Shown piece after piece: positions 1-64,000 of a stretch of DNA of 64,000 bases. The stretch is from Eledone cirrhosa (Eukaryota). The translations under genes and the position numbers were made by a program. The notes beneath the pieces were generated by a model. It ran no database searches, had not been told where the DNA came from, and saw only the letters and a program-made list of their open reading frames with translations. The stretch covers positions 187,612,001 through 187,676,000 of the forward strand of contig OZ024741.1 in assembly GCA_964016885.1 (NCBI GenBank). The letters are read 5' to 3'. Numbering within the stretch: the first letter of the stretch is position 1; every line of letters begins with the position of its first letter.

Positions 1-107
1 AGACTCTCTTTCTATTATATCAAGCGTTAAACTAATGTACTTCTTCATAGTACTGGGCTGTTTGCTTTGTTGATTCCATTTACATTATATATATATATAT
101 ATATATA

Positions 108-433
108 TCATCATCATCATCATCATCATTTTACGTCCACTTTTCCCTGCTTGCAAGGGTGGGACGGGAACTGATTATGGCTTGATTTCTACAGCTGGAT
201 GCCCTTCCTAACACCTACCTCATTTACAGTGAGTGCTGGGTGCTTTTCTGCCGTGGCACCTCCACGACCACTTTGCAGTGGAATGATAGGGACCCCAGTC
301 CTATCATCTCATTTCTACAGCTGAGTAAACTGGAGCAATGTGAAATAAAGTGTCTTGCTCAAGGAAACAACACATCACCCGGTCTGAGAATTGAACTCAC
401 AACCTTTCGATTGCGAGACCAATGCTCTAACCA

Positions 434-436
<3 letters not shown>
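108..436 (-). mobile_element. CORE-SINE copy, inverted relative to 778-1120
   Basis: Near-identical reverse complement of 790-1120; its ORF translation overlaps that of the other copy. Confidence 0.8.
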
Positions 437-509
<73 letters not shown>

Positions 510-777
510 AAAGGAAAATGATAAAGAGAAAAGGGTTTGAAAAGCACACCTGGTATATATATAAATGATCTTTATAATATGTACAAAGATGGATGCTAAA
601 AATTCATGTTAGCAAAGCCTGTTTCCCAGTTTTGCATTATCAAAACATTTGTTATTAGGTTAAATTGTTTTTTTCATTGAAACTCCTGCATGCTGATTCT
701 CTCTCTCCCTCTCTCTCTCTATATATATATGATATATATATAATATATACATATATATGATATTTATATATATATAA

Positions 778-1120
778 TGGAAGCACATGGCTTAGTGGTT
801 AGAGCATTGGCCTTGCAATCGAAAGGTTGTGAGTTCAATTCTCAGACCGGGTGATGTGTTGTTTCCTTGAGCAAGACACTTTATTTCACATTGCTCCAGT
901 TTTCTCAGCTGTAGAAATGAGATGATAGGGACTGGGGTCCCTATCATTCCACTGTAAAGTGGTCGTGGAGGTGCCACGGCAAGAAAGCACCCAGCACTCA
1001 CTGTAAATGAGGCTGGTGTTAGGAAGGGCATCCAGCTGTAGAAATCAAGCCAGAATCAGTTCCCGTCCCACCCTTGCAAGCAGGGAAAAGGGGACGTAAA
1101 ATGAAATGATGATGATGATG
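778..1120 (+). mobile_element. tRNA-derived CORE-SINE with RTE-type tail
   Basis: A box TGGCTTAGTGG, B box GAGTTCAATTC, CORE-like CCTTGAGCAAGACACTT...CAGCTGTAGAAATG, then GGTGTTAGGAAGGGCATCCAG and a (TGA)n tail. Confidence 0.8.
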
Positions 1121-1456
1121 ATATATATAGAGAGAGAGAGAGAGACGGGGGGGGGGAGAAAATAAACATTAAATGGTGAAGGTGATAATGATATATATAT
1201 ATATATATACATATATATATGGTGTCACAATTATAGGCTGCCAATACATGACACAGAGTGGTTAGCATTAGCAGGGGCATCCAAACAAAAGATTCATGAC
1301 AAAATAGAACATATGAGCAAGACAAGGTCATCTGATTTGTGAAGTTTCTACATGTTCACCTATCAAATTCATGCAAACACATGGTAAATAAACAAAAAAA
1401 ATGGTGATGTTGCTGCTACTCATGATAACGATAATATATACATAGGTATTTATGTA

Positions 1457-1492
<36 letters not shown>

Positions 1493-1763
1493 CATGTATA
1501 TATATTTGTGTGTGTGTGTGTCTGTGTGTGTAGAGAGAGAGAGAGTAAATATTTATTGTAAGTACAGACTAAAGTTTAAGCAAAGAATAGCAGCTTTCAT
1601 CCATAACAGGATCTCCCGAAGATCCCATTAAGGGTGAAAGCAGTGATTCTTTGCTTAAACTTTAATCTGTACTTATAATAAATAAATCATCACCATCATC
1701 ATCATCATCATCATCATCGTTTAACGTCCATCTTCCACGCTTGCATATATATATAGATATATA

Positions 1764-1806
<43 letters not shown>

Positions 1807-3279
1807 TGTATGTGCATGTGTGTGTGAGCATATGTATGTACAAATAGGTAAGTATATATATATATATACATACACACACACTGTTGACTGATTCACACTG
1901 GTATGAGCATATATCACTGGTATGCATATTAATAACCCCAGAGAGATAAAAGACAATATATTTCAGCCATCGTTTGAATTTAAACCAAATACAAATAAAC
2001 AACTGAACAAATAAATCCATTACTATCTACTACATCTTAATATCAATTATAAAGATTGATTTGGAGGTCTTAATTCCTTTCCCAAATCTGTGAGTTTCTG
2101 TTATATAATGTATTTAAAACTGAATCTACACAGAGTTTTCTCTTACACTACTGCAAACGTATTGTTGTGTCAGAGTAGAAAATATCACTGAACTCTAGAA
2201 AATACCACTTCACTGTAATAACCACTGTTGTAATATATAGAAAATACTGCTGCACTATGGAAAATACTGCTGCACTATGGAAAATACTACTGCACTATAG
2301 AAAATACCACTGCTTCATAGAAATGACGACACTGTGTCAGTACAAAAAAATAACTACATCATAGAAAAACTATTACTCCTCCAACATAATAAATATTTTG
2401 TTGCATCACTAGAGAACTTTGCATTACATTCCACACATTAAGAATGAAGAACTGGATAGTAGAGAGAGAGAGGGAGAGAGAGAGTGTGTGTGAGAGAGAG
2501 AGAGGGTGAGAGAGTATGTGAGAGAGAGAGAGAGAGGCAGCTATATTGGTGCTCAGTGTACACACACACACACACACTTCATTATTGCATCACTTCACAC
2601 AACTTATGCCGTACACGATAACAGAGCTTTAACATAGCAACTACACTGGGCTAGATGTAGCAGCTAAAATTTATCTCAATATACAGCCTACTGTCTGCAT
2701 AAAAAACGGAAAAGCACATTGATTAATGTATTCCTAGATACATTATGTCAGAAAATGTAAAATGAGATAGTTATGGTTCGAACTCTATATCTGAATATAA
2801 AGACTAGCTGGTCATGGCTGGAATATATTTGATCATTGGCTCGATGTATTAAAGGTGAACTGGGGCTAAACAACAGCATCAGCAACTTGTGTACCCTACT
2901 ACTTCATAAATTCACAAATCTAGCAACAGCTGCATCAGAAAGTACACTAGCATGAAAAAGTATTTCCAACTGCACTATTGCTGCATTAAGAGCACAGTGG
3001 CACTCTTATTACATCAACAGTGCAGTTGCACTATTGCTGCAATACAGTATACTTAAGAAAGGTAAAGTGTTTTGATTCACATATGAGGGAAAATAGAGCA
3101 GTGTGGTTAGTTTAATATGGGTAATATGCAGTTTAAAATGTGTTTCATCCATATAATATATTTTGTTGCATCACTAGAGAACTTTGCATTACATTCTACA
3201 CATTAAGAATGAAGAACTGGATAGTAGAGAGAGAGAGGGAGAGAGAGTGTGCGTGAGAGAGAGAGAGAGAGAGGGAGAG

Positions 3280-3332
<53 letters not shown>

Positions 3333-3335
<3 letters not shown>

Positions 3336-3613
3336 GGTGATGTGTTGTTTCCTTGAGCAAGAGACTTTATTTCACATTGCTCCAGTTTACTCAGCTGTAG
3401 AAATGAGATGATAGAGACTGGGGTCCCTATCATTCCACTGCAAAGTGGTCATGGAGGTGCCACGGCAAAAAAGCACCCAGCACTCACTGTAAATGAGGTT
3501 GGTGTTAGGAAGGGCATCCAGCTGTAGAAATCAAGCCAGAATCAGTTCCCGTCCCACCCTTGCAAGCAGGGAAAAGCGGACGTAAAATGAAATGATGATG
3601 AAATGATGATGAT
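3333..3613 (+). mobile_element. 5'-truncated CORE-SINE copy (3' fragment also at 18567-18680; older copies near 41930, 56850, 60040)
   Basis: High identity to 850-1120; inserted within (TA)n. Confidence 0.8.
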
Positions 3614-3644
3614 ATATATATATATATATATTATATATAGCTAT

Positions 3645-3684
<40 letters not shown>

Positions 3685-4629
3685 ATATATATATATAGTA
3701 ATAATAATAAATTTGAAGGCTAAAATCCAAAGAGGGCTCGATAAGGATAAATATATATCAAATATATAAGAACCGTAAAGCAAATATTTATTAAAATAAC
3801 AGATTAAAGTTTAAGCAAAGAATCGCTGCTTTCACCCTTTTAGTTTCAGAAGATCCCGTTAAGGGTGAAAGCAGCGATTATTTGAATAAATATATATATA
3901 TATATATAACAGAGGAGTTGTGGTAAGGAACCAGATGGACCATAATGCACCAGAGTACTCAATACTTAGGGTAGTAGAGTGGGTAATAGGAGAAAGTATG
4001 ACCCCGACGGCAGAGCTCAAGCCGTTTTGATGGCTATTTCTGGACTATTTCTTAGACGGTATATATATATATATATACCGTCTAACCCATGCTAGCATGG
4101 AAGATAGACATTAAACAATGATGATGATATATATAATTGTTTCTACTTTTGACACAAGGCCAGCAATTGCCCCCAGTGCATTACTGATGCTTTATTCTAT
4201 CAACCCCATAAGGATGAAAGGCAATGTTAACCTCGATGGGATTTGAACTCAGAATGTAAAGGGCCGTAACTCTATGTCGCAAAGCAAGGTGTCCGACACT
4301 CTACCAATACTGCCAATCCACTGCCCTGTATATCAAATAATAAAGGAATGTAACTGTCCAAATCAGTCCAGCTTACCAACATGTAGTGTTTAGTATTATG
4401 GGTTGTGGTCAGAGTCAGATTTAGGCATAAACTAAATAGGTCACAACAACAGAAGCCTCAAAATGATTAAAAATCATTTATGTTTTTAACTTTTGTGACA
4501 ACTTTTGGTTAATCTTTTAACATGAGGCCTCCAGCATTTATATGCCGAAAGGGTGATGTTTGTAAGTCTGGATGTTGCACTCTCTGTTATTCTTGTTGTA
4601 TTGCAGACAGGTAATTGGTCAAGCAACTA

Positions 4630-4837
4630 GGGATGACTGACAGATCTCCTGAAAGGAAGCTGCAGTAGAGGAAGACCAACAATGACCTGGGCAGAAATGG
4701 TTAGAGCTGATCTCAAACTTCTGAACCGCATAGTGGCATTGATGAAGGAATGCATCATGGAGAGAGGTTGAGCTGGAAAGGACCTAGCCAACCCATGCAA
4801 GCATAGAAAAGTTAACATAAAATGATGAAAATGATGG
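4630..4837 (+). mobile_element. RTE LINE 3' terminus
   Basis: GSCSRGRPTMTWAEMVRADLK followed by ACCCATGCAAGCATAGAAAA..ATGATGA tail. Confidence 0.6.
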
Positions 4838-6399
4838 TATACCATGTGTCAACCTTACTGAGGCATACTTTGACATACAGAGCTAAATAGTAAGTGCTGC
4901 AGTTTGACTTTTTACACATACTGCACTCTCTTCACTGACCCCTTAATTTCTGTACACCTGCTGTTTTTTTGTATATTATCATTGATTAGTCAGACAAAGA
5001 GGTAAGGAAGAAGGGAAAGAAGAAAGTACCATCAAACTAGAAACCTATCCCAAATGGGTGACAGATTAAGTCTACTGCAACAGGATTTGAACTCAGAATG
5101 CAAGGAGCTGGAACAAATACTGCAAGCATCTAATTCAATGTCATAATGATTCTGACAATCCATTTCACTGTTACTCTATCTATTGACTCTGGGAAGATGG
5201 AAAGCAAAGTTGAAAATAGCAGGATTTCAACTAAGATCACATGGATCCAAGATAAACACAACAAAGTATTTTGGTTAATATTCTAACAACTCTGTTAATA
5301 TTCTATCACTAACTGTTGTTGTTGTTGTGTAACCAACCCCATGTCAGATTTGATGAAGCAGTTGTGTGATGCCGAGGTGTTAACCAAGCAGCTTAAGCAT
5401 GGCAAAGAGATCTGTTGTTCCAGATCTGTTCATCTGTAGACACTGGATTAGAGAGCGGTGATAGGCAAGGTGGTCTTGGTTATAATGCAATAGTTGCTGT
5501 TCCAGATACAACTGATTTTTACATAAAAGTAATTATACAGTCAGAGACCATTGTAGTAGTGATAGGAGATAGAGAATGATGAGAGGGCACACCTCAAGGG
5601 AAGGTAAAGTGTATGGTGAAGTGTGTGAGGCTTTGTTTATAAGGTGGATGACCTCTCATAGTCTTATGGATAAATCAAGAATGTGTATATGCATCTGTAT
5701 GATTGCTTATGTACACATCTGTTTGTGAATGCAGCATGACTGAATGGTTTAGAGGTTCAGTTTACACTCATTAGGTTCCAGGTTCAATCCCACTGTGAAG
5801 CATCTTGGGCAAGTGCCATTTACCATAGCCTCAGGTCATTCCATACCATGTGAGAGAAAATTGGTAGATGAAAACTGTTTGGAAGCACATCAGATGAACT
5901 GTACCCGTAATTCAAAGGCCCAGCTGTGTCACACACTGTCATGCTGAGTATTCCTGAGAATTACAGTAAAGATACACACATCTGTAGAATGCTCAGCCAC
6001 TTACATGTTAATTTCCTGATCTGGCTGTGCCATTGATTGAACAACAGGAACAATCATCATTGAGACTGACAGAGGTTCATCAATTCAGTTTGATGTGTAT
6101 GTTGATGGATTGTGTGTGTGTGATGTATGGACCCTGATATGAATAGGTTTATCAGTGCAGAAGAAAGGTCACCATTATCATCATCACTACCACCACCATT
6201 GTGTGCATTTGAAACACTGAATAACTAGCAATAGGTTTTAGTGTATTATTGAACCAAGTTCAAACCCTATCAACAGTAGAGTAGGTAACCAATGAAATAA
6301 GGTCTTGAGCTCATTTTTGAGAGCAGAAACTCCATATTAGAACTGACTCAGTCCATATCAGAACTGACCGGTCCAACTCATGTCACTAAGGAAGTTGAT

Positions 6400-6427
6400 G
6401 GTGATGATGATGATGATGGTGATGACA

Positions 6428-6480
<53 letters not shown>

Positions 6481-6582
6481 ATGATGACGACGATGATGAT
6501 GATAACATTAGGATAACAACAATTATAACAACAATTTCAATGTCTCTCCTTGACCTTCATCTGAAACTCTCCAAAATTTAAT

Positions 6583-6653
<71 letters not shown>

Positions 6654-8029
6654 ATCCACAAACACTTGATTCAGTCAAACCCACTTACTTTTACTCCATT
6701 CCACACACTTGACATAGTCCCACTCACACTCAAACCACTATCACTAGTGCCATCATCATAACTATTTTCATCATTAACACATGCCATCATCACCATTACT
6801 TATTAACATCATCATCACTGTTGTTATCACTATCACCACCACCACCACCACCACCACCACCACCACCACTACCACAATCAGCATTATCATCATCATCATC
6901 ATCATCATTACCACTGTTGTTATCACTATCATTATCAACATCACCATCGCTATCACCACCATCATCATCAACACTACCACCACCATCATCATTATCAACA
7001 TCATTACCAACATCACCACCACCACTATCATCATCATCATCATCATCATCATCACCAATATTAGTCATCAACATTTTCATTATGATCACCAATGTCATTA
7101 GCATCAGCATCAGCATCACTTTTACCATCATTACTCTTATATCACCATCATCATCATCATCATCACCATCACCACCATCAGCCGCCGCCAGCACCACCAC
7201 CACCACCGCTACCACCACCACCACCGCTGCCACCACCACCAAAGTATGGTAACTGCAACACCACCACCACCACTGCTGCCACCACCACCACTACCACCAC
7301 CACCACCGCTGCCACCACCACCAAAGTATGGTAACTGCAACACCACCACCACCACCACCACTGCTGCCACCACCACCACTACCACCACCACCACCGCTGC
7401 CACCACCACCAAAGTATGGTAACTGCAACACCACCACCACCACCACCACTGCTGCCACCACCACCACTACCACCACCACCACTGCTGCCACCACCACCAA
7501 AGTATGGTAACTGCAACACCACCACCACCACCACCACTGCTGCCACCACCACCACTACCACCACCACCACCGCTGCCACCACCACCAAAGTATGGTAACT
7601 GCAACACCACCACCACCACTGCTGCCTACTTGCCAGATTCATAACCCTTTAAACACCCTTACACACACACACACACATATAAACAATCACAACACTCACA
7701 CACACACACTCAACAATACACACATACAGACAGGAAGGAAGATGGAAATAGGTGGAGGGGGAAGGGAAGATAGCAACAATAAGAGAGGAGAGCAGAAGAA
7801 TAGCAGGAGGGAGGGCAAAGAGGTGTCATTGGGAGGGGCTGCACGGCGGGGGGGGGGGCGACATAGGGAGAGATGTAGAGGTGGTGGGGGTGGCGATAGG
7901 GTGGAAGAGGAGGGAGGAAGGGAGAGAGTGATGAAGAGGCTGGGATCATGGATGCTGGGCAGATGTAAACACATGCCTGGCTGACACGTCACTTTGTTTA
8001 CAACAATTTCAGCCAGTCAGTCCAGAAAT

Positions 8030-8080
<51 letters not shown>

Positions 8081-9480
8081 GACAAAGACAGACATACACA
8101 TATAGACAGACACATACTAAAATGCAAACACACACATACACACAGAGGCTCACATACAGTCACAGACAGAGAGGCTCACATACAGTCATAGACACATACA
8201 CATACACATACACAGAGGCTCACATACAGACACAGACAGAGAGGCTCACATACAGTCATAGACACATACACATACAGAGAGGCTCACATACAGACACAGA
8301 CACATACACATACACATACACAGAGGCTCACATACAGATACATACAGGTGGAGATGAGGTTAGGATGTAACCCATTCCAAAACTTAGATTACAACACTGT
8401 ACTGTATCACGACTACCACCACCACTACCACCACTACCACCACTGTTCATCAAACCACATTGCACCATACAGTATACTGCCTGCTGAAGACCTTCAGCAA
8501 CATACCGCAAGCCCTAGTGCAATTCACAGACACAAACTGTACATCACTACCATTTGCACACCCAACACCACCACCATCACCGACACCGTCACCATCACCG
8601 TCACTATTAACATTACCATCACCATCACCATTAACATCATCAGCTTCACCATTACTATCACCATCACCATCGCCATCACCATCAACCATCGCCATCACCA
8701 TCGCCATCACCATCACCATCGCCATCACCATCAACCATCACCATCACCATCGCCATCACCATCAACCATCACCATCGCCATCAACCATCACCATCACCAT
8801 CGCCATCGCCATCGCCATCACCATCAACCATCGCCATCGCCATCACCATCACCATCGCCATCACCATCAACCATCGCCATCAACCATCGCCATCACCATC
8901 ACCATCACCATCGCCATCACCATCAACCATCGCCATCAACCATCGCCATCAACCATCACCATCACCATCACCATCACCATTGCCATCATCATCAACATCA
9001 TCGTCATCGTCATCATCAGAAAATAGAAAAAGTGTCAAGCCAGCAGACGGACTGACAGATATATTGAGATGTAACAAAAGGGAGTTCTCCACCAACACCA
9101 CTACCAATATCATCCCTAACCCTCATCATCACCATTATCATCATCAAAGTTGTCACCAAGACTATACACATCATCATCATCATCATCATCATCATCACCA
9201 CCACTGTTACTACCATCCTACCATCCTACCACCATGATCATTAATCTAGGAGACATTCAGAGAATTGTTGGGACAAACATACAAGCAGACTGATAGACAG
9301 ATAGACTGAGGGATGGATACAGTAAACAGAAGTGGGGTGGGGTGGGGGGTCGGGGGTCGCAAAAACACCACCACCACCACCACCACCACCACCACCCTAC
9401 ACACATATCTGCTCCTCTTTCTCTTTATTTATCTTTCTACCAGCACCACTACTACCATTATCACCATCACCCTACCATCC
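6400..9480. repeat. Low-complexity (GAT)/(CAC)/(CAT)/(CA)n region
   Basis: Trinucleotide arrays producing poly-T/H/P/I ORF artefacts. Confidence 0.9.
7190..7625. repeat. ~88-bp composite tandem repeat of (CAC)n with an AAAGTATGGTAACTGCAA spacer (5 spacers)
   Basis: Spacer recurs at about 7241, 7323, 7411, 7499 and 7587. Confidence 0.9.
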
Positions 9481-9799
9481 TCCAGAGCCTACCACAAACA
9501 AAAGTTACCATCTCTAATACTATCTCAATAAGATGCCACAGACAGACAGATATTACAGAAAAATAAGAGACAATTAGAGAGACAAAAGGAGAGAAGTGAG
9601 AGAGAGGAAGAGTAAAAGGAGAGAAAGCTGACAAAAGAAATTGGATGAGAGAGTGAGGAGAGGACTGAGGAAACACAAAGCAAAAAAATGTCAAAACATA
9701 TTATTCCTGGCCTCTGGGACTATCCACACACACAAACACACATTCATATATATATATATCTTCCACTAGGATAGGAGTAAATCAGAAAAAAGCAATATT

Positions 9800-10545
9800 T
9801 GAAGAATATGGTCAGCTGGAATTTGTAGATGGCATAGTGTTGCTTAACTCAACAGGGGAAGGGGTGATCCCCGACTTGAGCTTGATGAGTTTGATGCCGG
9901 GTGCTTCATGGCTGGAATGAAAATCGGTGCTGCAAAAACTCAGACACACATCTTCTCAAGGAAGCATGTGCAGTGTACTCTATACGTGAATGGATTTCCA
10001 CTGAAGCAGGTGGAGAAGTATCTCGGAGTCATGTTCACGAGTAATGGAAGGCAGGAGGCTGAACTGAGTGCAAGAATAGCAGAAGCTGGTGAGGTAATAC
10101 ATCAGCTTCAGCATTCGGTAGGGAGTTAGGTGTAAGCACCAAACTCGCTATCTTCAATTCAGTATTTGTGCCAACCCTTACCTATGATCATGAATATTGG
10201 GTAATGACAGAAAAAATATGATTGCGAATACAAGTGGTCAAAATGAGGTTCCTCCGAAGTGTCTTTGGAGTAATGTTACTTGATAGAGTGCGTAGCTCAC
10301 AGACCACAAAGTTACTCCAGGTAGAGCTGCTACTACTTCTCCGAATTGAGGGATCACAACTCTGATACTATGGGCGTGTGGTTAGAATGTCTCAGATCCT
10401 AAACAAGATGGTTGGATAAAATCCATGAGCTCAGCTGGTCTCACTTAGGGATCCAGCCAGACCAGTTGGAAATGGTTACTTCTGACAGGACTCGCTGGAA
10501 GGAGTGTGTGAGGACTCTTCCCCCATGATCCTATCAGGAGGAGGA
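9800..10545 (+). mobile_element. Degraded RTE-clade LINE (RT C-terminal part and 3' end)
   Basis: Frameshifted translation GMKIGAAKTQ...LKQVEKYLGV...TKLAIFNSVFVPTLTYDHEYW...MRFLRSV...YYGRVVRM, typical of non-LTR RTE ORF2. Confidence 0.8.
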
Positions 10546-11957
10546 GTAGGATAGGAGAAGGAGGAGGAGGAAGGGGAGAAGGAGGAAGAGATTTTCTTAG
10601 GCAATAGAATAGAATGCTTTACGATATTCCTTTCCGCTCACTGAGTTCGAAACCCATCAAAGTCAACTTTGCCTCTCATCCTCTGGCGGTTGATAGAAAA
10701 GTACCTGACCAATACTGGGAGTTGATTTATCCTCTATATCCCTTTCCCACTCTTTCTCCTTCCCTGGAAAAAATTGGCTGTGTTCAAACCTGTAGAGGGA
10801 ATGAGCTTTGCCAGGTTTTAAATACCTAAGACACACCATATGTCACTGTGGTACCCCTACAACTACAGATATTGCAGCTCCATACAAATATTGTTTCATA
10901 AAAGGGTGGACAACAATTTTGCAATGCAACTACATGGTCTGGGTTTCAATTCCACTGTACAGCACCTGAGATGCAGAGGCGTAACTAGGGCATGGTAAGC
11001 ATGACATGTGCCATGGCATCACATGAAGGGGGGGTTCCACTTTGACTAGGAGCACGTTCTATTAAAGTCAAATGAGCCTCGTTGGAGAGTGAAAAAAGTA
11101 ACTCCTTCAGATGTATGATCTATCTCTGGTTATCATGGGTGAGAACTCTATGGTGCCTAGATCATTAAACCATTTATATAAATTATTAGGCCCAAAGGTA
11201 AAAATACAGTGCTGGGCAAGGGCGCAATTTCACTGCTTGCCATAGGTGCTATTTTCCTTAGTTGTGCCTGTCTTCTACTATAGCTTCAGCAAGGGTTCAA
11301 CAGTTCAAATTGGGAGAAAGTGATGAGTAATTGAGTACATTTTATCATGCCATAAGCATGGACTAAATTGTTTTGTCTCTACATTTCACTTTGTCTACAG
11401 TGAGAACACATACAGCAAAGGATCCTATTCAACCCTCAAACAATTCCATCAGTCTATCAGGAATCTATTTATTATAAACCTTGGAAAAATGAAAGTTGAC
11501 AAACACTTAATAATGACTACATTAGATATAACTTATAACTCAAAATTCTTGATTATTTTCAAAAAAGAAATATGGTAACAAAATTCTTGATTATTTTCAA
11601 AAAAGAAATATGGTAACAAATGGGTTAATGACTCAATTAGTTAGCAGCCTTAACTGGAGTTGACTTGGTGTATTTTGTGATAATATAAGATCTGTAAATG
11701 TCAATGTTAATGTCAATTCAAATGACTACACACCAGTCCATATTTTTTGGTCTATATCAATTATAGTTGTTATTATTGATATTATTATTATTGTTATTAA
11801 TATTTTTAGTAATCAGCAGTGGATTGACAAAATCATTGAAATGGACGACTCAGTTTCAATGAGTGTTCCAGTTGTTCAATCCATGGCAAAAAATCCAGCT
11901 TACTCATGAAATTAACATACAAGTGGCTGAACATTCCACAGAAACATGTACCCTTAA

Positions 11958-12388
11958 CCCATTTAACCCTTTAGCATTCACATTACTATATATCTACGAT
12001 TGTATTTTCGCAGTAAAGGTTTTACCTCACATAATTATTCACATTGAATCTATGAGATTTTGATGATTTTATTATTTACTTTGAAAACAAGACCTTAACA
12101 TCAGTATGAGTGGCTAGTTATGGCCGGTTTTAACAAAAAGAGGTGAGAGAATTCTGGCTGGATATGGCCTGTTTAAATGCTAAAGGGTTAAACCGGACAT
12201 ATCCGGCCAGAATTCTCTCACTGCTTTCTGTTCAAACCGGCTGTAACCAACTAATGTTAAAGTATTGTTCTTAAAATAAATGATATCAAAATCTCATGAA
12301 TTTGATATTATGTGAGATAATTATGTGAGCTAATCCTTTTACCATGAAAATATAATAGTAAATATAGAGTAATGCAAATACTAAAGGG
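11958..12388. mobile_element. Nested piggyBac-type (TTAA) MITEs inside a SINE; another copy at 15335-15544
   Basis: TTAA-CCCTTTAGCATT...AATGCTAAAGGG-TTAA (11967-12187) sits in the TTAA near the left end of an oppositely oriented copy that ends AAAGGG-TTAA at 12388-12392. Confidence 0.7.
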
Positions 12389-13524
12389 TTAATGTAATTC
12401 TCAAGAATATTCAGTATGAGACTGTATGACAAGGCTGGTTCTTTAAATTATAGGTGCAATGCATCAAAATCTTCCAAACAGTTTCTCTCTACCCTATTTC
12501 ACTGAAAAGATGTGGGTCAACCCAAGGCTATTATGGTAAATGACACTTGCACACAGTGGGATCAAACCCAGGGTCACATGATTTGAAGCAAACTTCATAA
12601 ACATTGAGCCATGCTGTGTTCATGACAAAATCGTTAGGGTCAAATAAAACACTTTGCTATATTGTTCAAGTTCTTTACATTTTGATTTCAAATCCAACCA
12701 AGGTGAACTTTGCCATTCATCCTTTTGGAGTTAATAAAGTAGAAGTCGAAAGCAATGGATTCGAGGAATCGTTGGAGTATTGAACAAGATGCCTTCCCAT
12801 ATCTGTTTCAAAACTATGTTCTGAGTTCAAATTCTATCTCCTTCCTATTACCTGTTTCCTCATGGCAGGAAATGGGTTATTTTGGGATGTGCGTAATTAT
12901 TGTGATGCCAGGCTTACACATTGATGATAACATCCCTGTTACATTAATAAAGCAAGCAGACTCTGCATAAAGCAGGATAAACAATAGGACAAAAAAAAAA
13001 AAGGTTCTGAAGTCAATAGAATACAATACATACTAGTAATACACTGGAGGTCATGTTATAAATGTGAAATTTAATACTTAAAACAATATAAATTTGTTTT
13101 AGTGGAAGAAAAATAAAATACTAATATTGAAAATACTACAAAGATAAAAAATATACATGACTGTAAATTATTCTATCGACACCTGGAAGGTAAATTTAGG
13201 CCAAAGTCAACAATAGTGTGATGAGAACCTAAATAAACAAAGCTGTACACTGTAAAGATATTTTAGTCTCATACACAAACACATGGTTTGAATTTATCTC
13301 AACAGGCCTGATACACTTTTTTCTTTCTCACATTGGTGATTATCATATGTAATTTCATTTTAAATACACATACACATCATCATCATCCTTTTTGTCATTA
13401 CTCAATGCCAATAGCACCTGCCATCAAAAACCAACATCACAAATAAAACCACCAATACTATCACCATCATCATGATCATCATCACCACCACCTACACTAC
13501 CATGATCATCACCTTCATTATCAT

Positions 13525-14170
13525 TTTAAATCCATTATTTTTCCATGCTTGCATAGATTGGAGTCTTCTCCAGCACAATATCTCACCACTTTTTACTATC
13601 ATTTGTCATCTCCTTCGTGGGATTTAGTCTTTTGAGATGGGCTTTCACTACTTCTCATGCTTTAGTTGGTCTTCTACAGTTGCCTTTCACATGGATTAAC
13701 TAGCACTTCTTTACCAAACTTTCGTCATCTACACACATCACATTTCTGTACAAATCCAGTCGTCTCTTTTCCACACTATATCTGATTCTTCTCATGCTAG
13801 GCTTTACTTTCAACTCCTTTGGGCAACCCTCTTTCATGCACACAGACATTACAAATTCAAAAGAGTATTTTTGCTTCATTTCTTCCCATCTTTTCCACAT
13901 CCTCTGCAATCGATGCCCATGTCTCACTACCACGTTATATTTTACTTCAGATACAAACATCATAAAATGTCCCCATCACATGAAGAGAGAATCACTTTGT
14001 TACCAGCAGATGTAAAAGTTCCATGAACTTTTTCCACCCTGTTCTTTCTCTGACTACTATGCTTTCGGAACACCTTTCTCTACTGCTGATCTTGTTATCA
14101 AAGCAACAGAACCTATCAACTACTTCAAAAGACCCTTTTGAATATTTGAAAGAATTTATTTTAGAGTGAT
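13525..14170 (-). mobile_element. Degraded RTE LINE 3' portion
   Basis: Minus-strand remnants FEVVDRFC, GWKKFMELL, GSETW, RRLDLYRNVM..DDESLVKKC, ending in the CAAGCATGGAAAA..(TGA)n tail shared with the SINEs. Confidence 0.7.
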
Positions 14171-14302
14171 TTACTGTTAATTACTCCTGTGTACTAGCTA
14201 TATACAAATTCTTTCTTTTCTGGCAGTCTGCCTGAGAACACATTGAGATAGGAATGAAAAAGAAAAGGAGAGAAAGAGAGGAGCAGTGGTCTGACAGAGA
14301 AG

Positions 14303-14346
<44 letters not shown>

Positions 14347-14649
14347 ACACTCATATATACATATTTACATATGGAGAGAGAGAGAGAAACAGATAAAGAG
14401 AGGAGATGATGTAGAGAGAAGGCATCTTTAGTTCTTTAAGTAGTTTGAAATGTTGATTCCATTGATGCGGTGAAAAACTAGCATCATATCCTAGCTGTAT
14501 TGTATCTCTCATCTGTTTAATGTAATGCTACAACAAAATTTGTACATCTAAACATTGTCATTTTATGTGACCCTATATAAATAAACTATACAATATTATC
14601 TTTCATAAAAGCCTGTCATTTATATCTACTTAAACAATTGTATTTTCTG

Positions 14650-15030
14650 TATGGTTTTGGAAGAATTGGGTAAAATTGTAAAGGATTATCATGAGATTGG
14701 ACTATAACTGCAATGTCAAATCTGTCCTAATGTATGACTCAGAATGCTAATGAGTGGTAAAAAGAAACATGAATAAGACCAATGCTTTCCACAATAGGTG
14801 CCTGGGGAAACTCTGCTGAATCTTCTGACCTAACAAAGAATCAAATGAAGAGCTGTACCACAAAACTGGTTGCAGCAATATGGTCCTTGAAATAAGACAC
14901 CAGCAGCTCAAGTGGCTAGGCCATACTCTCAGAATGGACCAAGACAGAATACCAAAGGTAGATTAAAATGGGCACTTTGTGGAAAGCAAAAGCCTGTGTG
15001 ACCAAAGAAGACCTTAGCCTAAAACAATTG
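14650..15030 (+). mobile_element. Degraded RTE LINE 3' portion
   Basis: AFHNRCLGKL...SNEELY...IRHQQLKWLGHTLRMDQDRIPK remnant. Confidence 0.7.
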
Positions 15031-15735
15031 AGAGTAAGCTGAGAGAAATACATTCTAGTTAGGAATGTAAGCCTCATTTCCCAAACAGGAAGAAGAGTAT
15101 TAATAATTATTTCTAATTTAGGCATAAGGCCAGCAATTTAGGGAGAAGGGGAAGTCAATTACATCAACTCCTGTACATAACTGGTACTTTATTTTATTGA
15201 CCCCATAAGGATGAAAAGACAAAGTTGGCCTTGGTGGGATTTGAACTCAGAATATAGGGATTTGTAACTAAATACCACAAAACATTTTGTTCAATGCTCT
15301 ACTGATATTACTAATCCACTGCCCTAGAACAGTATAATCCCTTTAGCATTTAAACAATCCATATCTAGTCAGAATATTCTCACCTCTTTCTATTCAAACC
15401 GACTGTAACTGGCCGCTCATAGGTATTGTTCTCAAAATAAATAATATCAAAATTTCATAGATTTGATATTATGTGAGGTAAAGCATTTACTGTGAAAATA
15501 CAATAGTAAATATCATATAGAGTAATGTAAATGCTAAAGGGTTAATAATAATGATACTAATCCTCAAAATAGATGTCTTTTTAGTTTCCTTTATTTATCT
15601 ACTTTCTATGCAGGTTCACATTGGAGAAACCTTTAATTCATGTGAGCCATTCTTGGGCTTCTTATTGAAAGGCAGCATTGAACTTATAAACTAATGACTA
15701 TTAAAAAGAGTCTGAAACATTTGGTTTTTAGTAGG

Positions 15736-16881
15736 TTTATTTCGCATTTTAATCAAATTTATAATAAAAAAAAAAATGAAGAAAAAATAATATAATGTCT
15801 AAATAAATATCACACAATTTTCCAAAAGGAAGATAGGAATAACAAAATTTCTTGAAACTCTTTAATGTTTTGTTTTTTTGGTTTGTTTTTAGGTTTTGTG
15901 TTTTTTTTGGTTTATTTTTGTCGTGTTTTTTTTCCAGAAAACAATTTTGTTTTGTTCATGAAAATATCTCATTCAATTATGTATGAATGCATTTACAATC
16001 CACTCCATTTTTCTAAGGCAAGATGGTGAACATTAGTGATTGAGTACTGGAGTAGATTATATTAGATAACTCATAGAGATGTTCTCAATTCAAAAGTGCT
16101 GTTATGGTTGAAGAATTAGAACACTAGTAAGTTATAGTATGTGTAGGGGTCAATGGTCCAAATGTTGACCTCACCCTTGCCATGTCCAATTTGTAGAGTT
16201 GATCATCTGCTAAAACACTTGATTGATTAGCTTTGTGCAACAGGAATGCTTTAATAGAGCTGGCTGGCATTGCCAAAAATAGCAGTACTGATAACTACTA
16301 TGTTTCTTTAAACTCCACCAGAACAGAATCACAACTGAAGTTATGGAATCAATTTAAACAAGGACTGCTTTTCTCAGCCTTTAGAAGTTTTCCTGTTTCC
16401 AAAGGACGGAATTATACCATGCCATACATGGTGCTGCTGTCATCTAAATAGAGACTGGCACCTCTGCCATTCTGCATGGGGCATGTAGCAAAAGCTTTCT
16501 TTGTCTTGAGCCACCTTTAGAAAGTCAAAGAACTCGACTGACACACGCAGCTGGAGACTGACACAGAGAATCCTTTGGCAATTCCACGCTACATACGATT
16601 GTGGGTTTTAGCCATGGGTTCTTCAATTCTTGAACACTTCTGCGGCGTTTTTACCAAAGTAAAACTTATTTTCAGAAACACAGCCAAATGTTAGTATTCA
16701 AACTATTTTTGAAAGACTTCAGGTCATTTGGTATTTCCGTATTCTTCACCAATATTATATCTATGATACAAGTTTTAACTTTGGTTTCTCTCCTTCTTTA
16801 AATCCCTTTAATTTCCAATTCATTTTATATTTAGAAAAAAGGTGCCACAGGCTGTCAATGAATCAGGTAAATTAGACAGCA
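15736..16881 (-). other. Candidate 3' UTR of the BH3-only gene (if the exon is terminal)
   Basis: About 1.1 kb of unique, transposon-free sequence right after the read-through stop, with minus-strand AATAAA at 15911-15916 and 15736-15741. Unusual in a window otherwise saturated with repeats. Confidence 0.35.
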
Positions 16882-16989
16882 TTAATTGTTATTTCCAATT
16901 GCCAAAATCAGAGTAACAGTGGCCGAAAGTCTGCAGATGAGACTGAAATTGACCAAGTCTGCAGAGACATGCATATTCCATCTACTTAC

Positions 16990-17201
16990 TTGGTGGTGTG
17001 AGTGGTTGCGATTCTGGTAATACTCATCACTAATTCTTCGCAGTTCCTGACCAATTGCACGGATGTGTTCGTTCCGACGAAGAGGCACTTCAGGTAATGA
17101 GTGTGCCCTGTCCCGTGGTACTGGCACCAGATCTGGCAGTGGGTCTTGGCGTGGTGAGATGCTAGAATCTTCACCTTCAGAGTATAGCCGGCGTGCTACA
17201 C
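16990..17201 (-). CDS. Coding exon of a BH3-only (BAD-like) pro-apoptotic protein; partial gene
   Basis: Acceptor ttttgtgtttctctaacAG|GT at 17201 (phase 1) and donor CAA|GTAAGT at 16990 (phase 0). The 70 complete codons read (G)VARRLYSEG...RDRAHSLPEVPLRRNEHIRAIGQELRRISDEYYQNRNHSHHQ. BH3 LxxxxD motif is close to BAD YGRELRRMSDEF and BIM IAQELRRIGDEF, with an RxRxxSxP site 23 aa upstream as in BAD. Reading through the donor gives a hydrophobic tail ending at a stop at 16882. Confidence 0.8.
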
Positions 17202-17319
17202 CTGTTAGAGAAACACAAAAAGAAAAACAATTAAAGAAAAACAATAAACTGTATTTATTTTACAAAACAACAACAAATCAATTTTTAATAAAAACATTGT
17301 ATATACCAATTTCTAATAA

Positions 17320-17779
17320 CAAAAACATTGTATATATCTCACTCATAAATAATCTCATGGTCACTTATACATTGTATATATCTCACTGTATATATCTTTG
17401 TATATATATCCAACAGACCAGTGTCTGTCCTTAGGGCATCAACATTCTGTTGGAGACGCAGGACATGGCAGCGATAATGAGGGACAAAGACCGCTGGAGA
17501 GAACTCGTCCATGGATCTCGGGAATTTTACCCGCCTTAGAAATAGATATATACATTATATACATTGTATATATCTCACTGTATATAATATACATTGTATA
17601 TATTTCACTGTATATATCTTTGTATATATATACATTATATATACGTTGTATATATCTTTGTATATATATACATTGTATATATCGCACTGTATATATCTTT
17701 GTATATATATACATTGAATATATCTCACTGTTTATATCTTTATATATATACATTGTATATATCTCACTGTATATATCTT

Positions 17780-17826
<47 letters not shown>

Positions 17827-18115
17827 TGTATATATCTCACTGTATATAATATACATTGTATATATTTCACTGTATATATCTTTGTATATATATACATTAT
17901 ATATATACTGTATATATTTTTATATATATACGTTGTATATATCTCACTGTATATATCTTTGTATATATATACATTGTATATATTGCACTGTATATATCTT
18001 TGTATATATATACATTGAATATATCTCACTGTTTATATCTTTATATATATACATTGTATATATCTCACTGTATATATATCTTTGTATATATACATTGTAT
18101 ATATCTCACTCATAC
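17320..18115. repeat. TA-rich composite minisatellite (ACATTGTATATATCTCACTGTATATATCTTTGTATAT)
   Basis: About 20 variable units, with a higher-order repeat of about 240-280 bp. Confidence 0.9.
17410..17540 (+). mobile_element. RTE 3'-end fragment inserted into a TA-rich minisatellite
   Basis: Translates as DMAAIMRDKDRWRELV (RTE C-terminal DRxxWR-type motif) and interrupts the 17320-18115 array. Confidence 0.5.
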
Positions 18116-18754
18116 ATAATCTCACTCATGGTAACATATACCTTAACTCTTTTATTACAATATTTATAATGAAATACACTGTATTGGAATTAATTAATGA
18201 AGAATTTGGAAATATTTACTAAAATAATTAATATTTGTAATAACAACAGATTCCTATGTCAAATTGAGTAGTTTTCTTTCATACAACCAGAATCATTTTT
18301 TAAGGTAGGTTGGTATCAAAAGAGTTAAAAGAATAGTAAGGACTCTTTAGTGCTCATTGTACAAGAGTACTTCTCTAGTGTGGGGGCATGCTAAAATCCA
18401 TCTAGTACAAGGGTCAACAACCAAATGATAAATAACAACATACGATACAGAGGGTCCTTTAACCATGCTAAAGATTTGATAACCTCTCTAGTGCTGGTGC
18501 ATGATAAACACACTTAACTATAGAAACCATACCAAACATGAATCAGATTTATATACATATATATGTGAGGTTGGTGTTAGGAAGGGCATCCAGCTGTAGA
18601 AATCAAGCCAGAATCAGTTCCCGTCCCACCCTTGCAAGCAGGGAAAAAGCGGACGTAAAATGAAATGAAATGATGAAATGAAAATATATAGTTGTAGGGT
18701 TGTTAATAAATGTGATATGATGCAACACAGAATCCTTGTTCTTTATAATGATAA

Positions 18755-18795
<41 letters not shown>

Positions 18796-18964
18796 GGTGT
18801 GTGTGTTTTTCTGTGTGTGCGTGTGTGAATATATATTATACATTCCATTTGTATATGTATATGTACACACATAAACATGCACACACATACAGGTATACTT
18901 TATATCTGTACAACATATAGGGAATGTCATTAAGTATTTATACTGTCTCTCTCTCTCTCTCTCC

Positions 18965-19006
<42 letters not shown>

Positions 19007-19477
19007 GCTTACAAATTAGTAACCTAGTTTAAAAAATCACCATTAAGATACCTATCATCAACAGCATTATTATCACTGTTAATTTTAAAATAGACCTCAC
19101 CATCACCACTGCCACCAGTATATGAAAGAAGAAAATACTGACTGACTGAGGTACAAAAAAAACGAGAGTTTAAAATGTAAGAGTGCGAAAAAGACAGATA
19201 GATTGACAGAGAAATAAATACACATGCACTCTGACGGTGAGACAAGCAGACAGAAAGGAATGAGAGGGAATAATAGTCAGTGGTTATTAGTAATGGAGAG
19301 GTAGAGATTGGAAAGGGTAGAGTGAAAGGTGCGAGAGAGAGAGAGAGAGAAAGACGGAGGAGAGAGGGGGAACGATAGAGAAGTAAAATGAAAGGATAAT
19401 CAGAGATATGGTAAAAGAAAGGTAAAGAAAACGAGAAAGATATATACATACACACACACATGTACATATATATATAC

Positions 19478-19665
19478 GGTGGATTGGAAGTATCGGTAGA
19501 GAGTCGGACGCCATGCTTTCCAGCATAGTTACGTCCCTTTACGATCTGAGTTCAAATCCCGCAGAGGTTGACTTTGCTTTTCATCCTTACGGGGTCGATA
19601 AAATAAAGTACCAGTAATGCACTGGTTATTGCTGGCCTTGTGCCTAACGTAGAAACAATTATATA
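19478..19665 (+). mobile_element. tRNA-derived SINE with Nin/Deu-like domain (many other copies, e.g. 4135-4327, 15105-15325, 33100-33210, 33420-33602, 26810-27240, 49890-49970)
   Basis: B box GAGTTCAAATCC followed by GCTTTTCATCCTTACGGGGTCGATAAAATAAAGTACCAG (Nin-type core) and a GGCCTTGTGCC...AGAAACAATTAT tail. Confidence 0.7.
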
Positions 19666-19790
19666 TATATATATATAATTATTCAGAATAATAATTGTTT
19701 CTATTTTTGGCACAAGGCCAGCAATTATTTCAGTGTATAACTGGTTTATTCAGAATAATAATAAATAAAGACATTCACAAAATCAAAATA

Positions 19791-19856
19791 TGTTTTATTA
19801 TATATATTTCGAAGGTACCGTGCTGTTTTTTCAGTACGTCCTCGTCAGATAAAATA
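19791..19856 (-). ncRNA. Minimal type I hammerhead ribozyme
   Basis: TATTTTAT-CTGACGA-GGACGTACTG..CAGCACGGTACCTTC-GAAA-TATATA-TA|ATAAAACA. Same stem I as 34517; bulged stem II. Confidence 0.72.
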
Positions 19857-19959
19857 CATGGTTATATATATATATATATATATGCAAGGTGTAAATTTAT
19901 ATAGATACAGACACACACACATATACATATACATACATGTATATAAAGGGTAGGTGTAA

Positions 19960-20063
<104 letters not shown>

Positions 20064-20268
20064 CTAGCAGACGACATTGTATCACATAACTCAATGTAAA
20101 AGAGCAGCCGATATGTCGCGTGAGCCAAAATAAAGAGCAGACGACATATCGCGTGACTAACCAAGAAAACGCTTGTCTATCACTGCTGTTTATTGTGATA
20201 TATGCTATACATGCGGTGTCATAACAAGTATCACATCATGTTTATTATATACTTATCTACGATATTTG

Positions 20269-20325
<57 letters not shown>

Positions 20326-20691
20326 TATACACATACATATATATATATATATGTATATGTATGTGTGTGCATATATACAAAGCCGAGAGCGGGCCGGTGA
20401 GCTAGTTGACATGGACCAATGATTTTGAGGAACCCTGCTTCCCTTAAATTCTTTTTTCTTGCTACGTATATGTATATGTGCATGCCAGTAACCCATACTT
20501 ATATTATATTAATTTAACACTGGATGGCAGTTTGAAATGGAGGTCTACACGATATATCTGGACTGGGCCTATTACTAATGTTCTATGTTTCATATATGTT
20601 CCTATTACGAGCTTTGCACAGACCTCCGTCTATATGCAAGCATAAAATCAGTTTGTGAAACAGTCTGCACCCACATCCGTACAGCGACATG

Positions 20692-20722
<31 letters not shown>

Positions 20723-21525
20723 TTTCATATACGCACACAAAGGTAAAGTAGATAGCGTCGTTTATCAAACAATCAGAAATACATACACGTTTATCTGTGT
20801 GACACATTCACACAGATAAACACACACAAACACACGTTATATAGACAGATACACACAAAAGCACAGCCTCCGAAACAGACACACGCACACATTTATAATC
20901 ATACACACACACAAACACAAACACAAACACAAACACACGCACGCATACATACATGAATAAACTCATATATACGTAGATACTTTATAAATTGACATGCAGA
21001 AGCAGAAATATTCATCAGACCTGGACATACACAAATAAATACACATATGCACACACATGCCAATTCAGACATATACAATCACACGCATAAACAAACGTAC
21101 GTGTAAAGAAAGAGGGGGGGGGGGGGTGAGAGAGAAAGAGAGGTGTAAAAGAGAGAGAGGGAGAGAGAGAGAGATAGCAAGAGGTAGATATAATACGAGA
21201 GAGAGAGAGAGAGAGAGAGAGACTTTGGTCTCAGAAGATGCTTGGCGTGGATGAAGGGAGATAATACAGATAGCTTCTTTCTCACACACGCAAAGTACAG
21301 TCACATTAGGTAAATGGGTGCAAAGAATGTCAAGAGGTCAGCTACGTGGTGATTTCTGTTCGGTAACTGCAGCGGGGACTTCAGAGGTTTAAGGAAAGAA
21401 AAAGTTATATATATTTAAATACATTGCCTTTCCCTTCCTTTTCCATTATCATAACCACAAAAGACATTTGTGTTTTTCATTAAACTATTTGGTAATTAAA
21501 TTATATATATATATATATATATATA

Positions 21526-21640
21526 GGAACGAGTAGGACCCCGACGGCTGAGCTCAAGCCGTTTCGACGGCTAATTCCTAAGTATTGAGTACTTTTGGTA
21601 CGTTATGGTCCACCTGGTTCCTTACCACATTTCCTCCGTT
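21526..21640. mobile_element. Penelope-like fragment with hammerhead 3' half; rearranged relative at 3908-4059
   Basis: Minus strand GAAA-CGGCT-TGAGCTC-AGCCG-TC at 21543-21565. Its two modules occur in opposite relative orientation in the 3908-4059 copy. Both copies sit inside (TA)n. Confidence 0.55.
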
Positions 21641-21911
21641 ATATATATATATATATACACACACATACGTTTTAACAATAACGTTACTACGGCTTGATTT
21701 TCTCAACACACACACATATATATATAAATGTCCTTTACCATAGTACTGTATTTGCACAATGTGATAAACGTTTTGTAATAATTTAATGACGGTATAAACA
21801 TTTTTTTTTCACTGTATGAGGTTACTATTGTCCCTCAAATACATATTCCATTTACTTAAACAAATATTTTTTACGATATATTTTTTCTTCTTCCGCGGGA
21901 CACACACAGGT

Positions 21912-22008
<97 letters not shown>

Positions 22009-22182
22009 ATAAACTAGATATGCAGTATAACTACTAGACATATTAATATATATATATATATATTTATCTTACTGGTAATAGGATAGTAATTAATGACTAT
22101 CTCTCACTATTTAGGGTTTGTGTATATATAATATATTACCATCAAAGGTTTTATTGCATACATAACCATAAATAGTACCCTT

Positions 22183-22379
<197 letters not shown>

Positions 22380-22483
22380 GAGTGGGAGAGAGAGTTAGTT
22401 CCACAACAAATTAGCAAACCTGTGGAAGTAACTCTTACCGAACTCGTCCTTTGGACTGAGTGCTCCATCCCGGTTTTTTACCG

Positions 22484-22521
<38 letters not shown>

Positions 22522-24893
22522 GTAAAATATATATATATATATATATATCAATATTTCTAGTAGTTATACTGCATATCTAGTTTACCCTATTTGTTTTGCT
22601 ATTTATAACACGTCGAGCGAACATCATGACGCCTGCCTCGTTGATTCACGGTTTAATTGTGATGCTATAACAGCAGTTGCGATTATTATCTGTGAAGTCT
22701 GCACCGGTTGTTTAACCTTTTTTTTTTTTTTCGATTTTTGATGAATTACTCTGCCCAGAGTCAGTGGCGTGCAGGTGTGTGTGTGGGGGGGGGGGGGGGT
22801 ACGTTGGCCCCGGGCATCCTTTGGATGGAAGCATCATTTGGGGGAAAGAACTTAATAAATTTGATTGATTTTATATTAAAATCGAATAAAGCGTTTATTT
22901 CATGTTTCATCTGTGTTTATATATTCAAAAGGTTTTCCTTTCTGATAATATTTCTCAGTATATTAGGCCTTATACTTGAGTCTTTGGGGGCATACAATTA
23001 AGATTTTCCCCGGGTATCACCAGAGCTCTGCACTCTTCTGCTCATGGTTTCAAATAATTTTGAAGATATTCAAAAATTGAAAGGATTTATTAACTTTCTC
23101 GATATCAAGTTGGAACATAATTTAACACGGGTTACGGAAGGCTTTTAGATAAATATAAGCACTTTGAAACAAGCACCATTGTATTGTAGAACCTGGAGCG
23201 GTTTGGTATCAAGAGTGTTAATGTATTAAATATTTAATTATTACTGAAATCTATTAATTATTCATTTTCATTAGTAAATAAGCAGATGATTAACAGACTG
23301 GTTTCAAAAGACCCCACAAAGTCAGCTACTGGAGTTGATTCATCATCGTTTCTCAGTATGGAAAAATTAATACCGGGCTTCCTTCATTTCCTTCAGTTTT
23401 AAATTATTATAGCTCCTAGCAGTGAATAATAATAATTGTTTCTAATTTAAGCGCAAGAGCAGCAATTGGGGTGGGGAGGAAGTTGATTACATTGACCCAG
23501 TACTTGACCGGTGCTTTATTTTATGGACATCCGGAAGGATGAAAGACGAAATTGACCTTGAGAGGATTTAGAATCAAATACAAAGACCATAAATTGTGGG
23601 CTTGGTATGTCTGGGAGAGGGAGTTGATTACATTAATGTCAATATTTTATTGGCAACCCTTTTATCGACCTCGAAAGGATGAAAAATTTAGGCGGGATTT
23701 GAACTAAATACTGCAAAGTATTTAGCATATTGCTTGCATTGAGGAGGCTCATAGCTTACTATTTGAAATGAGCAGATATTGTCAGACGGGGAGATCTCCC
23801 ACCCACTTTGGGGTGGGTGAGGGAGATCTTCTCTTGTGAAAATAGGTATAGTTTTCATTATGCAAAATCTTCCCATTCTGCCTCATTTCTCTCCGTTTTG
23901 GGGCACTTTTTGTCATGATACTCCCCGTTTGGATTTTTAGAGGTTGGCAGGTCTGTATTGTTGCAGTAGTGATAGAAAAGATATACTGAAGATACAGCAA
24001 ATTTCTGATCCAGTGATTATAGTATGGTGGTTAGTGAGTTTTTTGCCTATTAAATCTGTGTAGGTAGCAACTGCAGTGACCCAGATTCGTTGATCTTCGT
24101 CTTTGTATAGGACTACAACTGAAGTACTTTCTGGTCTTCAAGAGGAAGACTAACCACTGTGATGTTTTAAGCTTTCCAACATCAGACCTACCAACCTCTA
24201 AAAACCCAAACAGGAGTACCATGAAAAAAGGTGCCCCAAAATGGGGAGAAATTAGGCAAAATGGGAAGATTTTAGATAATGAAAGCTATACACATTTTCA
24301 CAAGAGAAGACATCTTTCATCCACCCCAATAAGGGTGGAAGACGGGGTGAGTTGACAAGTCTTCAACATTCTAGAGGTCAGCAACCAATCAATGCTAGTG
24401 AATATTCTGGCAATGAAGAAAAATCATCCTAATCTTTATGTAACAGCAATGCTTCCAAGATATGAAAGCAGCGTTGTAATGTAGGTCATACAATGATAAA
24501 CTGTCGAACAATTGCTATTCTTTTTTATTTTTATAAATTAGTCAGGAGGAAAGGGTCAGTGTCTATGACCATAGCAGGTCATTTCCTCACAGATTGGTGA
24601 GATTAATGAGGTTCATATTCAGTTTGAACATATATTATAAAGTCTTGTGGTGTAAGCAAATTTGGTAAATCAGTCGCGGGTACAAACAGCTACCTCGCAA
24701 TTGGTTCTCTGATATCACTCACCGTGACTCATACTTTCATGATATTTGTTTGGGTTTTTTTTTACTATTTGCCGTGACAGCAGACATTTTTTTTTTTTTT
24801 TCACTTATGCCACCTGTCTGACAATGACCTTTGCTGTTTCTCCGTCTTAATTAAAATGAAGGCAGGCTTCGTTAGGGTGAAATCTCCTGTCTG

Positions 24894-24930
<37 letters not shown>

Positions 24931-24936
<6 letters not shown>

Positions 24937-25130
24937 TTATTAAAATAACAGATTAAAGTTTAAGCAAAGAATCGCTGCTTTCACCCTTAACGGGATCTTC
25001 TGAAGCGATTATTTGCATAAACTTTAATCTGTTATGTTAATAAATATTTGCTCTACGGTTCTTATATATTTGATATATATTTATCCTTATCGAGCCCTCT
25101 TTGGATTTTAGTCTTCAAATTTATTATTAT

Positions 25131-25134
<4 letters not shown>
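24931..25134. mobile_element. Fold-back repeat family (other copies 1546-1687 and 3699-3890)
   Basis: Shared AAAGTTTAAGCAAAGAATCGCTGCTTTCACCC and its reverse complement, with a different turn-around point in each copy; all next to microsatellites. Confidence 0.7.
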
Positions 25135-25205
<71 letters not shown>

Positions 25206-28166
25206 TTTTCCCGGGTTAAATCAGGGGTAACCACAGTAAGGTACTCCTCGATATATAGTATAGTATATACAATATTTAATATAGAAATGGCTTCGACATG
25301 ACGAACTGTTTCATTCGAGTGAAATCATCAGGAAAGCCCTGTGGCAGCCATTTCTATATTACATATATATATATTCTTATTTGCCTATTCCAGACTATAA
25401 AGACGATATTGCAAACGAGATAGTGTTTTAGTCGATTGACTTCTTATCTTTAGTTCTTCTGTTTGTTTTAGCCCTCACTGCAACGGCCATGCAGGATAAC
25501 CAAGTTTAGAGTTCAATATTTTATGTTGACTGAGTATGTCCAATATATTTGCTTGGCTTTCATTTGTTTTTGGTAGATCAACAAGTAAGTCGTGACCGCT
25601 CCGTTTGTTGGTTGTAGTGACCTCGCGTTTAGTATGTCTACCTCTTCAGTTCCAATTTGATTTTTTTAAGCGGGTTTCTTTTTAGCTTTTATTTGATCTG
25701 AAGCGGATGATAGGTAAATCTTCTTGAGAAGAAAATAACACTTTATCACAGGTAACATTCCTAAGGTTAACTGATAAATATTCCTCCCCCTGACAGATAG
25801 GTGGACTGAAGTGATAAATCTGGTCCTAGATAAGACACTACTCTATTACATCTAATATTCCCCAAATGATATGATATCTATATTGTACCTGTACTACTCC
25901 AGAGATACTGTGATGAGAAATATATTTCGTCCTGGATAAGACCGCTATGTAGATGAATAAGGTCTACTGCCTCCAGAGACAGAATTATGTCTAGAGCCTA
26001 GAGAACTGTGATAAGCTTTCAATGGATATGATGCCAGTCTATTCCTAAATGATCTTGTATGTATTCATCCAACACCTAAGTGTGCAGAAGTAATGTAGAG
26101 TACAGTACACCTTCCTAGAGGGATTAACGAGAGATGGATCCCCGTCTGGATAAAACGCCAGTTTATCAGTGATAAAATTATCCAGATGATCTGATACACA
26201 TTTCTACCGACAACAGATGGTGAACTTAGAATAAATGTAGAATAAATGCACTGGATATGTCACCAGGCTACCACACAAAACATTCCTCGTTATTCTTATT
26301 TCTATTCATCCATCTTATCTAGTTCTTAATTCAAATCAATTCATCTCCTTATTCACTCGTCAGAGGTAGTTCTGAGTTCAGATCCCTTTCTCTTGTTTTC
26401 TATCCACCCATCAGATGCTGGTGGATAGTTTTGCGTTCAGATTAATTCATTTGTTTCCCAATCACCCGCCATATATAGTCCTGTGTTCAACTCCGGCTTT
26501 TATTGACACTACCTTTCATCTTTGCTGCCAGATTTGGTAAAATAAATAGTACCAATCATACACTTAAGTTCGATTTCACTACAAACCCACTAAATGTGTG
26601 GTCTTGAGAAATTAATATTAGTAATTAGCAATGGAATGAAAGGGAACGATAGTCAACGGTGGCTGGATTCGATCTCAGACACCACAAAACATTTTGTCCA
26701 CCAACCCACCACAATTATGACTCTCGATCTATCAATTCTATCCACTCAAATACGATTTTGTCTGCCAATCTACCACTTTTGCTTTCCAGCAAATCTTACT
26801 AATTTTTAGCAGTGGCACAAGACCTCAACTACTAAGGTAAAGGTTGACTCGTTCACGTAAGTCCCCCCACACTCAACTGGTATTTCATTTTATTTACCTC
26901 AGAAGAGTAAATGGCAGTTGACCTCGGCGGGATGTGAACTCAGAAAGTAATTGGAAAAAACAGGTAAAATAAAGCATCTTATCCTGCTCTCTACTGATTG
27001 TGCTAATCTAGATAACTTTATTAATGTGATTTCTAACATAGATACAAATTTAAAAAATGGAGGTAGGGATTAGTTAATTATATCGACACAAGTACAAGAC
27101 TAGTGCCTTATTTTACCGACCCTGAAAGGATGAAAAGCAAGGTTGACAATGGCAGAATTTCAATTCAGAACACGAAGATCCAGTAAAACAAAAACTGCAA
27201 GACATTTGCCCCGTTCTATATCGATTATTCTAATCCACATAACATTGATAAAGATTTATTTCTTTTTTATGGATTTTAAAAATATAATTGAAAATCAGTA
27301 AAAACTCAGAAAACTATTAATATAATACTTGAAAATGTAATTTTTATTTTATTTCATTTCAAATATCATTTTCACACAATTCAAATGGCATTTCCTTTTC
27401 AGCAATTTTATTAAATTTTAATATATATTTTTTATATTTTATATTTTTCAATTTATTTTTCACATATTTTTAATTTCTGTATATATATTTTTTCTTGTTT
27501 TTTTTTTCCTTTTTTCTCCAGTATTTTATAAGATTGTTTTTATTTATTCGTTAGATTTCAAAAATTTGTCGACAGAATACACACACACCACATGCAGATT
27601 CACCCATACAAACATTCACACAGACACATAAAAATGGCGTCTTATGTATGAATCAAAGATAGATGACAATGTATTCCAGTCGTGACCACTGCATTATTTT
27701 TCATATCCCGAGGTCTACATTATCTAATATGTCCTTCCAATTTTTAAAGCGATATTGTGTGCTTCTAAGAGATATTCGACGGTTATTTTCTGAAAACAAA
27801 ATACGTTTACGACTGGAATAACCCTTATCATAGTTCTATTTAGACAAAGTCTGACCTGTGGCTAAACAGTCGCAACAAGAACACACACACAAAAGATGTA
27901 TTGTTAAGACGGCTATAAATAAATATTGTACATCTGGATTTTCTCTCCTAGGCTTACCCCCCTCTCTCTCTCTGTGTCTGTGTGTAAGACTCAAGTAGAT
28001 TTTTTATGCAAAAAGTAATGCACACATAGAGAAAGAAAGAGAGAAATGTATATATATGGAGAGATAGATAGATAGATAGATATAAATAAGTCTGTCTTAT
28101 GCATGCGCGCCCGCATAGAAGGCAGTTCTGCTATGGAAATACAGACAACTTTATCACAATATATAA

Positions 28167-28208
<42 letters not shown>

Positions 28209-28303
28209 CGCTTTGATAGTTCTTTACTTCGTAATACCACTTGCAAGGATATATGTGTGTATGCGCGGGTATTCAAGTCGTCCATGCATACACTGGATGG
28301 GAA

Positions 28304-29205
<902 letters not shown>

Positions 29206-30458
29206 TACACACGTACTAGACTGCATAGACTCAGACAGAGTAGCGATGTAGTAGGAAGAGAAGAAGTCACTTTAGTTGAAGGTCATCGGTGATGCCTGCA
29301 GTTAACACTACTGCTACTAGCTAACGTGTAAGGAGTTTCCTTACGAGGTCGCTCAAGGCGCTAGGCATGGCACAGCTAAATCTCCCCCCAAACCACACCT
29401 TAAATAATGAAGGTACTGAATAATTTATTCTTGGAAAAGTATTTTTTTTAAATATATAGAATTAATAAGACGTATTAGCAACCACGGTTTGAATGTCTAT
29501 TATCATAAATTTGCTCGATCAGAGCTGACTTATGGGGTTGGAGAGTGTGGGTCTCTGAACAACAATTATGTAGTGATAACCTCTCTCCTTTCTTACTACA
29601 TCCATTCCTGTCTATTTTGTCTTGCCTAACCGACGACGTGCTGACGTTCTTCAAACCCCGCCCATCGATGTTTTCCAATTCAAAGCAGGAAAACCACCAT
29701 TACCACTGCCACCACCACCATTACTACTACTACTACTACTACTACTACTACAACAACAACAACAATCGTAACAATGCTAACAGCAACAATATTGACAGCA
29801 GTAACAACATGACCAAAGACGGCAACACCATATACAGGATATTGCGGAAATCGTTGGCGCTAACAAGTGCGGAATTGACCGATGGGGAGAAGGGCAGGTA
29901 ACTCTCGTAGCTAACTAACCTGCATTGGTTTTTGACTGCAATGCAGTGTGGAGTGGTGAGTGGAGGGGCAGAATTTGGAACATTAGGTGCAACCATGCCA
30001 ACAGTATATTATATATTCTTCTGTTCTATAAACTGGTTTCATACTTTGGATGGCAGTCATGCTGGAGCACAGCGTCCAGGAGTCTATAGACGATCATATC
30101 GATCGTAGTACTTGTTATTTCAGTCAAATTTTATTGATCTCTAATTGTCGGACCACTGTGTTACGTGACTTAGAGACATTAAAACACTAATGAACACACA
30201 CACACACACACGCCTAACGAGGGCATAGTCTGAGGCAAGGTCTGCGCAGATGATTAAAACCGGAACCACATGGTTGTGTGGCGAACTTCATACTTGGAGC
30301 CATGCCAGCATAGTTCACACAGATACTCACACATATACATAGATATGTGTGTGTAGATACTTGTAGATATACGCACACAAAGCAGAAGCTACTTATTGTG
30401 ATTGTTTCGGGGTGTAGCCTTTTAGATAACAATAAACGACTAATAACATGATCCATGA

Positions 30459-30530
<72 letters not shown>

Positions 30531-30631
30531 TCAGGTTATCAATAATGTAGTGATAATATATCGTTACGTTAGAGATGAACAGCGTACGTGCAGGTTTGCT
30601 CAACGAGTATAAATTATATTCCGGAGAAATG

Positions 30632-30978
30632 TAGAAAGGATGAATATAAAATGAAAGTGCTTTTGTTAAAAAAGGAATCTATTAGGTATTGACATATGTT
30701 TCTTTGATTAGGCTACGGACGCAGGCGGTTTAGACTCTTAAAGCTATCGCCTGCCCCATGATGCGTTTAGTTTAGTTCGAGGACGCAACGTTGGCCGGGA
30801 GGCCGACGGGCATCGTGTGCCTTCGACCGGCCCCGCACGGGTTAGCGTGGTTCGCCTATGCATTTTGATTAGTAGGCGGAGGGCCGGAGATTGGTACATT
30901 TCGTCTGTTACAGAAACATATGTCAATACCTAATAGATTCCTTTTTTAACAAAAGCACTTTCATTTTATATTCATCCT

Positions 30979-30983
<5 letters not shown>
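30632..30983. mobile_element. Fold-back element with 72-bp perfect inverted arms and a GC-rich structured core
   Basis: 30632-30703 is the exact reverse complement of 30912-30983. Each arm starts with a hammerhead 3' half, GAAA-CATATG-TC. Ends in (TA)n. Confidence 0.8.
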
Positions 30984-31039
<56 letters not shown>

Positions 31040-31969
31040 TGCATACAAACACACACAAGCACATATAAACTCGATCTATTTACTTTCCATAAGGTAAATA
31101 GTAGTAATTTTTAGCATTGACAATCGGCAGACCTGTCAACTCCCACCGTCCGACGGGGAGATCTCCCACTTTGGGGTTGGTGAGAGATGTCTTCTCTTGT
31201 GAAAATGGGTATAAAATCTACCCATTTTACCTCATTTCTCATGGTTCTCTTCGTTTGGGTGTTTGGAGGTCGGTATGTCTGACACACGGACACAAACAAT
31301 GAGGTGAGAATTGTTGAAAACAGTCATTTCAATCGAAGCACCAGTAGTTGACTGATAATTTATTTCAATGACCTCGGAAAGATGAAAGACAAATTTGACC
31401 TTGCCGTGATTCGAACTGACTCGATTAAGTGACGCAACTAAGTGTCGCATAGCATTTTGCTCGAGGTTGGATCATCGATTCTATCACCCACCGCTCCCTT
31501 GTTTATATACACAGGGTGTCCCACATTTCAACAGCATTCTAATAAATATTGCCTGTACAGGTAATTAAAGTGTGTACACATTTTTGGGACACTCTATATA
31601 TAATATGAATGTGTGTATTTGTATGTATATATACATACATACAGAGAGAGAGAGGTGTGGAGGAGGGGGCAGACATTCACATGTATACACATATAACCAT
31701 AATAATTTGAAGTACAAAAGAAAACAAATATTGGGTGTCTATGTATGTATGTGAGGGGTGTCTATTCTCGTTGACCTGCCCCCAACCCATGGGCTGCTGT
31801 CATGCTGGGGATGACCACAATATATAGTGATTGAAGTACAACACACACAGATAAATGAAGTGCTGTAATATCTAGCGTGTAGTAGAAGGTTTGTAGACTG
31901 TACTATGTTTTGTACTGTATAGTAATGTAGTGTAGTGTGTATTATATACCGCGATGGTTAAAGTACCAA

Positions 31970-32413
31970 GTTAAGATCTGGCACGGGATAACCTCTCTTA
32001 ATGAGGGTGGTTGGAGTCACCCTGAGACTTGATTGATAGCCCACCTACTGATGGTGTCAGGATAAAAACACTGGTTTTTTTGCGTTACCTTACAAACGCT
32101 CTCTTCTAACATGCCTTGAGCCAACATGGAAGAGTAAGCTCATAAAATTAACATGAAAAAGTCATCGTTGTATAGAGGAGGTCAACTCAGGACCCTCGAA
32201 GAGTGAACAGGAGGGCACACCAGCCGCCCCAAACTGATGTGACAGCTATGACTAGGGGATCACACCAGCAACCTTGGACTGGTTTGATTTATACGAATAG
32301 AAGAAACACCCAGCTGCTGTTGGTGATCGAACTTTGTGGAGAAAATCTCATGTTGATGTGCAGTCTGCAAATGGCGGAGTTTAGCGTCAAAGTAGCAGTA
32401 GTGGTAGTAGTAG
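31970..32413 (+). mobile_element. Bipartite non-autonomous RTE-derived element with a 5' HDV-like ribozyme fold
   Basis: 5' part folds as P1 GTTAAGA/TCTTAAT, P2 CTGGCAC/GTGTCAG, P4 GGGTGG/CCACCT, J4/2 ACTGA. 3' part translates as RTE C-terminal remnants (SRPKLM, AVGDRTLWRK) and ends in (AGT)n. Confidence 0.5.
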
Positions 32414-32419
32414 ATAACT

Positions 32420-32600
32420 AGACCTGTCAACTCTCCCCGTCGGACGGGGAGATCTCCCACCTACTTTGAGTAGGGTGAGAGATGTCTTCTCTTGTGAAAA
32501 TGGGTATGGCTTTCATTATGTAAAATCTTCCCATTTTGCCTCATTTCTCCACTTTTTTTCGTGATACTGCTCGTTTGGGATTTTAGAGGTTGGCAGGTCT
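32420..32600 (-). mobile_element. ~180-bp MITE family (copies 23780-23955, 24184-24362, 31128-31281, 32856-33031)
   Basis: Termini AGACCTGTCAACTC / GAGGTTGGCAGGTCT and a conserved body (CACAAGAGAAGA..GGGAGATCTCCCC). Confidence 0.7.
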
Positions 32601-33991
32601 GATATAACGTAGTAATGTACAGTAGTGGTGTGTAGTAGTGGTGTGTAGTAGTGTAATAGTGTATTTGTAGTGTTGTGTAATAATTCAATGTAATGGTGTA
32701 GTGTTGTAATGTGTAGTAATGCACTGTAGTGCTGTGTGGTATGTAGTGTAATTGTGTAGTAGTGTATTATTGTGATGTGTAGTGAAGTAGTATGAAGTGT
32801 AATGTTGTGCAGTGTTGTGTTGTGCAGTACTATATTGTAATGGTACATGTGCAAAACTGCCAACCTCTAATAACCCAAACGGAGAGTACCATGAAAAAAA
32901 GAGAAATGAGGCAGAAATGGGGAGATTTTACATAATGGAAGCTATACCTATTTTTACAAGAGAAGACACCTCTCACCTACCCCAAAGAGGGTGGGAGATC
33001 TCCCCATCAGATGGGGAGAGTTGACAGTTCTAAATATGTGATATGTAATCTATATGTGTATGCATGTGTAGTATGGTATAAATACATTTTATGGTATAAT
33101 AATTGTTTCTACTTTTGGCACAAGGCCAGCAATTACTCAGTGTATTACTGGTACTTTATTTTATCGACCCCGTAAGGATGAAAGGCAAAGTTAACCCCAG
33201 CGAATTTGGTATAATAATGTAGTATAATGTGATAAATTGGTATAGATGTAGCGCTATATAATGTGTATAGTACGCATAAAATAAATTTAATAATGTAGCG
33301 TAAGGTCATGATGATGATGATGATGATGAGGTGGATCATGACAATATATTTCTGTCATGATATTTCAAATGTCAATAAGTATATGTATGTATACATACAC
33401 ATACACACACATATATATATAATTGTTTCTACTTTAGGCACAAGGCCAGCAATTACCCAATGCATTACTGGTACTTTATTTTATCGACCCCGTAAGGATG
33501 AAAGGCAAAGTCAACCTCGGCGGGATTTGAACTCAGATCGTAAAGGGACGTAACTATGCTGGAAAGCAGGGCGTCTGACCCTCTACCGATACTGCCAATC
33601 CACACACATATATATATAATGCATGTAAGTATATATATATATTATATGCATGTAAGTATATATATATTATATATATGCATGTAAGTATGTATATATATAT
33701 ATATATATATACCATAATGTTTTGATTGTTTTTGCCCGGGGGTGGGGGGGGGGGATAGATAAATGGTTCAAATGAATCTAATGACCTGGTTTGCGGGAAG
33801 CAACAGTGTTGTACTAAGATCAAAACTGTAATAGCATTGTATATGTGTGTGTGTATATATATATATATGACTTCTACAGGACTAGAACTGTTTCATTTCT
33901 ATATACAATAAAGATGCCTTTACTCTACCAACGTGTTGAGTACCTTTTTTAAACTGTGGCTACACTCCCCCTCATATATATATATATATAA

Positions 33992-34208
33992 ATTTCATTT
34001 GTACCGTTTCCTCTCACCTCCTTTTTTCTATAAGTCTCTCCACCACTCCCCTACACACCCATGGAACTCTCTTCCCACACACTTTTCGCCTGAAGAAGGG
34101 CTTATGCCCGAAACATCGTTTCCCACCACCACCCCACTCTCAAGAGCGTGAAACTAATAAACCTTTGTTCGTACTGCCTCTCCGTTTTGTTCCCGTTCAA
34201 TTTTTCAC
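33992..34208 (+). mobile_element. Second copy of the 36441 hammerhead-core element
   Basis: CTGAAGA-A-GGGC-TTAT-GCCC-GAAA-CA-TC at about 34090-34117, AATAAA at about 34156, bounded by (TA)n on both sides. Confidence 0.6.
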
Positions 34209-34301
34209 TATATATATATATATATATATATTAGAAAGTGAGGTTTTTTTTACAAAATGAAAAATAACCGGTGTCCTACACGAGTGAAAGTATAAAGAAA
34301 A

Positions 34302-34477
34302 AAAGATGAAATCGAAAATGCAACTGGAGTCTTCTTTTTTTTAAATATATATACAGACCCTCCATCTCAACTCTACTTTTGAAAAGCAGAAGAACTGCGA
34401 AACCGGTAAAGGAACCAAATAAATATATATATATTTTTTTTAAATAAGACTCCAGTTGCATTTTCGATTTCATCTTT
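34302..34477. mobile_element. Fold-back element (32-bp perfect arms) containing a decayed hammerhead
   Basis: Arms 34302-34333 and 34446-34477. Internal CTT-TTGAAAA-GCAG-AAGAA-CTGC-GAAA-CCGG-TA|AAG at 34376-34411. Confidence 0.55.
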
Positions 34478-34481
34478 ATAT

Positions 34482-34714
34482 ATATAAGATCAAAAGATGG
34501 TTAAAAGAGTTCCATGTATTTTATTATGCGCATTTCAAAAACAAATATCATCATGCAATAACATTTGCGTTTTCGTCAGATAAAATAGGGAGACATGATA
34601 TGAAGGTTAAAACACACTTGTGAATAGTGCAGTTTTAAATCAACATATGAAAAGTAGTTGAAATGCGCATAATAAAATATATGGAACTCTTTTAACCATC
34701 TTTTGATCTTATAT
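34482..34714. mobile_element. Fold-back element: full hammerhead (-) plus an inverted copy of its 3' half
   Basis: About 57-bp arms 34482-34538 and 34658-34714 with one mismatch. The right arm begins at TTGAAATGCGCATA|ATAAAATA. Confidence 0.75.
34517..34587 (-). ncRNA. Minimal type I hammerhead ribozyme, intact
   Basis: TATTTTAT-CTGACGA-[36-nt stem II, 15 of 16 pairs including 4 G.U, loop GCAU]-GAAA-TGCGCA-TA|ATAAAATA. Perfect 8-bp stem I, palindromic stem III, AUA cleavage triplet. Confidence 0.85.
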
Positions 34715-34805
34715 ATTATTATTTATACTCCAGTCCTACAAACTGTAGAGTGCTACTTATCCGATATCTGCATTGCTTTATTGTACTACAATAAAACTCA
34801 CCTCC

Positions 34806-34862
<57 letters not shown>

Positions 34863-35647
34863 TACGCTGACAAAGCATTATCTGATACAGAACTCTTTAT
34901 ATAAAATCAAAAAATATATTTCATTTTATAACAGATACCGAAGCGTTAACTAAGAAAGTGAGCAAGTTAAAAGATTTGAAATTTATTTGGTTTCATTAAG
35001 AAAAGCTGCCACAATTCATATATTAACTAAGTGGAGTAAATTACTCTTCGAAGCGAAGGTAAGGGTGAGGGTGAGAGATATGCAGAGCCACCTGCAAGAA
35101 TCGAACCATGCATCTGCCGTACGCAGCCTGTTTGCTTGTTATGTTTACAAATGTCGTACAATAGACACAAAAGTACACATTGCATGATTGTTATATTAGC
35201 AGTATTTCAATGTCGTCGTCTCGTTTAAGTCAACTGAGAAGGGACAGCAGACCAGACATGGCGTGTTGGACAAATAATTAATACTTAATTACATACATAC
35301 ACACATACACACACACAATGTATATATTATGATGTATGTGTGTATGTATGCAAGTATGTTTGCATGCTCAGATCTGTGCATTGATGTGTGTGTGTGTATA
35401 TATACATACTTTGCTTGTCTATATCTATATATACATAGACATGTGTGCACATGTATGAGTCTACACGGAATCAGTTAATATCTTTATATATACATACGTA
35501 TGCGCTTGTATATATGAATATATATATATATGCAGAGGTTATATTTAATTTTTAAAAAATGTATAACTTATATAAAGCACTCAACAAGTTAGTGGAGTAA
35601 ATATACAATATATTAATAAATGGAAACTATATTTATAAAACCATATT

Positions 35648-35713
35648 TATTTTATTATACATATTTCAAGGGCAACCAAGGCAAATTATGGTGCGCTTTC
35701 ATCAGATTAATAT
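35648..35713 (-). ncRNA. Hammerhead ribozyme, same family as 49173, weakened stem I
   Basis: CTGATGA-AAGCGCACCA..TGGTTGCCCTT-GAAA-TATGTA-TA|ATAAAATA. The ~50-nt 3' flank (35601-35655) is the reverse complement of 49230-49280. Confidence 0.65.
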
Positions 35714-36227
35714 ATTGTATATATATATATATATATAACTGACTCCCTCTACACTCATTATATTTAGTGTGTGTATGTGTGCATACATAAATATGTAAAA
35801 CATGTACACGAGGAATATATGTATGTATGTATGTATGTAGATAGTGTGGTCTATGCATGCTTGTATTGTGTAGTACGTGTCTACTAGTTATAGTTCACCC
35901 CACCATGCCCTAGCTCCTATCTCACCCTCTCCCTCTCCTTCTCCCTCTCATATAAGGGTATCACCAATTCCTTCCTGTCTTTCCTCACTTTACCAAAGCC
36001 ACATTTCCATAGTTGCTATAGCAATCAATAATCGATCGGAAATCGTTATCTAACGGTAACCATGGTTACATACAAGGCTTGTTGTACATTCCTTGTGAAC
36101 TTGATAATTGAATTAAGACTTTCTTAAACACAGCAACACAATAACGTTTTACATACAAATGTGCGTGTGTATATGTATGTATCTATCTATCTATATATAT
36201 GTATATATGTGTATATATATGTATATA

Positions 36228-36291
<64 letters not shown>

Positions 36292-36404
36292 TACACTACG
36301 TTATACGCGAACATATATAAATGCAGACATATTACTTGTTTACATATATATATATATATATTTATACACATTCATATATACAAACACGTGTGGTGTATGG
36401 TATG

Positions 36405-36440
<36 letters not shown>

Positions 36441-36442
<2 letters not shown>

Positions 36443-36569
36443 GGAAAAATTTGAACAGGAACAAAACAGAGAGGCAGTACAACGAATGTTTATTAATTTC
36501 ACGCTCTGGAGAGTGGGGTGGTGGTGGGGAACGACGTTTCGGGCATAAGCCCTTCCTCAGGTGAGAAGT
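36441..36569 (-). mobile_element. Short Penelope-like/retrozyme-like fragment with hammerhead core and (TA)n 3' junction
   Basis: CTGAGGA-A-GGGC-TTAT-GCCC-GAAA-CG-TC, then AATAAA and a (TA)n tract. Homologous to 34081-34208 (+). Absent from the duplicated flank at 38593-38711. Confidence 0.65.
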
Positions 36570-36655
36570 ATGGTGTTCCCTCAGAATATGACAGTGTATT
36601 GATTCTGCTACGATGTAATCACTCCTCCTCCATCTATCCACCATGTCACTTCAAT

Positions 36656-36851
36656 CAGGGCCGTCTTAACGCCCGGGCACGCTGGGCAGTTGCCCGGGGG
36701 CCCGACGAGGATAGGAGGAGGAGGGGGGGGGGGGCATTTGTATTTGTATTCCTGTGAGTGGTTGCGTAGGTAGGGGGCCCCAGTGCTCTGCTTTGCCCGG
36801 GAGGTTGGGGGGGGGGGGGGGGGGGGCTATAATGCTGTTAAGACGACCCTG
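36656..36851. mobile_element. hAT-type MITE
   Basis: TIRs CAGGGCCGTCTTAAC / GTTAAGACGACCCTG and a perfect 8-bp target duplication ACTTCAAT (36648-36655, 36852-36859). Confidence 0.85.
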
Positions 36852-37464
36852 ACTTCAATATCAATATGATCATCACCAGAACCAATAACACATGTCAATC
36901 GACCTACTAGAAATAGCAGCTATATCTCCATCAATTCTCTCGAGTAAGGAAAAGACACACTGGATAATATAGTCATACATATCCTCAAAAGACGGAATGG
37001 TGGTGGTTATAATGTCTTTAGTCGTGGTTCTGCCTGGGCTAAATCACTGCTACTACTATTGTTACAATCACTAGTACCAACTACTACTAGTACCATCACA
37101 GCTACCAACTACTACTAGTACCATCACAGCTACCAACTACTACTAGTACCATCACTGCTACCAACTACTGCAATTACTACCACTACTACAAAATACTACT
37201 ATTACAATCACAACTACTACCAACTACTATACTTACTACTACTACTACCAACGACTATAATTACTACTACTACTACTACCAACGACTATAATTACTACTA
37301 TTACTACCACTATTACAAACTACTACTATTACAATCACTACTACCAACTACTATAATTACTACTACTACATTCACTACTATTACTACTACCAACTACTAT
37401 AATTAGTACTACTATCACTACCACTACTACTACTATGATCACTATTACCAACTGCTACTATAAT

Positions 37465-37495
<31 letters not shown>

Positions 37496-37774
37496 AAATT
37501 GACATAAGAAGGCGGGGCAAAAAAGTTTATTTCCCCAGACAACATAGTAATGTCACCAAGACTCAAATCCCACGAAGTCAGGTTGACTATATTAAGAAAC
37601 GGCAATTGTCATAGCAAAACAGCAAACAGTTAACGAAATAAATTATTGATCTTCATCAGCACCAGCACCACCACCACTACAATCGACGCCATTATTTGAC
37701 TTTGCTAATATTTTAAGGAGACGGGCATGACAGACACAACAACTGATTTCCCTCACTCTCCCACAAACATTAGT

Positions 37775-37839
<65 letters not shown>

Positions 37840-37853
37840 TATATATATAACCA

Positions 37854-37893
<40 letters not shown>

Positions 37894-37898
37894 CCACC

Positions 37899-37945
<47 letters not shown>

Positions 37946-38262
37946 TATAATAACCATCATAGTTGTCACCATTAATTATAAATCATAATTATCATTATGT
38001 ATTATTTAGTCCACTACTAAGTGTGCAAAAAAATAATTCTAAAAAATATCCGCATGTCCACCGAAAGGCTTTCGTAAATGATCAAACAGGAATATATATA
38101 TAAAGGGTGCCCCCAAAATAGTCTGCACACTTTTATTAGAATGCTGTTGAAGTGTGTATACATTTTTTGGGACATCCTATATATATATAAAGGGTGCCCC
38201 CAAAATAGTCTGCACACTTTTATTAGAATGCTGTTGAAGTGTGTATACATTTTTTGGGACAT

Positions 38263-38357
<95 letters not shown>

Positions 38358-38445
38358 TTCCCGACAGCATTCGTTAGCTTGCCCGCAACCAGAGCTTCGA
38401 TTATGCTGTACTACCTTCTTGTATTTATATATATATATATATATA

Positions 38446-38477
<32 letters not shown>

Positions 38478-39365
38478 ATATATATAATATAATATATATA
38501 TATAATATATATATATATAATATATATATATAATATATATATATACATATAATATATATATATAATATACATAATATATAATACATAATATATATAAATG
38601 CAGACATATTACTTGTTTACATATATATATATATATTTATACACATACATATATACAAACACGTGTGGTGTATGGTATGATAATATATATATATGGTGTT
38701 CCCTCAGAATATTATATATATATATAATATATATATATTATATATATATTATATATATATATATTATATATATATATTATATATATATATATTATATATA
38801 TATATATATATTATGTATTATAAGTAGGCCGAATTTGCTTGCAAATTCGGCCTACTTATATGAAATGATGAGTTAGCAAAGCACTCGATAAGTTAGGTCC
38901 TTAGAGTAATAACATACGTTTAAATAGCTTGACAAATCTAACATTGTGGTAGGCAGAATCTAACCCACAATAATATACCAAAGTAACGATGGAACTAACA
39001 ATATATATATATATATATATATACTGAGAGACAGAGAGGCAGACAAGCAATTGAGCAAATGGGTAAGTTGACAGCACTCAATACGTTGTGTACAGTATTT
39101 ATTTTTGTAGTTTAGCAGTCAGTGATTCACACTGACTTTACTCAGAGTTTCTCAGACATACTATGCACACGTGTCTCTTCTTGCATGGATAAGGAACCTC
39201 CTTTCTGGCGGATTGCTCACCATACTCCACTTTCTACAGAAATCTAAAAAATATACACGCGCCTACGTGTACAAGCAACTCAGAGTAACCCCTTGGGGTA
39301 GTCTACTGCTAAGCTAAGCTACATACACACACAGTTTTAAAGTAAATTATAGCTTACTCGCGCGC

Positions 39366-39503
<138 letters not shown>

Positions 39504-39831
39504 AGTACACAAACATATATTTATATGTTATTTGATTTCTTTGCATATTTATTTCAAATCCGCATTCAATCTGCGCAAATCCATGAAATAAATTCTTGGC
39601 AAAAGGGGGCTTCCGTATATTTTTAGTCTTTAGACGGGGTTAGTGGTATCAATAATATATAATACAAATGTTGCGGTACAACCAACATAAATTAAATCTA
39701 TAAATCTATAAATAAACACTCCCTCTCTCACTCCTGCACATACACCTCGTTCGTTTTGTAGTAAAACGTGGAATGCCTTTTCGCGTTTAGCCGGCCATAG
39801 CTTCATTATATATACATCAGAGACAACATTG

Positions 39832-39906
<75 letters not shown>

Positions 39907-40269
39907 CATACACGGCCATTGAGGTTCAATTTGCGTTCCATCGTTTCGGGGTCGAATAAAGTAAGTACCAGCCCGGTGGTAGATGTTCAACTGGATCAAA
40001 GAGCATGTAGAAAGTCTTTCGCAAGTAACATCTTGAACGAAAGCATGGTACCTATTAAGAGGTTATACATATAGTGCAGTTTATATAAAGAAATTTGCCC
40101 ACTGTTCCGCGCCATAGGTTTGAACCCGAGCCCAAGTGGGAGAAAAGCAAACATCGTTAACCACAACACTGCCATATCTAGCACACTTATAGATAGGTAA
40201 ACTGTCGTATCTCAATTTAGTATATCACTGTCGTATCAATGTACAGCTAGGAAGACTGCTTTAAAACCA

Positions 40270-41075
40270 CTTCCTTACAGAGATACCTACCTATGGTACT
40301 TCCTTACATGATACCTACCTATGGTACTTCTTACAACTAAGTAAACTAATGTACCTCACCGTGGTGTCTACTTACAAGTAGGTGCATTGTAGTACTTATT
40401 GTGGTATCTACATACAGCTAGATAGACTGTACCTTACTGAATTATCTACTTACATCTAGGGAAATTGTAGTACTTACTGTGGTATCTACGAATATCTAGG
40501 TAAACTGTACCTCACTGTGGTACCTACTTATAACTAGGTAAGCTGTACCTTACTGTGGATACCTACTTACAAGGTAAGCTGTAACTTACTGAGGTACCTA
40601 CTTACAGCTAGGCAGAGTGTACCTTACTGTGGTACCTACAAACAACTAGATAAAGTGTACCAAGTTACAGCTTAGAATGTACACTTTAGTACCTAATAAC
40701 AGCTAGGCAGAGTGTACCTTACTGTGGTACCTACAAACAACTAGATAAAGTGTACCAAGTTACAGCTTAGAATGTACACTTTAGTACCTAATAAAAGCTA
40801 GGTAGAGTCTACCTTAATGTGGTACCTACTAACAGCTAGGTAAGCTGTATCTTACTGTGGTACATATAAACAACTAGGTAAAGTGTATCTTACTGTAGTA
40901 CCTACTTACAGCTTAGGATTTATCTTACCTACAAACAGCTAGGTAAGCTATACCTACTAACAGTTAGAAAAGCTATACCTTTCTGTGGTACCTACCTACA
41001 ACTAGATAAAGTATACCTTACTGTGGTACTTGTTTATAACTAGATAAGCTGTACCTTACTGTGGTATCTACTTGA
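40270..41075. repeat. Degenerate ~36-38-bp minisatellite
   Basis: Consensus TACCTACTTACAACTAGGTAAGCTGTACCTTACTGTGG. Confidence 0.85.
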
Positions 41076-41765
41076 CAAGCTGTAGCAACAAGAACACAAC
41101 ATTAACAAAACCAACACCACTACAAGAAAGAATAGCAACAAAAGCAATAACAACAATCAGAACTGTTACAACAATGAGCCTGAATGTGGTCTCTTGAACT
41201 GCTAGAAATAATTTTTATATCTTCTTCAAATCACAGTCCACCGTCTTTAAAATATGATGGGCATACATCAAATAAATAATGTAGATTAAGATTATCCCCC
41301 AAAACGACAGGATGATCATGGCTGGAATGCCTTTGAGTTGTGTGAGTATCTGGATCTATTCTGTATGTGTTCGCTTGTATGCGACAGCATATATTTGTCA
41401 ATGTATGCGTGTAGGCAAGTCTGGTCGTGTGTATGTGTGTTTCGTGCATTTTCCTTTAGATGTGGGGTTAAATAAAAACGATCGTCATCATCATCATCAT
41501 CACCACCCCCGCCGTCATCACTCCCGTTTTTGCCATATTTTCAGCTAGGTTAATATAACATCATTGCTATAGAAGAAATATGTCTATGTTTATATTTATT
41601 TCCTTTTATATCCAGTAATAGCCATGTATAAAATATCAATACTGGCAATTAAGGGTTAAGGAAGAGATGATCGTAAACTATTGACAGTCTATGTAATCCT
41701 CGATGTTGCGAGCTGTCAAAGTAACCTGGCGAACTTCAGGCCTTAATTCAGAAATGTGTGTGCAT

Positions 41766-41865
<100 letters not shown>

Positions 41866-42140
41866 TGTTGGATATCGTAATTCTCAGTGAGACTCAATGT
41901 GACACTGTGTGACAAGGCTGAGCCCCTGAATTACAGACACGACTTATTTTTGACTGCTGACTGAACGAGATCAAAGTAAAATCAAGGGTTTTGCTCAAGG
42001 ACAAAACGCGTTATTGGGTGTCGAACGCACGACCTAACAATCGTGAACCAAACACAGCCACGTGCGTTCACTCTGGTACACACCTATATGCATGTATACA
42101 TGGTGTATGTGTACACCACACACACACATACATACATACT

Positions 42141-42171
<31 letters not shown>

Positions 42172-43292
42172 CCATTGCAACATACACCTAACAACATTGT
42201 CGTCTGCTATTATTAACAACATCGCTAGACGAAGACGTCACACTGTACATCGTCTGCCTACCGTCACAACATCACAACACAACAAACATGGCAGACATGC
42301 TATGCTGCAGATAACAACATATCCGACTTCAACATCAATTATTCCTGCTGGAGAAGTGTTCCTTTAAACCAATATCGATCTAGGTATTGATGCGGCACGC
42401 TGCCAGGGTTTGCCGGTGGAAAAAAAACAAACAAACAAAAAGTCATAGCAACATCAGCATCACCCGAATGGTCGTATGAGTTGTTATTATCAACATCACC
42501 AGACTGACATCACTATAGTGTTTAGATCGATAAAAATAGCTGGTTTTTCAGGGGTTATTTTTATGCAGGGTTTTTTCCTCTTCTGTCTTTGCCAAGCACC
42601 ATTTAGCTCGCCAACATCAATAACATTGCGATTGGCTGAATACAAAATGTGTCGGGAATTTAAGAGGTTGTTAATGTATTTTGTCGCTATTGTTGCTTTG
42701 CTTTTAAGGGGAGGGGGGGGTGATTGAGCTTGTGTATGTATTATATATATATATGTTTATCTGTGGTGTAGTACTTTTCTTTGGGCATAAAAAGCAACAA
42801 CAGAAACGTAATATTATTAATAGCAATAATGATTTTAAATATAGCCACAGGGTACATATTTTATATTTCTGGTGGTAGAAAAAAAACTTATAACAGAACG
42901 AAATAGATCAGAGTACTTTTATTTCATGGGTTTCAGAAGGAGAAAAGTTAACGTTGACGGGATTTGAGCTCACGATTTTAAAGTAATGAAACTAATTACT
43001 GTAAAGCCCCTCTACTAGTTTTGACATGTAGCTGATTTCTAGTAAACTTTAAGGAGAGAACACAATTGACCTCGGCAGGATTTGAACTCAGAACGTAAAG
43101 TACCGAGTCAAATGACAAATATTCTAACGATTCTGCCAATAATAATATCTACAAGTGTATAAGTTAATTAAACTGACTAGTATATTAATACTAGTGTTAA
43201 TTATTAATATTTGAACTGTAAACATAAAAGAATGTAGTGAAATCGAAAGTTTGCCATTTCTGGTGCTTCTTTGCAACACGCTAATTCACTAA

Positions 43293-43800
43293 GCACATGT
43301 CTTGTGTTATGATAACCTTTGACCCAAGCTCACTGTGCTCTGTGTCAGGTTAAACTTTGAACCAAGAGCCACATTTGTCTTGTGTCATGATAACCTTTGA
43401 ACCAAGCTCACTCGGCTTTGTGTCATGTTAAACTTTGAATCAAGAGCCACATATGTCTTATGTCACGTTAAACTTCGAACCAAGCTCAGTGTATGGTGAC
43501 TTGTTAAACTCTAAACCAAGCATCACATTTCTTGTGTCACGTTAAAAACTGAACCAATCTCATGGTTTAGTGTCATGTTAAACTTTAAACTGAGCTCATG
43601 GTTTTGTGTCATTTTAAACTTCGAACCAAGCTCACGGTCTTGTGTCATGTTAAACTTTAAATTAAGCTCATGGTCTTATGTCATGTTAAACTTTGAACGA
43701 AGCTCATGGTCTTGTGTCACGTTAAACTTTGAACTAAGCCACATGTCTTGTGTCACGTTAAAATTTGAACCAAGCTTACTCTTGCTTTGTGTTACGGTAA
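43293..43800. repeat. ~33-bp minisatellite
   Basis: Consensus CATGGTCTTGTGTCATGTTAAACTTTGAACCAAGCT-like; source of the repetitive ORF at 43575. Confidence 0.85.
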
Positions 43801-44300
43801 GCTTCGGCATAAACATTATATTACATACTAATATTCAAGATTATATACTGGAAATAGCACACATACACTAAATATAATATATACTAGAGATACAAGACAG
43901 TAAAGTAGCCTCAAAACAATCGCTCAACCTGGTAGAATTAGTAGTCAAATCACCATACCGTAATAAAAAAGAGGACTCACTAGATAACATGTAAATCTAA
44001 GTCTGGATAAAAGATGGGAAGATCAAAGATGGAACACCTTTGATCATGTCTACTCAAATATGGCTGATGAGAACCTAAAGAACAAAAACTACTACAAAAA
44101 GACAGACCTAGGGTCGAGTAATTAACTAGCAGGCAATATTTGCCAGGAATATGAACTATGACAGACAAGCCAATCCAAAAAAACTAGTCTTCAATGACGC
44201 CTCACGGTGGTAGAAAAGGTGTCAACCTTTTTTGTAAAAAGTAAATCTTATATTCTACTTATAAATGCTTGATTATACAAAAAAACACACACACACATTA

Positions 44301-44430
<130 letters not shown>

Positions 44431-46062
44431 AATATGTACAGACGTGTCAGGTGTGTAGACAGATAGATCGATGCATGGGTAGATAGATGAACAGATAGCT
44501 AGATGGATAAATAGATGGACAGATAAATAGACGGGAAATATAGGCGGGTAGATGGGTGGGTAAACAAACAGGCAAGTAGATAGATGGATGACCATATTTG
44601 GCATTATATTAATGATACCTAGGTAAGAAAAAATGCGGTAAAAAGAGAGGAATACGGGTGAGCATAGTAACTGATTGCTAGCAGTATTGAGATAAAAAGA
44701 AGAATTAACCAACCAGCGATCAGCTATCTACCTTTAAGAGATTCTGATTGGTTGGTTGGTTTAGACTTATTTAAAGCGACAATGTTTATGTTTAACACGC
44801 TAATGACTGGTTGTTGCTGATGTTTGTTATTGTATAGAACTTATGTCAACCCTTATCCAAATCTATGATTAAAGGCTAGCCGTGACCATTAAATGTCATT
44901 TTTTTTTCGGGCATAATATATCTAGGACTACATATGTTATTAAGCTCTAAGCCAGTGTTTTCCAAAGTGGGTTCCGCGAGATAAGCTGTCTTTTAATAAA
45001 ATCAGGTTGTTAAAATATTGTTTTTCTTATATATAGAAACAAATACTATCTCTAATACAATTTTGTTTCGCAGAATGTCTTATAAAAATTAGGATTGCTT
45101 ACTAAATATAAATACGGGTTACACGAATTTTGGAAAATGGTATAAGCGGTTTCATGAGTTTGAGAATCAGTGCCTGTGATCCAGCAAAAACATAACCAAA
45201 GGTGTTTTAGCGAAAGGCGATACTTGAGTTTAGCCATAGCTGCATAGTATCAAAGGTGAAAATATGGTGCTAAACTTGAGAAGCGCCTCAACCGAGACCA
45301 TTCTTCTTCTTGCCCTTGTTTCTTCAAACATGTATTAGAAGTACGAAATGCAACGTGGATGTGGTTTGAACACAGATAGTAGAGAAGCTATAACTAACAT
45401 TACCATATGGTATGTCATCTTGTTCAGCACTCTACCGATTCTGTCATCAACCCCCAAATAATAATAATATTTCTTCTATTGCCACAATGGCGACAGGCTA
45501 ATAGTTATTTTCATGAGATGTTGCAATCAAACACAACACACAAGAATGCACGACAACAAACACTACACAGGACAACATTTACACGACACCACACGCTACA
45601 ATACACACACACACAACATAATATACACATTCGTTTTGATGGGGTGGAATTGTTTTTACTATCACCAACTGTTATTAAACACCAACACTATCAATATAAC
45701 CGCAACCTTAATCAATATAACTATCGGCCCCACCTGCATTACTATTCATCATCATCATCACCACCACCAACAGCACCACAACAACCATCACTACCGCTAG
45801 CAGTAATGCAGCTGAAGTTGCAGTTAATGTATTCAGCGCATTGCATGGCCACCGACCCGCCAAACCAGCCAACATTTGCAGTACCATAAACACAACAGAG
45901 AAAACATGCTTGCCCAGAGTTGACAATTGTAGTAGTAGTAGTAGCAGCAGCAGCAGCAAAACATGCATATATGTATATATAATCAGTAGATACGAACACA
46001 TTTATATATAGTAAAATATAAATCATATATATATATATGTGAGAGAGGGAGATTGAGAAAGA

Positions 46063-46158
<96 letters not shown>

Positions 46159-46260
46159 ACAAATGTATAAATACGTATTGCAATCATTTACCAACGCCAG
46201 CCCTTGCAAATATCGATATCTTTACTATAACAACGATTTTCATTATCGTTGTGATAAAAT

Positions 46261-46305
<45 letters not shown>

Positions 46306-46540
46306 TATATTGAGAGATGTGTATACATTGCAAAAAGCAGCCTGCCCTCTCATCACCACCTACTACTACTACTACTACTACAACTACAATCATCATCACC
46401 ATAAATGAAACACCACCACTACTACTACTACTACTGTTCCTTATTTACTATAATTGCAGATGCAACTCCCACTATATTACTGACACCACTACTACTACTA
46501 CTACTACATTACTACAAAACCGTCCTTGATTCTGCAACAG

Positions 46541-46585
<45 letters not shown>

Positions 46586-47153
46586 TAGACCTTACTACCA
46601 CTATCACTCCTATAATTACAATTGTTACTATCATCAGGCATCATCATCACAACATATTTACATCATTCTACTGTTGCTACTACTACTACTACTGCTACTA
46701 CTACTACTACTATTGAATTTACGAGGGATGAAGCCTCAGCGAGGTCAATTCCTCTGCTAGAAATAACAGCCCAATGTCCCTCAAATCAAACCCTACCGTT
46801 TCAGAGAAGGAGACGCTAGGGTGGTCATGGCTTCCCTATAAACATAGGGCAAAATGGGATGGTCACGGCTAGAATGCTTTTGATTATAGGCTAGGCTCCA
46901 ACAATGTTGACCTAGAGCTAAACAACGCCAATACTACTACTACTACTACTACTACGACTACTACGACTACAATTGTTACTATCATCATGTCAATGTCAAT
47001 ATTTACCAGCACCACCGCCACTACTGTAACAATTACTGCCACAACCACCACCACCACCACCACCACCACCATCATTGTAATATCTTTACAGTTACAATCC
47101 TATAACACGAGCTATTGCGATTTACAACCACTATCAGCATATTCCAATATATT

Positions 47154-47186
<33 letters not shown>

Positions 47187-47582
47187 CACTGCTACTACTA
47201 CTACCATCAACACCTACCACCCACCTACCCACCGCCATAACAATCAGCAGTAGCAAACTACTAGCAACAGTAAGAAATACAAGTAGTTGTAACAACAATA
47301 GTAGTATTGATAATATACAATGTCACGGTCATTACCACTACGACTAATAAATACAACTATCATTACCATCATAATCATTGTAGTCACCAGTCACCATTAC
47401 AACCTTCAATATCAACAACGTTATCCCAATCATCAACGTCATCTTCATAACAATCTACAATATTTTTCCTATCTGCCGCCATTACAACCAACAAGGAAGA
47501 CCCTATGTGATTGATCGACATGCTAAAAATAGCAGCGAAACTACCCTCAAATCTTATCAGATTTTAAAATGGAATGGTTATA

Positions 47583-47759
47583 CAGGTAAAATTTCGTTAT
47601 AACGAGTACCATTATAACGAATTTTTCAGTATAACGAAATTTTTTTCAATCCCCTGCCACACGCTCGATGTGTTAGGTCGATCTCGTTATAAAGAATTTT
47701 TCGTTACAACGAATTTTTTTTCTATACTCCGTGAATTTCGTTATAACGGAATTTCACAG
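47583..47759. mobile_element. pogo/Tigger-like MITE (relics at 48190-48253, 49763-49830, 61750)
   Basis: TA-flanked CAG..AAATTTCGTTATAACG termini with internal repeats of the palindrome CGTTATAACG. Confidence 0.6.
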
Positions 47760-48156
47760 TATTAAATAATGTAGTATTTTCTATTCCTAAAAAAGACGAG
47801 ATGGTTATGGTTGGAATGCTTTTGATTATAGGGCTGCTGGATCATAGTTGGCACGGGGCTAAACGTTACGACTACTAGTATTATCGTCGTCGTCATTGTC
47901 CAGAAAAAAATTACTATTATCGTATTTAGCATTATCATAAACATCATCATCATCATCAATACCATAATAGCCAATTAAGGAATCCCCCATCACGCCACAA
48001 ACACCACCATCATCATCATCAATACTAACATGTCTAAGCCAATCACGTAAAGTACAATATACCTTACATACATTTATTTGTGTGCGTGCACGCCCGTCCG
48101 GTGTCCCAGCACGACCAAAGGTTAAAGAATAATAGTATACAGATACTCGCACACAC

Positions 48157-48195
<39 letters not shown>

Positions 48196-48249
48196 CGTTA
48201 TAACGAAATTCACGAGGTATAGAAGAAAATTCGTTATAACGGAATTTTA

Positions 48250-48290
<41 letters not shown>

Positions 48291-48292
48291 TA

Positions 48293-48371
48293 CAGGGTGT
48301 CCCCAAAAGATGTATACACATTTCAACAGCATTGTGCATAAATTGTGTATACATTTTCTTGGGACACCCTG
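48293..48371. mobile_element. Tc1/mariner-type ~80-bp MITE (copies near 31511, 38101 and 38188 in tandem, 51800, 52279, 52985)
   Basis: TA-CAGGGTGTCCC...GGGACACCCTG-TA with an internal TGTATACACA..TTCAACAGCATT motif. Confidence 0.75.
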
Positions 48372-48502
48372 TATATAAAGTACATATTTATTTATTTATG
48401 AATAAAATAGTATTTAATTTTCATCACACAATACTCCCAGCACTACAATACTACTATTACTATTGCTATTACTATTACTACCGTATCACTTGTTAGCAGC
48501 AG

Positions 48503-48538
<36 letters not shown>

Positions 48539-48982
48539 ATTAAGTATGTAAAGTGCATATATCAAAAAATTATACATACATATATATATCAGATCACACC
48601 ACTTTATACTAATATCACCACCATTACCACAACTAACATCATCTTACTAGCACCACCACCACCACCACCATCACACATCCACTGTCATACCACCGCCACC
48701 GCCACAGCACTACACAAATGCCTAGTCAACAGTAGTTTCCTATGGAATACATAGTAACAGAGAAAGGCTTGGGTGGGGGGAAAAGATAAGTACAGTTGCA
48801 TAATGTAGTGTAGGTGGTGGTGGAGGGTAGGGCAGTTAGGGAGGATTGATAGGTGCGAAAAAGGTAACGGTGGTCGGAAAGGAAAGAATTATTATTATTA
48901 TTATTATTACTATTTTAGTTTTAATTTTTAACACTACTATATTCCACGTTGCTTCACTCATTGGACGTGTGTATATATATAT

Positions 48983-49020
<38 letters not shown>

Positions 49021-49172
49021 CACCTGTGTACATATTCTTCCATGGAATATGTATTTGGTATATATACAATATAGTGTGTTTCTTATACGATATATGGTTC
49101 TTTCTCTCTCTATATATATACCCTTTTTGAAAGGGTATGTCAATTATCTATTTGTAAAACTGTTATATATTG

Positions 49173-49237
49173 TATTTTGTCTGATGAAGGCATACCATTA
49201 TTTAACTTGGTATCCTTGAAATATATATAATGAAATA
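49173..49237 (+). ncRNA. Minimal type I hammerhead ribozyme
   Basis: TATTTTGT-CTGATGA-AGGCATACCA..TGGTATCCTT-GAAA-TATATA-TA|ATGAAATA. 8-bp stem I with 2 G.U; stem II 9 of 10 pairs. Confidence 0.8.
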
Positions 49238-49675
49238 AATATGGTTTTATAAATATAGTTTCCATTTATTAATATTGTATATATATATATATATATATAT
49301 ATCTTTCATTTGGTTTATATATATATATATATATACACTCCACTGACCTTACAGAGATTATATTATAATTCTAGTTGGAGAGGGGCATGCCCAATGTTTC
49401 GTCTAATATATGTTCATATGTACGTATATGTGTATATATTTCAAACGGTCCTCCACTTACTCCCGTGGTAAGAAAAACCCACTACATACATACATGCTTA
49501 CATACATACGTTCATACATAAACATGATTCGTGTTATTGCTAGAACGACTACGAGTAGCGCGCGAGTGTACACAAATACATGTGTAATAGTAGTCAGGCG
49601 AATGTTGTAGATTTAAATAAATACCATCATACCTTTATAATCGCACTACATGTGTATGTATGTACGTATGTATAT

Positions 49676-49761
<86 letters not shown>

Positions 49762-49832
49762 TACAGTGAAATTCCATTATAACGAAATTTATGGGGTATG
49801 AAAAAATTCATTATAACAGAATGTTTTCCTAT

Positions 49833-49895
<63 letters not shown>

Positions 49896-50931
49896 TTTCT
49901 ACTTTTGGCACAAGGCCACCAATTACCCAGTGCATTACTGGTACTTTATTTTATCTACCCCCTAAGGATATATATATATAATGTCTTGTATGTGTGTGAA
50001 CGTTTGTTGTGATTTGACACTAGGTTAGTGATACCCTCAATTGATAAAGCTAAGACTTACAACACTTAAATGTGCCCTTCATGTTTAAGGTGTGATGATT
50101 ATGGGGCCGGAGAGAGGAACTGGCTGCTATTTCTATCAGAACTCTTTCAGTAGTATGACGTATATGTATATATATATATATGTGTATGTGTGTGTATGTG
50201 TGTATGTGTATGTGTGTGTGTGTGTACGCGCATGCATGTGCATTTGTTATATAGCAGTCGGCAAAATATATCAATATACCTGCGTTGGTTATATAGCAGT
50301 CGCCAATGTATATATATATACTTTGATACAACGGTCTGCCACGTCTGTGTGAGTGTGTATTTACTGTGTAACTATGCCATGCATGCGTGCACTAATGTGT
50401 TTGGCTATTTGGGTATTGTGGCGATGTAGCATATACACACATGTGTGTGTGTGTGTATGCGTAAGTGTAGGTGTATGTATTTTACCTGTGTAACAGAGTG
50501 ACATTTATTTCGACGACATCAACAGCCTGTAATAATATATACATATATATGAGTTTTTACTATATGGTAGAATGTAATATGCATGTGTATGTATGTGCGT
50601 GCATATATGTTTGAACGTATATTTTTAACGATATAGCAGTATACAATGGGTATGTTAGCATTTATTTGTGTTTTGACTGCATTAGCAGTCTGCAACGTGT
50701 ATGTATGTCTGTATATGTGTTATACGTGCTCGTGTATCTATGAGCGCGCGCGCGCGTTTTAACCGTGTAGCAGCGAGCCGAGTGAGGTGACTGAGTGTGT
50801 ATGTATAAATGGCAGAATGACATGTATGAATGGTGTGTATATGTGTGTGTTCGATTACACAGCAGTTTGTAATTTTTTTGAATGGATATATGCGACTATA
50901 TAGCAGTTGATGTTTATATATATATATATAT

Positions 50932-50988
<57 letters not shown>

Positions 50989-51736
50989 TATATATATATG
51001 TATGTGTGTATGTTTTAACTGCATGGCAGATTGATGTGCTGTGTATGTATGTATGTGTGTGTGTTGTGACAACACATCAGTTTGTAATGTGTTTCTTTGC
51101 TATTTAGCATCTGTAATGTATGTGTATGTGTTTAGCATACAGCAGTCGATAATGTGTATATATGTATATATTTATGTGCAACGTATGTATATATGTTGAC
51201 TACACAGCAGTTTGCAGTGCGTTAGTGTACATATGTATATAAGCATATATGAATGTGTTTATATATATATATATACGAAATAGCGTCTTTAAGGTATGTG
51301 CATGTGTATATATAGATATGTTCTGAGTATATAGCAGCCAAAAGAGTATATATAAATGCATTTATGTGTGTTTTGGCTGCATAGCAGTAATAAAGATATT
51401 CAGTAGTAGTAGTAGTAGTAGTAGTAGTAGTCTGCCACACGCACCTGTTTTGTATGCGTAAGGATCTGTTGTAAATGTGTCTGTGTGTTGGTCGTAAGAT
51501 TTATGTGTGTGCTTTGTACATAGAGCAGATTGTGTAGAAGCGCGCGCGTGTGTGTGTTTTGACTACATAGCAGACTTGCTGTACATGTGTGAGTGAGGGA
51601 GAGGTGTATATTTTGACTATGTTGCAGACTGCTATGTGCATGTTTTGACTGTATAGCAGGCCTGATGCATGCATGCATGCGTGTATAGTATTGACTACGC
51701 ATGTGTACATACATATATATATACACATACGTACAC

Positions 51737-51767
<31 letters not shown>

Positions 51768-52604
51768 CACACCCACATACGTATACACATATATGTGTCT
51801 GTGTACACACTTCAACAGCATTCTAATCAGTGTGTATACATTTTTTTTTGGGGGGGGGGTCACCCTGAATACATACATACACATCCATACATACATACAT
51901 GCATGCATGAAGACAGGCAAACACGCCAATTCAAAATGTTATATATACACAAATTAAATCATTCGAAAATGCATCCATCCATATATACATACATACATAC
52001 AATAGTCGTTTAGAAGTGTGTTCACTATATATTAATTAGACTGCTGAGTATGAGTTATAGTAATAGTAGAGTGCCTGGCATGTGTGTTTGTATAGTAATG
52101 TGTGTATATCATCATGTATTGACTATGTATGTGTATATTGATGACTATATAGTAGTATGCCGTATATGTTAATTATATAGTAGTATATCGTGTGTGTGTG
52201 TATGTTATTGGTATTGTATGTTGTATGGATGTGTGTGTAAACTGTATGCATACATACATACCCACACACGTATATATACAGGGTGTCCCAGAAATGTATA
52301 CACACTTCAACACCATTCTAATGAATATGTGTTAACATGTTTGGGACACTCTCTCTATATATATATAAAACAATAGTCGTTTAGAAAGGAAAATATACAT
52401 AGAATCAAGTGAGTGTATATATATATAATACATTAACAAAGAAAGTTTTTAGCGATACTCTGACCAACTCCATCTCACTCAACAAACATTAGGATATACC
52501 TGAGTATAATCCCAATTATGTGTTTGGGGTGCTAAATATATAGTATTTTGTGGACAGTTGGTGTATTATTTTATATGAGACAATTAAATAAATCTCTCTT
52601 TCTT

Positions 52605-52727
52605 TCCATACGATCGTTTCGTTATAAGATTTCTACAAGGTGGGAAAAATAATGTCCAAGTTGTGTAGAAGCTTGTATATAACCCATACATATACACACA
52701 AGTGAGCTCTTATAACTCATCAGTGGA
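52605..52727 (-). ncRNA. Type I hammerhead ribozyme with a branched, expanded stem II
   Basis: TCCA-CTGATGA-GTTATAAGA...TCTTATAAC-GAAA-CGATCG-TA|TGGA. 9-bp stem II base encloses two more hairpins (CTTGTGTGTA/TATATACAAG and TTCTACA/TGTAGAA). Palindromic stem III, GUA triplet. Confidence 0.8.
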
Positions 52728-53404
52728 TGCCCAAGCAATATCAATATAAAAAACTACATTGATATTAATATTCAGTGATGGATATATATAAATATATATA
52801 TGTATGTATAAGCAAGTATACAAGTAATTATATATTATGTTATGTATATGTGCGTGGGCATGCCATTATTTACACATGAACATAGTATGTGTATATATGC
52901 TTGCATTTAGCAAATTTGTTGACAAATATGCTTCAAATGTATGTATAAATAGTTTTTATGGTTACTCATTTTATATTATATACACAGGATGTCCTAAACA
53001 AATGTATACACCTGTATAGGCAATACTTATTAGAATGTGTATACATATTTTTGACACCATGTATATACATTTTAACATTGATAAGTGGCTGCCAGTTTGT
53101 GTATACATGTATATATATGTGTGTAATCTCTACATTAGTATAGTGAGCATATAACAATGATTTAATGTACACACAAATGTTTGTATATAGTTTATGAATG
53201 TGGGTATATAGAACGAGTTTAGAGTACATGTGTTTGTAAATGCTAATATATGTACTATGTATGTATATAGACACATATATGTAGATAATCAATGAATGTG
53301 TCTGAACATACATGTCTGTGTAGATGTAAATATATGTGTAGGCATATACATATATGCAAGCTTTTAATCAATGTGCATGCATATGCTTACATGCACACAT
53401 ACAT

Positions 53405-53473
<69 letters not shown>

Positions 53474-54427
53474 AGCATGTGTGTGCGTTTATGTATGTGT
53501 AAGGTATGTGTATATATATATGTGTATATACACTAAACAGAGTTTACTCATACAGATTTAATATACACAATCTGGGGAGGCACACCACCTTTAATAAAGG
53601 AGCACAAAGGGTTGTCATACTTGATAGCTAGCTGACAGACTGAGACTCTCTCTCTATATATATATATATTATATATATATATATGCAATGATGAAATCAG
53701 TGTGTGTGTTGGCACTGCGGTATTTCTGTCCTGTATCTATGGTAATTTGGGGGTTTCCTATGCCACAACACACCCTTTAATGTTTTCTCATTGGTGAATA
53801 TACTTTAGCAGTGTTGTCTGTGTCTTAGTAGTAGTAGTAGCAGTAATTCTGCAATACATTTAGATGCCTATGTGTATGTATGTATGTAATAAAGTGGATA
53901 TTATCCATCTAGTAGTTTTCTTTGTGTGTGTATATTTGTGTTTTGTAAGATCTATATAGTAGTCTCACATGTTGATGTAGTCTGCATATGTGTGTTTATG
54001 TAAGAGTGACACATTGTCTATTGGTAGTTCTGTATGTATGTATGTTTTGTATGAAACTGTATAACTATATATATATAATAATTTGACATGTGTCAATGTA
54101 ATGTTTTATGAAGAGTACTATCCTGTGCTGTATGTGTGTCTGTATGTATGTATATATATATATATTTATATATATATGTATATATATATATACATGTATT
54201 GACCATTTTGGAGATATTTATGTATGTATGTATGTATGTATGTATTATTGTGTGAAATATATGTAGTAATAGGTTGTGTGAGGATATAGTCTGTTAGGAA
54301 GAGGTGTTCTTGTTTGGCACCAAATCAGTGCTGATTAAGCAAGCACATAAGATCAAAGGCAGCCGTGACCACCATCGTATTTATTTGTATATGTAGGATT
54401 TCATTATCCAATCTATTCTTTCTATTT

Positions 54428-54654
54428 TATTAAAATTGTAGAACAAGATTTGAAGGAGATCAGACTGCATTTTTTAGCAAGTTGAGCAACCAGATAGTGG
54501 CCCCTTGAGTACTTTCATGTGGCATGTTCATGTGTGTATATATATATAAAAATGTATGGTATTAAAATTGTAGGGCAATATTTGAGGAAGATAAGACTGT
54601 ATTTTTTTAGCAAGTTGAGCAACCATAGTGGCTCCTTGAGTACTTTCATGTTTG

Positions 54655-54686
<32 letters not shown>

Positions 54687-54795
54687 TATGGTATTAAAAT
54701 TGTAGAGTAAGATTTGAGGGAGATCAGACTGCTTTTTTTAGCAAGTTGAGCAACCACATAGTGGCTCCTTGAGTACTTTCATATGGTATGTTCAT
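54428..54795. repeat. Three tandem ~130-bp units
   Basis: TATTAAAATTGTAG...TTTTAGCAAGTTGAGCAACC...TTGAGTACTTTCAT repeated three times with TA spacers. Confidence 0.9.
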
Positions 54796-55123
54796 GGGTG
54801 TGTGTATATATATATATGTATATATGATATGGGTATGTAGTCCATCTAGTAGTTTCACATATGCATGCCTTATTAATATTAAACTCCTCCCCTATAATTT
54901 TTGACTTTGCATCAAGGTGAAAAAACATAATAATTATTATACTAGTCATTAATATTATAATAATTATTATTATTAATAGGACCTTATGCTTTATGAGTTA
55001 CTTGGGTCACATTTTTTTTAATATATATGCCAGAATATGAAGTTAACATTGCAAATGAGAGGTGTCAACTGTCTCAGAAAGTGTATGGGGTGTACTATAC
55101 ATGTGTATATATATATGTATATA

Positions 55124-55154
<31 letters not shown>

Positions 55155-55661
55155 CATGTGTACGTCATACTTTAAGGCATTGTGGTTTGACCATAAAGGG
55201 AACTTGGTGGCTGCTATTTCAAGCAGGCCTAACGACAACACACAGGCTTCTTTGTTGTTTCATGTATATATGTTTATTTGTGAATAGTAGTAGTCTGACA
55301 ATGATTTCAGAACTTACTTATATCACTACCACCATCATTACCGCTATAAGCTTCATTACCTCTACATTTACGATGACTACTTCTAACCATCACTACCACC
55401 AACACTATTAGCACCAACCACTAACAATCACCACTACCAATCACCATCTCTACTATTATTATGATCATCCCCATGGTCAGTAGTTAAACATCAATTCTAA
55501 CATGATATCAAGGGATGTGCTGAACGCAGATATTTACATTATTTGCCAGGGGCTATGTGCATGGCTGTATATGCATATATACATACATATATGAGTGTGT
55601 GTGTGTTAATATATTCATGTGTGGATATGTGAATATACAGGAGTGTGAATGTACATCTGTA

Positions 55662-55708
<47 letters not shown>

Positions 55709-57743
55709 ATACTGTGATTTATGATAATTGTCGCAAGTTTCTTGGAAATATATGTATGCATTGTTTTTATGTATGTATTAGTTGAATATATGTATGTGTG
55801 TATGAATATATATGTGAATGTACAAGTTCTTTTATTCCTCAAATGTTGTCAATCATTGGACTGCAGCCATGTTGAGGCAATAAATACATCATCTTCCAGT
55901 ACTGATTTATGTCTGTTACTCGTTATCAACTTTCTGTGTGTATCCAGGTTAGACTAGATACACTATATCCTAGGTATTGTAGGAAGTAACTATTGGGGTT
56001 GGCACCAGGATGGGCATCTAACCGAAAAAAATTGCTTGGAATTAGGACTCGCAAGTGTAACCTGTTTTAAGGGCCTTAAAATATTTGCTGACATAAAGGG
56101 ACACAACTCAATTTACTATTTCTTACACTAGCTGACATGCACACATTTCTGTGACAAATGTCCACACAATTTCTGTCTCCCTAATTCCTTTCACACTTCC
56201 TGGTTGAATCCGAATTACTTGTTATGAAATGAACTCTGTAGCTATCCGTGCTCCTTTGTATAATAGGAAATGTCAAATGGCTGAGTGGGTAGGTCAATAG
56301 TCCACCAACAATGTACCTAGGTATAAATAGGTACCACCAGTTGAAAGCCACCAAACAGCACAATCCAGTCCTGTCCAGCACACATGAGCACAGATGTTGC
56401 ACCTGTGAGAACCCTGCTTTTTATTCATTCTTTTTTTCAGACCTTTTTGCACACTCTTTAAAAACTTGGAGGAGCACCAGGTGGGGTCACAAAAACTCAC
56501 AGAAAACTGAAAATATAAATTTTTTTAACATAGGCCCTTGACCACACATTTGAGGAAGGAGTAAGTCAATTAAATTAACTGGTACTTTAAAGTTGATCAA
56601 CTCTGGAAGGATAAAAGACAAAATCAACCCTGATGGGATTTGATAAAGAGAGTTAACTAAATATTCTACTTGTTCTATCATCCCAGGCCTACACTATCCT
56701 AGTAATAAGGAGACACTACAAACTCTGTCCCAAGCCTGGTAAATCATCAAGCCAGTTTAATCTGGTTTTGTTAGAGTTAAGCAACTGGGAGAACAAGATT
56801 TCCCCTGTGACAGGATGCCAGTCTATGCCAGAGTTAACAAGTAGCTGCTGGTGGTGGTACTCATTTTCAAGTGATATGACACAAACAATATGAAATGAAG
56901 TGTTTTGCTCCAGAACACAACAAGCCACCTAGTTGGGGAATCGAACCTACAACATTACAATCATAAGTTCAACACCCTAACCTTATATCATATGTAATAT
57001 ATATCGTGTGTAATAGTTGCTAATTACTGAGAGACAGTCCAAGGTAAATGATATGTTGTAACCTTGACTAGAAGGTCACTACTAGAAATAAAGTGATGAG
57101 GATAATGTGCATGTATATGTATCTTTGCATATCATGTATATGCATATGTGTGTGAGTGTGTATTCAATGGATGTCTGTGTGAGTGTGTGTGCATGTCTAT
57201 ATGTATGTATGCTATCATTTATCAACTGTAGGTTAGATGGGTTCTATGGGTGTATATATGTGTGTGCATTCATCAATGTGTTCATGAATGTATGTGTATA
57301 CAAGTGTGCATATGTATGTGTGTGTGTGTGTGTTTATGTGTTTGTCTATATATATGTATCTATGTTCCCATATGCCTATGTGTATGCATGATATGGTGGG
57401 TATGTATGTATGTATGTATGTATGTATGTCTATATGTATGCATGTATGTTTGTATAAATGGTATGCATGTATGTTTGCATGTGTCCATGTTTGTATGTAT
57501 GTGTGCATGAGTTTGTACGTATGTTTGTATGTACGTGTGCATGAGTCTGTATGTCTGTTTGAATGTGTGTGAATGTGTGTGTAAATCTGAAGAACAAGTC
57601 TTGTCCTGGTGAAGCATGTTTTAACATCAACATCAATATTGATCCCAGACCAGAAACCAGACATATGTAATGTGATGTAGAGAGGAAAGAAAAGTAGGAT
57701 GAATAGCTAAAGCTGGGAGAGAAGCAAAGCTGGTCGCACTGGC

Positions 57744-57812
<69 letters not shown>

Positions 57813-57832
57813 TTGATGGTGGTAGTACTGGC

Positions 57833-57885
<53 letters not shown>

Positions 57886-58081
57886 TTGATGGTGGTAGTA
57901 CTGGCTAGTAATAGTAGTGGTGGTAGTTAGACTGGCTAGTAGTAGTAGTAGTAGTAGTGATGGTGGTGGTACTGGCTAGTAATAGTAGTGGTGGTAGTAG
58001 TTACACTGGCTAGTAGTAGTAGTAGTAGTGATGGTGGTGGTACTGGCTAGTAATAGTAGTGGTGGTAGTAGTTACACTGGC

Positions 58082-58116
<35 letters not shown>

Positions 58117-58400
58117 ATGGTGGTAGTACTGGCTAGTAATAGTAGTGGTGGTAGTTACACTGGCTAGTAGTAGTAGTAGTAGTAGTAGTGATGGGGGTGG
58201 TACTGGCTAGTAATAGTAGTGGTGGTAGTAGTTACACTGGCTAGTAGTAGTAGTAGTAGTAGTAGTAGTAATGTTGTTGGTGGTGGTGATGATGGTGGTG
58301 GTGGCACAGCCTGGTAATAGTAGTGATAGTAGTTACACAGGCTAAACATGGTAGTGGTAGTGGTGTTGGTGGTGGTGTTGGTGTTGGTGGTGGTAGTTGC
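57744..58400. repeat. (TAG)n composite array with ACTGGCTAG spacers
   Basis: Higher-order units of about 65-75 bp. Confidence 0.9.
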
Positions 58401-59457
58401 AGTGGCTAAGTGTGGCAGTGGTGGTACTGGATCATAGTAGTGATAGTTGATATTGTTACTACTTACGCCTGCCTAAGTCTAACAGGTCTTTCCTAGTTCT
58501 CTTGGGTGTTTTGTAGTAGTACTACTAGCAGCAGCAATATTGGAGTTAGCAGCAGTAGTAGTTTTTCAATACAACCATATTTATAGCTAACATATGTATA
58601 TTAATATACTAGTTGTAGCAGCAGTTAATAACAACAGTAGTAGTTAAATTCTAATACTATATTATATTAACAAGACCAGGGAAACTATATAGTATATACA
58701 ACCAAATTATCAAATCACGGTATACTACCTTAACGTGTTTCATACCTGCAACTGCCCCTGCTTCTAAGCTGTTTATTTTAAGGTGTCTATATTTATCTAA
58801 AATCCTTCCATCATAATTTTATGTAAAAACCTTTGTTAAGTTATGATCCAAAGACCAGCTTAATAATGAGAAAGTTAGTTATGTTACTAAATTCTTTCAA
58901 AATCTTGATTATTTTCAAATGATTTGAAAATTATAGACAATGTATTTCATAAGTAAAAAAAGATATGGTAAAGAAAGGGTTAAGAATACAGAAGATAATG
59001 TAGCTTGAATACGACAGCATGATAACTGGAATACCTTTCATCACAAGTCTGCTCAATCAGGATTAGACCTGGGGTTAAACGACAATTATTACATCAATAA
59101 TGATATCAGAATTATAGTAGCAGTTGTTGTTCAGCCTTGATCAAATAAACATGATCAAAGATATTCCAACAATGACCATCCTGTGTTTTTAAAAATATAT
59201 GCAGGGCTTACATCAACTGATGCCTTCTACTTATTTAATACAGTAACTTGTAATAGTAATGAGCTTTGGCTGCTATTTCAAGCAGGTCCAGCAACCACCT
59301 CAGATTATCATAACGATGATGATCATAAAAAAAGCAATACTAATTGTGTTGATGATAAATGTTGAGGAAGGGAAGGAGAAAAAAAAACTAACATAACAGT
59401 AGTATCAATATTACATATATATATGAAAGATGAACATATTCCGATTCTGATCTCCAC

Positions 59458-59548
59458 TGCGCCTGATAAGCAAATTAATCCCAGAGTTGTAGCTGACTAT
59501 AAACAATCAAGGCTCCGAGCTGGTCATTTGTGAAACACATGTAACACA
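59458..59548 (+). ncRNA. Degenerate hammerhead ribozyme
   Basis: TGCGC-CTGATAA-GCAAAT...ATTTGT-GAAA-CACATG-TA|ACACA. G8A change in the core; the stem I 3' arm looks like GCGCA decayed by G>A; AATAAA follows. Confidence 0.5.
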
Positions 59549-60612
59549 TGATTTTAAATAAATTAAGTTAAACTGAAACTTCAATCCCTCATTCTTAATA
59601 TAAACATTCTGCATATTAGATGTTGGTGTTAATACACACTTTCAACACTGAATATCCAATTCTCGTATAAGCATATAGTGCTTAATCAGGTGCCAACTGG
59701 CTATATGTGTATATGTGTGTGTGTATATATATATATATAAGATACAGAGAGAGAGATGGAGAGATAGATACATAGATATATGAGAAGTTAGTAGTTAAAA
59801 CCACTAAGACCAGTATTCAACTTAGTACTCTATAATTAAGAAAAGTAATTGTAGGGCAAAAATCATTATTATATATAGAGATAGATAGATACACATATGA
59901 AAAGGGCAATAAATTGACAGGGTCATAAGGAAATGAAAATGAAATGAACTATACAGCTCACACCAATGCAAGTTTAACTGACCTCCTACAAATTTGAATC
60001 TTATAGGTATCTCGAGTGTTTTAATGATAGGGTTCCCAGCATTATCATGAAAAACAGTGTGAAATGAAGTATCTTGCTCAAGAACACAATAACCTGTACA
60101 GGATTCAAATCCACGAGCTGGTGATAATGAGCCCAATGCCCTGACCACTAGGCCACATGCTTTCACAAAACAGATATACCTCCAATGGAATGCAATCTTG
60201 CAATCCCCGAATCAGAGAAGAGTGTCTTATCCACTGAACCATGAAAGCATCTTGAGTCATTAGAAGCATCAGTAAAAATGCTTTATGCTATGTTCTGAAT
60301 ATCTGTGCTGAGTTCAAACCCTATCAAAGTCATCTAAGCCTTTCATCCTTTCAGGGTCAGTAAACAATATATACCAGACCAAGAGCAATGGATTGGAGGA
60401 ATTGTTAAAGCACTGGACAAGATGTCTTGCAGCATCTGTTCTAACTCCATGCATTCTCAGATGAAATCCCACCTTCCATTGGCAGTTGTAAAATGGCAGT
60501 ATCAATATGAAAACAGTCTCCTAGGTCCAATCTGGAAAATCGCCTACTTTCCATTCTGTATATATATATTAACTGGAGTAAACTGAAGTTTTAGCTGTTG
60601 TACAGCAAGTAC

Positions 60613-60656
<44 letters not shown>

Positions 60657-60864
60657 CACAATAGAAACAATAAACGACAATTTCAGTATAAACAGCCACA
60701 CCTTATCAGGACTTGATTGACCAGCTAGTTATAAAGGTATGATCGTTATTGTGTGTGTGTGGAAAACACATAAAACAATGTGTCATCATCATCACCATTT
60801 AACATCTATTTTTCCACTCATGCATGTGTGTTTGTGTAATATATATATATATCATACACACACA

Positions 60865-60907
<43 letters not shown>

Positions 60908-61789
60908 TCAAACATATCATTGAATTAAATAAATTGGTGAGATGATAGCCAGAAGAAGAGAAGGAGGAAGGGTATCCATGACCCCTACATGCTCCACTCC
61001 CAGGTCAGTATGTTAGTTGTGGTTAATATTCAGTTTGAACATCAGCATGTCAGCTTACAAAGTAAAATATAGCCATGCAGGGAATTGCAGAAAGCACCAT
61101 GAATGACCTTTTTCTGGGTCAGAGATTTGTTGGAAGAACGGAAAAAGGAAAAATTATTTTTTTCTTTAGACAGGAGACAAGGCCCAATTGTCAGCAACAG
61201 AATGGACACTGCTCAAAGATCCAATGACCAAGTGACGATGTGAAACCAGTTGACACATTAAGTCAACCACTCTGTCACTATAGCTAGTTATTCCTTTCTT
61301 TAAGACAGCAAAGAGAATTTGAAAGAGAAGTTGCATAGAGGCTTGTTTCAAATTATGTAATGCTATGAGGATAAGACACTGTTAGTGATTACCTTGGCTT
61401 ACAAGAGATTTCTATATATAAGACATACATCTACATCTGGATAGAGGAAAAGTCTATCAGCAGATATAGATTTTCTACAACACTAAAGGAACTTAAGTTT
61501 GGAATTATGGAATATGTTCTGAACATGTTGTACATGTTTACCCTTTTGATATGAACACACCCCAAACGCCCTCTGGTTCTATAAAACAAAACATTCCATT
61601 TTAAAAGGTTTCTATTTAAATTAAAATCCTCCAGCATAACTTGTGATAAGAACTTTTTGATAATTCATATTATAACTACCATCTTAATAATTAAATAATT
61701 AATCATTTTAGTAATACCCCCATAAAAATGTGCATTAATCAGTCCAAATACAGTGAATTCCATTATAAATATGGTCACTAAAGGGTCAA

Positions 61790-63536
61790 AACAGTAGTGT
61801 TATGTCATGACCATGTCAATACAGTAGTGTTATGCCATGAATTTGTCAATACAGTAGTGTTATGTCCTGACCATGTCAATACAGTAGTGTTATGTCATGA
61901 CCATGTCAATACACTAGTGTTATGCCATGACTTTGTCAATACAGTAGTGTTATGCCATGACTTTGTCAATACAGTAGTGTTATGTCATGACTTTGTCAAT
62001 ACAGTAGTGTTATGCCATGATCTTGTCAATACAGTAGTGTTATGTCATGACCATGTCAATACAGTAGTGTTATGTCATGATCTTGTCAATACAGTAGTGT
62101 TATGTCATGATCTTGTCAATACAGTAGTGTTATGTCATGACCATGTCAATACAGTAGTGTTATGTCATGATCTTGTCAATACAGTAGTGTTATGTCATGA
62201 CTTTGTCAATACAGTAGTGTTATGTCCTGACCATGTCAATACAGTAGTGTTATGTCCTGACCATGTCAATACAGTAGTGTTATGTCCTGACCATGTCAAT
62301 ACAGTAGTGTTATGTCCTGACCATGTCAATACAGTAGTGTTATGTCATGACTTTGTCAATACAGTAATGTTATGCCATGACTTTGTCAATACAGTAGTGT
62401 TATGTCCTGACCATGTCAATACACTAGTGTTATGCCATGACTTTGTCAATACAGTAGTGTTATGCCATGATCTTGTCAATACAGTAGTGTTATGTCATGA
62501 CCATGTCAATACAGCACTATTATGCCATGACTTTGTCAATACAGTAATGTTATGCCATGACTTTGTCAATACAGTAGTGTTATGCCAAGACCTTGTCAAT
62601 ACACTAGTGTTATGCCATGACCATGTCAATACAGTAGTGTTATGTCATGACCATGTCAATACAGTAGTGTTATGTCATGACTTTGTCAATACAGTAGTGT
62701 TATGTCCTGACCATGTCAATACAGTAGTGTTATGTCCTGACCATGTCAATACAGTAGTGTTATGTCCTGACCATGTCAATACAGTAGTGTTATGTCCTGA
62801 CCATGTCAATACAGTAGTGTTATGTCATGACTTTGTCAATACAGTAGTGTTATGCCATGACCTTGTCAATACAGTAGTGTTATGTCATGACTTTGTCAAT
62901 ACAGTAGTGTTATGTCCTGACCATGTCAATACAGTAGTGTTATGCCATGAATTTGTCAATACAGTAGTGTTATGCCATGACCATGTCAATACAGTAGTGT
63001 TATGTCATGACCATGTCAATACAGTAGTGTTATGCCATGACCATGTCAATACAGTAGTGTTATGTCATGACCATGTCAATACAGTAGTGTTATGCCATGA
63101 CTTTGTCAATACAGTAGTGTTATGCCATGACCATGTCAATACAGTAGTGTTATGCCATGACCATGTCAATACAGTAGTGTTATGTCATGACCATGTCAAT
63201 ACAGTAGTGTTATGCCATGACCTTGTCAATACAGTAGTGTTATGCCATGACTTTGTCAATACAGTAGTGTTATGCCATGACTTTGTCAATACAGTAGTGT
63301 TATGTCATGACCATGTCAATACAGTAGTGTTATGCCATGACCTTGTCAATACAGTAGTGTTATGCCATGACTTTGTCAATACAGTAGTATTATGCCATGA
63401 CCTTGTAAATGCAGTAGTGTTATGCCATGACCTTGTCAATACAGTAGTGTTATGCCATGACTTTGTCAATACAGTAGTGTTATGTCATGACCTTGTCAAT
63501 ACAGTAGTGTTATGTCATGACCTTGGTTCAACAGTA
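61790..63536. repeat. 30-bp minisatellite, about 58 units
   Basis: Unit ACAGTAGTGTTATG[T/C]C[A/C]TGA[CCA/CTT/TCT/CCT]TGTCAAT, with exact 30-bp phase throughout. Confidence 0.97.
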
Positions 63537-64000
63537 ATCTATTAACATCTTGTTAGTACAATAGCAATAGGGATATGCTAACATTATCTTGTTACTATAA
63601 TAGTAATGTGTTAATATTATCTTGCTGATACAATAGTGACATGCCATCAACTTGTCTCCACATTAGCCATATGCAGTACATCAACACAAACCACAAGCCA
63701 TCTTTTTATCGATATAAGAGAAATATGCAGTATGACAATACAACCACAATATATATTATGTCAATACAACAACAATATACTAATACATCCAACACCTTAG
63801 TGATTTACTATTACAATTAAAAAATTTGCTACTATTAAATAAATACAATATCTTACAATGCCTTTTCTATAGGGACACATCATACAGAAACATGCTAATA
63901 GACACAGGTTATATTATTATACAATATAGATCCAAGCTATCTTATTTACACAACAGAGGTAGAGGTTAAATTATTTATACACTACAGACCTATGCTAATA

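Follow-up and report, generated by a model that had tools for sequence, protein, structure and literature searches.

A BH3-only gene of the octopus Eledone cirrhosa that combines control motifs of BAD and BIM and is probably descended from their common ancestor

Introduction

The kinases PKA, Akt and RSK have been assigned site by site on the BH3-only protein BAD, and motifs of the DSG type act as degrons. As a rule, the BH3 of a BH3-only protein is carried on a single exon, the second to last (PMC7022251). Excerpts of PMC2871139 give PKA, Akt, RSK and 14-3-3 as the regulators of BAD and, together with those of PMC12811263, a dynein light chain motif as a hallmark of BIM and BMF; this motif has TQT at its core (PMC3078936). 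Most BH3-only proteins are described as phylogenetically unrelated in the excerpted text of PMC10107002, and BAD and BIM are called singletons in that of PMC3411107. The literature covered here, which took in few subscription papers, contains no paper joining BIM, BAD, BMF and PUMA as ohnologues and no account of a composite anatomy of TQT, phospho-switch and BH3.

For bivalves or molluscs, the relevant portions of PMC3634015, PMC5550854 and PMC8917759 state that no BH3-only protein was found; the last two are mollusc papers reporting this absence, and one of them discusses its meaning. The legend to Fig. 5 of Suraweera et al. 2022 (PMC8998228) presents putative BH3-only proteins obtained with BIM, BAD and BMF as seeds and lists Octopus bimaculoides, oysters, scallop, Lottia, Lingula, Capitella, echinoderms and amphioxus. 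That set covers the BH3 region only, and the available text of the paper, which says that the lamprey lacks BH3-only proteins, does not contain the words 'dynein', 'phosphoryl' or '14-3-3'. BH3-only candidates in octopus and molluscs were thus already listed in 2022, and the kind of gene is not new; those candidates, known from the legend alone, probably belong to the same family as the gene described here.

A preliminary description of a 64,000-nucleotide stretch of the Eledone cirrhosa genome (the window) proposed a spliceable exon encoding a BAD-like BH3-only protein with the full BAD phospho-switch, and read it as a lophotrochozoan BAD orthologue. Here we place this exon in its complete gene and compare the family to which it belongs with BAD, BIM, BMF and PUMA. 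On sequence grounds, the gene is best read as a pro-orthologue of BIM and BAD and not as an orthologue of BAD.

Results

The exon is part of a three-exon gene that spans the window

The BH3-encoding exon is a genuine spliced exon of the octopus gene. It runs on the minus strand from 17201 to 16990, between an AG acceptor with a polypyrimidine tract (phase 1) and a GTAAGT donor (phase 0), and is translated without a stop into the peptide originally given for it. One contig of run X1 crosses the exon, and its loose ends match the two neighbouring exons: compared by eye, 26/26 comparable letters agree with the end of exon 1 and 30/30 with the start of exon 3. The splicing predicted at 17201 and 16990 is thereby borne out at both junctions, on evidence from a single run of one study whose library type is not on record; run X5 gave no contig for the exon. 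The exon shows seven listed differences in a second organism, five of them synonymous. In the six frames of the window, RxRxxSxP with a BH3 core after it is seen a single time; 40 simulated sequences of 64 kb do not contain this pattern. The gene is laid out as follows.

G000:C2:187694191-187695742, minus strand: coding exon 1, outside the window; 1552 nt, low-complexity, ending in a phase-1 donor
17202..64000, minus strand: part of intron 1 (65.0 kb in all), exon 1 having been found via octopod relatives
16990..17201, minus strand: coding exon 2 of 3 (second to last); 212 nt, phase 1 in and phase 0 out, with the phospho-site block and the BH3
16882..16989, minus strand: read-through of the exon 2 donor; 35-residue hydrophobic tail to a stop, a possible alternative C-terminus
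1..16989, minus strand: part of intron 2 (29.3 kb in all), exon 3 being located beyond the window
G000:C2:187599548-187599697, minus strand: coding exon 3, outside the window; SFP motif, amphipathic segment and stop

Exon 1 lies 65.0 kb upstream and exon 3 29.3 kb downstream of exon 2. Since both are beyond the ends of the window, the whole window lies inside one gene. The product, encoded in three exons, has 637 residues, is largely disordered (FoldIndex-type score below 0 in 75% of windows along the protein) and has one BH3 and no BH1 or BH2. As in the rule for BH3-only proteins, the BH3 sits on one exon, the second to last. Exon 1 supplies a DSSY degron-like motif, an SxPIxI motif and the dynein light chain motif GTQT.

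The NWGR and GGW signatures of a Bcl-2 fold are absent from the 637-residue protein, and its orthologues have no Bcl-2 Pfam match; a multi-BH Bcl-2 member, which would have BH1 and BH2, is ruled out on these grounds. Exon 2 matches a protein of Octopus bimaculoides at 94% and one of Argonauta at 85%, which are named 'mef2A-like' and 'hypothetical', respectively. The RefSeq name of the O. bimaculoides orthologue looks like a low-complexity artefact, and we reject the notion that the 637-residue protein is a piece of a MEF2-like factor. In loose searches, three protein queries led to a single locus in the genome, plus one low-complexity match. The X2 model of O. bimaculoides ends in a 15-residue exon; this was not found in the window or 120 kb of flanks, and one exact pattern for it had no match genome-wide.

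The read-through tail (16989-16882, minus strand) reaches a 19-residue hydropathy of up to 1.84. It is covered by an X1 contig and is present in an O. bimaculoides RefSeq isoform; three of the seven changes listed for it in the second organism alter residues. This form could be a membrane-anchored isoform or unspliced RNA. Elsewhere in the window, 61782-63545 on the plus strand holds an open frame of 587 codons that consists of tandem 30-nt repeats, with a unit like HDFVNTVVLC, and is probably a minisatellite.

BAD-type serines precede and enter the BH3

The motifs of exon 2 are given below.

17179..17193, minus strand: RRLYS, the first serine and positional counterpart of the upstream BAD site; without Arg at -5 in octopods
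17128..17142, minus strand: PLPDL, conserved in the invertebrate family, with LPD invariant in 15/15 aligned sequences; also in a fish PUMA
17092..17115, minus strand: RDRAHSLP, matching RxRxxSxP; a predicted Akt/RSK site and 14-3-3 docking site
17020..17067, minus strand: BH3 with BIM-like flanks and a BAD-type serine (17031-17029) before the invariant Asp

Exon 2 has the hydrophobic positions and the Leu-x-x-x-small-Asp pattern of a BH3, and our coordinates for RDRAHSLP (17115-17092) and the BH3 (17067-17020) agree with those first reported. The BAD-like order claimed for the serines holds as well: all three are matched in order and are conserved in the family. The switch cannot quite be called full, as had been done, since RxRxxSxP and the BH3 serine are intact and RRLYS lacks the Arg at -5 in octopods, which leaves it slightly degenerate here. 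Across the 38 family matches described below, RxRxx[ST]xP is found in 38/38, Ser before the BH3 Asp in 37/38 and a complete upstream RxRxxS in 30/38; these motifs lay inside the query and were hence selected for, and several of the matches are isoforms or close kin, so that the counts are not independent. The last two serines are 23 residues apart in Eledone, as claimed, and 18-25 residues apart across the 38 matches, against 19 in 17/18 of the vertebrate BADs retrieved and 18 in the remaining one.

The three matched serines favour a one-to-one BAD orthologue. The BAD/BIM split would then predate the bilaterians, the invertebrates would have kept BAD, and vertebrate BAD would have lost TQT. 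We consider this unlikely in view of the TQT motif and the BH3, which are compared with those of BIM below.

The family extends from molluscs to chelicerates and deuterostomes

Searched against 5660 candidates, a profile of four exon 2 sequences matched 38 proteins (E up to 10), from gastropods, bivalves, Lingula, Owenia, Ptychodera, Asterias, Apostichopus and amphioxus, nearly all of them unnamed. A wider profile search added Capitella, a bryozoan, a spider, a scorpion, crinoids and the lamprey. The family is thus present in molluscs, brachiopods, annelids, a bryozoan, chelicerates, echinoderms, a hemichordate, amphioxus and the lamprey, and the lophotrochozoan scope first given to it is too narrow. 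The predicted conservation is seen: the BAD-type serines are kept in the family, and the similarity to BAD outside the BH3 is real.

Family members share a fixed order of motifs, namely a DSGY-like motif, SxPIxI, TQT, RxRxxS, LPD, RxRxxSxP and BH3, often followed by SFP and an amphipathic segment. TQT, which lay outside the query, is found in 24/26 relatives with at least 180 upstream residues, compared with 2% in shuffles. In the octopus protein GTQT is at residue 482, and position -3 is Ile, not Lys or Arg. Within the BH3, ELRRI-x-DE is invariant in 15/15 aligned sequences. In the lamprey protein P0100, SxPIxI, TQT and RERSLS occur together with a degenerate LPD.

An unrelated disordered protein might have acquired such an arrangement independently, or the BH3 might serve a non-apoptotic role in a scaffold protein. 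The similarity is confined to short motifs, the function is read from sequence, and BH3 motifs are described as convergent in the relevant text of PMC10107002. Against this, six to eight motifs keep a fixed order across protostomes and deuterostomes, ELRRI-x-DE is invariant, and the family profile reaches vertebrate BIM and BAD at E-values of 1e-6 to 1e-4 among 1.84 billion proteins, so that we regard independent assembly as very unlikely.

P0100 (lamprey), P0133 (spider) and P0152 (scorpion) are unannotated family members, and BH3-only proteins of chelicerates were not described in the literature found. P0085 and P0103 (Mya), P0081 (Dreissena) and P0116 (Lingula) are additional, more divergent members, which suggest separate duplications within the bivalve and Lingula lineages. 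In Lingula and in Mya the family is represented more than once; the octopus genome has one locus in loose searches.

BIM and BAD match different blocks of the family profile

Searches with a single sequence were weak, yielding one sub-threshold match in Pfam and a chance match in the PDB. Most of 32 relatives scanned against Pfam match both Bclx_interact (BIM) and Bcl-2_BAD weakly, and the protein of the hemichordate Ptychodera passes both cut-offs (BIM 45.4 vs 25, BAD 29.7 vs 28.2). The octopod proteins are above neither cut-off and have no match to Bcl-2_BAD (PF10514), the family against which the preliminary description had suggested they be checked. The PUMA family of Pfam matches weakly over the exon (E 0.017).

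Among solved peptides, BAD scores just over BIM against the four-sequence profile (18.8 vs 17.3 bits), a point in favour of a BAD orthologue, and BIM comes first against a 15-sequence profile (31.0 vs 23.6 bits). The latter profile contained no known vertebrate row. Run against the 1.84 billion proteins, it gave 179 matches with E up to 0.001, the best 150 of which include vertebrate BIM, BAD and one PUMA. We scanned 69 of the 125 new proteins among these best 150. On the basis of Pfam score and BH3 signature, we assigned 18 of them to BAD and 23 to BIM; protein names, looked up for 20, confirm two BADs, three BIMs and one PUMA. No BMF above the Pfam cut-off was among the 69. Selection by the profile favours vertebrate rows that have retained the motifs, and within each vertebrate group the rows are related to one another.

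With the TQT block, 22/23 BIMs and 0/18 BADs exceed the 99th percentile of shuffled sequences. For the block from TQT to the BH3, with the BH3 excluded, the picture is reversed, with 15/18 BADs and 2/23 BIMs above this level (median in BAD 8.6 bits against a shuffled 99th percentile of 2.9). Median scores of the BH3 block are 28.0 bits in BIM and 21.1 in BAD. The full RxRxxSxP is present in 18/18 BADs and 2/23 BIMs, and four of the 23 BIMs, including those of Arapaima and a mormyrid, have RxRxx[ST] exactly 19 residues before the BH3 Gly, which is the spacing of BAD. The single PUMA row, from a killifish, keeps PLPDL and reaches 16.3 bits in the pre-BH3 block (shuffled maximum 4.7, from BIM/BAD rows).

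The pre-BH3 match to BAD again speaks for a BAD orthologue, as do Bcl-2_BAD matches that span profile positions ~60-127 in several relatives. However, the flanks of TQT are BIM-like (TQTPSPLCQ in amphioxus, TQTPSPPCQ in BIM), the family BH3 is nearer to that of BIM, fish BIMs keep the BAD-type site, and no second, BIM-like gene was found in loose searches of the octopus genome. The opposite assignment would make the gene a BIM/BMF orthologue that retained ancestral phospho-sites, with BAD arising by a separate local duplication or unrelated outside the BH3. TQT in nearly all BIMs and a degron-like motif in 10/23 of them fit such an origin, and so do the top Atlas leads (0.88-0.90), which are BMF, BIM and PUMA clusters and one unnamed arthropod cluster. 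It does not fit the match of BAD to the pre-BH3 block without the BH3, nor the BH3 serine that 18/18 BADs share with the family, and we judge it quite unlikely.

A BIM-family search of the genome missed the octopus gene and gave two weak matches. A weak BH3-like sequence, QELRRLGHTF (E 3.3), lies in an open frame at L020 (G000:C2:160198051-160198110, plus strand); it could be a chance match or a second BH3-only exon.

Tree and synteny

A tree built on 76 columns of 36 chosen rows places the octopods with five further mollusc rows (89/91), outside the BAD clade. BIM and BAD fall into one group each, above a backbone that the 76 columns leave open. Constraining BIM, BAD, PUMA and the lamprey protein together was not rejected (p-AU 0.445), a result that does not demonstrate a clade.

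We take BCL2L11, BAD and BBC3 to lie within ~1 Mb of MERTK, PLCB3 and EHD2, respectively. With these three positions and that of BMF from the literature, the positions of BIM, BAD, BMF and PUMA adjoin the quadrants of one paralogon. Its markers, one per quadrant, are MERTK (human chr2, 111.9 Mb), PLCB3 (chr11, 64.3 Mb), PLCB2 (chr15, 40.3 Mb) and EHD2 (chr19, 47.7 Mb), as given for paralogon 3 in the relevant part of PMC8040251, and BMF is placed at 15q14/15q15.1 in that of PMC12811263. BCL2L11, BMF, BBC3 and BAD are absent from the rows of the ohnologue table found in the supplement of PMC8040251.

In the octopus genome, one of five marker families is on the contig of the gene. This is BUB1, which we take to be a neighbour of BIM and BMF and which would count towards a BIM/BMF orthologue; it lies 83 Mb from the gene, on a contig that makes up 14% of the genome. 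EHD and TRMT112 are on other contigs, and SRP14 and PPP1R14 were sought in the octopus genome and not found.

A modelled complex with a Bcl-xL-like partner

The octopus genome has three Bcl-2-domain (multi-BH) genes, L017 (C2, 134.04 Mb), L018 (C10) and L019 (C11), of which L017 is closest to Bcl-xL. A modelled complex of exon residues 36-70 with L017 scores 0.81, compared with 0.02 for the best of three controls; the mark used is reached by 51/78 solved and 2/108 mismatched pairs. The runs share at least 92% of contacts, and the pLDDT of the partner is at least 73. In the model, the BH3 serine touches the BH1 Gly-Arg of the partner. Because complexes of this kind have already been solved, the score shows likeness and not binding.

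Discussion

We have described a conserved BH3-only exon with BAD-type serines; its motifs, its splicing and its similarity to BAD outside the BH3 all uphold this part of the preliminary description. The assignment to BAD specifically is not supported, given a protein of 637 residues, a TQT motif that separates the retrieved BIMs from the BADs, a BH3 that scores higher with BIM than with BAD, and a position in the tree outside the BAD clade.

Likeness to BAD lies in the BH3 serine, in RxRxxSxP some 20 residues upstream of it and in a further basic serine site, all in the same order. Unlike BAD, the octopus protein is long, carries TQT and degron-like motifs found in 0/18 BADs, has a spacing of 23 and not 19, has BH3 flanks nearer to those of BIM and is without a PF10514 match. 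With BIM (BCL2L11, PF08945) it shares TQT upstream of the BH3, a [DS]SG[YV]-type motif farther upstream, a QELRRI core and an amphipathic C-terminal segment, and its best Pfam and PDB matches are to BIM. It differs from BIM in having Ser for Gly in the BH3 (Ser in 0/23 BIMs), in lacking a Bim_N domain and in two basic serine sites that most BIMs do not have. The likeness to BMF consists of the dynein light chain motif that PMC12811263 mentions for BMF, weak Pfam matches and the Atlas leads, and that to PUMA of the weak Pfam match over the exon and the PLPDL of the killifish protein; the base for these two comparisons is one PUMA row and no BMF row among the 69 scanned matches.

One chain thus holds control motifs that vertebrates divide between BAD and BIM, and it is likely a copy of their common ancestor. 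A point against shared origin is that motifs as short as TQT and RxRxxS arise by convergence. On balance, we think it probable that BIM and BAD share an ancestor from which the octopus gene, encoding a BH3-only protein, also descends. Once the vertebrate genomes had been duplicated, the three serines would have been retained in BAD, and TQT together with the degron-like motif in BIM. PUMA and BMF likely represent two more copies; the evidence for these is weaker than for BIM and BAD. The wider proposal seems to us evenly balanced: BIM, BAD, BMF and PUMA would be four genome-duplication copies of one bilaterian BH3-only ancestor that joined LC8 tethering, a degron and an Akt/14-3-3/PKA switch, and that persists, intact and without annotation, in octopus, other molluscs, chelicerates, echinoderms, amphioxus and the lamprey.

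By analogy with its vertebrate counterparts, the octopus protein likely works as a BH3-only death trigger. When unphosphorylated, the BH3 would fold into the groove of a pro-survival Bcl-xL-like protein and free Bax/Bak. Survival kinases (Akt/RSK) would phosphorylate RDRAHS, upon which 14-3-3 would hold the protein off Bcl-xL, and a PKA-type phosphate on the BH3 serine would block binding to the groove. The dynein light chain LC8, bound to TQT, would dimerise or tether the protein, and the N-terminal DSG-type motif, degenerate in octopods (DSSY), may set its turnover. We infer these kinase, 14-3-3, LC8, turnover and apoptosis roles from the better-known proteins. Molluscs reportedly lack APAF-1 (in the relevant text of PMC11463336), so the route after mitochondrial permeabilisation may differ.

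The octopus gene fills the reported gap of BH3-only proteins in molluscs, with transcript support, and is a candidate for the upstream trigger of mollusc apoptosis. If our reading is right, one ancestor had both sets of controls, and BIM and BAD would be duplicates that divided its short linear motifs. The growth-factor/14-3-3 switch would then date to the base of the bilaterians, and the fish BIMs and the lamprey protein would be natural intermediates for testing this descent.
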